Source of the DNA: an uncultured Solirubrobacteraceae bacterium
Lineage (GTDB): Bacteria > Actinomycetota > Thermoleophilia > Solirubrobacterales > Solirubrobacteraceae
DNA length: 64,000 bases
NCBI GenBank assembly: GCA_963771085.1
Contig: CAVYSB010000002.1
Span: forward strand, 448,917-512,916
Direction of reading: 5' to 3'
Part shown: positions 1 to 64,000 of the stretch, one piece after another
Numbering within the stretch: position 1 is the first letter of the stretch
How the letters are laid out: each line of letters opens with the position of its first letter
Translations under genes and position numbers: made by a program
Notes under the pieces: model-generated
What the model saw: only the letters and a program-made list of their open reading frames with translations
Database searches by the model: none
Told to the model about the DNA's origin: nothing

Positions 1-1
1 C

Positions 2-499
2 CGCTTCATGCTGATCGCGGCCACCAACCCCTGCCCGTGCGGCTACGCGGGTGACGGCGAGCGCTGCAACTGCAGCGAGGGCGAGGTGGCGCGCCACCGC
101 CGCCGCCTGAGCGGTCCTCTGCTCGACCGCATCGACGTGCATGTCAACCTCCACCGCGAGTCCTCGGGGCGCCCGCTCACGAGCTCGGCGCAGGCGCGAG
201 AGCGCGTCCTGCTCGCCCGCGCGCGCCAGTCCGCCCGCCTGCAGGGACACTCTGCGGCGGCGAACGCACAGATGGACGCGCGTCTGCTGCGTGCACACGC
301 CCGCCTGGACGCGAAGGGCGATGCGATGCTCGCGCGGGCCTGCGAGACGGGGCTGCTCAGCACACGCGGGCGCCACCGGCTGTTGCGTGTGGCGCGCACG
401 ATCGCGGACCTCGACGGGAGCGAGCGGGTGCGGGCGCGCGACGTCGGCGCAGCGCTCGCGCTGCGCCGGCAGGAAGCCCTGGCCGGGCGCGGTGGCTGA
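2..499 (+). CDS. comM: ComM/YifB-family Mg-chelatase-like ATPase, C-terminal fragment (5' end outside window)
   Basis: The frame is open to the window edge. It has the ATNPCPCGY..C.C Cys cluster and the LSGPLLDRIDV motif typical of the ComM/YifB C-terminal half. Its stop overlaps the dprA start (TGATG). Confidence 0.8.
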   Translation, partial: RFMLIAATNPCPCGYAGDGERCNCSEGEVARHRRRLSGPLLDRIDVHVNLHRESSGRPLTSSAQARERVLLARARQSARLQGHSAAANAQMDARLLRAHARLDAKGDAMLARACETGLLSTRGRHRLLRVARTIADLDGSERVRARDVGAALALRRQEALAGRGG

Positions 500-1605
500 T
501 GCCCGCGCGCACGGCGAGCCACGGCGCATGCTGGCGCTGCCGGCGACGCAGCTGGTTGCTCGCCGAGCTAGGCGGCCCGCTCGACTTCTGCGCACGTGAC
601 ACCGAGCGCCTGCTGGCCCTGCTGGCGCTCTCCGACGAGGACCTGCTCCGGGCGCTCGCGGGCCGGCGCCGCGCGGAGCTCACCCGCGCCTACGAGAGCT
701 TTGAGCAGCACGACCCGAGCCCCCTGGCGCGCGTCGAGAGCGTGTGCCGCCACGACGAGCGATTCCCGCGAGCGCTTCGCACCCCGGCGGGGCCGCACAT
801 GCTGCACGCCGCGGGCGGTGCAGCCCGGCTCGCCCGGCTCACCGCGGCGCCCGCCGTGGCGCTGATCGGCAGCAGGCGCGCGAGCGAGTACGGCGTGCAG
901 ATCGCACGGGGCCTCGCCCGGGGGCTGTCGGCGAGCGGCGTCACTTTGATCGCCGGTGCAGGCGATGGGATCGCGGCGGCGGCGCGCACCGGGGCGCTCG
1001 CGGCGGGCGGAGGCACCGTGGCGATACGCGCGGGCGGCCTGCCGGCGGACGCCCCGGCGCGCGGCGGTCCGCCGGGCGAGCAGGCTGGCGCCAACGGCTG
1101 TGTGGTCGCGGAGCTGCCGTGTGGCTGTAGCGGGCGTATATGGGGCGGGCTCGCGGCGGAGCGCGTGGCGGTGGGCCTGGCCGCGGTGACGGTGCTCGTG
1201 GAGGCCGAGGACCGCCCGCGCGAGCTGGCGGCAGCACGGCTGGCGGGCACGCTGGAGCGGGTGGTGGCGGCGGTGCCGGGGCGCGTCACCTCGCCGCTGG
1301 CGCGCGGCCCCCACGCGCTGCTGCTCGAGGGCGCAGCTCTGGTGCGTCAATCGGAGGATGTGCTCGAGCTGCTGAGCGGCATGGGCGTGGCGCAGGAGCT
1401 GATCGTGCGCCACGCGCGAGCCACGCCGCCACTCGAGCCACGCCTACAGCATCTGCTCGACCGTGTTGGCGCGGGCAGCGACACGCCGGACAGGCTCACC
1501 GGCGAGGGCATCGACCCGGGCGAGGTGCTGCTCGGCCTCGGCGAACTCGAGCTGCTGGGGGTGCTCGTGCGGGGCGCGGGCGGGCGCTATCTGCCGCAGG
1601 CGTGA
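499..1605 (+). CDS. dprA: DNA-processing protein DprA/Smf
   Basis: LIGSRRASEYG...GVTLIAGAGDGIAAAARTGALAAGGGTVAI matches the DprA Rossmann core (GSR..s.yG / SGlA.GiDaaAH-like). The comM-dprA adjacency is conserved. Confidence 0.85.
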   Translation: MPARTASHGACWRCRRRSWLLAELGGPLDFCARDTERLLALLALSDEDLLRALAGRRRAELTRAYESFEQHDPSPLARVESVCRHDERFPRALRTPAGPHMLHAAGGAARLARLTAAPAVALIGSRRASEYGVQIARGLARGLSASGVTLIAGAGDGIAAAARTGALAAGGGTVAIRAGGLPADAPARGGPPGEQAGANGCVVAELPCGCSGRIWGGLAAERVAVGLAAVTVLVEAEDRPRELAAARLAGTLERVVAAVPGRVTSPLARGPHALLLEGAALVRQSEDVLELLSGMGVAQELIVRHARATPPLEPRLQHLLDRVGAGSDTPDRLTGEGIDPGEVLLGLGELELLGVLVRGAGGRYLPQA

Positions 1606-1632
1606 GCCGTCCGTCCGCGCCCGCCACGGGTC

Positions 1633-2262
1633 TCAGCGAACGTAGGCGTAGAGAGGCTTGTAGCCGCTGGGCGTTTCCACCCGCGCTTCCATAACCCCCA
1701 GGTCTACGGTGTCGCCAAGCGTGCATCGCTCGGTGCCGATGTTCTTGGTGAACGTGGCCGAGATTTCGAGTGTTACCGCGCCGAATGTTGGCGTCGCAAG
1801 TATCTTCTTGGCCTCCTGCGGGCAGTAGGGCGACCCGCCGACGACCTCATAGGCATCCAGCACGCCGCTGACCTTGGCCGTACCCTTCGCGGCCAACCGC
1901 AGCGTCCACGGGAACCCGGTGACCTTCTGCGGGTAGTTGCACGCGGCGACGTCTTCTTCGTTGAGATTGCCGAACGCGTCGTAGAGCACGAGCTCATCTG
2001 TCTTGGCGCTGTTGGTGCGCAGTTCGCCATTGATGTCCTCAAAGCCCCCGAAGCAGCCGTAGGTCCCAATTTCGGGGCCCGTGTATTTGAGAGAATCGTC
2101 ACTGGAATGAAGTTCGACAAATTCGCCCGGCGGCAGCGCTTTGCCCGTCGCTCCTTCGGTCAGTTCGAGCGTTTTGGGCGAAGCCGACGCCGTCCCCGCC
2201 GCGGTTCCGCCGAGCGCCATCACGGCGATCAGGACGGCACCTGTGATCTGAGCGCGTCGCAT
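1633..2262 (-). CDS. secreted hypothetical protein
   Basis: The internal ATG at 2262 of ORF 1633..2577 gives a signal peptide, MRRAQITGAVLIAVMALGGTAAGTASA. The upstream 105 codons are Arg/Gly/Ala-rich junk. No family recognised. Confidence 0.6.
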   Translation of the reverse strand: MRRAQITGAVLIAVMALGGTAAGTASASPKTLELTEGATGKALPPGEFVELHSSDDSLKYTGPEIGTYGCFGGFEDINGELRTNSAKTDELVLYDAFGNLNEEDVAACNYPQKVTGFPWTLRLAAKGTAKVSGVLDAYEVVGGSPYCPQEAKKILATPTFGAVTLEISATFTKNIGTERCTLGDTVDLGVMEARVETPSGYKPLYAYVR

Positions 2263-2337
2263 GCCTGGCCCTCCCTGTTCGGTCCGTACGGCCTGCCTGC
2301 CGATGGTACACCCGCGCGCGGGGCGCGCACGCGCACC

Positions 2338-2607
2338 GTGGCACTGCTGTCGGCCGCGGCCCTCCTGCTCGCCGCGTGCGGCAGTGGCGAGACAATTCAC
2401 GGCGTCGCTCAGACGGCCGCGCAGCGGGGCCGGCCGTGCGAAGCGGCCGAAGTGGAACCCACCGATACGACGTTCGCCCGCGAATGCCGCGCACAGCAGG
2501 AAGGCGAACAGCTGAAGGCTGAAGCGAGCGAGCCCCCCGCAGCCGGCACGCCTCGCGCAGGCAGCAGGGCTCCACAACCCCGCAAGCCCAGCGACCGCTC
2601 GCCCTGA
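2338..2607 (+). CDS. possible small lipoprotein
   Basis: Lies within ORF 2107..2607. A GTG at 2338 gives VALLSAAALLLAAC|GSG, a lipobox-like LAAC motif. Third-position GC is moderately high. There is no charged n-region and the start is uncertain. Confidence 0.3.
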   Translation: MALLSAAALLLAACGSGETIHGVAQTAAQRGRPCEAAEVEPTDTTFARECRAQQEGEQLKAEASEPPAAGTPRAGSRAPQPRKPSDRSP

Positions 2608-2611
2608 GCAC

Positions 2612-3580
2612 TCAGGAGGCGAGGAAGCGCGTCACGTCTCGAGCCTCGGCGGCGAGCGCCGACGCAGGCGCGGGTCGGGCGAACCACGCAGGCTCGGGGC
2701 GGCCTCGCGCGATCGACCAGGTGCCTGTCGCCACCCCGCCTCGGAGCACGACCCCTTTGAGGATGCCGCCCCCCTTGAGCACGTGCCGGTCGTGCTCTGC
2801 GGCCACGAACGGCTCGCGCGTGCGGTGCCCGAGCATCAGCGTGTCGAAGGCCGCGAGCAGCAGGCAGGACGGCGGCTGCACGGCGGGCCACGCGTCGAGG
2901 TCGGGCTGGGTTCCGGCGGCTTCCAGCGCGCGTCGCGCCTCGCTGATCGGCAGCGAGGACCACTTTGCGAGATCGATCGCCTCGCTGGGCCCATAGCCCG
3001 CGAGGTAACGGATGCCGAGCAGGGCGAGCGCCTCGTCTCGGTCAACGGCGGGCGGCGGGTCGGCCGCGTGCAGCAGGCCGTCGACGTCGGTGACGATCAG
3101 GCCCTGCGTCGATAGCCAGGGGACGAAAGTGTTGATCGGCCCCTGCTCGAGTGATGGGTGGCCGCGCTCGCGCAGCGCACGCAGCAGCGACGCGCGATCG
3201 CGGGGTCGCTCGGCACAGAGCTCGAGGACATCGCCGCACATCGCCCTCACCTCCTCCGTCACGCCGAAGCGCTCGAAGCGCGCGCCGAAGCTCCGCGCGT
3301 TGCGCGCGGCGAGCAACGCGTGTAGCCACGGGCGGTCGGAGGCGGCGATCAGGTGCACCGTGCCGCGCACGGTCCAGGTGCGCAGCAGCGGCGCGGCCCG
3401 AACGTCCTCGCGTGTCAGGCCGGGTACGCGCGAGCGCAGCGCGAGCGCCGCCGCGCGCAGATCCTGCGCCTGGACTCCGATGACGGCCAGCGCAGCTTCC
3501 TCCGCACTGGTGCACGCGCTCGCCGGCGTCAGTCGCTGCGCGCCCAGACGCGCACGGCGTAGGCGCTCAACAGCATCCAT
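2612..3580 (-). CDS. winged-helix DNA-binding protein, YcaQ/AlkZ-like (DUF1006-type) family
   Basis: MDAVERLRRARLGAQRL...LLRTWTVRGTVHLI...W..S resembles the YcaQ/AlkZ crosslink-repair glycosylase family (recalled from memory). The start is set at the ATG at 3580 because codons upstream run into the IS terminal repeat. Confidence 0.65.
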   Translation of the reverse strand: MDAVERLRRARLGAQRLTPASACTSAEEAALAVIGVQAQDLRAAALALRSRVPGLTREDVRAAPLLRTWTVRGTVHLIAASDRPWLHALLAARNARSFGARFERFGVTEEVRAMCGDVLELCAERPRDRASLLRALRERGHPSLEQGPINTFVPWLSTQGLIVTDVDGLLHAADPPPAVDRDEALALLGIRYLAGYGPSEAIDLAKWSSLPISEARRALEAAGTQPDLDAWPAVQPPSCLLLAAFDTLMLGHRTREPFVAAEHDRHVLKGGGILKGVVLRGGVATGTWSIARGRPEPAWFARPAPASALAAEARDVTRFLAS

Positions 3581-3591
3581 GCTTCGGATCA

Positions 3592-3604
3592 AAGCGGATG
3601 AAGG
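3592..3604. repeat. left copy of the direct repeat AAGCGGATGAAGG flanking the IS (target-site duplication)
   Basis: Identical 13-mer at 4877-4889. The identity reaches 15 bp if the CA shared with the IS tip is counted. Confidence 0.8.
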
Positions 3605-4876
3605 TGTGTGGTGCCACCACATAGGCGACATATGTGTCAGGACATGGGAGACACCAACGTGAGGGAGTCTTCCTGTGGCGATCGCGAGGTATCTGGTCGA
3701 GGCGCATGTGTTGGAGGGCCGTCCGGTTGGCGAGCTGGCAGCAGCTCACGGGGTTCATCGCAGCTGGATCTACAAGCTGCTGGCCCGCTACCGCGCTGGG
3801 GGCTATGAGGCGTTAGAGGCGCGCTCCAGACGGCCGCGATCGTGCAGGCACGAGACACCGCCAGAGGTCGTTGAGGCGATCGTTGGGTTGCGCAGCGAGC
3901 TACGGGAGCAGGGCCATGACGCCGGCGCTGAGACGATCGCCTACCACCTCGCCCAGCAAAGCAAAGACGTTCCCTCCCTCTCGACGATCTGGCGCATCCT
4001 CAGACGCGAGGGCCTCGTCGTTGCACAACCGCAGAAGCGGCCCCGCTGCAGCCTGATCCGCTTCCAAGCGGAGCTGCCGAATGAGATGTGGCAGGCCGAC
4101 ATCACCCACTGGGAGCTTTCCGGCGGCGAGCACGCAGAGATCCTCAACATGATCGATGACCACTCGCGCCTGTTCCTGGCCTCCCGAGCGTTCCAGACGA
4201 TCAAAGCCAGGGATGTGGTGGATGTCTTCCACGGCGCAGCCGAGCTCCACGGGCTGCCCGCCTGCTTGCTCTCCGACAACGGCGCCGTGTTCAGCGCCAC
4301 ACCGCGCAAGGGCAAAGTGCTCCTGCAGGCAGAGCTCGAGCGCCTCGGGATCGCCTCGAAGAACTCACGGCCCTACCACCCGCAGACCTGCGGGAAGGTC
4401 GAGCGCCTGCACCAGACACTGAAGCGCTACCTGGATGCCCAGAAGCCCGCCACGACGCTCACAGAGCTCCAAGGCCAGCTCGATCGCTTCGTGCACTACT
4501 ACAACAACGTGAGGCCGCACCGGGCTCTTGACCGACGGACGCCTCTCCAGGCCTACAGCGCCCGCCTGAAGGCAAGGCCCGCGGCCGTGAAACCAGACAC
4601 GCACTTCAGGGTCCGCAACGACACGGTCGACGCCCACGGCAAGGTCACCCTGCGCCACATGAGCCGCCTGCACCACATCGGACTGGGACGAGCCCACAAG
4701 GGGCGACAGGTCAAGCTCCTGATCGCCGATCAGAGCATCCGCGTGATCACCCTCGACGGCGAACTGATCCGCGAGCTCACGCTCGATCCAAGCCGCGACT
4801 ACCAGCCGCTCGGACGGCACTGACCTGTCTACCATGTCCCGCGACATCAGTCTCCGATGTCCCGACACATCACACA
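3605..4876 (+). mobile_element. IS481-family insertion sequence (about 1.27 kb)
   Basis: A single DDE transposase ORF is bracketed by imperfect terminal inverted repeats of about 50 bp. Both begin TGTGTG and share the GGACATGG(G/T)AGACA block. The element is flanked by a 13-bp direct repeat. Confidence 0.85.
3675..4823 (+). CDS. IS481-family transposase (HTH + rve/DDE core)
   Basis: N-terminal HTH (ELAAAHGVHRSWIYKLLARYR). DDE core recognisable as MWQADITHW...DDHSR, LLSDNGAVF and PYHPQTCGKVERLHQTLK. Confidence 0.9.
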   Translation: MAIARYLVEAHVLEGRPVGELAAAHGVHRSWIYKLLARYRAGGYEALEARSRRPRSCRHETPPEVVEAIVGLRSELREQGHDAGAETIAYHLAQQSKDVPSLSTIWRILRREGLVVAQPQKRPRCSLIRFQAELPNEMWQADITHWELSGGEHAEILNMIDDHSRLFLASRAFQTIKARDVVDVFHGAAELHGLPACLLSDNGAVFSATPRKGKVLLQAELERLGIASKNSRPYHPQTCGKVERLHQTLKRYLDAQKPATTLTELQGQLDRFVHYYNNVRPHRALDRRTPLQAYSARLKARPAAVKPDTHFRVRNDTVDAHGKVTLRHMSRLHHIGLGRAHKGRQVKLLIADQSIRVITLDGELIRELTLDPSRDYQPLGRH

Positions 4877-4889
4877 AAGCGGATGAAGG
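4877..4889. repeat. right copy of the 13-bp direct repeat (lies within the tRNA-Gly 3' end)
   Basis: AAGCGGATGAAGG, identical to 3592-3604. Covers the acceptor 3' strand and part of the T-arm of tRNA-Gly. Confidence 0.8.
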
Positions 4890-4951
4890 GATTCGAACCC
4901 TCGACCTTCGCCATGGCAAGGCGACGCTCTAGCCAGCTGAGCTACATCCGC
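4878..4951 (-). tRNA. tRNA-Gly (anticodon GCC)
   Basis: The reverse complement GCGGATGTAGCTCAGCTGGCTAGAGCGTCGCCTTGCCATGGCGAAGGTCGAGGGTTCGAATCCCTTCATCCGCT folds as a cloverleaf. The anticodon loop is TTGCCAT. CCA is not encoded. Confidence 0.9.
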
Positions 4952-5010
4952 GCGCTGGTGGATTCTAGCCCTCGCAGCCGCACCGCGTCCAGGCGCTCGG
5001 CACGGGCCGC

Positions 5011-6225
5011 TCAGGCGGGCCGGTGCGCGCGCACCTGATAGACGGCGGTGAGCGCCTGTTCGAAGCCGCGCCCGGCGGCGCGCAGGTAGAGGCGCCAGAT
5101 CCGCGTGCGCTCCTTGCCGGCGAGCGCCTCGGCCGCCTCGATGTGGTCGTCCAGGCGCTGGGCCCAGTGGCGCAGCGTGATCGCATAGTCCTCCCTGAAC
5201 CCCTCCACATGGTCGGTGTGCAAGCCCGCGCGCTCGACCGCGAGCTGCACGCGGGAGAGCGAAAGCGGCTCGCCGTCGGGGAACACGTAGCGCGTTGAGA
5301 AGAGATCCGCAAGCGGGTCGTCGTCTGGGTCGAGGGCAGCGATCGCGTGGTTGAGCAACCGCCCGCCCGGGCGCAGCAGCGTGTACAGCGACGCGGCGTA
5401 GTGATCGATCTGGCTCTCGCCCACGTGCTCGGACATGCCGATGCTCGCGATCGCGTCGAAGGATGCCTGCGGCAGCTGGCGGTAGTCGGCCACGCGGATG
5501 TCCACCCGCTCCTCCAGCCCCGCCGCGCGCACGCGCTCGCGGGCAAGCTCGGCCTGCGGCGGGGACAGGGTGATCCCCGTCACCTCCACGCCGTACTCGC
5601 GCGCGGCGTGGATCGCGAAGCTGCCCCAGCCGCAGCCCACGTCGAGCACGCGCATGCCGGGCTCCAGCGCGAGCTTGCCCGCCACCAGCTCGAGTTTGGC
5701 GCGCTGGGCCTCCTCGAGAGTCTGCGCGCCCCGCGAGAAGATCGCGCAGCTGTAGGTCATCGACTCGTCGAGGAACAGCGCGAAGAAGTCGTTGCCGACG
5801 TCGTAGTGGTAGCGCACGGCCGCCGCGTCGCGCTCCACGCTGTGGCGCTCCCCGCCCAGGATCAGCTCCAGTTCGGGCCTGCGCGGAATCCCCGCGGGCG
5901 CCGCCGCGGCGGCGATCGCCAGGCCCAGGCGGACACGGTCAAAGCCGCCCAGCTCGGGTGGCTCGAACTCGTCCACCACAGCGAACGCGCCATCGAGGTC
6001 GTCCACCGCGAGCGAGCCCTCAACGTAGGCTCGGCCCAGCCCCAGGGTTCCGGGCGATGAGATGAAATGCGCAAGCGCGGAGGGCCGGCGCACGAAGAAC
6101 GTGGGTGCCTCCTCGACGGTCGCCTGCACCGCCCCGCCGTCCCAGAAGCGCACGTGAAAGGGCCGCGACGGCAGCACTCGCTCCAGCTCGTGGCTCAGGG
6201 GCCTGCTCGCACGGATCAGCGCCAT
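5011..6225 (-). CDS. cfa: cyclopropane-fatty-acyl-phospholipid synthase family SAM-dependent methyltransferase
   Basis: YDVGNDFFALFLDESMTYSCAIF and the SAM motif VLDVGCGWGSFAIHAA are hallmarks of CFA / mycolic-acid methyltransferases. Confidence 0.9.
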   Translation of the reverse strand: MALIRASRPLSHELERVLPSRPFHVRFWDGGAVQATVEEAPTFFVRRPSALAHFISSPGTLGLGRAYVEGSLAVDDLDGAFAVVDEFEPPELGGFDRVRLGLAIAAAAAPAGIPRRPELELILGGERHSVERDAAAVRYHYDVGNDFFALFLDESMTYSCAIFSRGAQTLEEAQRAKLELVAGKLALEPGMRVLDVGCGWGSFAIHAAREYGVEVTGITLSPPQAELARERVRAAGLEERVDIRVADYRQLPQASFDAIASIGMSEHVGESQIDHYAASLYTLLRPGGRLLNHAIAALDPDDDPLADLFSTRYVFPDGEPLSLSRVQLAVERAGLHTDHVEGFREDYAITLRHWAQRLDDHIEAAEALAGKERTRIWRLYLRAAGRGFEQALTAVYQVRAHRPA

Positions 6226-6305
6226 CGGCCCGTACGATTACACATGCACGCCAAGCCGTGAAGCCTCGCGCGGGGCGGTCGCAGTTGCGGTCTCGCGCGC
6301 CGTGC

Positions 6306-7223
6306 TCAGCCCTTGAACGTGGAGCGGCCCACGTCGCCGAAGGGCTCGTCGCGCTCGCGCACCGCCTCTCGAAAGCCGGCCTCGGCGGCGCGCCGCTGGA
6401 AGGCGTAGCCCTCGGCGGTGTGGCGGGTGATGCCATCCAGCAGGGTGCCCAGCACCTGGGTCGTGTGCAGGCCCTCCGCGTACAGCGTCTGGTTGACCAG
6501 CAGCTTCATCATCATCAGCTGGTTCACCGGCACCCGTGCGATTCGCTCCAGCAGGATCTCGGTGCGCTCGTCGAGCAGCGCGGCAGGCGGAGCCTCGACC
6601 GCAAGCCCCCATTCGAGCGCCTCGCTGCCCGACAGCGAGTCGCCCGTGAACAGCAGCCGCTTGGCGCGCTGGGCACCCACGCGCTGGGCCCACAGTGCAG
6701 TCGTCGGGGAGCCCCACACGCGTGCCGGCGGATAGCCGATCTTGGCGTCCTGCGCGATCACGAGCAGATCCGAGCAGAGCGCCATATCGGTTCCGCCCGC
6801 CACGCAGAAGCCATGCACCTTGCACACGACGGGCTTGCCACAGTGAAACAGGCTCATGAAGCCGCGGACGTTGCGGCTCATCATCGCGTAGTCCACCATC
6901 GGATCCCACGTTCCGTGTGGGTCATGGTTAGCCGCCATCACGCTCGGGTCAAGCGGCGAGCCGGCGGGCGGGCCGTCGCCATCGGGCCCGCTTACGCCCA
7001 TTCCCTCCGCGCTCTCCACCAGGTCATAGCCGCCGCAGAACCCCGGCCCGGCGCCCGACAGCGCCAGCACGTGCACCGCCGGGTCCAGGTCGGCCTGCTC
7101 GACGCATGCGGCCAGCTCGTCGACCATCGCTCGAGTGATGCCGTTGCCGCGCTCGGGGCGGTCCAGCGTGATCCGCGCCACCCGCCCCGTGAGCTCGTAG
7201 CGAACCGCGCGCGCGGCGCTCAT
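6306..7223 (-). CDS. enoyl-CoA hydratase/isomerase (crotonase) family protein
   Basis: VRYELTGRVARITLDRPERGNGIT and KPVVCKVHGFCVAGGTDMALCSDL are crotonase-fold motifs. Start chosen at MSAARAV; the ORF extends to 7271. Confidence 0.85.
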   Translation of the reverse strand: MSAARAVRYELTGRVARITLDRPERGNGITRAMVDELAACVEQADLDPAVHVLALSGAGPGFCGGYDLVESAEGMGVSGPDGDGPPAGSPLDPSVMAANHDPHGTWDPMVDYAMMSRNVRGFMSLFHCGKPVVCKVHGFCVAGGTDMALCSDLLVIAQDAKIGYPPARVWGSPTTALWAQRVGAQRAKRLLFTGDSLSGSEALEWGLAVEAPPAALLDERTEILLERIARVPVNQLMMMKLLVNQTLYAEGLHTTQVLGTLLDGITRHTAEGYAFQRRAAEAGFREAVRERDEPFGDVGRSTFKG

Positions 7224-7343
7224 GCGCGCGGGGAAACGGCGCTCGATGGCCTGCGGGCGCCTCTTGCGCACATGCCCGGCACTCTAGCGGCGCGCCGCGC
7301 GCCCACGCGTGACGCGCGGGCGCGCATCGGCTAGCCTGAGGGC

Positions 7344-8045
7344 ATGCGCCTGTTCGGTCGCGAAAAGTCAGCCATGGTGGATCCCGCCGCCGCGCTGCCG
7401 GGACGCGCGCAGGAGCTCAGCGTGCCCGCCCGCCATGCCGTGCTCGACACGCCGCTGAAGGGACCCTTCCCCGACGGCGTGGAGACCGCGATCTTCGGCA
7501 TGGGCTGCTTCTGGGGGGCCGAGCGGCTGTTCTGGCAGACCGGGGGCGTCTACAGCACCGCGGTCGGCTACGCCGGCGGCTCCACGCCGAACCCGACCTA
7601 CGAGGAGGTCTGCAGCGGGCGCACCGGTCACGCCGAGGTCGTGCTCGTCGCCTTCGACACCGCCCTCACCGGCTACCCGGAGATGCTGAAGGTCTTCTGG
7701 GAGGGGCACGACCCCACGCAGGGCATGCGCCAGGGCAACGACATGGGAACGCAGTACCGCTCTCTGATCCTGTGGCAGGGAGAGGATCAGCGCGTGACCG
7801 CCGAGGCCTCGCTCCACGCATACCAGCAAGTGCTCGCCGCAGCCGGGCACGGCACCATCACCACCGAACTCGCCGAGCTCGATGCTGCCCACCCCTTCTA
7901 CTACGCCGAGGACTACCACCAGCAGTATCTCGCCAAGAACCCCGGCGGCTACTGCGGCCTGGGCGGCACCGGCGTGGCGTGCCCGATCGGCCTGAGCGTG
8001 CCGCTGTCGGCCGCGGAGCAGCACGGCACAGGCGCCGGCCAGTAG
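7344..8045 (+). CDS. msrA: peptide-methionine (S)-S-oxide reductase MsrA
   Basis: Carries the GMGCFWGAE active-site motif and [17 protein letters not shown]. Confidence 0.95.
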
Positions 8046-8089
8046 GCCACCGGGAGCCGCGGGGGCGAGCTCCCCGCCGCGCCGCAGCC

Positions 8090-8683
8090 TCAGCCGTAGC
8101 GCCCGTAGGCAGCTACCCAGTCGGCGGCGATCACCCGCTGCGCCTGCGCCAGTGACATCGCCCCGTCGCACACGAGCCGATGCAGTGCGTCCTCGAGATG
8201 GTCCTTCGGGTTGAGGTAGTAGGCCGAGGGGTGCGCATAGTCGGGCTCGGGCCACAGGTTGCGGGGGTCGTTCACGGCGCCCCCGAGCTCCAGCGGCACG
8301 TCGTGGTCGTACTCGTAGCCCAACGCCCGCCCCGGCGCGCTGTAGGCCTCCAGGCTCGCGTACTTCTCGGGCTCGGTGACCCACTCCGGCGGGCGCACGC
8401 TCGAGGACCAGCCGCTGCGGCAGATCGTCGAGCCGATCGTGGCCTGCGTGACCGCGGGGTTCACCGCGCCGGGCGTGCAGCGCGGGTCCGGCCGCGAGTA
8501 GAGCCCAGAGCCGATCGCACGGCAGGAGCCGGGGGCCGGCTGGCGCTGCACGACCTCAGCGCTCGCGGTGCTGTAGACGAGCCCACTCGGCGCCGTCCCA
8601 GCGGCCGCTGCCGCGGCACCGGCGCCCGCGAGCGCGAGGAACGAGTACACCGCCCAGCGCGCCACTCTCACCGCGCCGAGCAT
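8090..8683 (-). CDS. secreted HNH-motif (nuclease-fold) protein
   Basis: Signal peptide (AVYSFLALAGAGAAAAAAG). The C-terminal YEYDHDVPLELGGAVNDPRNLWPEP matches the DH..P.ELGG....N.NL HNH pattern. Several Cys residues suggest disulfides. Confidence 0.6.
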   Translation of the reverse strand: MLGAVRVARWAVYSFLALAGAGAAAAAAGTAPSGLVYSTASAEVVQRQPAPGSCRAIGSGLYSRPDPRCTPGAVNPAVTQATIGSTICRSGWSSSVRPPEWVTEPEKYASLEAYSAPGRALGYEYDHDVPLELGGAVNDPRNLWPEPDYAHPSAYYLNPKDHLEDALHRLVCDGAMSLAQAQRVIAADWVAAYGRYG

Positions 8684-8782
8684 ACGCTCACCGCCCGCGG
8701 CGCGCCCGTTGCCGGCGCAGCGCGAAGCGCGAGGTTCGCGGCCGCGCTGCGGTCCTCTGCGCCCGCATCCCTCCCAACACGC

Positions 8783-8810
8783 CAGCGGCCCCGCCGAGGC
8801 GGGGCCGCTG
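8783..8810 (-). terminator. GC-rich hairpin downstream of amt
   Basis: CAGCGGCCCCGC-cgag-GCGGGGCCGCTG is a perfect 12-bp stem about 80 nt after the amt stop. There is no clear U-tract, as is common in high-GC genomes. Confidence 0.4.
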
Positions 8811-8887
8811 TGCGTGCTTCGCTACCGAAGCCCGGGCGCGCCGTGAGGGGCGGCGGGCCCGCTTAGGGGGTGTCGGGCGTCCTTTCC

Positions 8888-10315
8888 CTAGGCCCCCGCC
8901 CCTGCGCCTGCTGGTGCCGCGCCACCGGGCTGCCACGACGGTGCGTGAGATCCGAGCGTCGGCACATCCGATGGGTACACCTCGTTGCCGTGGATCGCGT
9001 GATCGCCGATCTCGAGCTCTTCATCGCTCAGTCTCAGCGGCAGGAAGATGCCGATCACCTTCAGGATGATGAATGTCGCCACCGCCGTGTAGGCGATCAC
9101 CCACGCAGCGGCCTCGGCCTGCCAGCGCAACAGCGTCCAGCCGCCGCCGAGCAGCAGGCCCTCCGCACCTGGCAGGTTGGGCGCCCCTCTGACGCCGATG
9201 TACTCGACCACCGCTGGATCGGCCAGCAGCCCGACCAGCAGACCGCCCGCCAGCCCCGCTATGCCGTGCGTGAAGACCACGCCCAGCGTGTCATCCACGT
9301 TCCTGAACGGTCGTACGCGGCTGAGGTAGCGGATTGCCATCCACACGATCGTCGCGTCGACGATCCCGATGATGATCGCGCCCCAGCCGTTGACGAACCC
9401 GGCCGCTGGCGTGATCCCCACGAGGCCCGTGATCATGCCGTTGACCGCTCCGATCATGGACGGCTTGTCGCGGTAGATGTAGTCCCACATGATCCACACC
9501 ATCATCGCCACCGCGGTGCACAGGTTGGTGTTGATCACGGCCGCCGAGGCGTCAGCACCGGCGTAGTAGGAGTCCCCACCGTTGAAGCCGTTCCAGCCGA
9601 GCCACAGCAGACCGGCGCCGACCGCCAGCATCAGCAGGTTGTTCGGCGCATCGACCTCTCGATCTCGTTGCAGACGTGGACCGATCACCGCCGCGAACAC
9701 GAACCCTGAGACCCCCGCAGACAGGTGGATCACATATCCACCGGAGTAGTCCAGGGCGCCGTGGGCCGCGAAGTAGCCGCCGCCCCACAGCAGGAACGCG
9801 TTGACCGCGTAGACGAACGTGATCCACAGCGCCACGTAGGGAATCCACGCCTTGAAGTTGACGCGCCCCAGCACCGATCCCAGCGCCAGGATCGGCGTGA
9901 TCGCGGCGAACACGAACTGGAAGTACACCAGCGAGGCCTCCGGGAAGTGGAACGGCGGCCCCGTCGTGATCGACTGGATTTCCGCCTGGGCCTCCTCGCC
10001 GGTGTGGCTGAGCACGCTGCCCGGTTCACCGAGGAACGTCCCCAGGAATCCTTTGGTCCCAAAGATGCCCGACCCGCTGTGTGCGATCGGATGGCCGAAG
10101 CCCATCTTGAACGCCCACAGGCACCACACGATCAGCGTCACGCAGAACGCCACGAACGTGAGCATCATGGCGTTGACCGACCAGCGCTTCTGCATCACGC
10201 CGCCGTACAGGACCGCCAGGCCGGGCAGGCTCATAAGTCCCACGAACGTCGCCGCGGTCATCTGCCACGCGTTATCCCCTGCGTTCAGCCAACTTGGGTA
10301 TGACAGCCAGGTCAT
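8888..10315 (-). CDS. amt: ammonium transporter (Amt family)
   Basis: GDNAWQMTAATFVGLMSLPGLAVLYGG..., ...AGVSGFVFAAVIGPR and GVVFTHGIAGLAGGLLVGL are Amt signatures. Start at MTWLSY (10315) with a GGAGG SD upstream. Confidence 0.9.
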   Translation of the reverse strand: MTWLSYPSWLNAGDNAWQMTAATFVGLMSLPGLAVLYGGVMQKRWSVNAMMLTFVAFCVTLIVWCLWAFKMGFGHPIAHSGSGIFGTKGFLGTFLGEPGSVLSHTGEEAQAEIQSITTGPPFHFPEASLVYFQFVFAAITPILALGSVLGRVNFKAWIPYVALWITFVYAVNAFLLWGGGYFAAHGALDYSGGYVIHLSAGVSGFVFAAVIGPRLQRDREVDAPNNLLMLAVGAGLLWLGWNGFNGGDSYYAGADASAAVINTNLCTAVAMMVWIMWDYIYRDKPSMIGAVNGMITGLVGITPAAGFVNGWGAIIIGIVDATIVWMAIRYLSRVRPFRNVDDTLGVVFTHGIAGLAGGLLVGLLADPAVVEYIGVRGAPNLPGAEGLLLGGGWTLLRWQAEAAAWVIAYTAVATFIILKVIGIFLPLRLSDEELEIGDHAIHGNEVYPSDVPTLGSHAPSWQPGGAAPAGAGAGA

Positions 10316-10514
10316 GTGCCTCCGTTCCCTACCGTTTGTGGATGAGACGACCCCGAACCACACGCGCGGTCGGGGACGCAGCTGTTGCGCTCCCGCTATG
10401 AAATCCGCACCGTCGATCCGCCGGTAGGGACATCGTGGCCAACACTTCGCCGGTGCCTTTCGACATTTGTCTAGGCGCCCCCGCAGAAGCCGGCGGGCCG
10501 CGACGCGTGGGCCC

Positions 10515-10847
10515 CTAAGGCGTGGCGGGTGCGGCGACGCCGTAGGCGAAACCGGCGCGCCTGCAGGCCTCGCGCAGTTCTTCTTCGACGCCCTTCAACG
10601 CACCGGGCGAGGCGCACATGCTCCTGGCCTGAGCCCCGCACCGGTGCACGTAGGCACCGCCCAGCGTGCTCGCAAACGTGACGCTGATGCAGTCCGCACG
10701 CGCGGGCGCGCCGCTCGTCAGCGCGTAGGCCCCGAGCGCCACGGCCGCCAGCGCCACGCAGCTGAGCAGCACAGCGACGACCGTGCGCTCACGCCGCCCC
10801 CACTGCAGCGGCTGCGACAGCCGCCGCGACTGATCCTGCATGATCAT
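10515..10847 (-). CDS. hypothetical membrane-anchored protein
   Basis: One TM segment (VVAVLLSCVALAAVALGAYAL) followed by a Cys-containing domain. Codon usage is plausible. No family recognised. Confidence 0.4.
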   Translation of the reverse strand: MIMQDQSRRLSQPLQWGRRERTVVAVLLSCVALAAVALGAYALTSGAPARADCISVTFASTLGGAYVHRCGAQARSMCASPGALKGVEEELREACRRAGFAYGVAAPATP

Positions 10848-10859
10848 GACGCGAGCAGG

Positions 10860-11360
10860 CTACTGGGAGCCGGCGGCCGGCTCGGCCTCGGACTGGGCGT
10901 CCTCGCTGCCCGCTGCCGCGGGCTGGAAGGCCAGCGCGGCCGAGTTGATGCAATAGCGCTGGCCGTCGGGGCCGGGCCCGTCGTCGAAGACATGGCCCAG
11001 GTGCCCGCCACAGGTGCGGCAGAGGACCTCGGTGCGGCGCATGAAGAGGCTATTGTCGGGGCGCAGATCGACGGCCTCGGCGACCGCGGGCTCGGTGAAG
11101 CTCGGCCAGCCCGTGCCGGACTCGAACTTGGTGTCCGCGCTGAACAGCATCGCGCCGCAGGCCGCGCAGCGGTAGTCCCCGGAGTCCTTGTTGTAGACGT
11201 ACTCGCCGGTGAAGGGCGGCTCGGTGCCGGCCCTGCGCAGCACCTCATACTGCTCGGGCGTCAGCTCCGCGCGCCACTGCTCCTCGGACTTCACGACCTT
11301 TGCCTGCTCGCCGCTCACACGTGATGTTCTAGCACCCAGATCGCGCTCCGTCCAGCACAC
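10860..11360 (-). CDS. msrB: peptide-methionine (R)-S-oxide reductase MsrB
   Basis: [25 protein letters not shown] and [22 protein letters not shown] are SelR/MsrB motifs. The exact start is uncertain. Confidence 0.9.
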
Positions 11361-11434
11361 CGCGCCGCCGCCGGTGCTATCATGATCTTTACGTTCACGT
11401 CAGCTTTTCGTTCGACCCCGAGGAGCGAATCGAG

Positions 11435-13009
11435 TTGAGCACCGCCACCGCCGAGCAGGACCCCCGTGCCAGACGCTTCGGCGTGGCCGCCGGGCACGAG
11501 CAGTACCGCTGGTGGGCCCTCTCGTGCACGAGCCTCGGCATGCTGCTCGCGGCGACCAACTCGGGCACGCTGATCATCGCCCTGCCCGACCTCGAGCGCT
11601 CGCTGCACACCAGCCTGCTGGCGCTCGTGTGGGTGATCCTGGCCTACCTGATCGCCGCCACGGTGCTCGTGCTGAGCGCCGGGCGCCTGAGCGACCTGTT
11701 CGGGCGCAAGCGTGCCTACGTGGGCGGCTTCCTGGTGTTCGCCTTCGCCTCGCTGGGGGCCGGCTTCTCCTCCGACGCCAACGTGCTGATCGCCTGGCGC
11801 GTGCTGCAGGGGATCGGCTCGGCATTCCTGTTCGCCAACGCCGCCGCGCTGGTCACCGACGCCTTCCCCAAGGAGCAGCTCGGCCTGGCGATGGGCGCCA
11901 ACACGATGGTCGCGGCGATCGGCCTCGTGCTCGGCCCAGTGCTGGGCGGCGCGCTCGTGGCGATCTCGTGGCACTGGGTCTTCTGGTTCAACGTGCCGCT
12001 CGCACTCGCCGGCGCCGCGTGGGGCGCGCTGGTCCTGCGCGAGCTCGCCAAACCGGACTCCGTGCGCGGCTACGACGTGCTCGGCACCAGCACGTTCGTT
12101 GTCGGCCTCACGGGCCTCGTGCTGGGCGTCTCCAAGGGCGGGCTGAGCGGCTGGGAGGACCCGGTGGTGATCGCCGGCCTGGCAGCTGCCGTACTGCTGC
12201 TGCCGCTGTGGGTGGTCATCGAGAGCCGCTCCAAGGCGCCGATGCTCGACCTGGACATCTTTCGCAGCCGCCTGTTTGCGGCCGCCAGCGCGGCCGCGTT
12301 CATCAACGGGCTCGCGCGCTTCGCGCTGATGTTCCTGTTCGTCTTCTACTTCCAGGGCGCCCAGAGCCACTCGCCGATCACCGCCGGCATCATGCTGATC
12401 CCCCTGGCGCTCGGCATGCTCGTCGCCTCGCCGATCGCCGGCATCTACGCCGACCGCCACGGCTCGCGCGCGCTGGCCGCGATCGGCATGTTCGTGAGCG
12501 CGGCCGGCCTGGCCGCGATGACGACGCTCGAGGTGCACTCCCCCTACTGGCAGTCTGCCCTGTGGCTGCTGATGGTGGGCGTCGGCTCGGGCATGTTCAA
12601 CAGCCCCAACACGGCCGCCATGATGGGCGCCGTACCGGCCTATCGCCGCGGCATCGCCGCAGGTGCGCGCACGCTGCTGCAGAACACCGGGGCGGTGCTC
12701 TCGATCGCCTTCGTGCTCGCGATCATCACCGCGGCCGTGCCCAAGCCCACGCTGTTCGCCGTCTTCTCCGGCCTCGCCAAAGGCCTCTCCGATCAGAAGC
12801 TCGCGCCGTTCATCGCCAACATGCACGCCGCGCTGTGGGCGCTGGCGGCCGTCTCGCTGCTGGGAACCGTCGTCTGCCTGCTGCGCCCGGCCCACGTCCC
12901 GGTTGTGCTCGAGGATGATCTCGAGGCCCGCGGCGAGGCGCAGCTGCGCGCCGCTCGCGTGAGCGAGCGCGAGGTCACGCCCTCCCCCTCCCCCGCCGCT
13001 ACGCCCTGA
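11435..13009 (+). CDS. MFS transporter, DHA2 (EmrB/QacA-like, 14-TMS) family
   Basis: LPDLERSLHTS...WVILAYLIAATVLVLSAGRLSDLFGRKR and the overall hydrophobic 14-TMS layout fit DHA2. TTG start with a GAGGAG SD. Confidence 0.85.
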   Translation: MSTATAEQDPRARRFGVAAGHEQYRWWALSCTSLGMLLAATNSGTLIIALPDLERSLHTSLLALVWVILAYLIAATVLVLSAGRLSDLFGRKRAYVGGFLVFAFASLGAGFSSDANVLIAWRVLQGIGSAFLFANAAALVTDAFPKEQLGLAMGANTMVAAIGLVLGPVLGGALVAISWHWVFWFNVPLALAGAAWGALVLRELAKPDSVRGYDVLGTSTFVVGLTGLVLGVSKGGLSGWEDPVVIAGLAAAVLLLPLWVVIESRSKAPMLDLDIFRSRLFAAASAAAFINGLARFALMFLFVFYFQGAQSHSPITAGIMLIPLALGMLVASPIAGIYADRHGSRALAAIGMFVSAAGLAAMTTLEVHSPYWQSALWLLMVGVGSGMFNSPNTAAMMGAVPAYRRGIAAGARTLLQNTGAVLSIAFVLAIITAAVPKPTLFAVFSGLAKGLSDQKLAPFIANMHAALWALAAVSLLGTVVCLLRPAHVPVVLEDDLEARGEAQLRAARVSEREVTPSPSPAATP

Positions 13010-13027
13010 GCGCCGAGGACGATCGCC

Positions 13028-13585
13028 ATGGCCAAGCAACCATCCGAGCAGCCGAGCACCGCGAACGCACCCGTCAGCCTGCGCATCGGCGACGTCGCGC
13101 GCCTCGTGGGCACCACGCCGCGCACGATCCGCTACTACGAGGAGATAGGCCTGCTCGCGGAGGCGCCCGCACGGCCCGCCGGCCAGCACCGCCTGTACAC
13201 GATCGCCGAGGTCGAGCGGCTGCGTGAGGTGATGCGCCTGAAGGATCTCCTCGGCGTCTCGCTGGAGGAGCTCAAGACGCTGCTCACGGCCGAGGAGGCG
13301 CGCGCCGAGGTGCGCGCGCAGCTGCGCCGCGAGGATGTCCATCCCGAGCGCCGCCGCCAGCTGCTCGGCGAGGCACTCGGCCACATCGACCGCCAGCTCG
13401 AGCTGGTCCGCCATCGCGCCGGCGAGCTCGCCAAGCTCGAGCACGAGCTGTGCGAGACCCGCAAGCGCGCCCGGCGCAAGATCCGCGAGCTCGACGCGCA
13501 GGCCGTCGGCGCCTTCGCACCCGTCGCCGGCGAGGAGCCAGCCGTGGGCGCCGAGCGCCGCGCGGCCGTCGAGCCCGGGCCCTGA
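13028..13585 (+). CDS. MerR-family transcriptional regulator
   Basis: The N-terminal LRIGDVARLVGTTPRTIRYYEEIGLL is the MerR HTH signature. The C-terminus is coiled-coil. Confidence 0.9.
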   Translation: MAKQPSEQPSTANAPVSLRIGDVARLVGTTPRTIRYYEEIGLLAEAPARPAGQHRLYTIAEVERLREVMRLKDLLGVSLEELKTLLTAEEARAEVRAQLRREDVHPERRRQLLGEALGHIDRQLELVRHRAGELAKLEHELCETRKRARRKIRELDAQAVGAFAPVAGEEPAVGAERRAAVEPGP

Positions 13586-13655
13586 GCGCGGCGCGGCGGA
13601 GGTCCGCAGCAGTCATCGCCCCCAACCACCACCGAGCCGAAGGAGACAGCCGGAG

Positions 13656-14465
13656 ATGACTTCCACGCAGGTCAAGCCCAGCCCCGACGGGGTGCCCGGC
13701 GCGGTCGTCGAGCCCTCCGCGCTGAGCGCCGAGGAGCTCACGTTCCCGGGTGCGCGAGGCACGCCGGTGAACGCCTATCTCTGCCGGCCGGCCAACCCCG
13801 CCAGCCTGCCCGCGATGATCGTGATCCACGAGGCTGGCGGCCTCAACGAGCACATCCGCGACGTGACCGACCGCTTCGCCGCGCTCGGGTGTGTCGCGCT
13901 CGCGGTGGACCTCTACACCCGTGAAGGCGGCCCGCCGCCGGCCGGGGACATGCAGGCGCTCATGGCGCGGCTGTTCGCGATGTCCGACGCGACCGTGCTC
14001 GGCGACCTCGAGGGGGCTGCCGATTTCCTGCGCGCGCGCGAGGATGTATCCGGCAAGCTCGGCTGCGTGGGCTTCTGCATGGGCGGGCGCTACACGCTGT
14101 TGTTCGCCGTCGCCAGCGACCGCCTGGACGCCGCGATCGACTGCTGGGGCGGCTTCATCGACAGGGCCACGCCCGCGGAGCGCTCCACGCCGGAGCGCCC
14201 CACGCCGCCGCTCGAGCACGCCGACAGGCTGCACTGCCCGCTGCTGGCCGCGGTCGGCGCCGAGGACCAGAACCCCTCTCCCGCGATCGCAGAGCAGCTG
14301 CGTGAGCGGGCGGCCGCGAGCGGGCAGGAGGTCCAGGTGGACGTCTACGAGGACGCCGGGCACGCCTTCTTCGCCGACTACCGCCCGACCTACCGCCCGC
14401 CGGCGGCCGCGCGGCTGTGGCAGGAGATCGTGCCCTTCTGCAGGCGCCAGCTGCAGATCGGCTGA
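13656..14465 (+). CDS. dienelactone hydrolase family protein
   Basis: ATG at 13656 preceded by an AAGGAG SD. PAMIVIHEAGGLNEHIRDVTDRFA and GCVGFCMGG (nucleophile elbow) are typical DLH motifs. Confidence 0.85.
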   Translation: MTSTQVKPSPDGVPGAVVEPSALSAEELTFPGARGTPVNAYLCRPANPASLPAMIVIHEAGGLNEHIRDVTDRFAALGCVALAVDLYTREGGPPPAGDMQALMARLFAMSDATVLGDLEGAADFLRAREDVSGKLGCVGFCMGGRYTLLFAVASDRLDAAIDCWGGFIDRATPAERSTPERPTPPLEHADRLHCPLLAAVGAEDQNPSPAIAEQLRERAAASGQEVQVDVYEDAGHAFFADYRPTYRPPAAARLWQEIVPFCRRQLQIG

Positions 14466-14510
14466 GGCAGACCGACCAGCCCGCCGGCTGGTCGCAGACC
14501 CGTTCATATA

Positions 14511-16115
14511 GTGCGGGGGAACAGGCGGACGAGAGCGAGGAGGATCGTGGAGCGCAAATGGTGGACGCTGATCGCGGTGTCGGTCGCGATCTTCATGCTG
14601 CTGCTCGACATCACCGTCGTGAACGTCGCGCTGCCGGCCATCCAGCGCTCCCTGCACTCGAGCTTCCAGGACCTGCAGTGGGTCGTCAACGCCTACTCGC
14701 TGACGCTCGCCGCCTTCCTGCTGACGGCCGGCTCGCTGTCCGATCTGATCGGGCGCCGGCGCGTGTTCGTCATCGGGCTGATCGTCTTCACGCTCTCATC
14801 CGCTGTGTGCGGGCTGTCCTCCAGCCCGTTGATGCTCAACCTCGCCCGTGCCGTGCAGGGGACGGGCGGCGCGATGATGTTCGCAACCTCGCTGGCGCTG
14901 ATCGCACAGGCCTTCCACGGCAAGGAGCGCGGCGTGGCCTTCGGCGTCTTCGGCGGCGTGGTGGGCGCCGCGGTGGCCGTCGGGCCGGTGGTCGGCGGGG
15001 TCATCACCTCGGGGATCGGCTGGGAGTGGATCTTCTTCGTCAACGTGCCCATCGGCATCGTCGCGGTGGCACTCACGCTCACCCAGGTCGGCGAGTCGCG
15101 CGACCCGCAGGCCACGCGTGTGGACTGGGCGGGCCTGTTCACGTTCTCCGGGTCGCTGTTCCTGTTCGTCTTCGCGCTGATCCAGGGCAACGAATACGGC
15201 TGGGGCTCGACGCGCATCGTCAGTTTCCTGGCCGGCGCGGCGGTGCTGATCGTGCTGTTCGTCGTGGTGGAGCTGCGCCAGGCGCGCCCGATGCTCGACC
15301 TGAGCCTGTTCAGGCGCCCCGCCTTCGCCGGCGCGAGCATCGTGGCGTTCACGATCTCGGCATCGATGTTCGCGATGTTCCTCTACCTCACGCTCTACAT
15401 CCAGGACGTGCTCGGCTACGACGCGCTCCAGGCGGGCCTGCGCTTCCTGCCGATCACGCTGCTGTCCTTCGCGGTGGCACCCTTCGCCGGGCGCCTGAGC
15501 GTGCGTATGCCCGTGCGCCTGCTGCTCGGCACGGGCCTGCTGCTCGTCAGCGCCGGGCTGCTGTCGATGAGCGCGCTCGACGCGTCCTCGCAGTGGACGG
15601 TGCTGATCCCCGGGTTCCTGCTCGCCGGCGCGGGCATCGGCATGATCAACCCGCCGCTGGCCTCGACCGCGATCGGCGTTGTGCACTACTCGCGCAGCGG
15701 CATGGCCTCGGGCATCAACAACACCTTCCGCCAGGTCGGTATCGCGACCGGCATCGCCGGCCTCGGTGCCATCTTCCAGCACGACGTCACGCGCGAAACC
15801 ACGGCTGCGCTGGCCGCGAGCGGACCGGGACGCGAGGTGATCGCCTCCGTACACGGCGCGCTCCCCGGCGCACTGGTCTCCGGCGAAGTGCGGGGCCTCG
15901 CCGCGCAGCTCTCGCTCTCCGCGCGCCTGGCGCTCGAGCACTCCTACCGCATCGGCTTCACCTCCGCGCTGAGCAGCATCCTCGTGATCGCGGCGGTCAT
16001 CGCCCTGGTCGGCGCCGTGTGCGCCTTCGTGCTCGTGCGCGGCCGCGACTTCGTCAGCTCGGCCGATCCCGCTGAGCCGCACGAGGGTGCCGAGGCGGAG
16101 GCGGTGGCGGCTTGA
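14511..16115 (+). CDS. MFS transporter, DHA2 family (paralog of 11435..13009)
   Basis: WWTLIAVSVAIFMLLLDITVVNVALPAIQRSL...GSLSDLIGRRR fits a 14-TMS drug:H+ antiporter. The start (GTG 14511 or a downstream GTG) is uncertain. Confidence 0.85.
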   Translation: MRGNRRTRARRIVERKWWTLIAVSVAIFMLLLDITVVNVALPAIQRSLHSSFQDLQWVVNAYSLTLAAFLLTAGSLSDLIGRRRVFVIGLIVFTLSSAVCGLSSSPLMLNLARAVQGTGGAMMFATSLALIAQAFHGKERGVAFGVFGGVVGAAVAVGPVVGGVITSGIGWEWIFFVNVPIGIVAVALTLTQVGESRDPQATRVDWAGLFTFSGSLFLFVFALIQGNEYGWGSTRIVSFLAGAAVLIVLFVVVELRQARPMLDLSLFRRPAFAGASIVAFTISASMFAMFLYLTLYIQDVLGYDALQAGLRFLPITLLSFAVAPFAGRLSVRMPVRLLLGTGLLLVSAGLLSMSALDASSQWTVLIPGFLLAGAGIGMINPPLASTAIGVVHYSRSGMASGINNTFRQVGIATGIAGLGAIFQHDVTRETTAALAASGPGREVIASVHGALPGALVSGEVRGLAAQLSLSARLALEHSYRIGFTSALSSILVIAAVIALVGAVCAFVLVRGRDFVSSADPAEPHEGAEAEAVAA

Positions 16116-16130
16116 ACGCGCACCGTGCGC

Positions 16131-16334
16131 TCAGCGCTCGCGGGGCTGATAGCCGGCGCAGTCGAGCACGGGCAGGCGCGGATAGCGCGGGTAGGCGGGA
16201 TCCGCGCGCGAGCGCTCGCACAGCGAGAAGGTCGAGCCGCGCGTGTTACGCACGCGGCGCTGGTAGGCGCAGCTCTCGCACAGGCCCACCGGCGGGCGCG
16301 CGCGCTGCTGGCCGGGCTGCGGCTCGCTGCTCAT
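16131..16334 (-). CDS. small conserved Cys-containing protein (unknown function)
   Basis: 67 aa. CESCAYQRRVRNTRGSTFSLCERS...YPRYPRLPVLDCAGY resembles a widespread small hypothetical family (recalled from memory). Third-position GC is high. Confidence 0.5.
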   Translation of the reverse strand: MSSEPQPGQQRARPPVGLCESCAYQRRVRNTRGSTFSLCERSRADPAYPRYPRLPVLDCAGYQPRER

Positions 16335-16414
16335 GAGGGGAGCTTAGGAGCCATGCGCCCCCTGCACCCGCCGCCCCGCCATGGGCGCCTGCGATACTCG
16401 TTGTCCATACAACT

Positions 16415-18343
16415 ATGAGTACCTTCTACCGACTTCTCGGGTTCCTACGGCCCTACAAGCGGGGCCTGGGCGCCTCGTGGGCGCTCGCCGGCGCGGCCAT
16501 GATCATGAGCGTTGCGCTGCCGCTGCTCACCGGCCGCGCGGTTGAAGCACTGCGCAAGGGCGCGCTCTACGCCTCCCACCACGAGGCCGACCTGCGCGCC
16601 CACGAGCGCCATCAGCTGGTGGTGCTCGCGCTCGCCATCCTCGCCGCGGTGCTCGTGCGCTGGGTCCTGACCTACTGGCGGCGCATGATCGCGGGCCGCG
16701 TCTCGCTCGGCATCGAATACGACCTGCGCGAGCTGCTCTACGGCCAGCTGCAGCGCCTCGAGCTCGGCTTCTTCGACCACCAGCAGACCGGCCAGCTGAT
16801 GTCGCGCGCCACCGTCGACCTGCAGGCTGTGCGCTTCTTCCTCGGCTACGGCCTGGTGTTCATCCTGCAGTCCATCCTCACGATCGTGCTGGCGGGCGCG
16901 GTGATGATCGCGATCAACCCCACGCTGGGACTCATCTCGCTGGCCCCCGTGCCCTTCGTGATCGTCATCTCCTACCGCTACGGGCGTCGCGCCCGGCCCG
17001 CCATCCAGGAAGTCCAGCAGCGCATCGCCGAGCTCACCGCGGATGCCGAGGAGAACATCTCCGGCGTGCGCGTGGTCAAGGCCTTCGCCCGCGAGCCGCG
17101 TCAGCTGACGCGCTTTCGCACGAGCGTCGGGCGCGTCTTCAGCCAGGCGATGGTGGCCACCCGCCTGGAAGCGATCTACAACCCGGTCATCGGCTTCCTG
17201 CCCCAGCTCGGACTCGCCGCGGTGCTCCTGCTGGGCGGCGAGCGCGTGATCCACGCCGAACTCTCGCTCGGGCAGTTCACGGCCTTCTTCCTCTACCTCA
17301 ACATGCTGATCGCGCCCATGCGCTCGCTGGGCGTGACGCTCAACCTCGCGCAGCGCGCGACCGCCTCGGGCGCGCGCATCTTTCAGCTGCTCGACCGGGC
17401 CCCGCGCCTCAGCTCGCCCCCGGGCGCAGCTCCGCTGCCGCCCGGCAACGGCCACGTGCAGCTGCGCGACGTCTCGCTGCGCTACGAGGACGTCGATGAC
17501 TGGGGTGCCGCCTACTCGCACGCACGCGAGGGCTCCGAGGCACCGCATGCAGCGGCCGCGAGCAGCAACGGGCACGGGCCCGAAAACGGTGCGCGACCAC
17601 CGCGCCACGAGCCGCGCACCGTGCTCGAGGCGGTCGACCTCGACGTGCCCGCTGGGCGGACGGTCGCACTGGTCGGCGCCACCGGCTCGGGCAAGACGAG
17701 CCTGGTCTCGCTGATCTCGCGCCTGTATGACGTCAGCGCCGGCGAGGTCCTGATCGACGGCGCCGACGTCAGGGACGTGGAGCTGCGGTCCCTGCGCCGC
17801 TCGGTGGCCGTCGTCAGCGACGATCCATTCCTGTTCTCCGCCACGGTCGCGGAAAACATCGCCTACGCCCGGCCCGAGGCGAGCACGGAGGAGATCGAAG
17901 CAGCGGCCCGCCGCGCACAGGCGCACGAGTTCGTCTCGCGCCTGCCCGAGGGGTATGACACGCGCGTGGGCGAGCGCGGCCTGACGCTCTCGGGCGGCCA
18001 GCGCCAGCGCCTGGCGATCGCCCGCGCGTTGCTCGCCGATCCCCGCGTGCTGATCCTCGACGACGCGACATCCTCGGTCGACTCCTCCACCGAGCGTCTG
18101 ATCAAGCGAGCGCTCGACGAGGCGATGGCGGGTCGCACCACGCTGATCATCGCCCACCGCCTCTCCACGATCGCGCTCGCCGATGAGATCGTCGTGCTCG
18201 AGCACGGCCGCGTCATCGCCCACGGCGAGCACCACGAACTGCTCGAGGTCTCTGAGCTGTACCGCGAAATCGTGGACAAGGGCCTGCCCGAGCACGTCTT
18301 CCTTACGCGTGTCCCCGCCGAGCGCGAGGTGAGCGGCCTGTGA
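16415..18343 (+). CDS. ABC exporter, fused permease/ATPase subunit (heterodimer partner 1)
   Basis: Six-TM exporter domain plus an NBD with Walker A GATGSGKTS, signature LSGGQRQR and Walker B LILDDATS. GTGA overlap with the next gene. Confidence 0.9.
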   Translation: MSTFYRLLGFLRPYKRGLGASWALAGAAMIMSVALPLLTGRAVEALRKGALYASHHEADLRAHERHQLVVLALAILAAVLVRWVLTYWRRMIAGRVSLGIEYDLRELLYGQLQRLELGFFDHQQTGQLMSRATVDLQAVRFFLGYGLVFILQSILTIVLAGAVMIAINPTLGLISLAPVPFVIVISYRYGRRARPAIQEVQQRIAELTADAEENISGVRVVKAFAREPRQLTRFRTSVGRVFSQAMVATRLEAIYNPVIGFLPQLGLAAVLLLGGERVIHAELSLGQFTAFFLYLNMLIAPMRSLGVTLNLAQRATASGARIFQLLDRAPRLSSPPGAAPLPPGNGHVQLRDVSLRYEDVDDWGAAYSHAREGSEAPHAAAASSNGHGPENGARPPRHEPRTVLEAVDLDVPAGRTVALVGATGSGKTSLVSLISRLYDVSAGEVLIDGADVRDVELRSLRRSVAVVSDDPFLFSATVAENIAYARPEASTEEIEAAARRAQAHEFVSRLPEGYDTRVGERGLTLSGGQRQRLAIARALLADPRVLILDDATSSVDSSTERLIKRALDEAMAGRTTLIIAHRLSTIALADEIVVLEHGRVIAHGEHHELLEVSELYREIVDKGLPEHVFLTRVPAEREVSGL

Positions 18344-20256
18344 GCCCCCCCGGCGGATTCGGCGGCGGCGGCGGCGCGGGACGCAGCGCCGGGCGCGGCG
18401 CCGGTGTGGGCCTCGGAGCGGGCGGGCGCGCCGGCGCGCAATGGACCGGCGAGCGCGCCAGCAGGGGCAGCCGCGGGCGCAACCTGCGCGGTCTGCTGGA
18501 GCTGCTGCGCCCCTACCGCCTGCGCGTGGCGGGCATGCTGAGCGCGCTCGTGCTCGGCACCGCCGCCTCGCTCGCGCCGCCGCTGCTGGCCAAAGTGGCG
18601 ATCGATCAGGGCATCGAAAAGCACGACACGCACGCGCTCGTGCTCGTCGTGGGCGCCTTCCTGGCGGCCGCGCTGCTGGTGTGGCTGATGACCTCTGCGC
18701 AGACCTACCTCGTCGGCTGGGTGGGCCAGCGCGCACTCGCCGACCTGCGTCTGCGCATCTTCACCCACCTGCAGCGCCAGCCCATCGGCTTCTACGAGAG
18801 CCGCCCCGCAGGGGTGCTCATATCGCGCATGACCAACGACGTGGAGGCACTCGAAAGCCTCGTCACGGACTCCGTCGTAACGCTCTTCCAGTCGGGGCTC
18901 ACGCTGATCGGGGCGATCGCCGTGCTGCTCTACCTGGACACCAAGCTCGCGCTGCTCACGTTCTGCATCGTCCCGTTCGTGGCCGCCGGGAGCATCTGGT
19001 TCCGCCTGACCTCCGCCACCGCCTTCAGGCGCACGCGCGAGACGATCGGCGCGATCACCGGCTACCTGCAGGAGACGCTGTCGGGCATCCGCGTGGTGCG
19101 CAGCTTCGGCGCCGAGCCGATCCATGAAGCCCGCTTCGCCGAGCTCAACGAGGACAACCGCGAGGCCAACATGGTCACCGTGCGCCTCAACGCCGCCTAC
19201 TTCCCCGCCGTGGAAATGCTCTCCGGCGTGGCGCTCGCGCTGATCATCCTCTACGGCGGCCTGCAGGCGATCGAAGGACACGTCACGACCGGGACGGTCG
19301 TCGCGTTCGTGGCCACGCTGTCCTACCTCTTCGAACCGATCCAGCAGCTCTCGCAGCTCTACACCACCTACCAGTCCGGGATGGCCGCGCTCGAGAAGAT
19401 CTTCCAGCTGCTCGACGTCCAGCCCGAGCTCGAGGACCGCTCCGGCGCGCTCGACATCCCGCGTATCGAGGGCGACATCAACTTCGAGGACATCTCCTTC
19501 GCCTACGGCGCGCGCGGGCGCCACGCCGAGGGTGCGGACGATCCGGGTGCCTCCGCGCCGCCCGGCTCGCTCGCGCTGGAGCACGTCAACCTGCACGTGC
19601 CGGCCGGGCAGACCGTTGCGCTCGTCGGCGCAACCGGCGCGGGCAAGTCGACGATGGCCAAGCTCGTCGCGCGCTTCTATGACCCGACCTCCGGACGCGT
19701 GCTCGTGGACGGGCACGACCTGCGCGAGATCGCCAGCTCCTCGCTGCGCTCGCAGATGGGAATCGTGCCCCAGGAGGCGTTCCTGTTCTCCGGCACGATC
19801 CGCGACAACATCGCCTTCGGGCGCCCCGGCGCGAGCGACGAGCAGGTCCGCGAAGCGGCCGCCGCGGTGGGGGTCGACGACTTCATCCGCGAGCTGCCCC
19901 ACGGCTACGACACCGAGGTGGGCGAGCGCGGTGCCCAGCTCTCCGCCGGCCAGCGCCAGCTGATCGCCTTCGCCCGCGCGCTCATCGCCGACCCCCGCAT
20001 CCTCGTGCTCGACGAGGCCACATCGAACGTCGACCTGCACACCGAGGGGCGCATCGAGGAGGGCCTGCGCCGGCTGCTCAGCGGGCGCACGTCGATCGTG
20101 ATCGCCCACCGCCTCTCCACGATCCGCCAGGCCGGGCGCATCGTCGTGCTCGAACACGGCCGCATCGCCGAGCAGGGCACCCACGATGAGCTGATCGCCG
20201 CCGAGGGTCGCTATTTCGAGCTCTATCGCGACTGGGCCACCCAGGCCGTTGCGTAA
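18340..20256 (+). CDS. ABC exporter, fused permease/ATPase subunit (heterodimer partner 2)
   Basis: Walker A GATGAGKST, signature LSAGQRQL and Walker B LVLDEATS. The Gly/Arg-rich N-terminal tail makes the start uncertain. Confidence 0.9.
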   Translation: MSPPGGFGGGGGAGRSAGRGAGVGLGAGGRAGAQWTGERASRGSRGRNLRGLLELLRPYRLRVAGMLSALVLGTAASLAPPLLAKVAIDQGIEKHDTHALVLVVGAFLAAALLVWLMTSAQTYLVGWVGQRALADLRLRIFTHLQRQPIGFYESRPAGVLISRMTNDVEALESLVTDSVVTLFQSGLTLIGAIAVLLYLDTKLALLTFCIVPFVAAGSIWFRLTSATAFRRTRETIGAITGYLQETLSGIRVVRSFGAEPIHEARFAELNEDNREANMVTVRLNAAYFPAVEMLSGVALALIILYGGLQAIEGHVTTGTVVAFVATLSYLFEPIQQLSQLYTTYQSGMAALEKIFQLLDVQPELEDRSGALDIPRIEGDINFEDISFAYGARGRHAEGADDPGASAPPGSLALEHVNLHVPAGQTVALVGATGAGKSTMAKLVARFYDPTSGRVLVDGHDLREIASSSLRSQMGIVPQEAFLFSGTIRDNIAFGRPGASDEQVREAAAAVGVDDFIRELPHGYDTEVGERGAQLSAGQRQLIAFARALIADPRILVLDEATSNVDLHTEGRIEEGLRRLLSGRTSIVIAHRLSTIRQAGRIVVLEHGRIAEQGTHDELIAAEGRYFELYRDWATQAVA

Positions 20257-20310
20257 CGGAGCGCTGGGTGTAGGCTCGCCCGGCCCACCTCGATCGAAAG
20301 CGGGAGCCAT

Positions 20311-20490
20311 ATGAAGAAACTGCTCGAGCTGCTCATCTGCATCCTGCACCCGGTCGCGGTGGTGCTGATCTGGATCAGCCTGCTGTTCCGCCACGACATC
20401 GGCTTCATCGCCAAGCTCACCTGGGCGGTCGTCGCCATCGTGCCGTTGATCCCGTTCGTCTACGTGCTCACGGGCAACGACTTCCTCTAG
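20311..20490 (+). CDS. small (59 aa) two-TM membrane protein, PLDc_N-like
   Basis: Hand-translated; it falls below the 60-aa cutoff of the ORF track. Sequence: MKKLLELLICILHPVAVVLIWISLLFRHDIGFIAKLTWAVVAIVPLIPFVYVLTGNDFL. A GGGAG SD lies 5 nt upstream. Third-position GC is near 100%. The W..V.IVP.I....Y.L.G tail resembles the PLD N-terminal small-protein family. Confidence 0.55.
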   Translation: MKKLLELLICILHPVAVVLIWISLLFRHDIGFIAKLTWAVVAIVPLIPFVYVLTGNDFL

Positions 20491-20924
20491 CGCCGAGCTC
20501 GAGCTCCCCGCTCCTCGGCCAGGCGCTCGGCGGCGGCCCGCGCCTCCTGGCTGTCGCGGTAGAGGGTGAGCCGCTCGATCCGGCCCGCCTCCCAGATGAA
20601 CACGGGCGCCGACTGCACCCGCAGCAGGCTGCGGCTGCCGACCGGGCGCGCGATCTGCAGGACGACGAGCCAGATCACGCCCTTGCCGAGCTCGTGCAGC
20701 TCCTCGATGCGCACCTCGTATCCCTCCAGACTGCCGAACCAGTCCTCCAGGAAGTGGCCGATCGGCCCCAGTCCTTCGTGGGAGCCCAGTCCCCAGCAGG
20801 ACACATCCCAGACCGAGTCCGGGCCGAAGCGCTCCAGCACCGCCTCGAAGTCGCGGGCGTTCAGCGCCGCGTACGTTGCGCGTACGAGCTCGACCAGATC
20901 CGTGGTCTGTTGTTCCTCCGTCAT
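20487..20924 (-). CDS. SnoaL/NTF2-like fold protein (paralog 1)
   Basis: Start at MTEEQQT (20924). VRATYAALNARDFEAVLERFGPDSVWD...GKGVIWLVV...IWEAGRIERLTLY is typical of the NTF2-like superfamily. Confidence 0.7.
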   Translation of the reverse strand: MTEEQQTTDLVELVRATYAALNARDFEAVLERFGPDSVWDVSCWGLGSHEGLGPIGHFLEDWFGSLEGYEVRIEELHELGKGVIWLVVLQIARPVGSRSLLRVQSAPVFIWEAGRIERLTLYRDSQEARAAAERLAEERGARARR

Positions 20925-20988
20925 CGCCCGCACAAGTATCCCGCAGGCGGCGCGCCCGGCGGGGCAGAGGCCGCCGGCCTGCGCCCGA

Positions 20989-21909
20989 TCAGCCGGGACA
21001 GGCGAGCTGCTGCAAGCCCTTCGCGGCCTCGGCCGTGAGCTGGCTGGTGAGGTTACGCGTCTCGCCCGGCGGCGGAACCTGGACGGCAGACTGCGGCCCG
21101 TAGCTGAGGATTTCAAAGGCCACGGCCACGTTCATGCGCCCCCCGGGCGAGCACAGCTGCATGTCGGTCTGGTAGCGCCTCAGCCGATCCCCCGAGCCGA
21201 TCCACACGTCGATCGGCAACGAAGCACTGCCCGTGACCTTCTCGAGCAGCGTGGCCGTCTTTGCGGCGCCCGCACGCTGGCTGGCGGCAACCGTGGCGGC
21301 GTAGCGATCGAGATCGACCAGCGCGTGATAGTGCGTGGTGGTTTCGCCGGCGATGCTCTCGTGCCCGAGCACCGTCACCTGCCCGCCCGCTTTCATCAAG
21401 GCGATCAGCGGACTGGGGCCGCCGGCGCTGATGCCCTCGTCCTGGCTGCCGCCGAACTCTTCCGCATAGCGATCGAGGTTGAACTCGAGCCACGGCCTGC
21501 CGGCAAACCTCGCACCGGGCAGGCCAACGACGTTCACGTAGACGAACGGGCTGCTCAGGATCTCCGTGACCGTCTGCCCGGCCACCCGCTCGGTGATCGT
21601 GCCCTGCTTGGTTCTTTCATCGATCGCGCCATCGGCTTCCAGATGCGTGCTTTCTTCGCCGTGGGTCACCGTCTCGGTCATCGCGAAGCGATACCCCGGG
21701 CCGCGCGTGGCCACGTAGGCCGCCTGCAACAGCGGGGTGTCCGAGACCGGCTTTGACCCACCGCCGGAGCCCAGTGCGACAACCACGATGCCCGCCGCGG
21801 CGAGCATCGCGAGCAGCGCCCCGATCACGACCGGCCGCCGCGCACGGGCGTCCGGGCGCGCGCCCCGAACCTCGCCTGGACGCTGGAGGTCCGCGGGCGG
21901 CTCAGTCAT
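20989..21909 (-). CDS. membrane-anchored hypothetical protein (possible LolA/LppX-like fold)
   Basis: Start at MTEPPAD (21909). One TM (PVVIGALLAMLAAAGIVVVAL) is followed by a beta-rich extracytoplasmic domain of about 250 aa. The 150-codon upstream extension of the ORF overlaps the next gene and is rejected. Confidence 0.6.
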   Translation of the reverse strand: MTEPPADLQRPGEVRGARPDARARRPVVIGALLAMLAAAGIVVVALGSGGGSKPVSDTPLLQAAYVATRGPGYRFAMTETVTHGEESTHLEADGAIDERTKQGTITERVAGQTVTEILSSPFVYVNVVGLPGARFAGRPWLEFNLDRYAEEFGGSQDEGISAGGPSPLIALMKAGGQVTVLGHESIAGETTTHYHALVDLDRYAATVAASQRAGAAKTATLLEKVTGSASLPIDVWIGSGDRLRRYQTDMQLCSPGGRMNVAVAFEILSYGPQSAVQVPPPGETRNLTSQLTAEAAKGLQQLACPG

Positions 21910-22012
21910 CCGCCACCTGCACGATTGCGAGCCCGCATCGACCGCACCATACCCCCGGTGTCGGCATCCACCCCCGGCGGCTGGAGGAACCTGGCCGAAT
22001 GTCGAGCCTCGC

Positions 22013-22420
22013 CTACTCCGCCAGCCCCACGGCGTCGAGGGCCAGCTCCTTGGAGCCGAAGTCCTCCCAGCGAGCGATCTTCCCATCGCGGAACTCATAG
22101 ATGCCGGCCGAGGCGATGTCCGTCTCGATGCCGCTGCCTTTCGCCCGAACGTGAACCTCGCCCCAGGCGAGGACCCGCTCGCCGAGATCGAGCAGCTGGT
22201 AGCGCAGCTCGAACTTCTCGAAGATCTCGCGGGTGTCCGCGATGAACTGCTCCATCCCGGCGAGCCCTCGATAGGCCCCCTCGGTGGCCGATCGGCGAGG
22301 CACATGTTCCACGTCGGGATGGCAGTACAGAGCGAGATTCGCCGCCGGCGCGTCGCCACTCCACGCCCGATTCCACTCCTCGATGCTGCGGCGCACCAGC
22401 TCGAGGTTCTCCCGCGACAT
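22013..22420 (-). CDS. SnoaL/NTF2-like fold protein (paralog 2)
   Basis: NLELVRRSIEEWNR...YCHPDVEH...GERVLAWGEVHVRAKGSGIE...YEFRDGKIARWEDF fits a ketosteroid-isomerase-like pattern. Confidence 0.7.
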   Translation of the reverse strand: MSRENLELVRRSIEEWNRAWSGDAPAANLALYCHPDVEHVPRRSATEGAYRGLAGMEQFIADTREIFEKFELRYQLLDLGERVLAWGEVHVRAKGSGIETDIASAGIYEFRDGKIARWEDFGSKELALDAVGLAE

Positions 22421-22458
22421 TGTCTACTCGGCCAGGCGTCGGGGCGGGCCGATCACGT

Positions 22459-22878
22459 CTACGCAAGCCCCGCGGCGAGGCGCTCGGCGGTAGCACGGGC
22501 CTTGTCGAGATCTTCATCGCCCGTGGCGTTTCTAATCAGCCCTCCAGCCCATACGAGCACCAGCCCAAAGCGCAGGCCTGGTTCGCTGACGCCGTCAACC
22601 GGAGGTCTCGTGTTCGCGAGCACGCACAGGACAACGCCGTTGCCGACGTCGGTGATGCTCTCCGCCTGCACATCGAACCCCTCGTAGGCGGAGGCCCATC
22701 GTTCGAGGAACACCCTGATCTCCGCAGCCCCCTCGAAGTTCGTCTCCAGCACCTCCGAGATCCACACCGCGTCGGCGGCGAACAGCGAGAGCACGCCATC
22801 GAAGTCGCGGCGCACCACCGCGTCAACGGCACGCCGTGTGAGCTCGGCCGGGTCGGGCGTCGTGGGCTCCTCAGACAT
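22459..22878 (-). CDS. SnoaL/NTF2-like fold protein (paralog 3)
   Basis: LTRRAVDAVVRRDFDGVLSLFAADAVW...NGVVLCVL...VLVWAGGLI has the same architecture as 20487..20924. Confidence 0.7.
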   Translation of the reverse strand: MSEEPTTPDPAELTRRAVDAVVRRDFDGVLSLFAADAVWISEVLETNFEGAAEIRVFLERWASAYEGFDVQAESITDVGNGVVLCVLANTRPPVDGVSEPGLRFGLVLVWAGGLIRNATGDEDLDKARATAERLAAGLA

Positions 22879-23290
22879 GACACGCAGTATCTCGCACAGA
22901 TCCCACCGGGGGCTTGATCGGGGCGAGGGCCGAGGCGCACCCTCAGCCGCGAGTTCACGGCTGCGAGCGGCGGCATCGTCGCTTCGAGCTTAGTCCGCGT
23001 CTCGTTGGCTAGCTCGCTGCGGGGCTCCTGAGATGTGGACGGCCTAGGCATCGAGACGTTGCCCTCTGCCTTGTTGCCGGCGACTTGGGCGTGGTCGATG
23101 GCGATGGCAGCTTGCCGAGAAGCTCACGGAGGTCGACGACTTCGCGGGGGTGGTCGAGTTGCCACCGCTGTCACTCCGTTTGGGCATCACCGGCAACGGC
23201 TTCATCTAGGCCTTCGACTCGGTCGGGGCTCATCGGAGTTCGGCCGCTGCGGACCGCACGCCGAGGCGTGCGTAGTCCCCCCACGCGCGC

Positions 23291-24322
23291 GTGCGGCCTT
23301 CTGCGGTTGGCGGAGCGCGCCGAAGACCGTATGGTCGTCACGTTCCCGTCGAGAAGGAGGCGAAGACGTCGCGGGCCGCCTCACCGCTGGCCGCCGCCGC
23401 AGACGCCACTCGTGCGCTGAGGGGAGCCGCCCTGCTCGCCCCGGCCCTCGCGGCGGTGCTCCTCCCGGGCTCGGCCGGCGCGAGCCGTCTGACTATGGGC
23501 AGCGCCACTCGCTCGCCGCTGCCCATAGTCAGGCGGGTATCGCCCCGCTACGGCCTCCCCGGCGCCACGGTGAGCATCAGCGGGGTGAACTTCGCTGAAG
23601 CCACTGCCGTCAGCTTCGGCTTCGCCAGTGCCAGCTTCACGCTCGAATCGCCGACCTCGATCGCCGCGATCGCCCCTCCAGGCACAGGTAAGGTGCGCGT
23701 GACGGTGGCTACTCCGGCCGGCAGCAGTCCGCCGAACGGGCGCGCCGTGTTCATCTACCAGCCACCGCCGATAGTGAAGAGGCTGTTTCCGCGCAGGGGA
23801 GGCGACACCGCCGGCGGAACTAGCGTCCTCATCCACGGGAAGAACTTCACCGGGGCCACCGCCGTGCACTTCGGCCCTGCCGAGGCCACGAGTTTCACGG
23901 TGGGCGGCTCGGAGATCGACGCCATCGCCCCTCCTGGAACAGGTGTGGTGTTCGTCACCGTGACCACGCCGACGGGCACCAGCGCGGCGGGCCCGGGCGA
24001 CGCCTTCCGCTACAAGCCGCTGCCCATACTCAAGCGGCTGTTCCCGTCGCAGGGGCCCGCCACCGGCGGGACGACCGTGACCATCAAGGGCAAGTCCATC
24101 GTGGGAGCCACAGCTGTCGATTTCGGGGTGATCGGCGCGGCAAGCTTCGTGGTCAAGTCCAAGACCACGATCATCGCGGTCAGCCCTCCGGGCTCGGGCA
24201 CCGTGGACGTGACCGTGGTGACTCCCCTGGGCACGACCGCCGTGGTCCCCGGAGATCGCTTCAGCTATGAACCGATCCTCGCCGACCTGAGCCTCGGCGG
24301 CAACCGCGATCGTCTCGAATGA
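23291..24322 (+). CDS. secreted protein with three tandem IPT/TIG domains
   Basis: Signal peptide (ALLAPALAAVLLPGSAGA) followed by three repeats of about 84 aa, P(I/L)(V/L)KRLFP..G...GGT.V.I.G.NF.GATAV.FG......F.V.S...I.A..PPG.G.V.VTV.TP.G. The start codon is uncertain. Confidence 0.8.
   Translation: MRPSAVGGARRRPYGRHVPVEKEAKTSRAASPLAAAADATRALRGAALLAPALAAVLLPGSAGASRLTMGSATRSPLPIVRRVSPRYGLPGATVSISGVNFAEATAVSFGFASASFTLESPTSIAAIAPPGTGKVRVTVATPAGSSPPNGRAVFIYQPPPIVKRLFPRRGGDTAGGTSVLIHGKNFTGATAVHFGPAEATSFTVGGSEIDAIAPPGTGVVFVTVTTPTGTSAAGPGDAFRYKPLPILKRLFPSQGPATGGTTVTIKGKSIVGATAVDFGVIGAASFVVKSKTTIIAVSPPGSGTVDVTVVTPLGTTAVVPGDRFSYEPILADLSLGGNRDRLE
23516..24274 (+). repeat. three in-frame tandem coding repeats of about 250 bp (IPT/TIG domains)
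   Basis: Repeat boundaries at about 23516, 23765, 24020 and 24274, taken from the protein periodicity. Confidence 0.75.
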
Positions 24323-24426
24323 CTTGTTGAGGTTACTTCGCCTATCGGCAGCATCCCGTTGGCCCCGGCCGCGTCCTGGTCGGCGCGGCGTAGAAGTTGC
24401 TCTGCGAGATCCTGCTCGCTCGCCAT
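24265..24426 (-). pseudogene. HEPN-domain toxin remnant (N-terminal ~50 aa only)
   Basis: MASEQDLAEQLLRRADQDAAGANGML resembles the first helix pair of HEPN toxins from HEPN/MNT modules. The frame then degenerates and overlaps the IPT/TIG gene end. Confidence 0.35.
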
Positions 24427-24451
24427 CAGGCGACTAGCTCCCGGCCGCCCG

Positions 24452-24667
24452 TCAGTGCCCGTGAATGAGGCTGCCGCGCACGTCGCGCCACTCTTGCACC
24501 CTGTGCTCGCTCGCAACGATGATGTCCATCGGGACCAGCACGTCCGCCAGTACTCTCCGCAGCTGCACCGACTCCAAAGCCGGATTCTCGACCTCCGGCT
24601 CGATCACCAAGCATTCCACATCGCCGTCCCGCGTCAGCTCCCCACGCGCAGCCGAGCGCAGGCTCAC
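24452..24667 (-). pseudogene. MNT-type nucleotidyltransferase (antitoxin) remnant, N-terminally truncated
   Basis: SAARGELTRDGDVECLVI...VPMDIIVASEHRVQEWRDVRGSLIHG matches the GS.aRGe...SD(I/V)DLLV ... vP(V/I)D(I/L)IV...e......gSL pattern. About 25-30 N-terminal residues are missing, exactly at the att repeat. Confidence 0.45.
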
Positions 24668-24687
24668 TCCGGGACAGGGACTCGAAC
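24666..24687. repeat. distal att copy: 22-bp direct repeat ACTCCGGGACAGGGACTCGAAC (displaced tRNA-Gln 3' end)
   Basis: Perfect identity with 34865-34886. The flanking bases differ on both sides. Confidence 0.9.
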
Positions 24688-24828
24688 TGTGGGCAGCGGA
24701 TCGCGCAATCCCTGTGTCAGAGCCAAATATGGCTCCAGTGCAGGCGAAACGCCCGATCGCTCATCCGGCCGAGTCCGGCTGAATCCGCCCGAATCAGTAC
24801 ACGACTGGCCCAAGATTGGCCCGAGCTT

Positions 24829-26046
24829 TCACCCCACGAGCCTGAGCGCCGGACGCTTCCCGTCGCCTGCCAGATAGGCGTTCGCGGCAGCCGCCGCCTC
24901 GTCCAGGCCGCCGGGCATCAGGTGGCCGTAGGTGTCGAACGTCATGGCAATCGTCGCGTGGCCCATGATGACGCTCAGCGCCTTCGCGTTCACGCCCGCG
25001 GCGATCAACAGCGACGCGCAGGTGTGCCGCGCCTCATGCAGCGTGATCGGCTGCTGTGCGTCGTCTCGCACCTTGGCGAGGATCGTCCTTGGACCATCCG
25101 CTTCCTCGTTCGGGACTTCCTGCCAGCCCCACGCCACGAGCGCGTTCCGCCGGATGGTTTCCGGGTTGAAGGGCTCGGCGGCGGTCCTGCCGAACACCAG
25201 CGCGTCGCTAGAGCCTTCGGTGCGGAGCTTGTGCGCGGCCAGCTCCCCCGCGAGCGGCTCGAGGATCGGCACCCGCCGGTTGCCCGCAGCACTCTTCACC
25301 GGCTGCTCGCGCTCGATCGCATCCCAGCCCCGCGAGACGTGGATCACGCGGGCCGCCAGGTCGACGTCGCCCCAGCGCAGCGCACGCAGCTCCCCGCGCC
25401 GCAAGCCGGCGTAGAACGCGCACGCCCACAGCGCCCGCTCGCCCTCGGCGATAGCAGCGATGAGCGCCGCCGCCTCGGTAGGGTCGGCGATCCGCTCCCG
25501 CCGACCGTCGGGCCGGCGTAGCTCAAGCCGCTCGGTCGGGTCGGCCGTGACCTCTTCGTCGCGGATCGCACGCCGGTAGATGACGCGCAGCGGGTCAAGC
25601 GTGTTCTGCACGGTGCTCGCGCTCAGCCCTTCGCTCGTCAGCCGGTTGGCGAGCTTCTGCACGTCGCGGCGCTCGACATCCGACAGGCGCATGCCGCCCA
25701 GCGTCGGCAGTAGACGTTTGTTGAGCCCGACGCTGTAGCCCCGGAGCGTCGCGGGCTTGTAGCGGGTGCCCGATGCCGTCGGGATAGAGCCGTCGCGGGC
25801 GCCGGCCATGAACGCCTCGGCGGCCTGCCGGACGGTCATGGACGTGGGCGCACGGAGCTTGCCCTTGTTCGCCGCGGCGAGCTTATCCGCCCGCCAGACC
25901 TTCGCCGCCGCCTGCGTCGGGAACGTCTTGCGCAGCTTGCAGTCGTCGCGCTTCGAGTAGACCTCGGCACGCCACGGACAGTCGCAGCGACCCTTGCCGT
26001 TGCATCCGTTGCCGTGACGTTGACGCACTCCGGTGGCCATCAGCAA
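24829..26046 (-). CDS. int: tyrosine-type site-specific integrase
   Basis: Catalytic signature recognisable: AGLRRGELRAL (Arg I), HEARHTCAS (H-x-x-R) and GHATIAMTFDTYGHL (His..Tyr). An N-terminal SAM-like domain is present. Confidence 0.92.
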   Translation of the reverse strand: MLMATGVRQRHGNGCNGKGRCDCPWRAEVYSKRDDCKLRKTFPTQAAAKVWRADKLAAANKGKLRAPTSMTVRQAAEAFMAGARDGSIPTASGTRYKPATLRGYSVGLNKRLLPTLGGMRLSDVERRDVQKLANRLTSEGLSASTVQNTLDPLRVIYRRAIRDEEVTADPTERLELRRPDGRRERIADPTEAAALIAAIAEGERALWACAFYAGLRRGELRALRWGDVDLAARVIHVSRGWDAIEREQPVKSAAGNRRVPILEPLAGELAAHKLRTEGSSDALVFGRTAAEPFNPETIRRNALVAWGWQEVPNEEADGPRTILAKVRDDAQQPITLHEARHTCASLLIAAGVNAKALSVIMGHATIAMTFDTYGHLMPGGLDEAAAAANAYLAGDGKRPALRLVG

Positions 26047-26161
26047 TCACCTCCAGACGATGCCGCGGTGTACGGTGCCGATTGCATGGGAGCTGAACCT
26101 CCTGTGTCATGCCCCCGGCCGCGACCACGGTGCGGGGGCGCTTTGCAGATAGCTCGACACG

Positions 26162-26401
26162 CTACTCCCCCACACCGACGCTTTCGGCGTGCCGGTCAAG
26201 CCAAGCCTGCAGCTCGCTGACCGGGATCAGCTTGCGGCGCCCAACACGCACGAGGCGCACGTCGGGCTCGATATGCGCGCGCCAAGTGTCCCACGACACG
26301 CCCAGCGCTTCGCATGCCTGCTCGACGCTGAGGGCGAGGGCGGCCGCGCTCTGCTTCCGGTCCGCAAGGGTGACTGCCGTACGTGGGGATATTGGGGCCA
26401 T
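26162..26401 (-). CDS. xis: excisionase-like helix-turn-helix DNA-binding protein
   Basis: LSVEQACEALGVSWDTWRAHI...VRVGRRKLIPVSELQAWLD fits the HTH_17/Xis family pattern. It sits immediately upstream of int. Start set at MAPISP. Confidence 0.75.
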   Translation of the reverse strand: MAPISPRTAVTLADRKQSAAALALSVEQACEALGVSWDTWRAHIEPDVRLVRVGRRKLIPVSELQAWLDRHAESVGVGE

Positions 26402-26675
26402 CGCGGTTACAGACCCCAACCTGCACGGACCGGCCAAGAGATTGCGTGAAGAACCGGGCGGGCGCGAATTGGCGCGCACATCTCAAACGCCCTCGAAGGG
26501 CAAAGCCGCGCGGCAGGCCACAAGCCCCTGACACCTGCGCTTCGCTCGGTCAGTCGCCCGCGCCACCAACGAGTCATCCCACCACGAAGCGCTCGACGCG
26601 ACCCCGACGGTCGACGCGTCTGGCTGCGCCACCACGCGCGCCTCGGCACGACAAAAAGCCCGTACAGACAACATG

Positions 26676-26708
26676 CACGGCTGTGCCGTGGCACAGCGAG
26701 CGCTGTGC
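26676..26708 (+). promoter_or_regulatory. candidate oriT-type paired hairpins upstream of the relaxase
   Basis: CACGGC-tgt-GCCGTG at 26676-26690 is directly followed by GCACAGCG-ag-CGCTGTGC at 26691-26708, about 45 nt before the relaxase start. Confidence 0.3.
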
Positions 26709-26753
26709 GAATTGCTTGGCCGGTTCGGCGCGTTGAGGGTCATCACCCATGTG

Positions 26754-29405
26754 ATGACTGCGGCGAGCATAGGTGCGTCTCGGGGCGGTGGGTACGCGCG
26801 CTACCTGGAGAGCAAGACGGTGGAGCCCGAGCGCGGGGACTACTACCTGACACCCGATGGGGAGATGGCGCAGGCCCCCGGCCGCTGGCTGGCCGATGCC
26901 GAGACCCTGGAGAGGCTCGGGGTTCAGGCCGGCGGGCCGGTGGATGGCGCGGACTTCATCGCGCTGATGGAGGGCCATCACCCAGGCACCGGCCGGTGGC
27001 TTCGTCCGGAGGGCGCCGGCGGCGGCCGGGGCGGCGGGATCGACGTGACGTTCAGCGCACCGAAGTCCGTCTCGACCGTATGGGCGCTCGGCGACCCGTG
27101 GCAGCGCGAGCAGATCGAGCAGGCCCATGCCAGGGCGGTCGAGCAGACCATCCACCATCTGCGAGAGCAGGTGCCCGTCGTGCGGCGTCGCTACAGCGGC
27201 CAGGTCGTGGAAGAGCACGCCAAGGACGTGATCGCCACCGAGTACCGACACACCACCGCCCGCGGAGTCCAGGGCGCCCAGGCCCCAGACCCGCAGCTGC
27301 ACAGTCATGTCGTGATCACCGGCGCTGTCCGCGAGGACGACCGGATTGTGGCGGTCGCGTCGCGGCCGATCTTCCGCTCAGCACGGGAGATGGGCGCGTT
27401 TTACCGCACCGCGCTCGCCGACGAGCTCGTGCGGGAGGGATACACGATCGAGCAGGGCACCGGCAAGGATGGCCGGTACTTCGAGATCGCCGGTGTCCCC
27501 CACGAGCTTTGCCAGGCGTTCTCCGGTCGCTCCCGTGAGGTCGCACGCGCCGCGGAGCGCTTCCGTGCCCGCTACGGCCGGGCACCCGAACGCGGCGAGC
27601 TTCGTAACCTCGCGCTCGAGAACCGCCGGTCCAAGGAGCTGACCACACGCTCTGACCTACAACGAGTGTGGACACAGACCGCTCGCGATCACGGATTCGG
27701 CCCGGATGAGGCGGTGCGACTGATCGGTGCATCCGAGCGGCCAATGGCCGAGCGCGCGATCGAGGATCGGGTCGAGGCGAAGCTGACCGAGCAGCACGCC
27801 GTCTTCCAGGAGCGCGACCTGCGCGCGATCGTGCTGGAGCAGGCCGCCGGGGAGATGGCGCCGGATCAGGCGCTTGCCGTCGCCCGGGAGATGGTCCGCG
27901 ACCGGCGCGTGCTCACGCTGGAGGGCGGACGCATGACCACCCTCGCGGTTCGCGCGCAGGAGCAGGCGATCGAGCGCCGCGCCGCACAGCTCGCCCAACC
28001 CGCAGGCCGAGACGTCGGCCACGTCGCACGCGATAACGCTGCGCGTGAGGCAGCCGAGCGCATCGGCGGACCACTCAGCCCCGAGCAACACCACGCGCTC
28101 GCAGTCCTCACTGGTCCTGAGCGCGCCGCGGTCCTCGTCGGGCCGGCGGGGACCGGCAAGGGTGTGGTGATCGACGCCGCCGCCCGTGCGGAGCAGTACG
28201 CCGGGCGGGAGACGATCGGGGTCGCGGTGTCCGGGTCCACCGCAGAGCGGCTCGGCGCGGACAGCCCTGCGCTCGCCGGGCAGACACTCACTCTGGACTC
28301 GCTGGTAGCCCGCGCGAACACGGGGGCCATCCACGTCGGCAGGGACACAACAGTAATCCTGGACGAGGCGGGGATGGTCGACCACAAGCGCCTCGACGCG
28401 CTGACCGGGCTGGTGGAGCGCTCCGGGGTGAAGCTGATCGCTGTCGGCGACGGCAAGCAGCTCCCCTCGATCGGCCCCGGCGGCATGTTCGACCGGCTCA
28501 CCGGCCACGCACCCAGCGCCGAGCTCGCAGACATCCACCGGACCAAGGACCCCGCCGACCAGCGCACATGGCAAGCACTACGCGCAGGAGAACCCGAGCG
28601 CGCGATGGCGCATTACGTCTCACGCGGCGAGCTTCACCTCTCCGATACCCGCGACCAGGCGGCAGAGCAAGCCGTACAAACATGGGCCACCCTCACGGAG
28701 GGGCGCGATATCCGCGAGGTCGCGTTGATCGCCGACGCCTCCAACCAGGAGATCGACCGGCTCAACGCCCGCGCCCAACACCTACGCGCACAGCGCGGCG
28801 AACTCGGACACCACGAGACCCCGCTACCCGGCGTCCACTACGGCCTACGCGAAGGCGACCTCATCGCCTTCACCGCGCAGCATCGCCCGCGGGGGCAGCC
28901 GCGGGTCGAGAACGGCACCCGTGGACAGGTCAGCGCCATCCACGAGCGAGGCGTGACCGTCACCCTCGACGGATCGCAGCGCAGAGTCCAGCTCGCCGGC
29001 GAGGACGTGGAGTCGCTGAGGCTCGCGTACGCGCAGCATGTCTACCGCCAACAGGGCGCGACCGTCGAGCGCTCCGTTGTCCTGACCGGCGGCTGGCAGA
29101 CCAGCAAGGAGACCGCCTACGTCGAGGCAACCCGCGCCCGACACGGCACCGACTGGTACATCGCCCGCGAGGACCTCGGCGAGGAAGGACAGGACTCCGA
29201 GCGCATCCAACGCCTCGCAGCCAGCATGGGACGAAGTCGCGCGCAAACCCCATCACTCGCGCACCCCGAGCTACCCGACCCGGAATACGGCCGCGGCTAC
29301 ACGCGCCCGATCGCGCCCAGCCGCCGCAGCCGGATACCGGGGATCGCCCGCGCCATCAACCGCATCGCCCAACCCGGTCGAACACCGGAACGTCTAGTTC
29401 GCTGA
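26754..29405 (+). CDS. MOBF-type conjugative relaxase (TrwC/TraA-like) fused to a RecD-like helicase
   Basis: Relaxase motifs: YARYLES...GDYYL, DVTFSAPKSVS and YRHTTARG...DPQLHSHVVI (His triad). Helicase motifs: VGPAGTGKG, VILDEAGMV and LIAVGDGKQLPSIGPGG. Confidence 0.9.
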   Translation: MTAASIGASRGGGYARYLESKTVEPERGDYYLTPDGEMAQAPGRWLADAETLERLGVQAGGPVDGADFIALMEGHHPGTGRWLRPEGAGGGRGGGIDVTFSAPKSVSTVWALGDPWQREQIEQAHARAVEQTIHHLREQVPVVRRRYSGQVVEEHAKDVIATEYRHTTARGVQGAQAPDPQLHSHVVITGAVREDDRIVAVASRPIFRSAREMGAFYRTALADELVREGYTIEQGTGKDGRYFEIAGVPHELCQAFSGRSREVARAAERFRARYGRAPERGELRNLALENRRSKELTTRSDLQRVWTQTARDHGFGPDEAVRLIGASERPMAERAIEDRVEAKLTEQHAVFQERDLRAIVLEQAAGEMAPDQALAVAREMVRDRRVLTLEGGRMTTLAVRAQEQAIERRAAQLAQPAGRDVGHVARDNAAREAAERIGGPLSPEQHHALAVLTGPERAAVLVGPAGTGKGVVIDAAARAEQYAGRETIGVAVSGSTAERLGADSPALAGQTLTLDSLVARANTGAIHVGRDTTVILDEAGMVDHKRLDALTGLVERSGVKLIAVGDGKQLPSIGPGGMFDRLTGHAPSAELADIHRTKDPADQRTWQALRAGEPERAMAHYVSRGELHLSDTRDQAAEQAVQTWATLTEGRDIREVALIADASNQEIDRLNARAQHLRAQRGELGHHETPLPGVHYGLREGDLIAFTAQHRPRGQPRVENGTRGQVSAIHERGVTVTLDGSQRRVQLAGEDVESLRLAYAQHVYRQQGATVERSVVLTGGWQTSKETAYVEATRARHGTDWYIAREDLGEEGQDSERIQRLAASMGRSRAQTPSLAHPELPDPEYGRGYTRPIAPSRRSRIPGIARAINRIAQPGRTPERLVR

Positions 29406-30867
29406 GCGGAGATGCCTCACAAGGTCTTTGGCGAGCTCGCGCTGCATCCTCAGTCCCCTGCGCAGCCTCGGCCCACTCTCTGAGCTGATCAGCCCATGGC
29501 ACCGGAACGCCGACGGCCTCGCTGAAAACCGCCAGCCCACCAAGGAACAGCCTTTCGAAGTGCTCAAGCGCGTCGCGCGCGCCCAGTTCCAGGGCGGCGA
29601 AGACGAGCTGGGCGAAGGTCCAGTAGGCGGTATGAAGCACGTGGAATGAGCTTGGACCCATCGGCTCTTCCGCCATGGCAAGCGGACCCGCGGTCATGCG
29701 TCTGAGCGCTGCGTATTGCTGCTCGAGGATGGGCTGCTCGCCGCGCAGCCGCGGGTGGAACTCCTCGGCGCCGGCGAGACGCTTGACGAGTACTTCGACG
29801 GTGAGCGGATCGCCGTTACGGTCAATGCTCCACCAGAGCTGTTCGGCATATGGGCCAAATTGCTCGCGCAACTCCTGCTCGCGGCCGGCGAGGTCTGAGA
29901 TGTCGTAGGCCGATGCGCTCGCGCCAGGGGCATTTGCGAAGTGAAGGCGCAACGCGTTTCCATGCGCCTTGTGCTGCTCAATCAGCCACTCGGGGTTGTC
30001 CTTGTACAGCACGAGCCAGTGGGCGACCAGCATATCCTCGAACAGGGATTCGGTGAGTGACGCGGCCTGCGCGGTGCGCCCCATCTGTGCCAGGGGAATG
30101 ATCGTCTCGTAGGTGGCGCGGGCGCGGATGAGCGTGGCGACGACGAGCAGTTCGAGGGGCGTCGAAGGCTCCCACGTGCCGTCATCAATGAACTTCGTGA
30201 GGAAGGCGCACACATCAGCGAGCATGTCGAGCATGCCAGGAGCGAGCTGCTCGGCTCCGTCGTCCTGCTGGGACTCGCCGGGCTCGTAGCGTTCGTTCCA
30301 CAGCGCCCCGGGCTCGATATCCGCCGTGGAATGGATCGCCCCCATGTAGGACATGAGCTCGGAGACGTGCACCGGCAGGATGTGGAGCGGCTCGCCGACC
30401 TCGAACCAGCGAAGCGCTTCGCAGCGCCCTGTGTTGCCCGTGCTCGCGATGCCGCGGTGATGGACGATGTCGTTACGCATGCGGTTGATGTCAGCCATTG
30501 CCGCGTCCTTCAGCTCGTTCTTCTCGATTCCGAGCGCCTTTGCGATCAGTGCGCGGTAATGGTCATTCCACTTGGAGGCAACCATGACGATCCACTGCTG
30601 CCCGAGCGCTCGGACGACCGGCCCCTCGGGAGCGAGCCGCTCGGCGAGTGTCCTGATCGGCCAGCGCTGATATGCGAGACCCTCTTGGCTATTGGGGTTC
30701 CCGTGCCCGACGAACAGCGTTGAGTCGGCGCTTGGCGCCTTGAGCGTCCTAGCGAACTCCGCCATCTTGATAATGCCGGTGAGCGCCATCGCGTGGATGC
30801 CGGCGATGTTGTTGAGCTCGTCAATGAACTCGTTCGTGAGCCTGACGGACTGCTCGTTCTCGTCCAT
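29356..30867 (-). CDS. hypothetical protein with a HEPN-type Rx4H motif (N-terminal) and a long helical C-terminal domain
   Basis: 503 aa with clean coding statistics. DINRMRNDIVHHRG (RNDIVH encoded at 30460-30477) fits the HEPN RN-xxx-H signature. The C-terminal half (LIRARATYETIIPLAQMG..FEDMLVAHWLVLYKDNPEWL) is helical and reminiscent of DUF5677/Abi-like domains (from memory). Confidence 0.7.
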   Translation of the reverse strand: MDENEQSVRLTNEFIDELNNIAGIHAMALTGIIKMAEFARTLKAPSADSTLFVGHGNPNSQEGLAYQRWPIRTLAERLAPEGPVVRALGQQWIVMVASKWNDHYRALIAKALGIEKNELKDAAMADINRMRNDIVHHRGIASTGNTGRCEALRWFEVGEPLHILPVHVSELMSYMGAIHSTADIEPGALWNERYEPGESQQDDGAEQLAPGMLDMLADVCAFLTKFIDDGTWEPSTPLELLVVATLIRARATYETIIPLAQMGRTAQAASLTESLFEDMLVAHWLVLYKDNPEWLIEQHKAHGNALRLHFANAPGASASAYDISDLAGREQELREQFGPYAEQLWWSIDRNGDPLTVEVLVKRLAGAEEFHPRLRGEQPILEQQYAALRRMTAGPLAMAEEPMGPSSFHVLHTAYWTFAQLVFAALELGARDALEHFERLFLGGLAVFSEAVGVPVPWADQLREWAEAAQGTEDAARARQRPCEASPLSELDVPVFDRVGRCG

Positions 30868-30968
30868 GTCCCGAGGCTAGCGCGCGCGCCGCGGCGTGAG
30901 AGAGCAGACCTGCATCGGACTGACCTTCGAGTTGCCACCTACGTGACGGTTTGGCCTTCCCGTAAGGT

Positions 30969-32087
30969 TTGGTGGTGGACGCAATCTATCTCCGGCACGG
31001 CAACGAGTTCGTTGCGATGCACGAGCGGCCATATGAGGCTGAGGCCGTGCTACAGGTGCTGTTGGCTGATCACCCGGAGATTCTTGCCGGCGGCGAACCG
31101 GGAGACGAGGGCCACGGCTGGGTGCTGGTCAGGCGTGAGCCGGGGGTGCCGGACGCTGAGGGTGCAGCCGACCGGTGGGCGCTGGATCATCTGTTCTTGG
31201 ATGCAGCGGGCGTGCCAACGCTGGTGGAGGTCAAGCGCAGCTCCGACACTCGTGCCAGGCGTGAGGTGGTCGCGCAGATGCTCGACTACGCGGCGAACGC
31301 GACCGCTTTCTGGAGGGTCGATTCGCTGCAGGCCTGGTTTGAGGCTGAGTGCGAACGTCATGGGACCGACAGCGCCGTCGCGCTCGAGACGGCTTTTGGC
31401 ACGATCGACCCGAGCGGCTATTGGGAGAGGGTGCAAACAAATCTCGCTGCGGATCGGATACGGCTCGTGTTCGTCGCCGACGAGATCGCCCCCGAGCTTC
31501 GCAGCATCGTGGAGTTCCTCAACCGGCAGATGAGCGAGACCGAGGTCCTTGCGATCGAGGTCAAGCAGTACGTAGACACCGAGGGAGAGCGCCAGACGAT
31601 CGTGCCCCGTGTGGTGGGCCAAACCGAGGCAGCGCGCGCGGCAAAGGGCACGCGCTCACGGGCCGGCGGTCCCGCGTTCGACCTGGCGACCGCGCCGGCC
31701 GATGTCCGCGAGCTGATCGAAAAGATGGACCGTCTAGCCGGCGAACTCGGCCTCACGGTCAGATCTGCACGCACGGGACGCAACTACCAGCCGCAAATAT
31801 TGGAGTCGGGCGTCAAATACACAAGTGGTATCGGGGTCTACGCCAGCGGGCGTGGCGCGGAGTTCAACCTCTCGGTCTTCAGGGAACTTGGGGCGAACGA
31901 GGTCGCCGATGGACTCCTGCAGCGCCTCCGTGAGGTCACTGACGTGAAGGTCGATGCGCCCTCCTGGCCAGCCGTCCCGTGCCAAACGCTAGTCGGGGAC
32001 TGGGATCGCGTCCGCTCGCAGCTCATCTTGCCGTATTTTCACGCTCGCCGCGAGCTCTCAGAAGAAGATCGGCAAGCTGGAAGGTGA
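30969..32087 (+). CDS. hypothetical protein with an N-terminal PD-(D/E)xK (NucS/DUF91-like) nuclease-type core
   Basis: 372 aa. VLQVLLADHPEIL...WALDHLFLDAAGVPTLVEVKRSSD..REVVAQMLDYA (D..D..EVK encoded at 31185-31235) is followed by IRLVFVADEIAPELRSIVEFLN. The C-terminal ~150 aa are unassigned. GTG start is uncertain. Confidence 0.65.
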   Translation: MVVDAIYLRHGNEFVAMHERPYEAEAVLQVLLADHPEILAGGEPGDEGHGWVLVRREPGVPDAEGAADRWALDHLFLDAAGVPTLVEVKRSSDTRARREVVAQMLDYAANATAFWRVDSLQAWFEAECERHGTDSAVALETAFGTIDPSGYWERVQTNLAADRIRLVFVADEIAPELRSIVEFLNRQMSETEVLAIEVKQYVDTEGERQTIVPRVVGQTEAARAAKGTRSRAGGPAFDLATAPADVRELIEKMDRLAGELGLTVRSARTGRNYQPQILESGVKYTSGIGVYASGRGAEFNLSVFRELGANEVADGLLQRLREVTDVKVDAPSWPAVPCQTLVGDWDRVRSQLILPYFHARRELSEEDRQAGR

Positions 32088-32163
32088 CGGATCGCGAGGA
32101 CCGAGCAACCCACCAGCGCGACCGCCGTGCGGTAGAGCCGGGCACCGGCTGGTCGGGCTTTGA

Positions 32164-33096
32164 TCATTCTGGCACTTCAATCGTGTAGCCCCCGGGTGTC
32201 CGACACACATGGACTATGCCGCCTTCAATGTGCAGCACAGCAGGCGTGTCGCCAAGCGCTCGACAGTTGCCTTCCCACTGTTTGAGACGTTCGCGTTCTT
32301 CGCGTTCCAGCTGGCGTTGCCCTTCTCGGAACTGGCGTTCGTTGTCTTCGCGCTCTACCTGAACCGCGTGCCGCAGGAAGCGGCAGCGAACTGTTGTAAC
32401 CGGCCGGAATGTGCCCCGCCTGATGAGCGTCTTGCCGACGTTGCTACGAGCCGATACGGTGAAGTGATAGGTGCTGCCGGGGCGGCTGCAGGTCCACGGG
32501 ATCCGCAACGTCCATGCCGGTTCTTCTCGCTGTAGCTCAAGGTGTTCCGTACGATGTCCGTATCGCACAAGCTGGATCGTGAGGTAGGCGAATGACACAG
32601 CCGTAATGCGGAGCGTCGTGTAGCCCGGACGGCGGAAGGCCCCATCGCACGCTTGTCTGCACGTTGCCGCGTGCGGAACAGCCGTCACGGACAGATTTCT
32701 TATCGGTTCGCTGAGGGCCTTTGTCCTGGCTTCGCCTTCTTCTGCCCGGAGACGGGCTTCATCCGCAGCGCCGATTTCTTTCCGGGCTGTTTCGACAGCA
32801 GGCGGCGGACCGCAGAGACTCTCGTCCAGTCCTTCGGATTCGAAGGAGGTTTTGGTCTCGTCTGCGACTTCGATCCATTCTCGGCAGGTGAGTCCTGCGC
32901 AAGACTTTCCCCATTCGGACGGGAACGACGCCTTCTCGGACGCTTCAACCGCTCCTCGACACGCCGTCTGGTCTGAGGCTGCTCCCGCAGGCAGGGCTGC
33001 GAGCGCGGCAAGAGCCGCGATGGCCGCCATGACCAACTTGTTCGGGATCCATCGACGGCGCTCGCGTCGGACGCGGTTCGGTGTCATTGGCGTCAT
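32164..33096 (-). CDS. secreted Cys-rich hypothetical protein
   Basis: Signal peptide (LVMAAIAALAALAALPAGAAS), a charged coiled segment and about 10 Cys. This is the lowest-GC part of the island. No family recognised. Confidence 0.55.
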   Translation of the reverse strand: MTPMTPNRVRRERRRWIPNKLVMAAIAALAALAALPAGAASDQTACRGAVEASEKASFPSEWGKSCAGLTCREWIEVADETKTSFESEGLDESLCGPPPAVETARKEIGAADEARLRAEEGEARTKALSEPIRNLSVTAVPHAATCRQACDGAFRRPGYTTLRITAVSFAYLTIQLVRYGHRTEHLELQREEPAWTLRIPWTCSRPGSTYHFTVSARSNVGKTLIRRGTFRPVTTVRCRFLRHAVQVEREDNERQFREGQRQLEREERERLKQWEGNCRALGDTPAVLHIEGGIVHVCRTPGGYTIEVPE

Positions 33097-33182
33097 TCCC
33101 TCCCGTACTGGTTGCCGGACGGTGGAGGTCGCCCTCCAGGCCAGTCTCGATCTTATCCTTCACTCATCGCCTTTGGCCATGA

Positions 33183-33401
33183 GGTCCGCGAGACGCGAGC
33201 CTTGCCGCCGGCATGGCGACGCCCGACGAGACACAGCGCAAGGTCATGAATCTCTTTCAGGGTGCCTACGCCGTGTTGCGCACTCCGGCCGGGCACCGCG
33301 AGGTTGACTACGACGATGTCACCGAGACATCAGAGGCAGTCGCAACTGCAAGCCTGCTCATGCGTATCCTTGATCGAGTCGAGCAGCGCCTTTCTCGCTG
33401 A
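33183..33401 (+). pseudogene. C-terminal fragment of a TIGR02391/Ymh-type (HEPN-clan) protein
   Basis: NLFQGAYAVLRTPAGHREVDYDD..EAVATASLLMRILDRV matches the family C-terminus (f.Ga...iRNp.aH......eA......asllLr.ld). The frame is closed by a TGA at 33180-33182, so only about 70 aa remain. Confidence 0.5.
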
Positions 33402-33897
33402 CGATCACACGCCGGCTCGCCTCGGTCGCGTCTGCCAGCAGACCGGTGTGGGATCTACAGGCTTCGCACCGTAGGCGGGACTTGGACCAGAATTAGGTCG
33501 GGGGTGCCTCGGCCTAACGAAAGCCCACTGGAGGTCGAGCGGCCTCGCGCGCGGCGTCGATCTCCTTTGCCGTGATGTTCTGATCGAGTGCGATCGCTTC
33601 GATCAGACCCCCGGCGTAACCTCCGAGCTGACGCAGCAGGACGGCTGCTGTCCTCGCCACCGGCTGGTTGTGAAGGGCGATCTGAGGAATATGGACTACT
33701 CGCAGGTTAACTCCGACGATTAGGGAAATCTTGGAGAAATCCTGAGCGCCCTCGCCTTCGTCGTTTCAGGCGAGCGAAAGACGTCGTAGGCGCCCTCGCC
33801 GCCATCGAACTCGCTCAGATCACTCACGCCGAGTCCAACCATTGCCGTGCCTTCGCCCCATCAGAGGGAAATCGAGCCGGGTGGACGGGCACCCGGG

Positions 33898-34230
33898 CTA
33901 TGCCGCGTGAACCACGACCGGCGGAGCGCCGTTCGCCTCGGCCGCCGGGATCAGGTGGTACTGCACGACGAAGCCAAGGCTCTCCGCGTAGCGATCGACG
34001 GTCGAGATCTTCGCATCGGCCGCTGTGCTCTCCAGGCGCGCGACGAAGGACTGCGAGGTCTCCATCGCCGCGGCGATCACGGTCTGCGAGCGCTTCTGCT
34101 CCTCACGCTGCCCGGCCAGAGCACGCAGCAACTCACGCCGCCGGCGAGCGGCATCCAGCAGCCGCGGAAACTCGGGGTTTCGCGCGGCGCGCTTGTCGAT
34201 CATCTTGTCTAGGAAGTCGCGCTCGGGCAT
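33898..34230 (-). CDS. XRE-family HTH antitoxin (HigA-like)
   Basis: RSQTVIAAAMETSQSFVARLESTAADAKISTVDRYAESLGF is an XRE HTH. It lies immediately downstream of the RelE/HigB-like gene. Confidence 0.75.
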   Translation of the reverse strand: MPERDFLDKMIDKRAARNPEFPRLLDAARRRRELLRALAGQREEQKRSQTVIAAAMETSQSFVARLESTAADAKISTVDRYAESLGFVVQYHLIPAAEANGAPPVVVHAA

Positions 34231-34304
34231 GGGCCTTGCCTACTCTCTGAATGGGCATCGATACCTACAGCGGTATCTCTTTTGAGAGATAAGAGTAGCA
34301 CCTC

Positions 34305-34746
34305 TCACTGATGCAGCGGACGCCTGCCGCGCGCAACGCGCTTCTGATCCCCACGCCGCCGCCAATCCGCAAGACGTCTCTTCGCCAGCTCGATAGTGGC
34401 CGGGGGCGTCTTCTGCGTCTTCTTGTTGAACCCGTCCAAGCGCCAGCAGGATCTGTCCGCGGCTGCCTTCCTCCGCAAGCAGGATGCGGTAGATGACCCG
34501 ATCGCCGTCCACTCTGACCTCCCAGATGTCGCCGTCAAGATGACGGGCGGCTCGCAGGCCCCGATCGCGAACCTCCTCCATGCCCGCAAGCACGGCCGCC
34601 GCATCGGAATCGGAGAGCTTGTCGATGAACCCTTCGACCGGACTACGACCCGATGGGGTCTTGTAGTCGCGCCAGCGCCGCCGAATCGGAGGCGGCCCAC
34701 CGGCAGCAGAGTCGGTCTTCTCCCTGGATCGCTTCGCTGGAGCCAT
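34305..34746 (-). pseudogene. frameshifted RelE/ParE-superfamily toxin (HigB / phage Gp49-like)
   Basis: The N-terminal part (PSGRSPVEGFIDKL...IWEVRVDGDRVIYRILLAEEGSRGQILLAL) is in one frame. The conserved tail GFNKKTQKTPPATIELAKRRLADW is in another frame (ORF 34305..34922). The frame switch lies near 34435-34440. Confidence 0.75.
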
Positions 34747-34864
34747 CGAACGAGCTTATGCAGCGCCTCGGACCGAGCACTCTTGGTCAACAGGACTGGC
34801 CCAAATCCTGGCCCGAGCAACCCCTTGAAACGCAAAACGCCCCGTAAACACGGGGCGCAAGCGA

Positions 34865-34886
34865 ACTCCGGGACAGGGACTCGAAC
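34865..34886. repeat. proximal att copy (inside tRNA-Gln)
   Basis: ACTCCGGGACAGGGACTCGAAC, identical to 24666-24687. Confidence 0.9.
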
Positions 34887-34937
34887 CCCAAACTCGTGCT
34901 CCAGAGGCACGCGTGTTGCCAATTACACCATCCCGGA
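34866..34937 (-). tRNA. tRNA-Gln (anticodon CTG)
   Basis: The reverse complement TCCGGGATGGTGTAATTGGCAACACGCGTGCCTCTGGAGCACGAGTTTGGGGTTCGAGTCCCTGTCCCGGAG folds as a cloverleaf with anticodon loop CTCTGGA. CCA is not encoded. Confidence 0.88.
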
Positions 34938-35010
34938 TCGAAGCCCAAGGATAGTCAACCGCGGGGCTGCACCCGGCCATCGGCCCGGGGGCCGGCGCCG
35001 GGAGCGCCGC

Positions 35011-35688
35011 TCACAGCTTGGCGGCCTGCCCGTTGGGCGCGAAGTAGGCGGTGATCGCGTCCTCGAGGCCCACATCGAGCACGAGCAGCACCTCATCGCC
35101 GGCCTGGATCACGGTGTCGGGCTTGGGCACGAAGCCCGAGCCCGCGCGCAGCACCGAGATGATCAGGCTGCCCTCGGGCAGGACGATGTCAGAGACCTTT
35201 TCGCCGACCGTGGGCGCGTCCTCGCTGACCTCCAGCTCGATGATCTCCAGGCGCTCCTCTTCGAGTGCGAGCAGGTGCACGAGGCCGTAGCGGGGGACCT
35301 CGTGCTCGATCAGGCGCAGGATCAGATCGGTGGCCGAGACCGCCGGCTGGATCCCCAGCAGGCGGAAGTGGTCGTGGTTGCGGGGGTTGTTGACGCGCGC
35401 GATGATGCGGTCGCAGAGGTACTTCTCCTTGGCGACCTGGCAGACGAGGATGTTGTCCTCGTCGTCGCCGGTGACCGCGATGACCAGGTCCGCGCGCTGG
35501 ATGCCCGCGCGCTCCAGCACCCACAGCTCGGTCGCATCGCCGTAGTGCACAGCATGCTCGAGCTCCTCCTCGACGACCAGGTAGCGCGAGCGCGATGACT
35601 CGATCACGGTCACTTCGTGGCCCTTGCTGATCAGCTCGCGCGCGAGGTTGCGCCCCACCTTGCCCGCGCCGACGATGATCGCGTACAC
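35011..35688 (-). CDS. trkA: Trk-system K+ uptake protein TrkA (TrkA-N + TrkA-C)
   Basis: MYAIIVGAGKVGRNLARELISKGHEVTVIE is the NAD-binding GxGxxG motif. A C-terminal RCK_C domain is present. Confidence 0.9.
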   Translation of the reverse strand: MYAIIVGAGKVGRNLARELISKGHEVTVIESSRSRYLVVEEELEHAVHYGDATELWVLERAGIQRADLVIAVTGDDEDNILVCQVAKEKYLCDRIIARVNNPRNHDHFRLLGIQPAVSATDLILRLIEHEVPRYGLVHLLALEEERLEIIELEVSEDAPTVGEKVSDIVLPEGSLIISVLRAGSGFVPKPDTVIQAGDEVLLVLDVGLEDAITAYFAPNGQAAKL

Positions 35689-35692
35689 GCGC

Positions 35693-36121
35693 CTACACCG
35701 CCTCGGGCTCGAGCGCGCCTTCGAACATCTCGATCGCGTGCCTGGTCGGGGAGATCGTGTGCAGGCCCTGTTCGCCGTACCAGAGGGCGCGTGCGGGGTC
35801 CATCACGCGCACGATCACCTTCTCCACGCCGAAGCGCTTCTGGGCGATCTGGGCGATCACCAGGTTTGTGTTGTCGCCCGCCGTGGAGGCGATGAACACG
35901 TCGGCGCGCTCGATTCCGGCCTGGATCAGGGCCTCCACCTCGAGCGCCGTGCCCACAGTGAAGCGCCCGCTGGCGTCCTCCCAGCTCTTGTCCTGGCCCG
36001 CGTCGAGGCGCTCATGCGAGAGCGGATCCTCGTCCAGCACCGAAACCTCGTGGCCGGCCGCGAGCGCCGACTTGGCGACGGCGGAGCCCACCCGGCCCGC
36101 GCCGACGATCAATACGTACAT
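35693..36121 (-). CDS. TrkA-N (RCK N-terminal) domain protein
   Basis: MYVLIVGAGRVGSAVAKSALAAGHEVSVLD. Paired with the preceding trkA, as with ceoB/ceoC in mycobacteria. Confidence 0.85.
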   Translation of the reverse strand: MYVLIVGAGRVGSAVAKSALAAGHEVSVLDEDPLSHERLDAGQDKSWEDASGRFTVGTALEVEALIQAGIERADVFIASTAGDNTNLVIAQIAQKRFGVEKVIVRVMDPARALWYGEQGLHTISPTRHAIEMFEGALEPEAV

Positions 36122-36153
36122 TGCTCAGGATGCAGACGCATTAGACCCGCAGA

Positions 36154-38232
36154 TTAGACGATGGAGGCGCTGGCCCCTGGCCGCTCACCCACGTCGACGG
36201 GCCGCGCGTCCCGCGCCGCGGGCGCCGTCACGATCACGCGGCAGGGCGCCTTGGCGATCACGTACGTGCAGATGTCCCCGGCGACACTCTCGCGCGGGCC
36301 GCCGCGGCCGCCCAGGCGCGCGCCGCCGCGGATCAGCGAGGGCTCCTCCGCCCCGAGCACGATCGCCTCGACGCCTCGACGCCTCGCCTCGTCGACGATC
36401 GCAAAGCCCGCGCGGCGCGTGCGCACGATCGCGGTGGCCACCTGCACGCCCGTGTACTCCTCCCCCACCGCCTTGGCGCGCGCGAGCACCTCGCGGGCGT
36501 GTTTGACCTGCGCGTCGGGCAGGCTCGCGTCCAGCGGCAGCGACATCGGGATCACGAACACCCAGATCGCCTCGATCGTGGCGGCGTCGATCGCCGCCTC
36601 GTCGGTCTGCTCGCCCGCCACCAGGCGGGCCGCGGTCTGCACGATGTCGTCGTCGAGCTCGGTGCCGAACAGCGGCACCAGGATCGAGCCGTAGTCGCGC
36701 TCGGGCGGCGGTTCGGCGCGCAGGCTCTGCGCGGGCACGGTCACGCGGCGCAGCAGCGGCGCTTCATCGGTGCGCCGGTAGACCACATACAGCGTGATTC
36801 CGGCCACCATCCAGGCCAGGCCCACGTAGCGGGCGGGCTCGTGCACGACGACCACCGCCAGCCAGCCCGCGGCGGAGGCCAGCGCGCCGAAGAGCGCGGG
36901 CAGCGGCAGCTCGGCGCCGCGCACGCGCACCGCCAGCGGGACCCTGTAGGGGCGGTCGCGATCTGGCTCGGTGAAGCGCAGGCGCAGGATCGAGAGGTGG
37001 GCGATCGTGAACGCGAGCATCGCCCCGAACGCGTAGATGCCGATCAGGAAGTCGATGTCCTCGGGCACCACCAGCCCCGCCGCGATCACCCCGGCGAGGA
37101 TGATCAGCACATAGGGCGTCGAGCGCACCGGGTGCAGGCGGCCCAGCCCGGTGGGGATCTGGCGGTTTGTCGACAGCGAGTAGGCCAGGCGCGAGAGCCC
37201 GAGCATGGCCGCGTTGGCGGCCGCCACCAGGGTCAGCGCGCCGAGCGCCCCCACGAGATATCTGAGGCCCTGCTCGAGCCAGTGCGGGTGCACGCGGGTG
37301 ACGATCCCGACCATCGGCGCGTTGAGGTAGCGCGTTGCGAGTTCGGTGTGGTCGCCGTGCACCGGAAAGGCCGTCACTGCGACCAGGGCGATGCCCGCGT
37401 ACAGGAAGACGACGGTGGCGATGCCGCTGCCCACCACGCGCTTGAGCGCACGCCTGGAGATCCGCACCTCGCCCGCCAGGCCCGCCGCCGACTCCAGGCC
37501 GGTGAAGGACACCGCGGCGATCGTCAGCGCGAAGATCAGGTCCGACCATTTCGGCGCGCTGCCCAGGTGGATCGGGCCGAGCAGCGTGTGCGGGTCGAAG
37601 AACAGCACGAGGCCGAGCACCACGATGAAGCCCTGCAGCGCCAGGTCGGCGATCACGAGCAGCCCGATCCGCCGCGCGCGGCGGCCGCCCAGGCCGCGGA
37701 TGTTGCCGAGCACGACCAGCGCGATGATCGCCAGCGAGAGCCCCAGGGCCTCGCCGCTGTCGCCCAGCGGGCTCCAGAAGACGCGCAGGTACTGCGTCGC
37801 GGTGTATGAGGTCACCGCGATCAGAACGATGTAGTCGAGCAGGATCGCCCAGCCCGCGATGAAGCTCACGAGCTCGTTGAAGGCGTAGCGGCCGAACACC
37901 GTGGAGCCGCTGCGCTCGGGGTGCATCGAGGCGCCCTCCGCGTATGTCATGGCGGTCACCGCGAAGAGCAGCGCCGCAATCACGAACACCAGCGGCGTCA
38001 GCCCGAGCGCGTGCCCCGAGATCACCCCCAGGGAGAAGTAGACCGCGCTGGCCAGCGAGATGTAGACGACCGAGAAGATGATCGGCGAGCCGATGCTGCG
38101 CCGCGCGATCATGCGCGAGCGGGCCGCGAGCTCGTGGGCGGGGCGCTCGGCCTCCCCGCTGCGCTGCGAGCCGGGCGCCCCCGCACCGTCCTGCTCCGGT
38201 GGGCTCTCGCCCGGTCCGCCGAACGCGCTCAT
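36154..38232 (-). CDS. APC-superfamily permease fused to a C-terminal universal-stress-protein (USP) domain
   Basis: About 12 TM segments (PIIFSVVYISLASAVYFSLG...) followed by a USP-like tail (ILVPLFGTELDD...AIVLGAEEP...VIAKAPCRVIV). ATGA overlap with the upstream small ORF. Confidence 0.8.
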   Translation of the reverse strand: MSAFGGPGESPPEQDGAGAPGSQRSGEAERPAHELAARSRMIARRSIGSPIIFSVVYISLASAVYFSLGVISGHALGLTPLVFVIAALLFAVTAMTYAEGASMHPERSGSTVFGRYAFNELVSFIAGWAILLDYIVLIAVTSYTATQYLRVFWSPLGDSGEALGLSLAIIALVVLGNIRGLGGRRARRIGLLVIADLALQGFIVVLGLVLFFDPHTLLGPIHLGSAPKWSDLIFALTIAAVSFTGLESAAGLAGEVRISRRALKRVVGSGIATVVFLYAGIALVAVTAFPVHGDHTELATRYLNAPMVGIVTRVHPHWLEQGLRYLVGALGALTLVAAANAAMLGLSRLAYSLSTNRQIPTGLGRLHPVRSTPYVLIILAGVIAAGLVVPEDIDFLIGIYAFGAMLAFTIAHLSILRLRFTEPDRDRPYRVPLAVRVRGAELPLPALFGALASAAGWLAVVVVHEPARYVGLAWMVAGITLYVVYRRTDEAPLLRRVTVPAQSLRAEPPPERDYGSILVPLFGTELDDDIVQTAARLVAGEQTDEAAIDAATIEAIWVFVIPMSLPLDASLPDAQVKHAREVLARAKAVGEEYTGVQVATAIVRTRRAGFAIVDEARRRGVEAIVLGAEEPSLIRGGARLGGRGGPRESVAGDICTYVIAKAPCRVIVTAPAARDARPVDVGERPGASASIV

Positions 38233-38429
38233 GCGCTCCCGCCGCTGCGCCTGCGCTCGAGATACAGCCGCGCGCCGCCCGCTGCAATGAACAGCACGCC
38301 CAGCAGCAGGCGCGGCGAGATCACGCCACCGTCGCCGCCGAGCGCCTCCGCAATCAGCGCCACTCCGATTGCCGCCATCAGCAGCGACAGCACGAACGTG
38401 GCGGTGCGATGCACCTGTCGAGGGGTCAT
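38229..38429 (-). CDS. small two-TM membrane protein
   Basis: 66 aa (TATFVLSLLMAAIGVALIAEAL ... LLLGVLFIAAGGARLYL). Its stop overlaps the permease start (ATGA), which suggests translational coupling. Confidence 0.5.
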   Translation of the reverse strand: MTPRQVHRTATFVLSLLMAAIGVALIAEALGGDGGVISPRLLLGVLFIAAGGARLYLERRRSGGSA

Positions 38430-38529
38430 CTCATGCTGAGCTTAGGTCCTCGCGGGGCGGGCCGCGGCGCGCGGGCGAGGCGGCGCGGGCCACGGGCGCA
38501 TTGCCGAACGTCCCCCACCGGCGGGAGTC

Positions 38530-40605
38530 TCAGGTGATCAGCGGGATGATCAGGATGGCGACGATGTTGGCGACCTTGATCATCGGGTTGATCGCCGGCC
38601 CGGAGGTGTCCTTGAAGGGGTCTCCCACGGTGTCGCCGGTGACCGCCGCGGCATGGGCGTCGGAGCCCTTGCCGCCGTATGCGCCGTCCTCGATCAGCTT
38701 CTTCGCGTTGTCCCACGCGCCACCGCCCGCGGTCATCAGCACCGCGAAGAAGAAGCCCACCACGATCACGCCGATCAGCAGGCCGCCGAGCGCCTGCGTG
38801 TCGATCAGCCCGACGATCACGGTCAACCCGATCGGCAGCAGCGACGGCAGGATCATCTCGCGCTGCGCGGTCTTGGTGACGATGTCCACGCAGGTCGCGT
38901 AGTCGGGGTCTTCGGTGCCCTCCATGATCCCCGGGTGCTCGCGGAACTGGCGGCGCACCTCCTCGACCACGGCGCCGCCCGCGCGGCCCACCGCCTCCAT
39001 CGACAGCGAGGCGAACAGGCACACCATCAGCCCGCCGAGCAGCAGCCCGATCAGCACGGGCGGTTCGTTGATCCCGAACAGCGTTTCGTGTCCGCTCTTT
39101 TCGGCGAGCTCCTGGCGGAAGCCCGCGAACAGCACCACCGCGGCCATCACCGCCGAGCCGATCGCGTACCCCTTGGTGACCGCCTTGGTCGTGTTGCCGA
39201 CCGCGTCCAGCGGGTCGGTCACGTTGCGGACCTCTTCGGGCAGGTCGGCCATCTCGGCGATCCCGCCGGCGTTGTCGGTGATCGGTCCGAACGCGTCGAG
39301 CGCCACGATCAGCCCGGTAAGGGAGAGCTGGCCCATCACGGCCACGCCCACGCCGTAGATGCCGGTCGTGCCGCCGCCGGCCAGCTTCCACGCGCCGAGG
39401 ATGCCGAGGCAGAGCACCAGCGCGGGCAGCGCCGTGGCCTGCAGGCCCGAGCCGAAGCCCTGGATGATGTTGGTGGCGTGCCCCGTGATCGACGCTTTGG
39501 CGGTCTTCTTCACCGGCGAGAAGCGCGTCGAGGTGTAGTAGTCGGTGATCACGAACAGGCACGCGGTAACCGCGATCCCGATCAGCGAGCAGAGGTAGAA
39601 CTTGCCCCACGAGGGCGGGTTCACCGCGTTGCCCACCTGGCTGAAGCTGAGGCCGCGCATCATCCAGTAGGTGATCGGCGCGAACGCCGCGGCGGCGATC
39701 ACGCCGGAGACGATCAGGCCCTGGTAGAGGGCCCGCTCGACGTTGCCCGCCCGCGAGCGCACCGCGAAGGTCCCGATGATCGAGGCGATGATCGCGGCGC
39801 CGCCCAGCACGAGCGGGTAGAGCACCACGCGCGTGGACTCGTGGAAGGTCAGCACCCCGAGCAGCATCACGGCCACGGCCGTCACCGCGTAGGTCTCGAA
39901 CAGGTCGGCCGCCATGCCCGCGCAGTCGCCGACGTTGTCGCCGACGTTGTCGGCGATCGTCGCCGGGTTGCGCGGATCGTCCTCGGGGATGCCCGCCTCG
40001 ACCTTTCCTACGAGGTCCGCACCCACGTCGGCGGCCTTCGTGAAGATGCCGCCGCCGAGCCTCGCGAAGACCGAGATCAGCGAGCCTCCGAAGCCGAGGC
40101 CGATGAGCGCGTTGACCGCACTTTTCTGCGTTTCGCCGAATACGGCGGTCAGCAGGCCGTAGTAGCCGGCTACGCCGAGCAGGGCAAGGCCGACGACCAG
40201 CAGCCCCGTGATCGCGCCCCCGCGGAAGGCCACCTGCAGCGCCGGCGCGACGCCGCCGCGCGCGGCCTCGGCCACGCGCGCGTTAGCGCGCACCGAGACG
40301 TTCATGCCGATGTAGCCCGCGGAGCCCGACAGCACCGCGCCGATGACGAAGCCGGCAGCGACCGCGATGTTCTGGATGAAGATGAGCGCCACGAACACGA
40401 CCACCCCCACGACGGCGATCGTCGTGTATTGCCGATTCAGGTAGGCGCGCGCGCCCTGCTGGACGGCGAGCGAGATCGACTGCATGCGCTCGTTGCCCGG
40501 CGAGAGCGCCAGCAGGGCTCGTGTGGTCACGAGGCCGTACGCCACAGCGCAGGCGGCGCATACGAGGGCGACGACGACCCCATGGTTCGTCAGAAAGCTG
40601 CTCAA
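38530..40605 (-). CDS. hppA: membrane-bound ion-translocating pyrophosphatase
   Basis: [33 protein letters not shown] and AWDNAKK are H+/Na+-PPase signatures. Start proposed at the TTG at 40605, 6 nt after a GGAGGA SD. Confidence 0.92.
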
Positions 40606-40752
40606 CAGAAATCCTCCGCGGTCTGATTTGCGTGCCGCGCGAGGATTTCGCGCGCACATTTGCCGACCGGACTGCTCAACGGAGCGCCTGTCCGGTGCAA
40701 ACGCGGGCGGAGTCTATCGTGCCGGCGCGCGGAAGGCTCGCCGGCACGACGC

Positions 40753-41277
40753 TCAGCTGCCGGGAACCCACAGCCGGCCGCTCGCCTGCGCCGGCCCGGG
40801 CGCGTCGGGCCCCTCGCCCTGGGGCTGCTTCTCCGCGCCCGGGGCCGCGGGAGGCTCGCCGCCTCCCGGCTCGCCGCCCGGCGCCGCCGCGCTCGCCCCG
40901 CCGCGCGCCTGCATCTCGGCCGCGTAGGCCATCTGCAGCTGCGAGAGCGCGTCGCGCAGCGAGCGCACCTCCTGCGGGATCCGCCGCTCGAGGATCTCGA
41001 GCAGCGCGCGGGCCGCGTCGATCGCGTCGCGGACCTGCTCGAGGTCGCTCGCGGAGGGACCCGGGTGCCCCTCTGGGGCCCCGCCCGCGGCGGGCTGGGC
41101 GCGCTCGGCCGGGGGCCCCAGCCGCCGCGCCGCGATGTTCAACAGCGACACGGTCGCCTGGGCGATCATGTCCGTGCTCGTGATCCTGCTCAGTTCGGCC
41201 TCGTAGGCCGCGCGGAGCTCCTCCTCGCTCGGCTGCCCGGGCGCACCCGCGCCCTGGGCTGTTGGATCTGTGCTCAC
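40753..41277 (-). CDS. DUF1844-like protein
   Basis: The GTG at 41277 overlaps the upstream stop (GTGA). MIAQATVSLLNIAARRLG...DLEQVRDAIDAARALLEIL resembles DUF1844 (from memory). The C-terminus is Gly/Pro-rich. Confidence 0.5.
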   Translation of the reverse strand: MSTDPTAQGAGAPGQPSEEELRAAYEAELSRITSTDMIAQATVSLLNIAARRLGPPAERAQPAAGGAPEGHPGPSASDLEQVRDAIDAARALLEILERRIPQEVRSLRDALSQLQMAYAAEMQARGGASAAAPGGEPGGGEPPAAPGAEKQPQGEGPDAPGPAQASGRLWVPGS

Positions 41278-42422
41278 ACCGGCACCTCCTGTGGATATGA
41301 CTCGAGGGTCTCCTGTACCGAAGCCGCGAAGACCTCCTCGCGGGCGGCTCCGGCGTCGATCATGCGGCGCTGGCGCTGGGCGCCGTTGCGCTCGGGGAAG
41401 GCGAGCTCGATGCCGAGCTCGCCGCGCATCGGCTCGGTCCATGCGGCCAGCCGCTCGATCGCCGCGCGTCCCGGGTACTCCTCGGCGCGGTCGAGGTCGA
41501 TCAGGCGCCCGTCGAGCCCGAAGCGCGTCGCGCGCCACATGTTCTCCTCGATCAGCCGTTGCGGCTGCTCGCTGTGGGGCACGCCGTCGTCGACGTCGCG
41601 GGCGGCCTGCGCGATGCAGGCGACCATCAGCGAGGCGAGCGCCTCGGACTCCTGCGCGGTTGCCTGGGCGTCGCAGATGCGCAGCTCGACGGTGCCGAAG
41701 GCGAAGTGCGGGCGCACCGACCACCACACCTGGGTGAACTCCACGATCGAGTTGGTCCGCGTGAGGAATTCGATGTAGTCGCGGTAGGCGGGCCAGCCCC
41801 CGAACGGGTCGGGCACACCGCAGCGCGGGAAGCTCTTCGTGAAGCTCTGCGTGCGGGCCGAGTGCAGACCGCTGTCGCGCCCGTCGAGGTAGGGGGAGTT
41901 GGCGGAGATCGCGAGCAGCAGGGGCAGCACATCGCGCAGTCGGTCGCATACGCGCACAGCACGGTCGATGTCGCGCACGCCCACGTGCACGTGCAGGCTG
42001 AAGGTGTTGTTGCGCCAGGCGACGTACTGCAGGCCCTCCTCGACCCGGCGGTAGTGCTCGGTGTCGATGATCGGCTGCTCGCGATAGTCGGCCCACGGAT
42101 GGGTGCCAGTGGCGCCGAGCGCGGCACCTCTGCCGGCGGCCAGCGCGAACAGGCGCCGGCGGCGCTCACGCTGGTGCGCGAGCGCGTCGTGCAGGTCGGC
42201 ACCGGCGCCCGAGATGATCTCGATCTCCGATGAGATCAGCTCGCCGGCCACCGCCTCGCGCAGCACCGGGTCGGTCGCGGCGGCCGTGCGCAGCTCCTCG
42301 AAGCGCGGGACGAGATCGAGCGTACGCGGGTCGAGGATCGAGAACTCCTCCTCGACGCCGACGGTGAAGTCGGTGGCCGCGGCGAACGTCTCGGCCGCTC
42401 GTTCTAGATCCAGGCTGTTCAT
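41274..42422 (-). CDS. ybdK: carboxylate-amine ligase, glutamate-cysteine ligase family 2 (YbdK-type)
   Basis: FTVGVEEEFSILDP...TGTHPWA...NTFSLHVHVGV...SANSPY are GCS2 motifs. Confidence 0.9.
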   Translation of the reverse strand: MNSLDLERAAETFAAATDFTVGVEEEFSILDPRTLDLVPRFEELRTAAATDPVLREAVAGELISSEIEIISGAGADLHDALAHQRERRRRLFALAAGRGAALGATGTHPWADYREQPIIDTEHYRRVEEGLQYVAWRNNTFSLHVHVGVRDIDRAVRVCDRLRDVLPLLLAISANSPYLDGRDSGLHSARTQSFTKSFPRCGVPDPFGGWPAYRDYIEFLTRTNSIVEFTQVWWSVRPHFAFGTVELRICDAQATAQESEALASLMVACIAQAARDVDDGVPHSEQPQRLIEENMWRATRFGLDGRLIDLDRAEEYPGRAAIERLAAWTEPMRGELGIELAFPERNGAQRQRRMIDAGAAREEVFAASVQETLESYPQEVPV

Positions 42423-42492
42423 CGCTTAGCTTCTGGTGCGGTTGCTGCCCGGGGCACTTGCGCGCGCAGCCTGCGCCCGCAGCCGCGCGGCC

Positions 42493-43167
42493 TCAGGTCA
42501 GATAGAAGTACAGCGCGTAGAGCAGATCGACCGCCGGGCTGGAGGTGTGGACGGTCACCTCGGGTGGGACGTCCAGGAGCGACTCCGAATAGTTGAAAAT
42601 GATCTTCACGCCGGCCTCCACGAGCTCGTCGGCGAGCCCCTGGGCGGCGTCGGTGGGCACCGCCAGCACCCCCACCACGATGTCCTCGTCCTCGACCACC
42701 TGGCGCAGCTCCCTGATGTGGCGCACGGACTGGTTGCCCACCGCGCTGCCGATCTTGCTCTCGTCCACGTCGAAGATCGCGACGACGCGGAAGCCGTGGT
42801 CGGCGAAGATTTCCGAGGAGGCGATCGCCTTGCCCAGGTGACCGGCGCCGATCAGCGCGATGTTGTGCTGGCCGGCCGTGCGCAGGATCTTGCGGATCTG
42901 CGAGACGAGCGCCTCGACGTTGTAGCCGACGCCGCGCTTGCCGAACTTGCCGAAGCCCGACAGGTCCCGGCGGATCTGCGTGGAGTTGACGTGGGTGTAG
43001 TCGGAGAGCTCCTGCGAGGAGATCGTCTCCTTGCCCATCTTCTTGGCCTGGGTGAGCACCTGCAGGTAGCGCGACAGGCGCGCCGCCACGCCGAGCGACA
43101 GGCGCTCGCTCGCCGAGGCCGCCGGTCCGCGCTCCAGCGCGCTCGTGCTCGGTTCTCCTAAGCTCAC
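42493..43167 (-). CDS. rex: redox-sensing transcriptional repressor Rex
   Basis: RLSRYLQVL...ISSQELSDYTHVNSTQIRRDLSGFGKFGKRGVGYNV and the NAD(H) Rossmann motif ALIGAGHLGKAI. The GTG start overlaps the upstream stop (GTGA). Confidence 0.9.
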   Translation of the reverse strand: MSLGEPSTSALERGPAASASERLSLGVAARLSRYLQVLTQAKKMGKETISSQELSDYTHVNSTQIRRDLSGFGKFGKRGVGYNVEALVSQIRKILRTAGQHNIALIGAGHLGKAIASSEIFADHGFRVVAIFDVDESKIGSAVGNQSVRHIRELRQVVEDEDIVVGVLAVPTDAAQGLADELVEAGVKIIFNYSESLLDVPPEVTVHTSSPAVDLLYALYFYLT

Positions 43168-43403
43168 CGCCGTGACTCTAGACGCTCGCGCACGAGTGTC
43201 TCCTCGACGAAGTATTCCCACAGCTCCTCGCCGTCCACGGCGACCACCGGAATGCGCTCGAAATACGCCCGGTGCAGCTCCTCGTCGCTGCTGATGTCGC
43301 GCTCACACAGGACGAAGCCGAGCTCCGCCTGCAGGGCGCGGAGCAGCTCCATCGCCTCCTCGCAGAGATGACAGCCCGGCCTGGAGTAGACCGTCAGCTC
43401 CAT
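43164..43403 (-). CDS. glutaredoxin-like small thiol-disulfide protein
   Basis: MELTVYSRPGCHLCEEA is a CxxC thioredoxin-fold start. About 79 aa. Start set at 43403 (TGATG overlap with the tsaD stop). Confidence 0.75.
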   Translation of the reverse strand: MELTVYSRPGCHLCEEAMELLRALQAELGFVLCERDISSDEELHRAYFERIPVVAVDGEELWEYFVEETLVRERLESRR

Positions 43404-44431
43404 CAGCGCGCCCGTTCCCCGGTGGCGTAGGCATCGAGCTCCAGGTAGCGCGGGTAGGGCAGCTGCTCGGCGTAGCGCGCCGCGCTGGCGATCATCGCGG
43501 CGTTGTCGGTGCACAGCAGCCGCGCGGGAACGTGCAGCGTCGCGCCCAGCTCGCCCAGGCGCCGGCGCAGCAGCCCGTTGGCCGCCACGCCGCCGCCCAC
43601 CGCCAGGCGCGCACCTGCGCTGCGCTCGAGCGCCCGCTCGACGCGCTCGATCAGGCTGTCCACGATCGCGGCCTGGTAGGAGGCCGCGAGGTCGGCCGCG
43701 CGCTCGCGGGCCTGCGTCTCGGAGAGCTCTCGCAGCGTGTACAGCAGCGCCGTCTTGACGCCCGCGAAGGAGAAGTCCAGGCCCTGGGCGAACGCGCGCC
43801 TGCCCACCCCGCGCCCGCCGCGCTCGCGCCGCGAGCCCGGGAAGCTGAACGCCTCGGGATCGCCGCCCTCCGCCAGGCGCTCCAGCGCCGCCCCTCCGGG
43901 GTAGCCCAGGCCGAGCATCCTGGCGCCCTTGTCGAACGCCTCACCTGCCGCGTCGTCGAGCGTGCGCCCGAGCACCTCGAAGCCATCGTGCCCGCTCACC
44001 TGGGCCAGCAGGGTGTGCCCGCCGCTGGCGATCAGGCACACGAACGGCGGCTCGAATGGCGCGGGGTCCTGGAGGAAGTTGGCCGCCACGTGCCCCTGCA
44101 GGTGGTCGACCGGCGCAAAGGGCAGCTCGCGCGCGGCCGCCAGCGCCTTGCCCGCGGAGAGGCCCACGAGCAGCGCGCCGATCAGCCCGGGGCCCTGGGT
44201 GGCGGCCACGAGCTCCACGTCGTCGAGCTCCGCACCCGCCTGCTCGAGGCTGCGCTCGACGACCAGGTCGATCAGCTCGAGATGGTGGCGCGAGGCGATC
44301 TCGGGCACCACTCCGCCGAAGCGCTCGTGAACCTCCTGGGAGGAAATCACGTTGGCGAGCATCTCCCCGTCAGCGTCGATCAGCGCCGCGCAGGTGTCGT
44401 CGCAGCTCGTCTCCAGCGCCAGGATGCTCAT
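43403..44431 (-). CDS. tsaD: tRNA N6-adenosine threonylcarbamoyltransferase TsaD
   Basis: MSILALETSCDDTCAAL...HLQGH...ASGGHT...GVAAN are Kae1/TsaD motifs. Confidence 0.93.
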   Translation of the reverse strand: MSILALETSCDDTCAALIDADGEMLANVISSQEVHERFGGVVPEIASRHHLELIDLVVERSLEQAGAELDDVELVAATQGPGLIGALLVGLSAGKALAAARELPFAPVDHLQGHVAANFLQDPAPFEPPFVCLIASGGHTLLAQVSGHDGFEVLGRTLDDAAGEAFDKGARMLGLGYPGGAALERLAEGGDPEAFSFPGSRRERGGRGVGRRAFAQGLDFSFAGVKTALLYTLRELSETQARERAADLAASYQAAIVDSLIERVERALERSAGARLAVGGGVAANGLLRRRLGELGATLHVPARLLCTDNAAMIASAARYAEQLPYPRYLELDAYATGERAR

Positions 44432-44970
44432 ACCGGGCCGGGATTCGGCACATCGCCGAGGCGCCCCGCGAGCGTGTCCGGCGTGCGCCACATGACGAGC
44501 GCGTCCTCGCCGTTGTCCTGGTAGTAGCGCCGGCGCATGCCCGCCGCGCGGAAGCCCTCGCGCTCGTACAGGTGGATGGCGACCGCGTTGGAGCGGCGCA
44601 CCTCCAGCGTGTAGCGCGCCCGTGGATCGTCCACCTGGGCGTACAGCTCGGCGAGCATCGCCGAGGCGATGCCCTTGCGCTGCTGGTCGATGTCGACCGC
44701 CACGTTCATCACGTGCCACACGGTGTCGTAGCGCGAGCAGATCAGGTAGGCGAGCAGGCGCTGCTCGCCGCCCGGCTCCTGGCCCGTGGCCGCCAGGCAG
44801 ATGCCCGATGGCTTGGAGAGCTCCAGCACGAACATCGCCAGCGACCACGGCGTCGGGAACACGCGCCGCTCGATCGCGATCACCTCGGGCAGGTCGGGAT
44901 AGACGAGGCGCCGGATCTCCATCGAGGATGCATGGCCGGGGGCCTGCGGGGCGACCGACCGCGCGCTCAT
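44428..44970 (-). CDS. rimI: ribosomal-protein-alanine N-acetyltransferase RimI
   Basis: GNAT fold (IERRVFPTPWS...VAVDIDQQRKGIASAML...LEVRRSNAVAIHLYEREGF). ATGA overlaps on both sides. Confidence 0.85.
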   Translation of the reverse strand: MSARSVAPQAPGHASSMEIRRLVYPDLPEVIAIERRVFPTPWSLAMFVLELSKPSGICLAATGQEPGGEQRLLAYLICSRYDTVWHVMNVAVDIDQQRKGIASAMLAELYAQVDDPRARYTLEVRRSNAVAIHLYEREGFRAAGMRRRYYQDNGEDALVMWRTPDTLAGRLGDVPNPGPV

Positions 44971-45716
44971 GAGCGTGCGGCCCCCGCCGCGGCGGCCTCG
45001 AGCGCGATCTCCGCGTCGGGCCGGCGGCAGTAGTCGGGCACCACGCGCACCGGCGGCGCCGGCGGCATCGACACGGCCAGCTCGCAGATCGCGGCGGCGC
45101 TCACGAGGTGCAGCGGCGAGCCCTCCCCCGGGACGCTCAGCGCGGGCGCTTGCAGGTGCTCGCGGTAGCGCAGCGCCCCGTCGCCCACCGCCAGCCAGCG
45201 GCGCTCGCCGCCATCCGGCGCGGCGCCGCAGCTCGCCAGCAGCTCCGCGAGCTCCTGCGGCGCATATGCGCCGGCGGGAGCGAGCTCGATCTCCAGCCCG
45301 TGCTCGCCGCGCTCGTAGGCCGCCGCGAACACCTCGCCGCGGCGGGCATCAATCACGGCCAGCACCATGTCGGGCGTGCTGTCGCAGGCGAGCGCGGGCC
45401 GGGCGAGCGCGTGCAGGCTGGAGACGCCCACGAGCTCGCACGAGAGCGACTGCGCGAGGCCGCGCGCGGTGGCGACCCCCACGCGCAGGCCCGTGAAGGT
45501 GCCCGGGCCCACGCCCACCGCGATGCGCTGCAGCGCGCTCCAGCCGATGCCCGCGGCGCCCAGCAGCTCGTGCGCCATCGCCAGCAGCCGCGTGGCGTGG
45601 CCGGGATGCCCGCCCGGCGCGGGATCGTCGCGCGCTGCGGCGATCGGAGCGTCCCCTGCGAGGCTCAGCGCCACGCTGGTCGCCGGGGTCGCGGTGTCGA
45701 AGCCCAGCACGATCAC
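44967..45716 (-). CDS. tsaB: tRNA t6A biosynthesis protein TsaB
   Basis: VIVLGFDTATPATSVAL...VGVGPGTFTGLRVGVATARGLA. The GTG start overlaps the tsaE stop (GTGA). Confidence 0.88.
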   Translation of the reverse strand: MIVLGFDTATPATSVALSLAGDAPIAAARDDPAPGGHPGHATRLLAMAHELLGAAGIGWSALQRIAVGVGPGTFTGLRVGVATARGLAQSLSCELVGVSSLHALARPALACDSTPDMVLAVIDARRGEVFAAAYERGEHGLEIELAPAGAYAPQELAELLASCGAAPDGGERRWLAVGDGALRYREHLQAPALSVPGEGSPLHLVSAAAICELAVSMPPAPPVRVVPDYCRRPDAEIALEAAAAGAARS

Positions 45717-46165
45717 CGCCGCTCGCCCCCGCCGGCCGGCTGCAGCTCGCCGATCTCGATGTGGCGGCGCTCGCCGCCCCGGTGGCTGAGCGTCACGCGC
45801 AGGCGCGCACCGGCGAGCTCGCTCTCCTCTTCGGCGGGCCACTCCACGAACGCGATGCGCCCGGCGCCGAGGTAGTCGGAGAGCAGCCCCGGATCCTCCT
45901 GCTCCAGCCCGCCGAGCCGGTAGAGGTCCAGGTGCGAGACGGTCACGTCGCCCGCGCGGTAGCGGTGCCCGATGCTGAACGTGGGGCTGGTCACGGGATC
46001 GCTCACGCCGAGCGCACGGGCCGCGCCGCGCACGAGCGTGGTCTTGCCCGAGCCGAGCTCGCCCCGCACGAGCACCACATCGCCGTCGCGCAGGAGACCG
46101 GCCAGCTCGGCGCCCAGCGATTCTGTCTCCGCCGCGGAGTTCGTCTCGACACTGTGCAGGGCCAC
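45713..46165 (-). CDS. tsaE: tRNA t6A biosynthesis ATPase TsaE
   Basis: P-loop LVRGELGSGKTTLVRGAARALG, followed by SPTFSIGHRY. Confidence 0.9.
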   Translation of the reverse strand: MALHSVETNSAAETESLGAELAGLLRDGDVVLVRGELGSGKTTLVRGAARALGVSDPVTSPTFSIGHRYRAGDVTVSHLDLYRLGGLEQEDPGLLSDYLGAGRIAFVEWPAEEESELAGARLRVTLSHRGGERRHIEIGELQPAGGGERR

Positions 46166-46224
46166 CCCGAGACTCTAAAGCCTCCCGCGCGATCCACCCG
46201 CAGCGGGCGCGGAGGCGTTAAATG

Positions 46225-46259
46225 GACCGGCCCGCGGGAGAATGGAACGCGGGCCGGTC
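46225..46259 (-). terminator. perfect 12-bp hairpin between the UDG and tsaE genes
   Basis: GACCGGCCCGCG-(11 nt)-CGCGGGCCGGTC. On the minus strand it is followed by CATTTAA. It sits in an unusually AT-richer intergenic region. Confidence 0.45.
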
Positions 46260-46389
46260 GCTACTCCTGGAGGGATGGAGACAAGCTCTGTATCGGCAGC
46301 CCTCCTGGCTCACTTTAGAACTTGTCCATTAAGTTTCCACACCTCCGCAAAAACCCCTCTTTTGCAGGGAAACCCAATTCGGACGGCGT

Positions 46390-47151
46390 CTAGAACAAGC
46401 CCAGCTGGTCGGCCTCGGCACTCTCCGGGGCGGGCGGCTGCGGCGCCGCGGCACTCGGGGGCGCCTGCTCGGGCGCCTCGGGAAGGGGCTCGGGCTGCTC
46501 GGGCGGGCCCAGCGCCAGCAGCTCGGGCAGGCGTGCGAAATCCTCGCGCAGCGTCTCGAGCATGCGCGGCGTGTAGAGCGCGGCGGCCGGGTGGTAGATC
46601 GGGTAGAGGCGGATCGCGCGCGCACCCAGCACACGCACCTCCGGCTGGCCGTGCAGACGGGTGATCCCGGTCGGCTCGCCGCGCAGCAGCTTGGTGGAGA
46701 AGTTACCGAGCGTGCAGATCACCGTCGGCTCGATCAGCTCCACCTGGCGCAGCAGGTACTCCTGGCAGTTGTCGATCTCGACGGGCAGCGGATCGCGGTT
46801 GCCGGGGGGTCTGCACTTCAGCGTGTTCCCCACGAACACATCCGTACGCTCCAGTCCGATCTCCCCCAGCAGCGTGTTCAGGAGCTTGCCCGCACGACCC
46901 ACGAACGGGAGCCCCTGCTCGTCCTCGCTGGCGCCGGGCGCCTCCCCGATGAACATCAGCTCGGCGTCCGCGTTCCCGGCACCGAAGACGACCGTCTTGC
47001 GGGTCGCCGCCAGCTCCGGACAGCGCACGCACGCCCGCGTCTGCGCCAGCAGCTGCTTGAGCGCCTCGCGCCGCTCTGAGGCGGGTCGGTGGCTTGCCTG
47101 TGCGGACACCGCCACGCATCGTAATTCCTTCATGCGCCGTCCGTGAGGCAT
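46390..47151 (-). CDS. uracil-DNA glycosylase, family 4
   Basis: [51 protein letters not shown] is the family-4 UDG signature. The start is uncertain (47151 or 47133). Confidence 0.88.
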
Positions 47152-48972
47152 GATCCAGCGGTGGCCTCCGCATCCCAGCTCGCTGTGCTGGCCCCGTTCG
47201 CCGGGGTCGTCGTCGCGATCCCGCATTCAAGCGACGAGCCCGTCGGCGCGGGCAACCCCGTGGTTGTGCTCGAGGCGATGAAGATGGAGCACGAGATCCT
47301 CGCCGAAACCGACGGCGTGATCGGCGAGCTCGCCGTGGCGGTCGGCGACGCGGTCGAGGAGGGCCAGCTGCTGCTCACGCTCGCCCCCGGGGAGCGGGCT
47401 GGCACCGTGGTGGCGCGCGCAGAGGAGAGCGCGCACGGCGGGGAGCGCGCCGATCTGCGCGCGGTCCGCGAGCGCCACGAGCTGGGCCTGGATGCCGGGC
47501 GGCCCGATGCGGTCGCGCGCCGGCACGAGCGCGGCCGTCGCACCACGCGCGAGAACCTCGCCGAGCTCGTCGACGAGGGGACCTTCGTGGAGTACGGGCC
47601 GCTGCTGTTCGCCGCTCAGGAGCGGCGGCGCTCGCGCGAGGAGCTGATCGCTCGCACGCCCGCCGACGGGCTGGTGGGCGGCATCGGCGAGATCGACGGC
47701 CGCCGCTGCGTGGCGATGTCCTACGACTACACCGTGCTGGCGGGCACGCAGGGCATGCGCAACCACCAGAAGAAGGACCGGCTGTTCGAGATCGCGGAGC
47801 GCAGCAGGCTGCCGGTGGTGCTGTTCGCCGAGGGCGGCGGCGGGCGCCCCGGGGACGTGGACATGCCGATCGTGGCGGGCCTCGACTGCCGGGCCTTCGA
47901 GCTGTTCGCCCGGCTGAGCGCGCTCGTGCCGCTCGTCGGCATCGCCTCGGGCTACTGCTTCGCCGGCAACGCCGCCCTGCTCGGCTGCTGCGACGTGGTC
48001 ATCGCGACAGAGGACGCGAGCATCGGCATGGGTGGGCCGGCCATGATCGAGGGCGGCGGGCTGGGCGCCCACGCGCCCGGGGACGTGGGTCCGATCGACG
48101 TGCAGCACGCCAACGGGGTCGTCGACCTGCGCGCCGCCGACGACGCGGAGGCGGTCGCTCTGGCCAAGCGCTACCTCTCCTATTTCCGCGGTGCGGGCTC
48201 ACCCGGCGCGGTGCCCGACCAGGAGCTGCTGCGCTCGCTGATCCCTGAGCAGCGCAAGCGCGTCTATCAGGTGCGCGCAGTGGTCCAGACCATGTTCGAC
48301 GAGGGCTCCGTGCTCGAGCTGCGCGACGGCTTCGGGCCGGGCATGCTAACCGCCCTGGCGCGCGTGGAGGGACGCCCGCTCGGGGTGGTGGCCAACGATC
48401 CCACCCATCTCGGCGGGGCAATCGACGCCGACGGCGCCGACAAGGCCGCCCGCTTCGTGCAGCTGTGCGACGCGTTCGCGCTGCCGGTGCTGTTCCTGTG
48501 CGACACACCCGGCTTCATGGTCGGCCCCGCGGCCGAGCGCACGGCCACCGTGCGCCACTTCGCGCGCATGTTCCTGGGGGGCGCCAACCTGAGCGTCCCC
48601 ACGGGGACCATCGTCCTGCGCAAGGGCTACGGGCTCGGCGCGCAGGCCATGGCCGGAGGCGGTTTCAAGGCGCCGCTGTTCACCGTCGCGTGGCCCACCG
48701 CGGAGTTCGGCGCGATGGGCCTCGAGGGCGCCGTGCGCCTGGGCATGCGCCGCGAGCTCGACGCGATCGATGACCCGGCCGAGCGCGAGCGGGCCTTCGA
48801 GGCCTACGTCGCCGCCGCCTACGAGCGCGGGCGCGGCCTCAATATGGCCGCCTACGGCGAGATCGACGACGTGATCGATCCCGCCGACTCGCGTCGCTGG
48901 ATCGCCACGCTGTTCGACGGCGACAGCGCGGAGCGGCCCGGCAAGCGCCGGCCGCACATCGACGCGTGGTGA
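47143..48972 (+). CDS. biotinyl-domain / acyl-CoA carboxyltransferase fusion protein
   Basis: N-terminal BCCP-like domain with [12 protein letters not shown] (biotinyl-Lys motif), followed by a carboxyltransferase domain of about 520 aa (propionyl-/methylcrotonyl-CoA carboxylase beta-like). Confidence 0.85.
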
Positions 48973-49034
48973 GCAGCTTCCAGGCCGCCCGGAATCACGC
49001 CACGATCACCAGGGTCCCGCGCGCCGCAGCCTGC

Positions 49035-49472
49035 CTATGGGGCTGCCGCGCTCGTCTCGCGCGCTTTGGGCCCCAGCAGGTAGGCCACCAACGCCAAGGC
49101 CGCGAGGCTGCCGGACTCCCACAAGAGGCCATCCAAGCCTGCGGCCACGATATCGGCGTCCCCGAGTCCCCGAATCCCCGAGGTTTCTTCGAGCTGGCGG
49201 ACGATCTCCCAAACATGAAGACCGGCAAGGGCAACGACAGCCCCTGCCAGGCCACAGACCACGAAGTACACCAGCGTCCCCACCGCCCCCTCACCAAGCG
49301 GCGGCAGCCATGTCGTGGCTGCCCACACGCCCGCACTGAAGCAGGCCACAACGACGATCGCGAGCACCACCATGGCGGCAGACGATAAGCGATTGCTTCG
49401 CGACGGACCCTTCACCACGCGGGGCAAGGAAAACTGCATACCTTGATCAGATAACTGTGCCATTGCGCACAC
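49035..49472 (-). CDS. hypothetical multi-TM membrane protein
   Basis: Three to four hydrophobic segments (AAMVVLAIVVVACFSAGVWAA, LVYFVVCGLAGAVVALAGL, SLAALALVAYLLG). The start is uncertain. Confidence 0.45.
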   Translation of the reverse strand: MCAMAQLSDQGMQFSLPRVVKGPSRSNRLSSAAMVVLAIVVVACFSAGVWAATTWLPPLGEGAVGTLVYFVVCGLAGAVVALAGLHVWEIVRQLEETSGIRGLGDADIVAAGLDGLLWESGSLAALALVAYLLGPKARETSAAAP

Positions 49473-49486
49473 AGCGGCTGCGCTCG

Positions 49487-49515
49487 TTCCACACGGTCCG
49501 CCACCGCTGTATCAT
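49487..49515 (+). promoter_or_regulatory. candidate sigma-70-type promoter for the pan operon (TTCCAC-N17-TATCAT)
   Basis: -35-like hexamer at 49487-49492 and -10-like hexamer at 49510-49515, about 135 nt upstream of the panC ATG. Confidence 0.3.
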
Positions 49516-49650
49516 CCGTTGCAGGGCCGTCATCGGGAAGTGCCGAGGTGGACCCTGATGGGCAGTGCAACGGGACCTGAAGTCGCGCCGGTATCCATCT
49601 GGAACTGGACCGAAACCAATGATCACCATCACCCTGACCTCGCTGAGCGC

Positions 49651-50556
49651 ATGAGAACGGTGCGCGCTGTCGCAGGGCTGCGCGCCGAGCTCGCGCCGGC
49701 CCGCCGCGAGGGGCTGACGATCGGCCTCGTGCCCACGATGGGCGCGCTGCACGAGGGGCACCTCTCGCTCGTGCGCCGCGCACGCGAGCGATGCGACGTG
49801 GTCGTGGTGTCGCTGTTCGTGAATCCCTCGCAGTTCAACGAGCGCTCCGATCTCGAGCGCTACCCGCGCGACGAGCAGCGCGACGCGGAGCTGGCGCAGC
49901 AGGCGGGAGCCGATCTGCTGTTCGCGCCCGCGGTCGAGGAGGTGTACCCGCACGGGTTCGCCACCGCCGTCGAGGTGCACGGCGTGAGCGAGCGCCTCGA
50001 GGGCGAGACGCGCGGTGCCGAGCACTTCCGCGGCGTCGCAACGGTGGTCACCAAGCTGCTCTGCATGGCGCTGCCGGACATCGCCTACTTCGGCCAGAAG
50101 GACGCCCAGCAGGTCGTCGTGATCCGCCGTCTGGTCGCCGACCTCGATCTCCCGGTCGCGATCGATGCCTGCCCCACGGTGCGCGAGGCCGACGGGCTCG
50201 CCATGTCCAGCCGCAACGCGCTGCTCTCGCCCGCCGAGCGCCTGCGCGCGCCCGCGCTGCACGCCGCGCTCGAGCGCGTCCGCCGGCTCGCCGACGCGGG
50301 TGAGAGCGCGCCCGCGGTGCTGCTCCACGAGGCCCACGAGACGCTGCGCTCCCGCGGCGTGAGCGCGGAGTACGTGGCGCTCGTCGACCCCGACACGCTC
50401 GAGCCGATCGACGAGCTGCGCGCGCCGGCCCTGCTGGCGCTCGCAGCGCGCATCGGCGCTGTCCGCCTGATCGACAACGCCACCATCGAGCCGGCCCTCG
50501 CGGCCAGCCCCGGCCAACCACCCCAGGGAGAGGCGATCGCCACATGCAGCGCGTGA
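49651..50556 (+). CDS. panC: pantoate--beta-alanine ligase
   Basis: [17 protein letters not shown]...[12 protein letters not shown]...FRGVATVV. Start set at MRTVRAV. Confidence 0.93.
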
Positions 50557-50927
50557 TGATGAAGTCCAAGATCCACCGGGCCACGGTCACCGACTGCGAC
50601 CTGCACTACGTGGGCTCGATAACGATCGACCCAGAGCTGCTGGGTGCGGCCGACATCCTCGAGCACGAGCAGGTGCACGTCGTGGACATCGACAACGGCG
50701 CGCGCTTTGAGACCTACACGATCGCCGGCGAGCCGGGCTCGGGCGACATGCGCGTCAACGGCGCCGCCGCCCGCCTGGTGCACCGCGGCGACACGATCAT
50801 CGTCATCTCCTACGGCCAGTACGACGAGGCCGAGCTGGAGCGCTATACGCCGCGCGTCGTGCACGTGCAGGCGCAGACCAACCGCATCATCACCGTCGAC
50901 GACGAGGTGGCGACCCTGCTCTCCTAG
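50544..50927 (+). CDS. panD: aspartate 1-decarboxylase
   Basis: [25 protein letters not shown] includes the self-processing G-S site. Confidence 0.95.
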
Positions 50928-50964
50928 GGAGCGGGCGTCAACCGAGCGTCAGAGAGGAACCGCA

Positions 50965-51852
50965 ATGTCCAGCCACCCCACGCTGCAGACGCCGGCCGAT
51001 CCCGGCCGCCTGCCCATGACGCTGCCGCTGCTGAGCGAGAAGAAGCGCCTCGGCGAACCGATCGTGATGGTCACCGCCTATGACTACCCCAGCGCCCGCG
51101 CCGCCGAGGCCGCCGGCGTGGACCTCGTGCTGGTCGGCGACTCGGCCGCCACGACCGTGCTCGGCTACAGCGCCACCACGCCCGTCGCTCTCGAGGACAT
51201 GCTCGTCCTCACGCGCGCCGCGCGACGCGGCCTCGCCACGCCGCTGCTGATCGGCGACCTGCCCTTCGGCTCCTACGAGGTCTCCGACGAGCAGGCCATC
51301 ACGACCGCCATGCGGATGGTCAAGGAGGCCGGCTGTGACGCGGTCAAGCTCGAGGGCGGCGGCGAGGCATCGGCCAGCCGCGCCCGCGCGATCGTCGGCG
51401 CGGGCATCCCCGTGATGGGGCACGTGGGGCTCACGCCCCAGACCGCGACCGCGCTCGGTGGCTGGAAGGCGCAGGGCCGCACCGCCGCCGCCGCCGCGCG
51501 CATCGCCGCCGAGGCGCTCGCGCTGCAGGCCGCCGGCTGCTTTGCGATCGTCTTCGAGGCGATCCCCAGCGCGGTCACCGAGGAGCTCATGGCGCTGCTG
51601 GAGGTTCCCGTGATCGGCATCGGCGCCGGGCCCGCGACCGACGGGCAGGTGCTCGTCTTCCACGATCTGCTCGGCATCCGCGACGGGCTCGGCGCGCGCT
51701 TCGTCAAGCGCTACGCGAACATCCAGCAGGACATGAACGAGGGCGTGCGCGCCTACGCCGAGGACGTGCGCGCGCGCCGCTATCCCGGCCCCGAGCACAC
51801 CTACTCGATCGACCCCGCGGAGCTCGCCGAGCTGCAGGCGCAGCTGGGCTGA
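50965..51852 (+). CDS. panB: 3-methyl-2-oxobutanoate hydroxymethyltransferase
   Basis: IVMVTAYDYPSARAAEAAGVDLVLVGDS...DLPFGSY...AVKLEGG...GHVGLTPQ. Confidence 0.93.
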   Translation: MSSHPTLQTPADPGRLPMTLPLLSEKKRLGEPIVMVTAYDYPSARAAEAAGVDLVLVGDSAATTVLGYSATTPVALEDMLVLTRAARRGLATPLLIGDLPFGSYEVSDEQAITTAMRMVKEAGCDAVKLEGGGEASASRARAIVGAGIPVMGHVGLTPQTATALGGWKAQGRTAAAAARIAAEALALQAAGCFAIVFEAIPSAVTEELMALLEVPVIGIGAGPATDGQVLVFHDLLGIRDGLGARFVKRYANIQQDMNEGVRAYAEDVRARRYPGPEHTYSIDPAELAELQAQLG

Positions 51853-51867
51853 GGGGCCCGCGCGGCG

Positions 51868-52284
51868 CTAGTCGGGCGCCTCGATCGAGGCGCCCGCAGA
51901 GCGGGCCGCGATCGCCGCATCGATCTGCGCCCCCACGCTCGGCATCTCCGCGACCACCCTGCGCAGGTCGCGCGCCGTCATCACGATCACGCTCAGCTCG
52001 CTGGCCGCCGTCACCGTGGCGTTGCGGCGCACGTCGCGTACCGCCCCGATCTCGCCCGCGAAGTCGCCCGGGCCAAGCGTCGCCAGCAGCTCGCCCCCGC
52101 GGCTGACCTCCGCGCTGCCCGTGCGGATCAGCAGGAACTCGTGGGCGAAGGCCCCCTCGTGTATCAGCCTGGTGCCTGCCGGGACCGCGATCTCGTCCGT
52201 CACGCTCGCCAGCCGCCGGAGCTCCTGCGGCGAGAGCTCCGCGAACAGTCCCACGGTCTTGAGCTTGGACTCCTCCATCAGCAC
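51868..52284 (-). CDS. stand-alone cyclic-nucleotide-binding domain protein
   Basis: LFAELSPQELRRL...AGTRLIHEGAFAHEFLLI..G.AEV...LGPGDFAGEIG...RNATVTA matches the cNMP-binding (CAP effector) fold. No output domain is present. Confidence 0.8.
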   Translation of the reverse strand: MLMEESKLKTVGLFAELSPQELRRLASVTDEIAVPAGTRLIHEGAFAHEFLLIRTGSAEVSRGGELLATLGPGDFAGEIGAVRDVRRNATVTAASELSVIVMTARDLRRVVAEMPSVGAQIDAAIAARSAGASIEAPD

Positions 52285-52374
52285 CTCACACGCCCGGGAG
52301 CCGCATCGGCGACCCGCCCGGCGCTGACACGGCGCGATTCTACGCGAGGCACATCCCCGCCCGGCGCCCGGCGC

Positions 52375-53865
52375 TCACGGACACGCGACGGCGAGCGCGC
52401 AGCCGCCGCCGGTTTCGCTCGGTCCGCCCGGCGGGCTGCCCGCGGGCTGGCTGGGGGCCGTGGTGGTCGTGGTCGGGGGCGGCGGAGGCGGGGCCTGCGC
52501 AGGCGTGCTAGGCGTGGTGCTCGCCGGAGGCGGCGGCGGGGTCGCCGGGACGGGCGCAGGCGGACTGCTGATGCGGCGCCGCGCCCGCTGGGGGCCGTGA
52601 TGGTGCGACCGGCGCGGTGGCGGGGTGCGCGGCACGCCCGCGAGGGCGAGGGTGCCGTGCGCGGCCGGCGGGGCATCCGGTCCAGTGGAGGTCGGCTGGG
52701 TGGAGCCATGCCCGGCCGTCGCCCGGGCATGGGTGCGGTGCGCGGCGAGCGAGCGCCCGGCGCCGTGGCGCGTCGCCGGCAGCGCACCGGCCGGCGACGG
52801 GGCGAGCGTCTGCAGCGTGAGGTGGCGCTCGGGGGCGATGCTGCCGGCCTGCGTGAGCGCGAGCAGCAGCACGAGCACGCCCAGCGCGGCGGCTGCGGTC
52901 AGCCAGCGCCGGCGGCCCCTGAACCGCGGCGCGCCCGCACCGCTGCGCGTGATCCATGGGACGCCCCGCGCCATTGCCGCAGGGCCCGGCGGACGCGGCG
53001 GATCGCCGACGTGACTCCAGTCGGCACCCACAAGCTGGGCGGCGCGAGCGATCGTGGCGTGGCGCAGCCAGGCCAGCGCCACGATCGGCCCGAGCGCGCG
53101 GTAGGAAACGCCGGCCTCCTCCATCGCCTCGGCGCTCAGCCTGCAGGTCTCGCAGAGGGTGACGTGTGCGCTCAGCCAGTCGAGCTCGTCGCCGCCCGCG
53201 CCCTGGGCGTCCTGCACGCGCGCGAGCAGCGGCAGGGCGCGCTCGCAATCCGGCGAGGCGGGCGCGATCGACGCCAGCGCCCCGCCCCTCACGAGCTCGC
53301 GCAGGCGCAGGCGGGCGCGCGAGATCAGCTGGGCGACCGCGTTGCTGTTGAGGCCGATGATCTGCCCGATCTCCTCGTAGGAGAGCTGCTCGAGCTCCCG
53401 CAGCGCGAGCACCTCGCGCTGGCGCGCGGACAGCTGCGCGTTGGCCGCCCGCACCTGCGCGCGCGTGGCGTCCAGCAGCGCGGCCCGCTCGGGGTCGAGC
53501 GCCAGCTCGCCCGGCTCCGGGCCGCCCGGCTCGAGACGCTCGAGCTGCTCACCCACCGGCTCGACCCGCCTCCTGGCCTCGATCGCGTCATAGCACGCGT
53601 TGCGCGCTGTAGTGAGCGCATATGCGATGAAGTTCAAGTCGCGGCCCTGCAGGGCCGGCAGACGCCGCAGCAGGCGCATGAAGGTCTCCTGGGTCGCTTC
53701 CGCCGCCGCGTCCTCGCTGCCAAGCATCCGCAGGCAGAAGCCGAACACGCGGCGCTCGTGGCGGTCGTAGAGCCGCGCGAACGCGTCCCCGTCGCCCGCG
53801 AGCGCCAGCCTCGCGAGCTCGCGATCGTCGGGTGCGGCGCGGGCGCTTGCGGTTGTGCTCGCCAT
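52375..53865 (-). CDS. ECF sigma factor fused to a ZAS-type anti-sigma domain, a TM helix and a Pro/Thr-rich extracytoplasmic tail
   Basis: Sigma-2 (FARLYDRHERRVFGFCLRMLG..AEATQETF) and sigma-4 (LSARQREVLALRELEQLSYEEIGQIIGLNSNAVAQLISRAR) are followed by C207...H234-x3-C-x2-C241 (encoded near 53143-53166). A TM segment (WLTAAAALGVLVLLLALTQAG, encoded 52846-52905) and a PPPP/TTTT-rich tail follow. All lie in one uninterrupted ORF. Confidence 0.8.
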   Translation of the reverse strand: MASTTASARAAPDDRELARLALAGDGDAFARLYDRHERRVFGFCLRMLGSEDAAAEATQETFMRLLRRLPALQGRDLNFIAYALTTARNACYDAIEARRRVEPVGEQLERLEPGGPEPGELALDPERAALLDATRAQVRAANAQLSARQREVLALRELEQLSYEEIGQIIGLNSNAVAQLISRARLRLRELVRGGALASIAPASPDCERALPLLARVQDAQGAGGDELDWLSAHVTLCETCRLSAEAMEEAGVSYRALGPIVALAWLRHATIARAAQLVGADWSHVGDPPRPPGPAAMARGVPWITRSGAGAPRFRGRRRWLTAAAALGVLVLLLALTQAGSIAPERHLTLQTLAPSPAGALPATRHGAGRSLAAHRTHARATAGHGSTQPTSTGPDAPPAAHGTLALAGVPRTPPPRRSHHHGPQRARRRISSPPAPVPATPPPPPASTTPSTPAQAPPPPPPTTTTTAPSQPAGSPPGGPSETGGGCALAVACP

Positions 53866-54130
53866 GGCCACCTGCTCACGGCGATTCTCCCACGACACGC
53901 CCGCGCGGGCAAGCTGCCGGCCGTCTGCTGGACATCCGCTGGTCCTTTCCCCCGCCGCGCGGGACGGGTGTTCAGTGCTCACGGACCTCCAACCCGCGGG
54001 GCGCCCGATCCTTACGCGGCGTGGCACGCGAATTTTCTTTCCGGCGGGCGTAAGGAAGCGGGCGCCGGCCCGTTGAGGGAACGAAGCGCACAAACCGGGC
54101 AAGCGCCCTCAACACCACAGGAGGCATCCC

Positions 54131-54790
54131 ATGTCACAGCTCCACCCCACAGTCCCCGCCGCCCTCTCGATCATCGCCGTGGCCCTCGGCCCGGCCGCCA
54201 CGGGCGCGCTCGGCGCGAGCAGCCACCACGCCGGCGGGCACCACAGCCACCGCAAACCGTCGCTCGTGGGGCCCCGCGGCGCGACCGGCCCGCGGGGCCC
54301 CATGGGCGCCATCGGCCCTGCCGGCCCCGCGGGCGCGACGGGTGCCACCGGCGCGACCGGCGCGCAGGGCCCGGGCGCAGTCGAGTACACCTACAACTCG
54401 AGCGCGCCGGCGGCCAGCGAACAGAACACGCCGCTCGGTCCCGCCGGCCCGTTCAAGCTGACCGCCAGCTGCGTGCAGCTCGGCCCGACGCTGCTCGTGG
54501 TCGACCTCGGCGCGAGCAACGCGCTCGACGTGGGCATCGACAACGTGCGCACCGAAGCCGATGACGGCAGCCCCACCGAGACCTCGCTCGACAGCTTCAC
54601 GCAGCCCGCCACGAGCACACCGACCACGCTCTTCGGGCTGGCCAGCGACGCAACCGGGACCGAGGAAAGCTACGGCCTGGGTCACATGACGGTGACCTGG
54701 CCCGTGCACGGCGAGCTCGAAGTGTTCGCCCACGTCTCCGAGGGCACGCACGTCTGCCACCTCTCGACCGTCTGGGTGCCCGCATCCTGA
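54131..54790 (+). CDS. secreted collagen-like repeat protein
   Basis: N-terminal hydrophobic segment, a His-rich linker, twelve uninterrupted G-X-Y triplets (GPRGATGPRGPMGAIGPAGPAGATGATGATGAQGPG, encoded 54269-54376), then a C-terminal domain of about 135 aa. A GGAGG SD precedes the ATG. Confidence 0.75.
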   Translation: MSQLHPTVPAALSIIAVALGPAATGALGASSHHAGGHHSHRKPSLVGPRGATGPRGPMGAIGPAGPAGATGATGATGAQGPGAVEYTYNSSAPAASEQNTPLGPAGPFKLTASCVQLGPTLLVVDLGASNALDVGIDNVRTEADDGSPTETSLDSFTQPATSTPTTLFGLASDATGTEESYGLGHMTVTWPVHGELEVFAHVSEGTHVCHLSTVWVPAS

Positions 54791-54840
54791 CGCGCGCCTG
54801 CCGGTCCGCGCGGCCGCCGCGTCGGACTGCGGTGGGCCAG

Positions 54841-54881
54841 GCCGTCGCCGCGGGGCTCTGCGAAGCCCCCGCGGCGACGGC
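54841..54881. terminator. bidirectional GC-rich hairpin (15-bp perfect stem)
   Basis: GCCGTCGCCGCGGGG-(11 nt)-CCCCGCGGCGACGGC lies between the convergent collagen-like and nitroreductase genes and is followed by TTCCC. Confidence 0.55.
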
Positions 54882-54933
54882 TTCCCGGCACGGTGTGAGC
54901 GGATCTACGACTCAGGACACCGGCTCGCGACGA

Positions 54934-55587
54934 TCAGGAAAGCGAGACGCCCCAGCGCTCGGCGAACGCGAACTCCTCGACCGGTTTGCGGGCCAGGCGC
55001 GACGGCCATGGATCGGCCCGGTGGCCCACGCCGATGTGGGCGGCCAGCGCGATGCCGTCCGGGATCCCGAGCAGCGCCCTGACCTCCGCCTCGGCCGGCA
55101 CCAGCAGCGTGGTCATCGCCGCGCCGAGGCCCTCTGCGCGCAGCGCCAGCAGCAGGTTCTGCACGAACGGGTAGATCGACGCGCCCCCCACGATGCTCTG
55201 CCGCGGCAGCCCCGCGTCGGTGACCGCGAGGTCCTCCAGGCGCACGCACACGACCAGGTGCACGGGGATCTCGTCGAGCCGCTCCGCGTACTCGTTCGCG
55301 CGCTGCACGCCCCGCACAGCTCGTGCGTCGAAGGCCTGCGGGTCCGCGAGCAGCTGCGCGCCGCCGGTCGTCTGCATGTATGCGCGCCAGCCGGGGAGGT
55401 ACAGATCGCGCAGCGCGCGGCGACGCTCGGCGTCGCGGACGACGATCACGCGCCAGCCCTGGCGGTTGCCGCCGCTCGGTGCGAAGCGGGCTGCCTCGAG
55501 CGCCCGCGCGAGCGCCTCCGGCGCGACCGGCTCGGTCGTGAAGCGCCGGCTCGTCGGCGCGCAGCGCATGGCCTCGAGCAGGTCCAC
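54934..55587 (-). CDS. nitroreductase family protein
   Basis: LLEAMRCAPTSRRFTTEPV...LEAARFAPSGGNRQGWRVIVV. GTG start proposed at 55587, just after the upstream stop. Confidence 0.85.
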   Translation of the reverse strand: MDLLEAMRCAPTSRRFTTEPVAPEALARALEAARFAPSGGNRQGWRVIVVRDAERRRALRDLYLPGWRAYMQTTGGAQLLADPQAFDARAVRGVQRANEYAERLDEIPVHLVVCVRLEDLAVTDAGLPRQSIVGGASIYPFVQNLLLALRAEGLGAAMTTLLVPAEAEVRALLGIPDGIALAAHIGVGHRADPWPSRLARKPVEEFAFAERWGVSLS

Positions 55588-55597
55588 GTCGGGGACG

Positions 55598-56194
55598 CTA
55601 GCGGTTTCCCTCGCCGAGCCGCCTGCGCACGCGAGCGGGCGCGCCGGCGGCCAGCGAGAACGGCTCGATGTCGCTCGTGACAACGCTGTTGGCGCCGATC
55701 ACGCAGCGCTCGCCGATACTGACGCCGCTGGCGACCACCACGTTGGCCCCCAGCCAGCAGTTCTCGCCGATCCGCGTGGGGCCCTTGCTCTCGAAGCCCT
55801 GCCAGGTGATCGGCCTGGTGGGGTCATCGACGCGGTGCGACGCATCGGAGACGAAGCAGCCGTTGGCGAGCATGCAGTGATCGCCGATCTCGACCAGCTC
55901 GTGTGCCGCCACCATCACGCCGAGGTTCAGGAAGGTGCCCGCGCCGATGCGCACGCGCGCGGAGCCCGGAGCGGTGATCCACACGTGCGGCTCCAGCAGC
56001 GTTCCCGGCCCGATCTCCAGGCGTCCCTCGCGCAGCGCCTCCAGCACGTTGCCGTGCACCGGCCAGCGCACGAACGCCTCGCGGCGCATGAACTCCCAGT
56101 GGATGCGCGCGCGGTTGTGGGGCAGCGAGCTGCGCTCATACCAGCGCCACTTCTGGGCCCACAGGCGGGCGCTGCGCGCGAGCTGCTCGCCCAT
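55598..56194 (-). CDS. hexapeptide-repeat (LbH) O-acetyltransferase
   Basis: IGAGTFLNLGVMV..VEIGDHCMLANGCFV...IGENCWLGANVVVASGVSIGERCVIGANSVV shows the left-handed beta-helix repeats of the Mac/LacA type. Confidence 0.85.
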   Translation of the reverse strand: MGEQLARSARLWAQKWRWYERSSLPHNRARIHWEFMRREAFVRWPVHGNVLEALREGRLEIGPGTLLEPHVWITAPGSARVRIGAGTFLNLGVMVAAHELVEIGDHCMLANGCFVSDASHRVDDPTRPITWQGFESKGPTRIGENCWLGANVVVASGVSIGERCVIGANSVVTSDIEPFSLAAGAPARVRRRLGEGNR

Positions 56195-56198
56195 GCGC

Positions 56199-59100
56199 TC
56201 AGGCGGCGACCCTGGCCGCCCGCCGGCGCGCTCCCGGGCGCGAGCCCTTGCCCGCGGCGGGCTTGCGCGCCGGGGTGAGGATCTGCGCGAGAAAGCGCCC
56301 GGTGTGAGATGCGGGCTCCGCCGCGACCTCCTCGGGGGTCCCCACCGCGATCGCCAGGCCGCCCTCCTCGCCGCCCTCGGGTCCCATGTCGATCAGCCGG
56401 TCGGCGCTCTTGATGATGTCGAGGTTGTGCTCGATCACCACCACACTGTTGCCCGCGTCCACGAGGCGCTGCAGGACATCCAGCAGGCGCTGGACGTCGG
56501 CAAAGTGCAATCCGGTGGTGGGCTCGTCGAGGATGTAGAGCGTGCTGCCGGTCGCGATCTTGGAGAGCTCCGTGGCGAGCTTCACGCGCTGGGCCTCCCC
56601 GCCCGAGAGCGTCGTGGCGGGCTGGCCCAGCCTGACGTAGCCGAGGCCGACCGCGTTCAGCGTCTCCAGGCGGCGGCGGATCTTGGGGATGTGCTCGAAG
56701 AAGCCCAGCGCCTCCTCCACGGACATGTCGAGCACGTCCGCGATGCTGCGGCCCTTGAACTTCACCTCGAGCGTCTCGCGGTTGTAGCGCTTGCCGTGGC
56801 ACTGCTCGCAGGGCACGTACACGTCGGGCAGAAAGTGCATCTCGATCTTGATCTGTCCGTCGCCGCGGCAGACCTCGCAGCGCCCGCCCTTGACGTTGAA
56901 GCTGAAGCGCCCGGGTTTGTAGCCGCGCGCGCGCGCCTCCTGGGTCTTGGCAAACAGGTCGCGGATCACGTCGAAGAGCCCCGTGTAGGTGGCCGGGTTG
57001 GAGCGCGGGGTGCGCCCGATCGGCGACTGGTCCACCGCGATGATCTTGTCGAGCTGCTCGAGGCCGTGGATGGCACGGTGCGCGCCCGCGCGCCTGCGCG
57101 CGCGGTGCAGCCGGTTGGCGACCGCCTTGAAGAGCACGTCGTTGACGAGCGTGGACTTGCCCGAGCCCGATACGCCGGTCACGCACGTCAGCACGCCAAG
57201 CGGTATGTGCACATCGATGTCGCGCAGGTTGTGCTGGCTGGCGCCGAGGATCTCGATATAGCCGCTCGGCGTGCGCCGGCGCTCGGGCAACTCGATCGTG
57301 CGCGCGCCCGAGAGGAACTGGCCGGTCAGCGACTCCGGCACGCGCTCCACCTGCGCCGCGGTGCCCTGCGCCACGATCTGCCCGCCGTGCTCGCCCGCTC
57401 CCGGCCCGAGGTCCACCAGATGGTCGGCCGCGCGCATCGTCTGCTCGTCGTGCTCGACCACGATCACCGTGTTGCCCAGGTCGCGCAGGCGCTCCAGCGT
57501 GCCGATCAGCTTGGAGTTGTCGCGCTGGTGCAGCCCGATCGAGGGCTCGTCGAGGATGTACAGCACGCCCACCAGCGAGGAGCCGATCTGCGTGGCCAGG
57601 CGGATGCGCTGGGCCTCCCCGCCGGACAGGGTGGCGGCGGCCCGGTCCATCGAGAGGTAGCCGATGCCGACGTTCTCCAGGAACTGCAGGCGCTCGGAGA
57701 TCTCGCGCAGGATCAGCCGGGCCACGTGGCGATCGGTCTCCGAGAGCTCCACCTCGGCCAGCCACTCCAGCGCCCGCCGCGCCGACAGCGCGCAGAAGTC
57801 CTCGATCCGCGTCCCCGCCACGAGCACCGCGCGCGACTCCGCGCGCAGCCGCGCGCCGCCGCACACCGGGCAGGCGCGCAGCGACATGTACTCCTCGATC
57901 TTCTCGCGCGTCCACTCGGAATCGGTCTCGCGGTAGCGGCGTTGCAGGTTCCTCATGATCCCCTCGAAGCGCGTCGCGTAGGAGCGCCTGCGCCCGTAGC
58001 GGTTGCGGTAGGTGACCTGGATGGGCTCGCCGTTGGTGCCCTCGAGGAACAGGCTGCGTTGCTCCTCGCCGAGCTCCTCCCACGGCAGCTCGAGATCCAC
58101 GTCATAGCGCTCCGCGATCGCCTCGGTGACCTGCTCGTAGTAGTTGGAGCTGCTGCCCGCCCACGGTGCCAGCGCACCTTCGGCGATGGAAAGCGTGGGG
58201 TCCGGCACCACCAGCTCGGGGTCGATCTCCATCATCGAGCCCAGGCCCGTGCAGCGCTCGCACGCACCGTGCGGGGAGTTGAAGGAGAAGATCCTGGGCT
58301 CCAGCTCGACCAGCGAGGGCCCGTGCTCGGGGCATGCGAAGCGCTCCGAGAAGGTGAACACGGTGCCCGGCTCGGGCGCCATCCCGGGCGCGATCTGGGT
58401 GGCCGCCGCGCGCGCGCCCTTGGCGCCCTTGGCGCCCGCCCGGGGCTCGGGGTCTCCCACGGCCGGCCCGCCGGCGGAGGCCGATCGGCCGGAGCCCATT
58501 ATCTCTATCTCAACCAGCCCGTCCGCCAGCGAGACCGCCGTCTCGATCGAGTCCGCCAGGCGCTTGCGCGCGTCGTGGCGCATCACGAGCCGGTCAACCA
58601 CGGCGGAGATGTCGTGCTTGTAGCGCTTGTCGAGCACGATCGACTCCTCCAGCATGCGCACGCGCTCGTCGATCTTCACGCGCGCGAAGCCGTCCGTGCG
58701 CAGCTCGTCGAGCAGCTTGCCGTACTCGCCCTTGCGCCCGCGCACCATCGGCGCCAGCACCATGAAGCGGGTGCCCTCCGCGAGCTCCATCACCTGGTCG
58801 ATGATCTGCTCGGCCGACTGCCCCACGATCGGGCGCCCGCAGATCGGGCAGTGCGGCTTGCCCACGCGTGCCCACAGCAGGCGCAGGTAGTCATAGATCT
58901 CGGTCACCGTGCCCACCGTCGAGCGCGGGTTGCGCGAGGTGGTCTTCTGGTCGATCGAGATCGCCGGCGAGAGGCCCTCGATCGAGTCCACGTCGGGCTT
59001 GTCCATCTGCCCCAGGAACTGCCTCGCGTACGCCGACAGCGACTCCACGTAGCGGCGCTGGCCCTCCGCGTAGATCGTGTCGAACGCGAGGCTCGACTTG

Positions 59101-59216
59101 CCCGAGCCCGACAGGCCCGTGATCACCACCAGCGCGTCCCGCGGCAGGGCCAGCGAGATGTCCTTGAGGTTGTGCTCCCGTGCGCCCGAGACCACTATCT
59201 GGTTGCCCGCTGCCAT
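56199..59216 (-). CDS. uvrA: excinuclease ABC subunit A
   Basis: [39 protein letters not shown], two ABC modules and zinc fingers. Start set at MAAGNQ (59216); the ORF extends to a TTG at 59240. Confidence 0.95.
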
Positions 59217-59269
59217 CCAACGGTGCATTCTATGAGGCAACTACATATCCAAAGCACGTATGCCTGGGA

Positions 59270-59289
59270 TTTGGCTCTACAGAGCCAAA
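59270..59289. promoter_or_regulatory. 20-bp palindrome TTTGGCTCT-ac-AGAGCCAAA in the uvrA upstream region
   Basis: Perfect 9-bp arms, located 54-73 nt upstream of the uvrA ATG. Function unknown (operator or RNA hairpin). Confidence 0.35.
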
Positions 59290-59304
59290 AACGCGGGGTA
59301 GGCG

Positions 59305-59742
59305 GTGAGCGATCTGAGTCGAACAAGCGTTCGACCTTCCCGCGAGGACTGGATCGCCTCGCTCGATCCGGGCGTGGCGCGTTATGTGGACGTACTTGAT
59401 GCCGCCGGGATCGAGACTTATGTGTCCTGTGAGGGCGGCGAGGGGCATTCCTACGCTGAGCCAGCGGTGCGCTTCTACGGTGCGCGTGGCGAGGGCTTCC
59501 GTGCCCTCGCGGTTGCGCTACAGCATGGATTCCCCGTGCGCGCCGTGCGGCGCACCTGGACCATTGACGAGGACAGCCATCCCCACGGCCCATACCGGGA
59601 AATGGCGTTCTGGCCCGATTCGATTTACCGCCCCTCGCGGTCGAGGCGCTTGCATTCATCGCAGAGCGGCCGACCCTCCACACCCGGTCTGCGGTGCTTC
59701 AGCTCGATTCGCTGGCCGTCTTTGCACACGGCGTTGTCGTGA
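59305..59742 (+). CDS. hypothetical protein
   Basis: GTG start. The first ~105 aa have reasonable codon usage (YVDVLDAAGIETYVSCEGGEGHSY...). The Ser/Arg-rich tail overlaps the convergent small ORF, so the C-terminus is doubtful. Confidence 0.4.
   Translation: MSDLSRTSVRPSREDWIASLDPGVARYVDVLDAAGIETYVSCEGGEGHSYAEPAVRFYGARGEGFRALAVALQHGFPVRAVRRTWTIDEDSHPHGPYREMAFWPDSIYRPSRSRRLHSSQSGRPSTPGLRCFSSIRWPSLHTALS
59319..59334. promoter_or_regulatory. LexA (SOS) box, TCGAACaagcGTTCGA
   Basis: Perfect match to the actinobacterial SOS-box consensus TCGAAC-N4-GTTCGA. It lies about 105 nt upstream of uvrA and within codons 5-10 of the divergent ORF 59305..59742. Confidence 0.6.
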
Positions 59743-59807
59743 TGAACGTTCCGGTGGTGGGGCGTGTACTCAAGCGAGGTCGTGTGGAACGGCGGGATCT
59801 TCGGCAT
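59625..59807 (-). CDS. small His/Cys-rich (zinc-ribbon-like) protein
   Basis: 60 aa. HHRNVHHDNAVCKDGQRIELKHRRPGVEGRPLCDECKRL resembles a small hypothetical family common in Actinomycetota (from memory). Confidence 0.5.
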   Translation of the reverse strand: MPKIPPFHTTSLEYTPHHRNVHHDNAVCKDGQRIELKHRRPGVEGRPLCDECKRLDREGR

Positions 59808-59850
59808 GGCCCCCTTCTCTCTAGTTCCAGTCGGGCGAAAGCCTCTCCGG

Positions 59851-60642
59851 CTAGCCTTCGATCGCGGCGTAAACCTCGTCGATCAGCTTGACGCTGTCGT
59901 CCAGCTCGAAGTTCTCGGTGATGTAGCGCTCGGTGTCCGCGCGCGACTCCCCGTTCAGCGCCATGTTCAGCGCGATCAGGCGGGCGCCGTCGAGATCGCC
60001 GCCCGCGGCCGGCGCGGGCTGGCTCGGTGCGGGCGCCACAGGAGCGGGCGCCACAGGAGCGGGTGCGACGGGGGCGGGCGCTTTCGGGGCGATCGCCTCC
60101 TCGAACTCGGCCTGGAAGCTCCCCGGCGTGTGCTCCGCCGAGGCGGCCTGAGCGCTGCTGGAGGCCGCGTCGTACAGTTCGCCCATGCCGGATTCGAGGG
60201 CGCCGAGATCCTCTGCCAGCCGGCCGGCGCCGGCGCGCAGGCTCTCAACCAGCGCGCTCACCTCGCGGTCCATCGAGCCCACGCGCTCCAGCAGCGCCGC
60301 GGCGACCTGCGCCACCGCGCCCACGTGCGCGCGTGCCTTCTCCAGCGCCTCCTCGCGCGTGCGCTCCGCGTCGCGGCCGGCCTCCTCGCGCACCCGCACC
60401 GCGTTCTCCACCGCCTGGCGCTCGATTTCCGCGGCAGCCGCCTCGGCTGCGGCGAGGATGTTCTGCACGTGGCTGCCCGCGCTCGAGGCGACCGACATGT
60501 CGCCGCCGCTGATCGCCGCGCGCTGCAGTTCCTCGAACTCCGCCGCCAGCGCCTGCAGGTGCGCATCCACGGCCGCAGCATCGTAGCCGCGCCTCGCGAT
60601 CGGGAAATCCCTGCGCTCTATCGCCTGGCGGTCGAAATCCAC
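59851..60642 (-). CDS. DivIVA-domain protein
   Basis: The N-terminal FPIARRGYDAAAVDAHLQALAAEFEEL is the DivIVA signature, followed by coiled coil. It contains a (APAPV)n low-complexity insert. Confidence 0.85.
   Translation of the reverse strand: MDFDRQAIERRDFPIARRGYDAAAVDAHLQALAAEFEELQRAAISGGDMSVASSAGSHVQNILAAAEAAAAEIERQAVENAVRVREEAGRDAERTREEALEKARAHVGAVAQVAAALLERVGSMDREVSALVESLRAGAGRLAEDLGALESGMGELYDAASSSAQAASAEHTPGSFQAEFEEAIAPKAPAPVAPAPVAPAPVAPAPSQPAPAAGGDLDGARLIALNMALNGESRADTERYITENFELDDSVKLIDEVYAAIEG
60031..60075. repeat. 15-bp tandem repeat (GGGCGCCACAGGAGC x2 perfect plus 1 degenerate) inside the DivIVA gene
   Basis: Encodes APAPVAPAPVAPAPV on the minus strand. Confidence 0.7.
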
Positions 60643-60651
60643 GGCGCCATC

Positions 60652-62733
60652 CTAAGCTATGTCGCCGGACGGAGCGTCGGCTGGCGAGGACTGGCCCACC
60701 GGAGCAGGCTCCGGCTGCACGTCCTGGCGCCCCATCTCGGCCAGGTCGCGGCGCAGCTCGCGCAGCTCGTCACGCAGCTGGGCGGCGTACTCGAAGCGCA
60801 GCTCGTCCGCCGCGGCGGCCATCTCCTCCTCGAGCTCGACCACCAGCCGCTCGAGCTCGTTGCGCGGCATCGTCTCGCCTGCCGCGCCGCGGCGGCCCGT
60901 GCGCCGTTTGCGCCCGCGCGGCACCTTCGACTCCGCCTGCAGGAACTCCGCGATGTCGGAGATGCCCTTCACGATCGTCGCCGCGGTGATGCCGTGCTCC
61001 TCGTTGTAGGCCAGCTGGATCGCCCTCCTGCGGTCGGTCTCCGAGATCGCCGCCTCCATCGCGCGCGTCTGCTTGTCCGCGTACATCAGCACCGTGCCGT
61101 CCACGTTGCGCGCTGCGCGCCCGATCGTCTGGATCAGCGAGGTCTCACCGCGCAGGAAACCCTCCTTGTCCGCATCCAGGATCGCAACCAGCGAGACCTC
61201 CGGCAGGTCGAGGCCCTCGCGCAGCAGGTTGACCCCCACCAGCACGTCGTACTCGCCCAGGCGCAGATCGCGGATGATCTGGATGCGCTCCAGCGTGTCG
61301 ATCTCCGAGTGCAGGTAGCGGGTCTTGAAGCCCATCTCCAGCAGGTACTGGGAGAGGTCCTCGCTCATCTTCTTGGTCAGCGTGGTCACCAGCACGCGCT
61401 CGTCGCGCTCCACGCGGACGCGGACCTCGTTCATCAGGTCGTCGATCTGGTTGCGCGTCTCACGCACCTCCACGACCGGGTCCACGATCCCCGTGGGGCG
61501 CACGATCTGCTCCACGATGCGCGTCGAGTGCGCCCGCTCGTAGTCCCCCGGGGTGGCCGAGACGAACAGCAGCTGCGGTGTGATCGAGAGGTACTCCTCG
61601 AATTTCTGCGGGCGGTTGTCCATCGCGCTGGGCAGGCGGAAGCCGTATTCCACTAGCGTCTGCTTGCGCGAGCGGTCGCCCTCGTACATCCCGCCGATCT
61701 GCGGCACCGTCTGGTGTGACTCGTCGATGAAGCAGATGAAGTCCTTGGGGAAGTAGTCGATCAGGCAGTAGGGCCGCTCGCCGGGAGCGCGGCCGTCGAG
61801 GATCCGCGAGTAGTTCTCGATGCCCGAGCAGAAGCCCACCTCCCGCAGCATCTCCATGTCGTACTGGGTGCGCTGGCGCAGGCGGTGGGACTCCAGCTGC
61901 TTGCCTTCGGACTCCAGCTGCTCGCAGCGCTCGTTCAGCTCGCGGCCGATCTCCTCCACGCCCGCCTCGATCGTCCCCTCCCTGACGTTGTAGTGGGTGG
62001 CCGGCCACACCGCCACGTGCTCCAGGTCGTCGGCCACCAGCTCGCCCGTCAGCGGATCGAACTGCTGCAGGCGTTCAACTTCGTCGCCGAACATCGTCGC
62101 GCGGAACGCCGTCTCGGCGTACGCGGGGAACACCTCGAGCGTCTCTCCGCGCACGCGGAAGGTGCCGCGCGAGAGCACCGAGTCGTTGCGCGTGTACTGG
62201 ATCGAGACCAGTTTGCGCAGCAGGCCGTCGCGGTCGAGAGTCTCGCCGCGGCGCAGGATCTGCATGTTCATCTCATAGGTCTCCGGCGAGCCCAGCCCGT
62301 AGATGCACGACACCGACGCCACCACGATCACGTCCCTGCGCGCGAACACCGCCGCTGTGGCCGCGTGGCGCAGGCGGTCGACCTCCTGGTTGATCGCCGA
62401 GTCCTTCTCGATGTACAGGTCCCGGCTGGGCACATAGGCCTCGGGCTGGTAGTAGTCGTAGTAGGAGACGAAGTACTCGACCGCGTTGTCGGGGAAGAAC
62501 GTGCGGAACTCGTTGCACAGCTGCGCCGCGAGCGTCTTGTTGTGCGCGATCACCAGCGCCGGGCGCTGCACCGCCTCGATCACGCCCGCCATCGCCATCG
62601 TCTTGCCCGTCCCCGTCGCGCCCAGCAGCGTCTGGAAGCGCTCGCCCGCCTCCACACCCTCGGCCAGCGACGCGATCGCCCCGGGCTGATCGGCGGTCGG
62701 CGTGAAGGCGGAATCGAGCTTGAAGGGGGGCAT
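60652..62733 (-). CDS. uvrB: excinuclease ABC subunit B
   Basis: [14 protein letters not shown]..., DESHQTVPQ, helicase motifs and the C-terminal UVR domain ([17 protein letters not shown]). Confidence 0.95.
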
Positions 62734-62794
62734 GCGCGAGGGTCCCCCTACAGTAGCCCGTCCACCGAACGCCCCGCTGCGCTCAGCCGAGCAG

Positions 62795-63373
62795 CTACTG
62801 GATGCCCAGCTGCTGCGCGTAGCTGGAGCGGTATATCTGCTCGGCGGAGAGAACGCGCTGCACGTATTCGCGCGTCTCCGGGAAGGGGATCGCGGCGGCG
62901 CTCAGGCCCCTGCCTTCGGCGTGGGCTTCGGCGACCCAGCGATCGACGTTGGTCTCACCGCCGTTGTAGGCAGCGACCGCGAGCATCTGGTTGCCTTCGT
63001 AGTGGTCGAGCAGGTAGCGCAGGTAGTAGCTGCCGTAGGCCACGTTGACGCTCGGCGTGGCAAGGTCGCCGGCGGTGAAGCGGGTGCCGCCCGACAGGCG
63101 CGCCAGGTAGTAGGCGGTGGTCGGCAGAATCTGCATCAGGCCCTGTGCGCCGGCCGCGGAGGGACGCGGTTCGAATTTGCTCTCCGCATAGATCACCGCG
63201 GCGATCAGCGCCGGATCCAGGTGCTTGGCGGCGGCCTGTTCGCGGATGATGGCCGCGTCGGCGAGCGGGAGGGCTGGTTCGCGCACGGCCCCGCGCAGGC
63301 CGTAGTAGACGATCGCGCCGCAGAGGAAGATGAGGGCGGCCGCCGCCCATGCGCCGAGCGTCCGTTGGTTCAT
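62795..63373 (-). CDS. membrane-anchored lytic transglycosylase (SLT domain)
   Basis: An N-terminal TM is followed by [32 protein letters not shown] and AYNGG (goose-type lysozyme / SLT catalytic Glu motif). Confidence 0.85.
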
Positions 63374-63969
63374 CCTGCAAGCTTCTCAAGCACCGCCGAC
63401 AGCTGGCGCACCAGGTCCTCCTCGCTGCCGTCGTTGCGCACCGTGAAGGTCGCCCGCCGCGCCTTCTCCTCCTGTGAGAGCTGGCGTGCCGCGCGCTCGT
63501 CGGCCAGCGCGTGTCCGCGCGCGGCATCGCGCTCGCGGCGCACCTGCTCCTCGGCGACGACCGCGATCGTCGCGTCGTAGATCCCCTCGAGGCCAGCCTC
63601 GAACAGCAGTGGAACCTCGACCACGGCCGCCCGCGGCGGTGGTCTCTGCGCACGGGCGCGCGCGAGCCAGTCGGCGACCCGCTCGCCCACCAGCGGCCAC
63701 ACCAGACCCTCCAGCCACGCGCGATCCTCCTCAGCGCCGAACGCGCGCGCGGCCACGGCGGCCCGGTCCACCACGCCGCCCGGCGCCACCTCCTGCCCCC
63801 AGCGCGCCACCACCGCGTCGCGCAGCTGATCGCCCGCGTAGAGCTCGTGTACCACCGCGTCGCTGGAGATCACCGCCGCGCCGAGGTCCGCCAGCGCAGC
63901 CAGCGCGGTCGACTTCCCCGCACCCATGCCGCCGGTCAGCCCGACGAAGGGCACCGCCGGCTCCACCAT
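63370..63969 (-). CDS. coaE: dephospho-CoA kinase
   Basis: VGLTGGMGAGKSTALAAL P-loop. ATGA overlap with the downstream SLT gene. AGGAGA SD upstream. Confidence 0.9.
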   Translation of the reverse strand: MVEPAVPFVGLTGGMGAGKSTALAALADLGAAVISSDAVVHELYAGDQLRDAVVARWGQEVAPGGVVDRAAVAARAFGAEEDRAWLEGLVWPLVGERVADWLARARAQRPPPRAAVVEVPLLFEAGLEGIYDATIAVVAEEQVRRERDAARGHALADERAARQLSQEEKARRATFTVRNDGSEEDLVRQLSAVLEKLAG

Positions 63970-64000
63970 CGCGGGACCGCTCTCCTGCTGTCAGTCCTGC

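Follow-up and report, generated by a model that had tools for sequence, protein, structure and literature searches.

A probable IME with a MobF relaxase at the 3′ end of tRNA-Gln(CTG) in an uncultured Solirubrobacterales lineage

The chromosome of this member of the Solirubrobacterales (Thermoleophilia, Actinomycetota) very probably carries an IME of about 10.2 kb, integrated by site-specific recombination at the 3′ end of tRNA-Gln(CTG). Within the window (the whole 64-kb stretch of DNA that was analysed), the element combines its own integration and excision module, an att-bounded insertion with an empty counterpart in relatives, and its own relaxase, with neither a coupling protein nor a T4SS. 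The presence of the relaxase together with the lack of the latter two assigns it to the IMEs; as a "hitch-hiking" element it is unremarkable in kind, though well documented. All features are collected in Table 1.

Table 1 Features of the element and its borders (positions in the window; a slash marks the predicted nick)
Feature	Position	Strand	Remarks
Nucleotidyltransferase gene, 5′-truncated	24,452–24,665	−	outside the element, chromosomal side of attB; relic of an older family member
22-bp att core, distal copy	24,666–24,687	−	other element boundary; chromosome resumes at 24,665 in the empty-site alignment
Candidate integrase arm-type site	24,803–24,826	+	TGGCCCRA octamer pair; 115 bp from core, just beyond the int stop codon
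Tyrosine integrase (int)	24,829–26,046	−	ORF of 405 aa, called form 403 aa from ATG at 26,040; Pfam PF00589
Excisionase-type HTH protein (Xis/RDF candidate)	26,162–26,401	−	79 aa, directly upstream of int; PF12728
Candidate oriT	26,660–26,705	−	inverted repeat, then nic-like motif; minus strand 5′-GCTCGCTGTGCCACGGCACAGCCGTGCATGTTGTCT/GTACGG
MobF (TrwC-type) relaxase fused to RecD-like helicase	26,754–29,405	+	883 aa; open frame from 26,673
Cargo p503	29,356–30,867	−	503 aa; C-terminal half DUF5677-like, weak PF18928 match
Cargo p372	30,969–32,087	+	372 aa; PDC-S11-like candidate defence gene, PADLOC E = 7e-11
Cargo p310	32,164–33,096	−	310 aa; N-terminal hydrophobic segment; GC3 0.64, coding status less sure
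Gene fragment	33,213–33,401	+	C-terminal third of a Hypoth_Ymh-type protein; PF09509 profile positions 70–119 of 119
XRE-type HTH protein	33,898–34,230	−	HigA-like antitoxin and/or element regulator; HTH_31, HTH_3; PHROG_1373
Gp49/HigB-like toxin gene	34,305–34,746	−	broken by 1-bp insertion near 34,440; Gp49 profile split over two frames
Second candidate arm-type site	34,794–34,818	+	same orientation; 46 bp from core
Terminator-like hairpin GCGCCCCGTGTTTACGGGGCGT, then T-rich run	34,837–34,858	−	supplied by the element; starts 7 nt past the tRNA 3′ end
22-bp att core, tRNA-proximal copy	34,865–34,886	−	covers the tRNA 3′ 21 nt (T-loop to discriminator) + 1 base
tRNA-Gln(CTG)	34,866–34,937	−	intact integration target; ARAGORN; Rfam tRNA 57.3 bits

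Results

Element boundaries and the empty site

Even with up to three mismatches allowed, the window contains just two copies of the 22-mer ACTCCGGGACAGGGACTCGAAC, and none is expected from shuffled sequences. The span between the outermost bases of both repeats is 10,221 bp, and the element proper comprises 10,199 bp; the block TCCCTGTCCCGGAG is common to all att pairs examined. The sequence-only reading had described an integrative element of 10.2 kb in the 3′ end of tRNA-Gln, bounded by a perfect 22-bp direct repeat whose second copy lies within an intact tRNA gene on the minus strand. Both copies were located as described, ARAGORN and Rfam agree on the tRNA, and the interpretation as attL and attR that restore this gene is supported by the empty site. 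The latter, for which that reading had proposed to look in related genomes, was found on two metagenome contigs of close relatives (L001 and L002), located via an identical TrkA protein. In both, TrkA and tRNA-Gln are followed directly by the sequence that lies left of 24,666 in the window, with a single copy of the 22-mer each; their flanks are 96–99.9% identical to those of the window. Thus, the repeats are true attL and attR sites, and the 10.2 kb are an insertion.

The truncated nucleotidyltransferase gene left of 24,666 is 80–90% identical to the nucleotidyltransferase within the elements of L003 and L089, and about 200 bp comprising hairpin, arm sites, and gene start are missing. This chromosomal flank is not pristine: what remains here is the truncated relic of an older element belonging to the same family. 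It should be noted that the "empty" site in the relatives itself carries a relic.

Integration and excision module

The integrase, Xis-like HTH gene, and TrwC/MOBF relaxase-helicase of the sequence-only reading are all present, with profile matches above cut-offs and full-length reading frames. For the integrase, Pfam returned Phage_integrase (E = 1e-17, 64.8 bits) and SAM-like domains, and PHROG_1 (integrase) was matched with E = 3e-62. Its HEARHT and YGH segments align with the catalytic HxxR…Y region of Tn1549 Int, and the protein shows the C-terminal catalytic domain, HxxR motif, and nucleophilic tyrosine of tyrosine recombinases. The exact 403-aa protein is also found on other contigs. 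The Xis candidate matches HTH_17 with 30.0 bits (cut-off 27) and lies slightly under the TIGR01764 threshold (28.4 versus 28.8); it is called as a 79-aa protein in relatives as well.

The composite arm motif is limited to the two candidate sites, with zero occurrences expected, and both ends retain octamer pairs in L003, L007, and L008, the three relatives with both ends in the locus. From these sequence patterns, we infer a function as integrase arm sites. In most occupied relatives, the tRNA copy is followed by the same terminator-like hairpin, its stem conserved and its loop variable.

MobF relaxase and candidate oriT

The relaxase-helicase shows a Pfam TrwC domain (PF08751, E = 5e-65) plus AAA_30, and it scores 201.7 bits against the NCBIfam MobF model NF041492 (cut-off 100). 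Comparison with the structure of R388 TrwC gave E = 3e-21 and aligned both the DYY and the HxxxxxxHxH motif. The N-terminal TrwC domain, tyrosine pair, histidine triad, and C-terminal helicase place the protein in the MOBF family. The closest plasmid MobF relaxases are less than 32% identical (tblastn). As the Walker A motif of the helicase reads GKG and not GK[T/S], the relaxase-helicase may be atypical.

A nick is predicted between positions 26,666 and 26,665 of the candidate oriT. The surrounding nic-like region is identical in 11 of 14 bases to the essential nic region of R388, GGTGCGTATTGTCT/A (PMC4176350). In the loci checked, the motif GCATNTNGTCTG is found a short distance 5′ of the relaxase gene. 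It was counted in 27 distinct contexts versus about three expected, and the hairpins before it have different arms. CACGGCACAGCCGTGCATGTTGTCTGTACGG is tentatively assigned as candidate cleavage sequence for the relaxase domain.

Cargo and toxin–antitoxin module

The sequence-only reading had also pointed to a lower-GC cargo at 29.4–33.9 kb. The drop in GC content is evident (0.61–0.66 over ~29.5–34.7 kb versus 0.68–0.74 in backbone and flanks) and the extent of the cargo was refined to 4.4 kb at ~29.4–33.8 kb. The tRNA-proximal 1.1 kb with the toxin–antitoxin genes is conserved backbone, not cargo; a single cargo slot lies between relaxase and toxin–antitoxin module. None of the 72 integrase-related loci contains this cargo. 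Only 17 homologues of p503 were found, several of them annotated as DUF5677. The similarity of p372 to PDC-S11 is confined to the N-terminal half (residues 11–205 to profile positions 11–176 of 358); the protein has an invariant D…ExK motif (D78, E87, K89). Its homologues number 6330, and some with 91–94% identity lie within other Int + TrwC islands. A search of p372 for a significant fold match gave none. The protein is considered a candidate defence nuclease. A homologue of p310 (37%) is located inside the L008 element.

The XRE-type HTH protein is 94–97% identical in related elements. With the toxin gene it forms a HigB/HigA-like pair in which the antitoxin is intact and the toxin frame is broken; the operon as a whole is not intact. 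The extra base was seen in an alignment with the intact genes of L007, L008, and L068, and it may be an assembly error.

Search for transfer machinery

No element ORF matched a coupling-protein or T4SS family in Pfam, NCBIfam, PADLOC, or PHROGs, and no such family was matched by the 30 flanking ORFs tested in the window. VirB4-type ATPase, coupling protein, and mating-pore genes are absent from this set, at variance with a T4SS-type ICE. A domain of FtsK/SpoIIIE-like TraB or of a replication initiator, as expected of an AICE, was not found in any ORF. Still, self-transmission as an AICE with FtsK-like TraB, or as a T4SS-type ICE with transfer genes among the unannotated cargo ORFs, has some appeal, as the three large cargo ORFs (503, 372, and 310 aa) lack an assigned function and the position of xis–int beside attP resembles the layout of pSAM2-type AICEs. 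We regard it as very unlikely. There is no FtsK/SpoIIIE, Rep, VirB4, or VirD4 family match; a six-frame scan of the element for the Walker A consensus returned a single, doubtful match in p310 and none in p503 or p372; and 10 kb are too small for a T4SS. Being absent from all of the integrase-related loci, the cargo cannot be the transfer machinery of the family. Moreover, AICEs have been undetected outside Actinomycetales, one Bifidobacterium strain excepted (PMC3429521), which counts against an AICE.

The integrase, excisionase, XRE regulator, and Gp49-like toxin have PHROG matches, and prophages classically use tRNA 3′ ends. A prophage remnant or phage satellite, whose relaxase-like gene would serve replication instead of conjugation, is nevertheless extremely improbable. 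The PHROG matches are confined to these four, i.e. to modules common to all integrative elements, and genes for capsid, terminase, portal, tail, primase, other virion or phage-replication functions, or packaging were not found. The relaxase scores above the MobF equivalog cut-off, a conjugative-type hairpin and nic motif precede its gene, and the attP junction pattern has no match in IMG/VR viral contigs. The ICE, AICE, and prophage readings were all rejected in view of a relaxase that is accompanied by neither coupling protein nor T4SS.

Comparison with known systems

Canonical IMEs at tRNA 3′ ends are represented by NBU1/NBU2 of Bacteroides and the streptococcal tRNA IMEs (Guedon et al. 2017, PMC5704250). 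The element shares with them a single tyrosine integrase, insertion at the tRNA 3′ end with a gene-restoring direct repeat, an own relaxase with no coupling protein or mating-pore genes, small size, a toxin–antitoxin module, and tandem accretion with other elements. It differs in its relaxase, MobF (TrwC-type with helicase), and in its host, an uncultured Solirubrobacterales lineage. According to the 2017 review, the canonical IMEs then known used MobP, MobQ, MobV, or MobC, with MobF or MobH in none of them; only one IME was known in Actinobacteria (PMC5704250). The element thus adds a MobF case to the canonical IMEs, a combination listed as unknown in that review.

As in R388 TrwC, the catalytic DYY motif and histidine triad are conserved in the aligned relaxase domain, and the candidate oriT follows the order of R388 oriT, i.e. 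inverted repeat, 9 nt, predicted nick, and a purine after the nick. Unlike R388, the element integrates into the chromosome, has neither TrwA/TrwB nor a T4SS, and shows the GKG variant of Walker A. With AICEs (pSAM2, SLP1) it has in common the actinobacterial host, a tyrosine integrase at a tRNA 3′ end, xis–int beside attP, and a size of ~10 kb, whereas FtsK-like TraB, Rep, and spread genes are missing and the relaxase follows a single-strand transfer logic. Actinobacterial MOBF T4SS-type ICEs likewise combine a MOBF relaxase with a tyrosine integrase in the chromosome, but carry the T4SS and coupling-protein genes that are lacking here (Bordeleau et al. 2012, PMC3429521).

The element is a sharply bounded representative of an IME family from an almost unstudied order of soil actinobacteria. 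It comes with an empty site and att core, with candidate arm sites and a replacement tRNA terminator, and with a candidate oriT/nic and a defined slot for cargo. The int–xis–attP module is a candidate integration tool for tRNA-Gln in Solirubrobacterales. The understanding of how such elements work is unchanged by these findings.

Proposed mechanism

In the life cycle we propose, the integrase would recombine attP with the tRNA 3′ end while bound to the core and to the TGGCCCRA arm pairs that flank attP on either side, the element providing a replacement terminator hairpin for the tRNA. Integrase and HTH_17 protein together would excise the circle. Upstream of its own gene, the relaxase may then nick the R388-like site …GTGCATGTTGTCT/G on the minus strand. 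It would lead the single strand out by way of a coupling protein and type IV secretion channel provided by a co-resident conjugative element, in which case int and xis would be the first to reach the recipient and the relaxase gene would follow last. Stabilisation of the element would normally be the role of the HigBA-like pair, whose toxin is frameshifted in this copy.

Distribution and recent spread

A large family of such elements occupies the same tRNA in Solirubrobacterales MAGs. Complete related elements at the same tRNA and with the same core were found in L007 (9.6 kb) and L008 (11.2 kb), and both core copies are present in at least 27 further species-level MAG loci. In 24 species-representative genomes, int–xis DNA is 94–99.6% identical, whereas identity amounts to 74–88% for the TrkA flank and 75–86% for the ABC flank. 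Near-identical int–xis across more than 20 species with far more diverged flanks is suggestive of recent spread, and near-identical backbones in species with diverged chromosomes would be consistent with mobilization in trans by a conjugative helper.

Conversely, the element could be a fixed island, i.e. a decayed remnant that is no longer mobile and only inherited vertically. The frameshifted toxin, the gene fragment in the cargo, and IS insertions and relaxase loss in relatives agree with this, as do the junction searches, in which a circular form was not detected: an excised circle or attP-only molecule gave zero matches in IMG/VR viral contigs, and the one match in metagenomes is a chromosomal tandem or relic. 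We consider fixation unlikely. The integrase protein is 100% identical in at least three other species-level genomes, and int–xis identity reaches 99.6% where chromosomal flanks are ~78–88% identical. Together with the perfect repeats, the intact int, xis, and relaxase frames, and the empty site in close relatives, this argues for recent movement.

With regard to the route, no helper conjugative system was found in the window among the element ORFs and the 30 flanking ORFs tested. No such system is known for Solirubrobacterales, nor is any conjugation system known to have been characterised in its class. The elements might move between Solirubrobacterales species via host-encoded or unrecognised translocation instead of a classical T4SS helper, with tRNA-Gln acting as a tandem array that renews itself and reshuffles defence cargo. 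Such a helper-free route would fit the conserved GKG Walker A and a class devoid of characterised conjugation systems, and is judged quite improbable. In several relatives the relaxase is IS-disrupted or deleted, indicating that decay is under way in part of the family; tandem arrays and relics occur commonly. The variable cargo of the family looks like defence genes and, in combination with the apparent recent spread, the family could mark gene flow in soil Solirubrobacterales.

Integration site and comparison with the empty site

The sequence-only reading proposed an integrative element in the 3′ end of an intact tRNA-Gln(CTG), bounded by a perfect 22-bp direct repeat and carrying less GC-rich cargo. 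The repeat, ACTCCGGGACAGGGACTCGAAC, occurs exactly twice in the 64-kb window; a third copy was not found there even when three mismatches were allowed, and none is expected in shuffled sequence. ARAGORN places tRNA-Gln(CTG) at the tRNA-proximal copy, where the gene scores 57.3 bits with Rfam. On the strand of the tRNA it reads GTTCGAGTCCCTGTCCCGGAGT and comprises the T-loop, the 3′ half of the T-stem, the 3′ strand of the acceptor, the discriminator and one further base. The GC content is 0.61-0.66 at about 29.5-34.7 kb, as compared to 0.68-0.74 in backbone and chromosome.

Two short metagenome-assembly contigs from close relatives, found by exact-sequence lookup of the TrkA-type protein whose gene lies on the far side of the tRNA, were compared with the window (alignment A1). 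The first, L001, follows window 36792-34855 at 98.1% identity and resumes at 24687-24334 (98.6%); in the second, L002, the identity is 96.5% on the TrkA side and 99.8% over window 24687-23536. Both contain a single core, and the tRNA is directly followed by GAGCCTGCGCTCGGC..., i.e. the sequence left of 24666. Thus, the empty attB that the sequence-only reading had suggested looking for is present in both contigs, and the proposed integration at the tRNA-Gln 3′ end holds. The element is an insertion of 10,199 bp between cores. The features are collected in the table below.

Features of the element and its surroundings (window positions)
Feature	Position	Strand	Remarks
DDE transposase gene	3675-4823	plus	rve/rve_3 and N-terminal HTH domains
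tRNA-Gly(GCC)	4878-4951	minus	55 bp from DDE transposase gene
Variable zone	20300-24450		ABC transporter genes to element
Truncated nucleotidyltransferase (NTase) ORF	24452-24667	minus	71 codons, 5′-truncated; left flank
Distal core	24666-24687		
Composite repeat, first copy	24803-24826		
Integrase gene	24829-26046	minus	Pfam Phage_integrase and SAM-like domains; PHROG_1
Excisionase-type gene (xis)	26162-26401	minus	HTH_17 above Pfam cut-off; TIGR01764 0.4 bits under cut-off
Predicted nick	between 26666 and 26665	minus	
Inverted repeat	26739-26758		overlaps relaxase start codon
Relaxase-helicase gene	26754-29405	plus	divergent from xis; NCBIfam MobF; Pfam TrwC and AAA_30
Helicase Walker A motif	28170-28193		GPAGTGKG
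Hypoth_Ymh (PF09509) fragment	33213-33401	plus	C-terminal third only
XRE-type HTH gene			tRNA-proximal end of element
Gp49/HigB-like toxin gene	34305-34746	minus	tRNA-proximal end of element
Composite repeat, second copy	34794-34818		
tRNA-proximal core	34865-34886		
tRNA-Gln(CTG)	34866-34937	minus	
TrkA-type protein gene	35011-35688	minus	just beyond tRNA

Anatomy of the attachment sites

A composite repeat, GACTGGCCCAA-N(2-5)-TGGCCCGAGC, was found near each end of the element and nowhere else, with zero occurrences expected. In the reconstructed attP, two TGGCCCRA octamer pairs flank the core in the same orientation, 46 bp and 115 bp away. Such pairs are also present at both ends of related elements, and they are candidate arm-type sites of the integrase. 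The element supplies a strong terminator-like hairpin (9 bp, 7 of them GC) that starts 7 nt downstream of the tRNA 3′ end and is followed by a T-rich run. An identical stem with a varying loop lies 3′ of the tRNA in most occupied sites of relatives; the element therefore appears to bring a replacement terminator for the tRNA. An Rfam scan returned no RNA except the tRNA, and a sigma-70 promoter scan gave no match inside the element.

The cores of relatives are polymorphic at position 1 (G to C, in distal copies), position 22 (T to C) and position 7 (variants). When these polymorphisms were used to seek the crossover point, they delimited a 14-bp block common to every att pair, TCCCTGTCCCGGAG, rather than a position.

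Mobility genes and classification

The tyrosine integrase, Xis-like HTH gene and TrwC/MOBF relaxase-helicase named in the sequence-only reading were all recovered. When the integrase is aligned with Tn1549 Int, its HEARHT and YGH motifs fall in the catalytic region, and the 79-aa HTH_17 protein is encoded directly upstream of int and co-oriented with it. The relaxase scores 201.7 bits against NCBIfam MobF (cut-off 100), and its relaxase domain is similar to the structure of TrwC from R388 (E=3e-21), an alignment in which the DYY tyrosines and the HxxxxxxHxH triad coincide. The nearest plasmid relaxases are <32% identical to that of the element, and phage integrases compared over most of the protein length are at most ~29% identical to its integrase, which together indicate a poorly sampled lineage.

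No match to coupling protein, VirB4-type ATPase, FtsK/TraB, replication initiator or phage structural families was obtained among the element ORFs. A six-frame scan for Walker A consensus motifs gave one doubtful match, located in a 310-aa cargo protein with a hydrophobic segment at its N-terminus. Elsewhere in the window, 30 ORFs flanking the element were tested and proved to be chromosomal housekeeping genes, among them those for UvrA, UvrB, H+-pyrophosphatase, PanC and DprA; T4SS genes are absent from every annotated context. A prophage or phage satellite was rejected, as no phage genes are among the PHROG matches of the element; an AICE was rejected for want of TraB and Rep, and a T4SS-type ICE for want of a T4SS. 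A canonical integrative mobilizable element (IME) is defined by its own excision/integration functions and a relaxase, with no coupling protein or mating-pore genes (Guedon et al. 2017, PMC5704250), and by this definition the element is a canonical IME. Integration at tRNA 3′ ends, toxin-antitoxin modules and tandem arrays are typical IME features (Guedon et al. 2017, PMC5704250). Its MobF relaxase and its actinobacterial host are less usual: according to that review, MobF relaxases were unknown among canonical IMEs, and Actinobacteria were represented by one IME (PMC5704250). The element is a well-delimited IME of a little-studied order, integrated at a tRNA gene.

Two further features of the relaxase gene should be noted. 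The Walker A motif of the helicase carries GKG where the canonical sequence is GK[T/S]; this variant is kept in 36 copies, the window included, suggesting a trait of the family. A perfect 8-bp inverted repeat, GTCATCAC-N4-GTGATGAC, at the start of the gene is kept in most relatives, though not in the most divergent, and may be an operator.

Candidate origin of transfer

The xis-relaxase intergenic region was aligned across relatives, including some with relaxases only ~65% identical (alignment A2). Its best-conserved non-coding stretch is GCATNTNGTCTG on the minus strand, which closely precedes the relaxase gene in those loci that were checked. Among the fetched loci, 27 distinct sequence contexts contain the motif, whereas chance would give about 3 occurrences. 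The hairpin that precedes it has arms that vary from one subfamily to another, with base pairing retained. The nic-like region of the window reads 5′-...GCCGTGCATGTTGTCT|GTACGG, and the R388 substrate, checked against the R388 sequence, GCGCACCGAAAGGTGCGTATTGTCT|ATAGCC. In R388, nucleotides 12-25 are indispensable, and only a purine is accepted at position 26 (PMC4176350). Of the 14 essential positions 11 are identical in the window, position 26 is G, and the distance of 9 nt from hairpin to nick is kept. On these grounds a minus-strand nick is predicted with good support, the putative nic substrate being 5′-CACGGCACAGCCGTGCATGTTGTCTGTACGG with cleavage expected after GTCT. A nick of this polarity would transfer int and xis first and the relaxase gene last.

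IS110-family transposase genes lie between xis and the relaxase gene in three related loci (L008:7870-9156, L085:7946-9004 and L083:15040-16314). These repeated insertions close to the candidate oriT hairpin suggest a preferred IS110 target in its vicinity.

Distribution and probable mobility of the family

The integrase has thousands of relatives. Sampling one genome per GTDB species gave 72 integrase-related loci, nearly all of them in MAGs of Solirubrobacterales or Solirubrobacteraceae. At least 27 loci have both cores and the tRNA beside TrkA, and element sizes lie between 3.1 and 11.2 kb. MAG samples ERZ25039484, ERZ25039506 and ERZ25039507 contain identical integrases. Across 24 loci, identity is 95-100% for the integrase and 94-99.6% for the int-xis DNA, whereas the flanks of the same loci show lower values (tRNA/TrkA 74-88%, ABC-transporter 75-86%). 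As the backbone is far more similar than the host chromosomes, this is strong indirect evidence for recent horizontal spread across species-level lineages. The conserved backbone consists of int-xis and the relaxase, joined in one subgroup by the toxin-antitoxin end; the segment from relaxase to toxin-antitoxin genes is different in each relative. In some members the relaxase is lost or IS-disrupted, and the family thus includes decaying copies.

Several related loci contain three cores, namely L016 (1660, 11360, 12729), L027 (1953, 11360, 14070) and L018, and behind the distal core of many loci lies a further copy of the terminator hairpin, i.e. the proximal end of another element. Together, these observations indicate that the family forms tandem arrays. 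Such arrays create the same junction as an excised circle, so that the attP pattern (distal arm, core, hairpin) cannot prove excision. A search for this junction gave no match in viral contigs and one in metagenome contigs, L089; this locus was rejected as an excised circle because its junction is chromosomal, with an ABC transporter and an NTase-HEPN module alongside. There is good indirect evidence that the element is currently mobile.

Cargo and toxin-antitoxin end

The cargo of the window at 29.4-33.8 kb is absent from all 72 loci, and PDB sequence searches with the three cargo proteins (503, 372 and 310 aa) yielded nothing usable. A 503-aa protein is DUF5677-like in its C-terminal half and has only 17 homologues. 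The N-terminal half of a 372-aa protein matches PADLOC PDC-S11 (E=7e-11); its family of >6000 proteins combines a conserved N-terminal region with a variable C-terminus, and D78, E87 and K89 are invariant in a PD-(D/E)xK-like arrangement. Other islands with an integrase and TrwC encode homologues of 91-94% identity, in one case adjoining a GmrSD_N gene. An AlphaFold model (pLDDT 80) gave no significant PDB fold match, and its non-significant matches include PD-(D/E)xK nucleases such as SduA and Card1. Because of the former result, the protein is only tentatively regarded as a nuclease-like defence candidate. The cargo also holds a Hypoth_Ymh fragment, followed by ~500 bp of apparently non-coding DNA.

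At the tRNA-proximal end, the Pfam match of the toxin gene is split over two frames. Comparison with three intact relatives revealed a single extra base near 34440 that shifts the frame, while the antitoxin is intact. Either the gene has really been inactivated, or the base is an error of the long-read assembly.

Relics and neighbouring mobile DNA

The left flank of the element encodes a truncated nucleotidyltransferase, which in L001 and L002 directly follows the tRNA. Its intact version is found in L003 (97-300) and L089 (395-600), where core, hairpin and arm repeats are followed by a full NTase-HEPN pair; about 200 bp of this arrangement (hairpin, arm repeats and gene start) are missing from the window and the "empty" contigs alike. 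Judged from these sequences, the flank is the remnant of an earlier member of this family, and the present element therefore entered a tRNA-Gln site that already bore it.

Between the ABC transporter genes and the element lies a zone that is different in every relative examined. The window has genes there for three SnoaL-like paralogues and for an IPT/TIG-repeat protein; in relatives, genes for a patatin, for a cupin plus Gp49/HTH, or for an acetyltransferase take their place. Earlier insertions at tRNA-Gln seem to have accumulated in this zone. Finally, the DDE transposase gene close to tRNA-Gly(GCC) is a second mobile gene of the window that adjoins a tRNA.

Follow-up and report, generated by a model that had tools for sequence, protein, structure and literature searches.

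Adjacent genes for a candidate HEPN-like protein and a NucS-like PD-(D/E)xK protein as probably independent cargo of a mobilizable element at tRNA-Gln

The window analysed here, a stretch of 64,000 nucleotides from an uncultured Solirubrobacteraceae bacterium, contains an integrative mobilizable element in which two divergent genes, designated here protein 1 and protein 2, lie back to back. An earlier note on this DNA had read the two genes as a candidate RNase-plus-DNase immunity or addiction module carried, with lower GC, as cargo by a mobile island. The features on which the following analysis relies are:

24656-34937, integrative mobilizable element of 10.2 kb at tRNA-Gln, carrying both genes
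24656-24687 and 34855-34886, att repeats, direct, 29/32 identical
24829-26046, minus strand, tyrosine integrase
26162-26479, minus strand, HTH_17 gene
26673-29405, plus strand, TrwC relaxase
29356-30867, minus strand, protein 1 gene (503 aa), ORF for a fusion of a HEPN-like N-domain and a DUF5677-type C-domain
29356-29460, minus strand, non-conserved C-terminal tail of protein 1 (aa 470-503)
29458-30240, minus strand, C-domain of protein 1 (aa ~210-470), all-helical, DUF5677-type
30253-30867, minus strand, N-domain of protein 1 (aa 1-205)
30328-30630, minus strand, conserved core of the N-domain (~aa 80-180), delimited by the M. arabiense homologue
30460-30477, minus strand, R131-N-D-I-V-H136, Rx4H motif
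30553-30570, minus strand, W100-N-D-H-Y-R105, corresponding to the family motif W-[ED]-x3-R
30868-30968, spacer of 101 bp between the two ORFs, with a cassette junction inside (~30877-30888)
30969-32087, plus strand, protein 2 gene (372 aa), ORF for a putative solitary NucS-like PD-(D/E)xK nuclease of a PDC-S11-related superfamily
31185-31289, plus strand, predicted catalytic core D73...E87-V-K89, then Q103-M-L-D-Y107
31671-32084, plus strand, C-terminal domain of protein 2 (aa ~235-372), varying between subfamilies
33213-33401, Ymh fragment
33898-34746, minus strand, Gp49/HTH pair
34866-34937, minus strand, tRNA-Gln(ctg)

Both ORFs and the gap between them lie exactly where the earlier note had placed them, and the mobile setting that it described was borne out by the att repeats, integrase, relaxase and tRNA-Gln. 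The tRNA-flanking repeats, together with an integrase and a relaxase without mating apparatus, are those of an integrative mobilizable element, and no transfer-apparatus genes were found within the 10.2 kb. The GC content across 29-35 kb is 0.62-0.67, compared with ~0.70-0.72 in the flanks, and GC3 is 0.79 in the protein 1 gene and 0.76 in the protein 2 gene versus 0.89-0.95 in neighbouring host genes. The 3' end of the relaxase gene is overlapped in antisense by the C-terminal tail of protein 1, a tail that is absent from the relatives of this protein. Translation of protein 2 could begin at TTG 30969 or GTG 30972, an uncertainty of one to three codons. Both genes are real, and protein 1 is probably RNase-like and protein 2 DNase-like. 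The motifs behind these assignments are weak evidence by themselves, since shuffling yields R[NHD]xxxH in 11% of cases for protein 1 and D-x8-20-E-x-K in 29% for protein 2, and they become meaningful because they are conserved family-wide.

Protein 2 belongs to a very large family, with more than 6331 homologues; bacterial and archaeal genomes account for at least 589 hits at the species level. As claimed previously, it carries a NucS-like PD-(D/E)xK core: positions 31185-31235 encode DHLFLDAAGVPTLVEVK, and 37 relatives all keep E25, D73, E87, K89, Q103 and Y107 unchanged. In the AlphaFold2 (AF2) model (pLDDT 79.5), which predicts a restriction-endonuclease-like fold, the core residues are located on strands 74-77 and 83-89 and helix 96-114, and E25 in helix 25-34. 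This is the arrangement of the PD-(D/E)xK superfamily, with D...(D/E)xK on the second and third core strands and a helix bearing a conserved E ahead of them. The top Foldseek matches were NucS/EndoMS proteins (probability 0.99), with E-values of only ~5e-3 and low TM-scores, followed by weaker matches to Card1, SfsA, SduA and Nt.BspD6I. NucS/EndoMS (PDB 5gke, 2vld) aligns over ~220 columns and shares the D...ExK core followed by a Q/Y helix, but the global TM-score is only 0.2-0.33 and protein 2 has a helical insert of 45 residues and an unrelated C-terminal domain. Likewise, the NCBIfam model of NucS (NF002876) gave 14.2 bits over aa 25-96 only, against a cut-off of 252. The protein 2 gene also belongs to a mobile element and has a variable context, and is no conserved repair locus.

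Protein 2 is also related to PDC-S11, a single-gene phage defence candidate obtained from guilt-by-embedding (Payne et al. 2024 preprint). The corresponding PADLOC models matched all 37 relatives of protein 2 (best E 4.2e-16) and protein 2 itself (E 7.4e-11 for PDLC04916 and 6.9e-7 for PDLC04915), by way of the N-terminal PD-(D/E)xK domain; the gene is solitary as well, and its relatives are found beside restriction-modification (RM) and BREX genes. Nevertheless, protein 2 covers only profile positions 11-176 of 358 and differs in the C-terminal half. The earlier note had matched the gene combination to no named system; protein 2, at least, does have a named match, as it falls in the candidate PDC-S11 superfamily. 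Between members from different bacterial phyla and from archaea the nuclease domain retains 45-60% identity, but the C-terminal domain is swapped: that of protein 2 is common to ~15 close relatives only, is modelled with a pLDDT of ~90 and resembled nothing recognisable in profile or structure searches. Integrases, type I RM, Schlafen-like genes, methylases and TrwC relaxases recur as neighbours at protein 2 loci, and on a Sinorhizobium plasmid a relative adjoins BREX-1.

Protein 1, in turn, is a rare fusion of a HEPN-like N-domain with a DUF5677-type half: among 5.8e9 proteins it has 17 homologues, of which ~7 are nearly complete. By itself the N-domain is much more frequent, as a profile search returned at least 936 clusters (defined at 50% identity; E<=1e-3), nearly all of them stand-alone proteins of 180-210 aa. 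Translation of 30460-30477 gives RNDIVH, as had been reported, and the proposed HEPN-type RN-xxx-H signature stands at the motif level: among 53 divergent relatives of the N-domain, R131 is kept in 53, D133 in 51 and H136 in 51, and position 132 is N in 36, H in 16 and D in one. Upstream, W100 and R105 are kept in 53/53 and position 101 is E or D in 46/53 (E37/D9/N5), protein 1 itself having N101 and D102. The family signature consists of two motifs, W-[ED]-x3-R and R-[NH]-D-x-x-H. In the C-domain of protein 1, RDALEH (aa 431-436) also fits R[NHD]xxxH; it is not conserved and was dismissed as chance.

In the HEPN superfamily, Rx4-6H carries N, D or H directly after the R and is accompanied by a second conserved acidic residue upstream, typically as Ex3[KR] in helix 2 (PMC3710099, Anantharaman et al. 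2013), and the N-domain family displays both features. The superfamily fold is an up-and-down bundle of four helices in which helix 3 ends with the motif. With the HEPN abortive-infection effectors (Abi2/AbiD/AbiF, AbiV, AbiJ, Ymh and DUF3644) it shares R-[NH]-x3-H with a polar residue after the R, the upstream acidic-x3-basic motif, and solitary genes on mobile elements beside RM or defence genes. It differs from them in the short distance, of only 26-31 residues, between the two motifs, in a predicted insert placed before and not after the helix carrying [ED]x3R, and in the lack of a profile-level match to any curated HEPN family. Curated HEPN models gave noise only (HEPN_Swt1 0.071, Cas13e 0.084, RTasHEPN 0.024), and no matching family was found in Pfam, NCBIfam or PADLOC. 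With hhalign, the N-domain profile aligned to a six-sequence DUF3644 (HEPN) alignment with both motifs in register at a non-significant P of 0.28, and to a single DUF3644 sequence without significance; local jackhmmer searching turned up no Ymh or DUF3644 relatives from which HEPN reference profiles could be built. Profile searches of solved structures (PDB) gave no match for the N-domain or for proteins 1 and 2. The AF2 alignment of protein 1 was shallow, with a pLDDT below 50 for aa 1-206, and the N-domain model is therefore unusable; in this low-confidence model a helix (116-136) ends at H136 and is followed by a loop, and Foldseek against PDB and BFVD returned helical noise only.

The resemblance of the C-domain to DUF5677 noted earlier is real though sub-threshold: protein 1 matches Pfam PF18928 with an E-value of 7.5e-4 and 20.1 bits, below the gathering threshold of 27.1, over profile positions 3-107 of the model. 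Relatives at 50-55% identity carry PF18928, as do stand-alone C-domain relatives of ~290 aa, and the membership of protein 1 follows by transitivity through relatives such as P0009, in which the PF18928 hit is unmarked. The C-domain was modelled with a pLDDT of ~90, and the model had no match in PDB or BFVD. A HEPN-DUF5677 fusion was not found in two papers mentioning DUF5677; in Enterococcus, one tested DUF5677 ORF lay outside the five ORFs reported as giving defence (PMC12632615, preprint). DUF5677 genes are also located downstream of KwaA/KwaB-like pairs. The two halves of protein 1 were not seen as neighbouring genes in L090, L091, L137-139 or 40 metagenome loci; one protein taken for a stand-alone close relative of the N-domain (P0302, L136) proved to be a frameshifted fusion. 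Relatives of protein 1 occur amid genes for PIN/HTH, Fic, Abi_alpha, KwaB-like, DUF4411/M78, recombinase, CHAT, DUF3644, methylase and helicase proteins. For stand-alone N-domain genes, 10 flanking ORFs were compared with Pfam without an informative match, although the ORFs chosen in this high-GC DNA may have been spurious.

The question of whether the two genes form a unit was addressed by tblastn and HMM searches of other loci. No relative of protein 2 was found in the 5 other loci with a protein 1 relative, nor an N-domain or DUF5677 gene in the 83 loci with protein 2 relatives; partner genes were likewise absent from 40 metagenome loci with a stand-alone N-domain and from 5 loci (3 distinct) with a stand-alone DUF5677. 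Thus, in ~130 other loci of the four families the pairing was never observed, and the adjacency is restricted to the present element and one identical contig of 2 kb. The nearest orthologues of protein 1 (84%) and of protein 2 (90-94%) lie among other genes, and when neighbours were clustered, neither protein 2 nor the stand-alone N-domain genes showed a conserved partner. At the DNA level, the protein 1 region matches locus L002 over 29461-30888, while the protein 2 region matches locus L007 over 30877-32084 and locus L008 over 30942-32101. The homology shared with other elements thus breaks off within the spacer (~30877-30888), indicating that two cargo cassettes abut there. The spacer had been described as a shared promoter region; what it contains is the point where two cassettes that circulate independently of each other meet, and a consensus scan found no sigma-70-type promoter in it and no promoter or terminator sites in the region.

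These findings bear directly on the reading of the pair as a true defence or addiction module that combines an RNase with a DNase and is co-regulated through the 101-bp region. The divergent arrangement at so short a distance, the shared low-GC cargo setting, the nuclease-type motifs of both proteins and the identical short contig carrying both genes are all consistent with it, but the absence of the pairing from ~130 other loci, the different neighbours of the closest orthologues and the break of homology inside the spacer largely refute it, and we consider it very improbable. Strictly, the lack of conservation is still compatible with an interaction between the two proteins in this one element. 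Of the earlier reading, the domain calls and the setting were thus retained and the two-gene module was not. Instead, we favour, with a probability of about 0.6, the explanation that these are two independent single-gene cargo cassettes of the element at tRNA-Gln and not a system, protein 2 being a putative DNase and protein 1 a HEPN-like effector.

Two other explanations assign the genes different roles. The genes could serve the element or the host, protein 2 in DNA processing or repair, or in stabilisation or exclusion of TrwC elements, and protein 1 in a non-catalytic or regulatory capacity, as a helical protein in which Rx4H would not be an RNase site. The repair enzyme NucS is indeed the best structural match of protein 2, closely related TrwC relaxases are found at distances of up to 10 kb from protein 2 relatives in L007, L008, L015 and L026 and from protein 2 in the present element, and no HEPN model recognises the N-domain. 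Set against this, protein 2 is far from NucS proper by profile score, TrwC is recurrent in only 3 of the 83 loci by clustering (DNA similarity adds a few more, all of them in close relatives) and the other contexts are RM, BREX and integrase genes; in addition, the invariant R/H pair with N or H after the R and [ED]x3R upstream would be hard to explain if the domain were purely structural. We therefore hold this explanation to be unlikely, though less so than an addiction function of protein 1, in which a toxin fused to an antitoxin-like DUF5677 half would stabilise the element and not sense phage. HEPN toxins are common components of toxin-antitoxin systems, a HigB/HigA-like pair is also present in the island, and each half of protein 1 exists as a separate protein elsewhere. 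Stand-alone N-domain genes, on the other hand, have no conserved antitoxin-like neighbour and are never beside DUF5677 genes, and a fused toxin-antitoxin offers no differential-stability mechanism for addiction, which makes this role quite improbable.

Under the favoured explanation of two independent cassettes, their back-to-back arrangement would stem from recombination. Protein 2 is then expected to be a DNase of the PD-(D/E)xK type that works alone and depends on Mg, one member of the very widespread NucS-like family with ties to PDC-S11. Its most likely role is to attack DNA that enters the cell or to serve as an abortive effector, with its swappable C-terminal domain probably setting target or trigger specificity. 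For protein 1, we hypothesize a single-chain effector in which the N-domain, as a dimer, would cleave RNA independently of metal, and the DUF5677-type helical domain may act as regulator or sensor. The data show the domain boundaries, the sequence conservation, the lack of partnership, the placement in a mobile element and the defence-type surroundings of the families; both enzymatic activities and the role in defence are what we infer, and the two proteins are proposed as two independent single-gene candidates for defence or conflict functions. It is also conceivable, as a tentative extension that we rather doubt, that the N-domain represents a HEPN RNase clade of fair size that has so far gone undescribed, with members acting as solitary, antitoxin-free effectors of phage defence or abortive infection, and that in a small actinobacterial lineage DUF5677 was captured as a sensor.

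As the two-gene system was not upheld, no new class of immunity is opened by this locus. The protein 2 family is among the most widespread nuclease families still uncurated and, since its nuclease domain is conserved while the C-terminal domain is swapped, protein 2 is a good target for testing PDC-S11 and recognition by the variable domain. The N-domain, absent from Pfam, NCBIfam and PADLOC, is a candidate for a further HEPN family, marked by a clean signature of two motifs. Its fusion with DUF5677 gives a first hint of what this orphan domain works with and, if the N-domain were indeed a new HEPN clade, the DUF5677 genes downstream of KwaA/KwaB-like pairs would link DUF5677 to immunity.

The genes for protein 1 (503 aa, with an HEPN-like N-terminal domain at about aa 1-205 and a DUF5677-type C-terminal domain) and protein 2 (372 aa, with a NucS-like PD-(D/E)xK core) are divergent, with 101 bp between them, and both are housed in a 10.2-kb element (24656-34937) with the following features:

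24656-24687 and 34855-34886, direct repeat of 32 nt, 29/32 identical
24829-26046, minus strand, tyrosine integrase
26162-26479, minus strand, HTH_17 excisionase-like protein
26673-29405, plus strand, TrwC relaxase
29356-30867, minus strand, protein 1, 503 aa
30969-32087, plus strand, protein 2, 372 aa
32164-33096, minus strand, 310-aa ORF with one N-terminal hydrophobic segment (aa 16-41)
33213-33401, plus strand, C-terminal Ymh-family fragment, 62 aa (Pfam Hypoth_Ymh, E 3.5e-7)
33898-34746, minus strand, Gp49/HigB-like gene (168 aa), then HTH_3/HTH_31 gene (110 aa)
34866-34937, minus strand, tRNA-Gln(ctg), its 3' end overlapped by the right repeat copy

This is a complete integrative mobilizable element at tRNA-Gln(ctg), in which mating apparatus genes are absent, and it is flanked on both sides by ordinary host genes (SnoaL, TIG, TrkA, permease, H+-pyrophosphatase). 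GC content is 0.62-0.67 over 29-35 kb against about 0.70-0.72 on both sides, and GC3 is 0.79 and 0.76 in the genes of proteins 1 and 2, compared with 0.89-0.95 in adjacent host genes. The lower-GC mobile-island setting proposed in the earlier note therefore agrees with the GC dip, GC3, att repeats, integrase and relaxase. Metagenome-assembled genomes of Solirubrobacterales are the source of the nearest relaxases and protein 2 orthologues, so a host in that order is probable. The 310-aa ORF, which matched no Pfam family, occupies the lowest-GC stretch of the island (0.62). The match of the 62-aa ORF is restricted to the final 50 positions of Hypoth_Ymh, an HEPN family, and the fragment, which retains R-x4-H (LRTPAGH), looks like a remnant of an earlier cargo gene. 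The Gp49/HigB-like and HTH genes adjoining the attR end are a probable toxin-antitoxin pair.

The earlier note had read the divergent genes as a two-gene RNase-plus-DNase system with a shared promoter region. Its observations were confirmed and most of its domain intuition was right, but the reading as a system lacks support: the pair does not form a unit. Both genes were found together elsewhere only in L001, an identical 2-kb contig. Relatives of protein 1 (L002/L003 at 84% identity, L004, L005 and L006) have other neighbours, namely HTH_17 and PIN, KwaB-like, Fic and Abi_alpha genes, and protein 2 orthologues (L007, L008 and Conexibacter L009, at 94%, 90% and 62% identity) likewise adjoin integrases, GmrSD_N and TrwC. 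By tblastn and HMM searches, no protein 2 relative lay near any protein 1 relative, in 83 loci neither an N-domain gene nor a DUF5677 gene occurred within 10 kb of a protein 2 relative, and none of 40 metagenome loci with stand-alone N-domains had a protein 2 or DUF5677 partner. Neighbour clustering gave no recurrent partner for the protein 1 N-domain family or the protein 2 family. In DNA comparisons, the cassette of protein 1 aligns with L002 across 29461-30888, and that of protein 2 aligns with L007 across 30877-32084 and with L008 across 30942-32101. Since these matches end or start within the 101-bp spacer, the supposed shared promoter region is a seam between two separately circulating cassettes. 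The final 34 residues of protein 1 (29356-29460), which are not conserved, are encoded antisense to the convergent relaxase gene, overlapping its 3' end by 50 bp (29356-29405), and mark the other recombination seam, inside the gene end.

Both ORFs and their motifs were found where the earlier note had placed them, the RNDIVH codons of protein 1 at 30460-30477 and the DHLFLDAAGVPTLVEVK codons of protein 2 at 31185-31235. Bare motifs are weak evidence, because shuffling still yields R[NHD]xxxH in 11% of cases for protein 1 and D-x8-20-E-x-K in 29% for protein 2; the weight comes from conservation. For protein 2, E25, D73, H74, D78, E87, K89, R90, R97, R98, Q103 and Y107 are invariant in the alignment of 37 relatives. 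The AF2 model (pLDDT 79.5) places D73, E87 and K89 on adjacent strands preceded by a helix, as fits PD-(D/E)xK, with residues 117-160 forming a helical insert and the C-terminal alpha/beta domain modelled confidently. Foldseek ranked EndoMS/NucS first (5gke, 2vld; probability 0.99, E 5e-3, global TM-scores low), with weaker matches to Card1, SfsA, Shedu SduA and Nt.BspD6I. The NucS-like core thus holds. Protein 2 matched no Pfam family, and it is not NucS proper, its score of 14.2 bits falling short of the 252-bit cut-off.

More than 6331 relatives of protein 2 were scored, and hits came from no fewer than 589 species-level genomes, among them Planctomycetota, Chloroflexota, cyanobacteria, proteobacteria and methanogens. 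Residues 1 to about 226 retain 45-60% identity across phyla, archaea included, whereas the C-terminal ~140 residues are common to only about 15 close relatives; other members carry a different domain, at least two unrelated-looking types occurring in the family alignment. Such a distribution is suggestive of domain swapping and of frequent horizontal transfer. PDC-S11, a PADLOC single-gene phage defence candidate, matches protein 2 (E 7.4e-11, covering only the N-terminal half of the profile) and likewise all 37 aligned relatives. PDCs are 145 candidates that were selected because they occur inside loci for BREX, DISARM or type I RM. Genes found repeatedly near members of the protein 2 family encode integrases (6 loci), Schlafen/AlbA_2 (4), type I HsdM/S (4), HsdR (3), TrwC (3) and N6_N4 methylases (3), and on Sinorhizobium plasmid pSS05631d (L134, 5953-12609) a relative lies between repC and BREX-1 brxL-pglZ-pglX; the RM- and BREX-type neighbours are consistent with that selection.

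Protein 1 is rare, 5.8 billion proteins yielding 17 relatives, and its alignment splits into two halves. The N-terminal half matched no curated family in Pfam, NCBIfam or PADLOC. When 1.84 billion representatives were searched with its profile, 936 clusters were recovered (381 at E<=1e-10); almost all are stand-alone proteins 180-210 aa long, and every named one is "hypothetical". An alignment of 53 divergent members, with a mean column identity of 33%, shows R131 in every sequence, N, H or D at position 132, and D133 and H136 in 51 sequences each; further upstream, W100 and R105 never vary, and 46 members have E or D at position 101. HEPN domains are described by the same features, an Rx4-6H motif with N, D or H following the R, plus an upstream acidic residue, typically in Ex3[KR] (Anantharaman et al., PMC3710099). 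A helix ends at H136 in the low-confidence AF2 model, and hhalign against a small DUF3644 (HEPN) alignment set both motifs in register but was not significant (P 0.28). The claimed RNase signature is conserved, but profile-level matches were single and at noise level (HEPN_Swt1, Cas13e, RTasHEPN); HEPN membership is unproven, and the odds that the domain works like an HEPN RNase are about even.

The C-terminal half (aa ~210-470) exists alone elsewhere as ~290-aa proteins with PF18928 (DUF5677), which bears out the proposed resemblance, although protein 1's own match falls below the Pfam threshold. Its model is confident, with about ten helices, and had no structural match in PDB or BFVD. The fusion recurs in a few diverged clusters (P0008, P0138, P0143). 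The nearest apparently stand-alone N-domain relative, P0302 (L136, 2869-4150; 70% identity), is really a frameshifted fusion copy, the DUF5677 part running on in another reading frame (E 7e-43). The DUF5677 half also contains a second R[NHD]xxxH, RDALEH (aa 431-436, 29575-29592), which is unconserved in relatives and probably due to chance. One DUF5677 ORF assayed in Enterococcus did not figure among those for which protection was reported (PMC12632615).

On actinobacterial plasmids, stand-alone N-domain relatives adjoin CHAT, DUF3644, methylase, NYN, recombinase and helicase genes. On Mycolicibacterium arabiense plasmid pJCM18538 (L132, 3973-6480), the gene for a 369-aa protein with the N-domain core and an RQDYVH motif is divergent from a gene of DUF3644, an established HEPN family, with a CHAT-domain gene adjacent. 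At two diverged loci (L004, 5998-9539; L137, 3358-5885; also L138 and L139), genes for a multi-TM KwaA-like protein and a KwaB-like protein (PF16162 weak; 53-56% identical across the two loci) immediately precede a DUF5677-type gene, which is the full-length fusion P0008 in L004 and DUF5677 alone in L137; the trio is possibly a three-gene variant resembling Kiwa. AhpC/Redoxin gene fragments on one flank of the P0008 island in L004 (4672-5781) and a longer AhpC-type gene after a serine recombinase on the opposite flank (14736-15194) suggest insertion into an AhpC-type gene.

We hypothesize that each protein works alone. Protein 2 would be a metal-dependent DNase whose variable C-terminal domain may select the target or sense the trigger. 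Protein 1, probably a dimer by analogy with other HEPN enzymes, would cut RNA by means of R131 and H136, its activity gated by the DUF5677 half; both activities are predicted. Protein 2 is a new member of the already known candidate family PDC-S11, and protein 1 represents a new variant in which DUF5677 is fused to a domain of an uncurated HEPN-like family.

Follow-up and report, generated by a model that had tools for sequence, protein, structure and literature searches.

A membrane-anchored ECF sigma factor of the Thermoleophilia fused to a zinc-finger, anti-sigma-like domain, and its candidate promoter CGTAA-N18-GTT

Several groups of Actinobacteria are predicted to have ECF sigma factors of a fused, membrane-anchored type, which raises the question of how the covalently attached anti-sigma domain is removed. 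SCO4117 is the sole zinc-finger-type member with some experimental work behind it, and the assignment of its promoter is uncertain. The 64,000-nucleotide stretch of DNA analysed here (the window) carries on its minus strand, at 52375-53865 including the stop codon, a coding sequence of 496 aa beginning MASTTAS, for which a preliminary description had proposed a sigma factor, a zinc-finger anti-sigma (ZAS) domain, a transmembrane (TM) helix and a Pro/Thr-rich tail in one polypeptide. Is this a single protein and, if so, how would it be controlled and which promoters would it read?

The alternative to a single chain is that two genes, one for a sigma factor and one for an anti-sigma factor, were merged by a missed stop codon or a frameshift during assembly or annotation. 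The sigma-4/zinc-finger junction, where a check for such an error had been advised, was covered with zero gaps by Logan contigs from four soil-metagenome runs (e.g., X2, 52869-53419; X3, 53113-53607; X4, 52804-53758), i.e., by four independent metagenome assemblies free of indels. GC3 periodicity was unbroken in one frame, with values of 0.93, 0.92, 0.96 and 0.89 in the sigma, zinc-finger, TM and tail parts, respectively. Besides, the zinc motif and the sigma domains lay in the same chain in all 120 best homologues, nearly all of which also had a TM segment. The only hints of separate genes came from a few short database proteins starting in or after sigma-4. Among the nine relevant entries inspected, seven start inside sigma-4 and two directly after it, and they were hence regarded as truncated gene calls instead of separate anti-sigma genes. 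The merged-gene reading, whose probability is close to nil, is refuted for practical purposes, and the fused ORF is confirmed as a genuine single chain. The uninterrupted 496-codon frame had therefore been read correctly, as also shown by more than 100 homologues of the same architecture in Solirubrobacterales/Thermoleophilia.

The start codon is the ATG at 53865, which is conserved in relatives. Some relatives have an in-frame upstream ATG, at which the window has AGG, and two have an in-frame stop. A conserved WENRxE stretch 5' of the ATG was considered as coding sequence and rejected as a general case, given the in-frame stops in two loci (L010 and L013); the window also has no start codon there. 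An 807-aa ORF on the opposite strand (52141-54564) was rejected as a gene, being the usual shadow ORF of high-GC DNA, and a search of Rfam over 52200-54300 gave no match.

The N-terminal 195 aa constitute a complete sigma-2/sigma-4 ECF core. Sigma-70 region 2 (53566-53772, minus strand; aa 32-100) was matched by Pfam Sigma70_r2 (PF04542) with an E-value of 1.7e-16 and contains the invariant C44 and C91. Region 4 (53296-53457, minus strand; aa 137-190; PF08281/PF04545) was matched by Sigma70_r4_2 (PF08281, aa 137-188, E 7.8e-13) and contains a helix-turn-helix with the invariant NAVAQLxSRAR. These two regions accounted for all Pfam families matched in the sigma part, and the NCBIfam sigma70-ECF model (TIGR02937) scored 98.8 bits for a cutoff of 42.9, which bears out the sigma-2 and sigma-4 regions first proposed. 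Carrying both regions, the protein belongs to the ECF (group 4) sigma-70 factors. The intervening aa 101-136 were low-confidence or disordered in the AlphaFold2 (AF2) prediction. The PDB matches of the sigma core, by sequence and by fold, were ECF sigma factors, and a Foldseek search with the 300-aa model returned only sigma chains, with poor global superposition.

Right after sigma-4 comes an 80-aa domain (53014-53253, minus strand; aa 205-284), predicted to be helical and to hold a Cys-His-Cys-Cys zinc site in a layout resembling that of the ZAS proteins RsiW and RsrA. Its motif is exactly the one originally described: C207 (codon 53245-53247) is followed 27 residues later by H234-VTL-C238-ET-C241 (minus-strand codons 53164-53166, 53152-53154 and 53143-53145 for the three ligands). 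ZAS domains likewise combine H-x3-C-x2-C with a fourth ligand, Cys or His, placed in helix 1 about 25 residues earlier. HxxxCxxC is found in 120 of 121 family members, and over 120 sequences C207, H234 and C238 never vary, with C241 kept in at least 90%; a highly conserved block (aa 247-284) follows the ligands. AF2 placed helices at aa 205-218, 225-237 and 239-279 (pLDDT 79-95), with C207 starting the first, H234 ending the second and C238/C241 starting the third (pLDDT 87-95 at the ligands), in a 300-aa model with a pTM of 0.44. However, aa 195-300 of the window protein matched zero Pfam families at E<=10, zf-HC2 included, and the zinc-finger assignment was hence drawn from orthologues. Out of 26 orthologous extensions, 22 matched zf-HC2 (PF13490; best E 7.5e-6), 12 matched NCBIfam antisigmaE (NF052368) and five the NCBIfam RsrA model (TIGR03988). 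The sole PDB sequence match of a profile of the extension was RsiW (5wuq_C), with a marginal E-value of 0.024 and an alignment on HxxxCxxC. Foldseek with the isolated extension model retrieved no anti-sigma domain, its best matches having E>6, and the window protein gave no match to the FecR family. While the motif itself stands, the ZAS-type label is thus supported only indirectly, through this motif, the predicted helix topology and the Pfam and NCBIfam matches of the orthologues.

The domain is followed by a low-complexity cytoplasmic linker (52906-53013, minus strand; aa 285-320), variable in length and sequence in the alignment, with 36 aa here and more in several relatives; pLDDT was below 50 from aa 292 on. 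The linker ends in the basic RFRGRRR, just before a single TM helix, WLTAAAALGVLVLLLALTQAG (52843-52905, minus strand; aa 321-341), which by the positive-inside rule suggests an N-in/C-out topology. Kyte-Doolittle analysis gave only one 19-mer segment above 1.6, peaking at 2.13 around aa 322, and a hydrophobic segment after residue 250 was present in 117 of 121 family members, exactly one in 108 of them. Such a predicted single-pass N-in/C-out protein with a cytoplasmic anti-sigma domain has the layout of substrates of regulated intramembrane proteolysis (RsiW/RseA type). The remaining 155 aa (52378-52842, minus strand; aa 342-496) form, by their composition, an extracytoplasmic tail rich in Pro, Ala, Thr, His and Arg (36 P, 27 A, 20 T, 15 G, 13 S, 12 R and 9 H); aa 301-496 matched no Pfam family, and no carbohydrate-binding module, at E<=10. 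Both the TM helix and the Pro/Thr/Ala tail ending in CALAVACP were therefore found as anticipated. This C-terminal tip (C-x5-C; 52378-52401, minus strand) is conserved among homologues: C-x-L-A-x-A-C(P) ends 33 out of 120, and G-[LF]-[IV]-P another 31. The type of tip co-varies with the neighbouring target gene.

The architecture is genuine and conserved across a large family. Eighty related loci were assigned to Solirubrobacterales (an order within Actinomycetota), Thermoleophilaceae, Patulibacter, Conexibacter, Paraconexibacter, Baekduia and Svornostia, the remaining names being less specific (Actinomycetes, Actinomycetota or Thermoleophilia). As far as seen here, the family is confined to the Thermoleophilia (Actinomycetota). 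An exhaustive search with the extension domain profile matched 259 representative clusters out of 1.84 billion. In the 150 of these 259 that were listed, the match mostly covered a stretch around residues 190-300, within proteins some 400-600 aa long, so that, judging from these sequences, the fused state is the rule for the extension domain. A word-indexed protein search with the same profile yielded only 11 short, uninformative fragments.

The intergenic region upstream of the sigma gene contains the bipartite motif CGTAA-N18-GTT twice, back to back. On the minus strand lies CGTAAGGATCGGGCGCCCCGCGGGTT (53991-54016), whose GTT ends 125 nt before the ATG and which is the candidate for an ECF promoter driving the sigma gene. 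On the plus strand, CGTAAGGAAGCGGGCGCCGGCCCGTT (54049-54074) lies 56 nt before the ATG of a divergent gene (54131-54790, plus strand) for a secreted collagen-like protein of 219 aa, a predicted target. These are the only two matches in the 64-kb window, for 0.07 expected. With a position weight matrix built without the window, they scored 30.8 and 22.3 bits, the next best site reaching 3.2. The spacer is rigid: 103 instances of N18 were counted in 767 kb of related loci, vs 0-6 for each other spacer from 13 to 23. Of the 62 loci that could be evaluated, 38 have the motif immediately before the sigma gene; in about 19 of the others, it stands ahead of a gene for a secreted protein that lies just upstream of sigma and runs in the same direction. 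Most non-sigma target genes start about 35-63 nt after the motif, usually with a Shine-Dalgarno sequence. Read from CGTAA to GTT, the motif always faces a gene, even in about 12 loci in which the genes on both sides of it are co-directional. The reverse reading, AAC-N18-TTACG as -35/-10 on the other strand, was rejected, because in these roughly 12 loci it would fire antisense into the sigma gene. The motif and its link to sigma and secreted-protein genes are new in this analysis.

CGTAA-N18-GTT is probably the cognate promoter of the fused sigma factor. Alternatively, another sigma factor could read it, or a transcription factor bind it, its position near the sigma gene then being a coincidence. 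The link between motif and protein is a prediction from sequence, and in at least one genome two sigma paralogues on one contig (loci L017 and L018) share the same core motif. This explanation is nonetheless unlikely, as the motif in most loci goes with the sigma gene itself, is always oriented toward the downstream gene, even in the co-directional loci, and combines a bipartite form with a rigid spacer, as is typical of ECF promoters; moreover, the DNA-reading helices of the sigma factor are as invariant as the motif.

The collagen-like protein comprises a signal peptide, a His-rich stretch, about 12 G-X-Y triplets and a conserved C-terminal domain of about 135 aa with two invariant Cys; its match to Pfam Collagen (E 5.6e-5) falls under the gathering cut-off. 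The gene is a conserved divergent neighbour in 11 related loci, and a second copy of the motif occurs in exactly the loci that carry it. The predicted targets are secreted or surface proteins, collagen-like here and of PKD or propeller type elsewhere, and comprise no thiol-homeostasis genes. No protease gene was found adjoining the sigma gene.

Closer to the start codon, alignment of the upstream regions revealed a conserved extended -10-like element, TGGGAGAAT (53884-53892, minus strand), whose hexamer ends 18 nt before the ATG. In two relatives an in-frame stop separates this element from the ATG, which shows that it is non-coding; it is a possible second promoter of housekeeping type. A scan for sigma-70 consensus promoters and terminators gave no sites, and AGAATCGC was rejected as a general -10/discriminator motif, with 3 occurrences in the window for 2.3 expected. 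The minus-strand location of the sigma gene, the promoter motif and the divergent target gene were all absent from the preliminary description.

The model that we favour, and consider rather probable, is that of a one-component, membrane-tethered ECF sigma factor inhibited in cis, released by proteolysis and acting on CGTAA-N18-GTT promoters. The zinc-finger domain would fold back on the sigma core and block it, the flexible linker and the single N-in/C-out TM helix would hold it at the membrane, and a Pro/Thr/Ala-rich stalk, predicted to be disordered, would expose the short conserved tip outside the cell. Upon an outside signal, trimming of the stalk would be followed by intramembrane cleavage and removal of the zinc-finger domain, yielding a free sigma core, a route proposed by analogy with RsiW, IutY and the ECF52 model. 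Because the anti-sigma domain would remain covalently attached after intramembrane cleavage, a further cut or partial degradation would be needed. The freed sigma factor would then direct RNA polymerase to CGTAA-N18-GTT at its own gene, resulting in positive autoregulation, and at the divergent collagen-like gene; in relatives, the same motif would drive other secreted or surface proteins.

Two other modes of control have to be weighed against proteolytic release. In one, the switch is redox- or zinc-dependent: oxidation of the Cys-His-Cys-Cys set or loss of zinc detaches the zinc finger from the core, which becomes active while still tethered, or after a later release. The linker between zinc finger and TM helix, long and disordered with its 36 aa, would suit such a tethered activity, sigma-2 contributes two more invariant Cys, C44 and C91, and five of the orthologous extensions touch the RsrA model. 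The invariant Cys...His-x3-Cys-x2-Cys set has about the same spacing as in the ECF12 systems SigR/RsrA (Streptomyces) and SigH/RshA (Mycobacterium), the ligands of the redox-sensing RsrA being C11/H37/C41/C44. The candidate promoter also shares its form, a 5-mer followed by N18-GTT, with the GGAAT-N18-GTT of SigR/SigH. RsrA and RshA are, however, soluble and separate proteins sensing thiol oxidation, whereas the present domain is fused and membrane-anchored, with secreted-protein targets in place of thiol-homeostasis genes. A cytoplasmic signal would hardly account for the conservation of the TM helix and of the extracytoplasmic tip, zinc is structural and not redox-sensing in many ZAS proteins, and the only PDB sequence match, RsiW, is controlled by proteolysis, which makes a redox or zinc switch distinctly improbable.

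RsiW of Bacillus subtilis (5WUQ/5WUR), a ZAS-type anti-sigma factor, binds zinc in its N-terminal anti-sigma domain, spans the membrane with one TM helix, reaches outside the cytoplasm with the rest of the chain, and is degraded stepwise by PrsW, RasP and then Clp. SigW and RsiW being separate proteins in Bacillus, degradation of RsiW frees SigW, whereas in the window protein both are covalently joined. In the other mode, the C-terminal extension is not an inhibitor: either it has a positive or a structural role, as some extensions in ECF41/ECF42 are reported to have, or it only localises the protein to the membrane, and activity is set mainly by transcription of the gene. Cis-inhibition is itself deduced by analogy, the window protein and Foldseek gave neither a zf-HC2 match nor an anti-sigma fold, and the conserved -10-like element near the ATG suggests extra transcriptional control. 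Orthologues nevertheless match anti-sigma models, the ligand topology is that of ZAS domains, and a membrane-tied sigma factor would reach most promoters poorly. In addition, the sigma domain of SCO4117 is functional by itself (PMC5826349). A non-inhibitory extension is consequently very unlikely.

The fused design is already known from the actinobacterial ECF48, ECF52 and ECF53 groups, for which anti-sigma fusions and proteolytic release are predicted and in which SCO4117 alone has been studied, partially (PMC5826349, PMC8999054). The initial view that such fused, membrane-anchored forms are known yet poorly characterised agrees with this literature; the main text of the ECF reclassification paper leaves the three groups undescribed. 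In ECF52 proteins, found only in Actinobacteria, the ECF core continues into a zf-HC2 zinc finger, a transmembrane region and an extracytoplasmic part rich in proline, and a protease-mediated release was proposed for them (PMC5826349). The window protein resembles them in the zinc finger, TM helix and proline-rich extension after its ECF core, and the Thermoleophilia family is actinobacterial too. ECF52 proteins, however, end in a carbohydrate-binding module (smart00776) instead of the 8-aa Cys-x5-Cys tip. SCO4117 of Streptomyces coelicolor has two promoters, one with its own putative motif CSGYN-17-SRHA (PMC5826349); this arrangement parallels the candidate ECF promoter and -10-like element found here, although the motif differs from CGTAA-N18-GTT. 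ECF48 and ECF53 are described as C-terminal zinc-finger (probably ZAS) fusions that have one or two TM helices, whose extensions reach 400 residues and for which activation by proteolysis is predicted (PMC8999054); the named examples are from Mycolicibacterium and Streptomyces, with no characterised member. The window protein fits this published description of the architecture. Activation has been proven experimentally for only one fused sigma/anti-sigma protein, IutY of Pseudomonas putida (ECF243), which is released by Prc and RseP and is constitutively active if truncated (PMC8999054). Like IutY, the window protein holds a sigma part and a (here putative) anti-sigma part in one chain, but IutY is a Gram-negative protein with a FecR-type anti-sigma domain, TonB-dependent cell-surface signalling and no zinc finger.

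The Thermoleophilia family is large and uniform. Its candidate promoter is sharply defined, and the adjacent predicted regulon is minimal, consisting of the sigma gene and one secreted protein. Cis-inhibition, proteolytic release and the part played by the four zinc ligands could thereby be assayed with a clean reporter system, and gene regulation could begin to be studied in a class of soil bacteria that is abundant yet little known. More speculatively, and with a low probability, the tip (CxLAxAC here, GLIP or other sequences elsewhere in the family) could serve as a recognition peptide that fits the secreted protein under control of the sigma factor, in a self-contained feedback loop. The tethered sigma factor would then sense whether its own surface-protein product is exported or assembled, e.g., by binding to it, by exchanging disulfides or by being shielded from a tail-specific protease, and transcription would be adjusted in response. 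In that case, the strict promoter and one-gene regulon would offer a very compact model in which the activation of fused sigma/anti-sigma proteins could be tested directly.

The fused sigma gene runs on the minus strand from an ATG at 53865 to a stop codon at 52375-52377 and encodes 496 residues, in which Pfam recognised Sigma70_r2 (aa 32-100, E 1.7e-16) and Sigma70_r4_2 (aa 137-188, E 7.8e-13). The NCBIfam ECF superfamily model TIGR02937 was also matched (98.8 bits for a cutoff of 42.9), and no NCBIfam equivalog model reached its cutoff. As stated in the preliminary description, the translation contains C207 and H234-x3-C238-x2-C241, the helix WLTAAAALGVLVLLLALTQAG (aa 321-341) and a C-terminal tail of 155 residues, the last of which are CALAVACP. 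Only in this helix does the Kyte-Doolittle 19-mer mean exceed 1.6, and RFRGRRR directly before it predicts a topology with cytoplasmic sigma and zinc-finger parts and a tail outside the cell. The claim of a single chain held at the sigma-4/zinc-finger junction, with 0 gaps in independently assembled contigs from four soil-metagenome runs. GC at third codon positions of the minus-strand frame amounts to 0.93 in the sigma part, 0.92 in the zinc finger, 0.96 in the TM part and 0.89 in the tail. Hence, an 807-aa ORF spanning the whole sigma gene on the plus strand (52141-54564) was rejected as a high-GC shadow. The strongest argument for a genuine fused gene comes from its relatives. A protein search with the query gave 526 matches, and the best 120 of these are nearly all 450-650 aa long and share the same sigma domains without exception. 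In the family, HxxxCxxC is present in 120 of 121 sequences and a hydrophobic segment past residue 250, typically about 90 residues beyond HxxxCxxC, in 117 (exactly one in 108). In the family alignment, C207, H234 and C238 are invariant, C241 is conserved in at least 90% and the block aa 247-284 is nearly invariant. That the fused gene is an artefact has a practically negligible probability. The related loci were named Solirubrobacterales, Thermoleophilaceae, Patulibacter, Conexibacter, Paraconexibacter, Baekduia and Svornostia, all of the class Thermoleophilia (Actinomycetota).

The identity of the extension, i.e., the part following sigma-4, was then assessed. In the query, Pfam gave no zf-HC2 match even at E<=10. 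Among 26 orthologous extensions, PF13490 was matched by 22 (best E 7.5e-6) and the NCBIfam anti-sigma-E family by 12. Among PDB sequences, the extension profile matched one, 5wuq_C (E 0.024), which is the anti-sigma factor RsiW; the two align on the zinc motif. AlphaFold2 predicted helices at 205-218, 225-237 and 239-279 with a pLDDT mostly of 79-95. Of the four Cys/His residues, C207 and C238/C241 lie where helices 1 and 3 begin, respectively, and H234 where helix 2 ends. Structures of zinc-binding anti-sigma domains show the same ligand-to-helix arrangement. Foldseek retrieved no anti-sigma fold: the full model matched sigma chains only, and the isolated extension gave no significant match. 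When 1.84 billion representatives were searched exhaustively, only 259 clusters had the extension domain. Among the 150 of these that were listed, most matches occupy roughly residues 190-300 in proteins of about 400-600 aa, and 7 of the 9 relevant short entries inspected begin inside sigma-4 and are truncated gene calls. Therefore, the domain is known essentially only in the fused state.

Alignment of the relatives' upstream regions revealed a bipartite motif, CGTAA-N18-GTT, which occurs exactly twice in the 64-kb window (0.07 expected). Both copies, CGTAAGGA-N15-GTT in full, lie back to back between the sigma gene and the divergent collagen-like gene (54131..54790, plus strand), one facing the sigma gene (53991-54016, minus strand) and the other the collagen-like gene (54049-54074, plus strand), 56 nt before its ATG. 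With a weight matrix from other loci they score 30.8 and 22.3 bits, the next best window site reaching 3.2. Related loci (767 kb) contain 103 instances with an N18 spacer and between 0 and 6 for each other spacer from 13 to 23. Of 62 evaluable loci, 38 have the motif immediately in front of the sigma gene, and in about 19 of the remaining ones it precedes a co-directional secreted-protein gene just ahead of sigma. At other sites the gene behind the motif codes for a signal-peptide protein; its start codon mostly lies about 35-63 nt downstream and is usually preceded by a Shine-Dalgarno sequence. Among these products are collagen-like, PKD/Ig-like, YWTD-propeller and small proteins of unknown type. 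The collagen-like gene adjoins the sigma gene in 11 related loci, and the divergent second motif copy is found in exactly those loci with this gene. In its 219-aa product, a signal peptide, a His-rich stretch and about 12 G-X-Y triplets with a GPG end (GPQGPG for most relatives) precede a conserved C-terminal domain of about 135 aa with two invariant Cys; the similarity of this product to BclA is weak and confined to the collagen region. The spacer is rigid, the orientation constant and the motif tied to the sigma gene, as expected for an autoregulated ECF promoter; the motif is likely an ECF promoter and a candidate for autoregulation. It is similar in form to the SigR/SigH promoter GGAAT-N18-GTT. 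That it belongs to another regulator, a question separate from the mechanism of the protein, seems unlikely. Two fused-sigma paralogues of one genome (L017 and L018, contig CAWGZH010000003.1) differ in their tips and neighbouring target genes and share an identical core motif; the bases following CGTAA are not the same (CAC, TTC/TTT) and may carry specificity.

From these data, we favour with moderate confidence a mechanism combining cis-inhibition, membrane tethering, proteolytic release and transcription of the sigma gene and its neighbour. The zinc-finger domain would keep the sigma core inactive in cis, and we infer that the extension contacts this core; the TM helix would retain the protein at the membrane. 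A signal on the outside stalk or tip would trigger stepwise proteolysis, and the freed core would transcribe the sigma gene itself together with the secreted-protein gene beside it. This model builds on the RsiW paradigm, on the fused FecR-type IutY, a proven case of release by proteolysis (PMC8999054), and on the published ECF52 model of activation by proteolysis (PMC5826349). The zinc-finger domain, still covalently attached after intramembrane cleavage, would need removal. A thiol/zinc switch of the RsrA kind is distinctly unlikely; in its favour, the RsrA model was matched by 5 of the 26 orthologous extensions, and sigma-2 contains two invariant cysteines, C44 (GFCLRML, 53731-53733, minus strand) and C91 (ARNACYD, 53590-53592, minus strand), a conserved sigma-2 pair working as redox sensor in SigK-type ECFs (PMC7826278). 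A non-inhibitory role of the extension appears very unlikely. Concerning the proposed site of the signal in the proteolytic model, the stalk sequence is not conserved and the last residues are conserved within clades. Of 120 homologues, 33 have the tip C-x-L-A-x-A-C(P), the type to which CALAVACP of the window protein (aa 489-496, 52378-52401, minus strand) belongs, and 31 have G-[LF]-[IV]-P; clades other than that of CALAVACP terminate in GLIP/GLVP or GTLNPNTPAR. Tip type and the type of the neighbouring target gene vary together, which may reflect shared ancestry only or may point to a sensor peptide. A lipobox-like pattern is matched by LAxAC as well, yet at the wrong protein end. A 99% identical database homologue (P0001) differs from the window protein in the stalk only, at aa ~353-361 (APSPAGALPATR vs APTPPGARPATR); even among near-identical strains the stalk changes quickly.

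The fused architecture is already known. The actinobacterial group ECF52 is defined by an ECF core, a zinc finger, a TM helix and a proline-rich region, ECF48 and ECF53 show the same architecture in looser form, and SCO4117 is the only member studied (PMC5826349; PMC8999054). The window protein shares these four parts but lacks the carbohydrate-binding module of ECF52. Its comparison with ECF52/48/53 is one of architecture, which alone should not be used to place it in ECF52. Thermoleophilia is an unstudied class. Among the papers searched, none joins it with ECF sigma factors, and the added value of the present case lies in its readable promoter and regulon.

Regarding the start codon, in close relatives (L002-L009, L012 and L027) an additional in-frame ATG lies upstream, about 18-57 nt past the motif, mostly 42-57; it would prepend 25-35 poorly conserved residues, the last being WENRxEQVA. 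At this position the window reads AGG; therefore, ATG 53865 is the best start here, with a predicted 5' leader of about 118 nt. Within this leader, TGGGAGAAT (53884-53892, minus strand) is conserved, with exactly 18 nt between the end of its hexamer and the ATG in many relatives, and looks like the extended -10 element of a housekeeping-type promoter; as coding sequence it was rejected, two relatives having in-frame stops between it and the ATG. A sequence similar to TGGGAGAAT, TAGAATCGC, is located at 52334-52342, about 50 nt before the next gene, but AGAATCGC was not enriched in the window. The leaders following the motif (54075-54130, plus strand, in the window, and in related loci) contain CACAAAC, next a short GC hairpin of the CGGGC-N4-GCCCG type and after it a Shine-Dalgarno sequence, common to collagen-like and other target genes. 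Past the collagen-like gene lie nitroreductase, hexapeptide transferase and uvrA genes. The downstream flank of the sigma gene holds panB/panD/panC and, directly downstream on the same strand, a gene for a small cNMP-binding-domain protein (51868-52284, minus strand), which is missing from the syntenic locus L001/L002 and is thus probably no part of the fused-sigma system.
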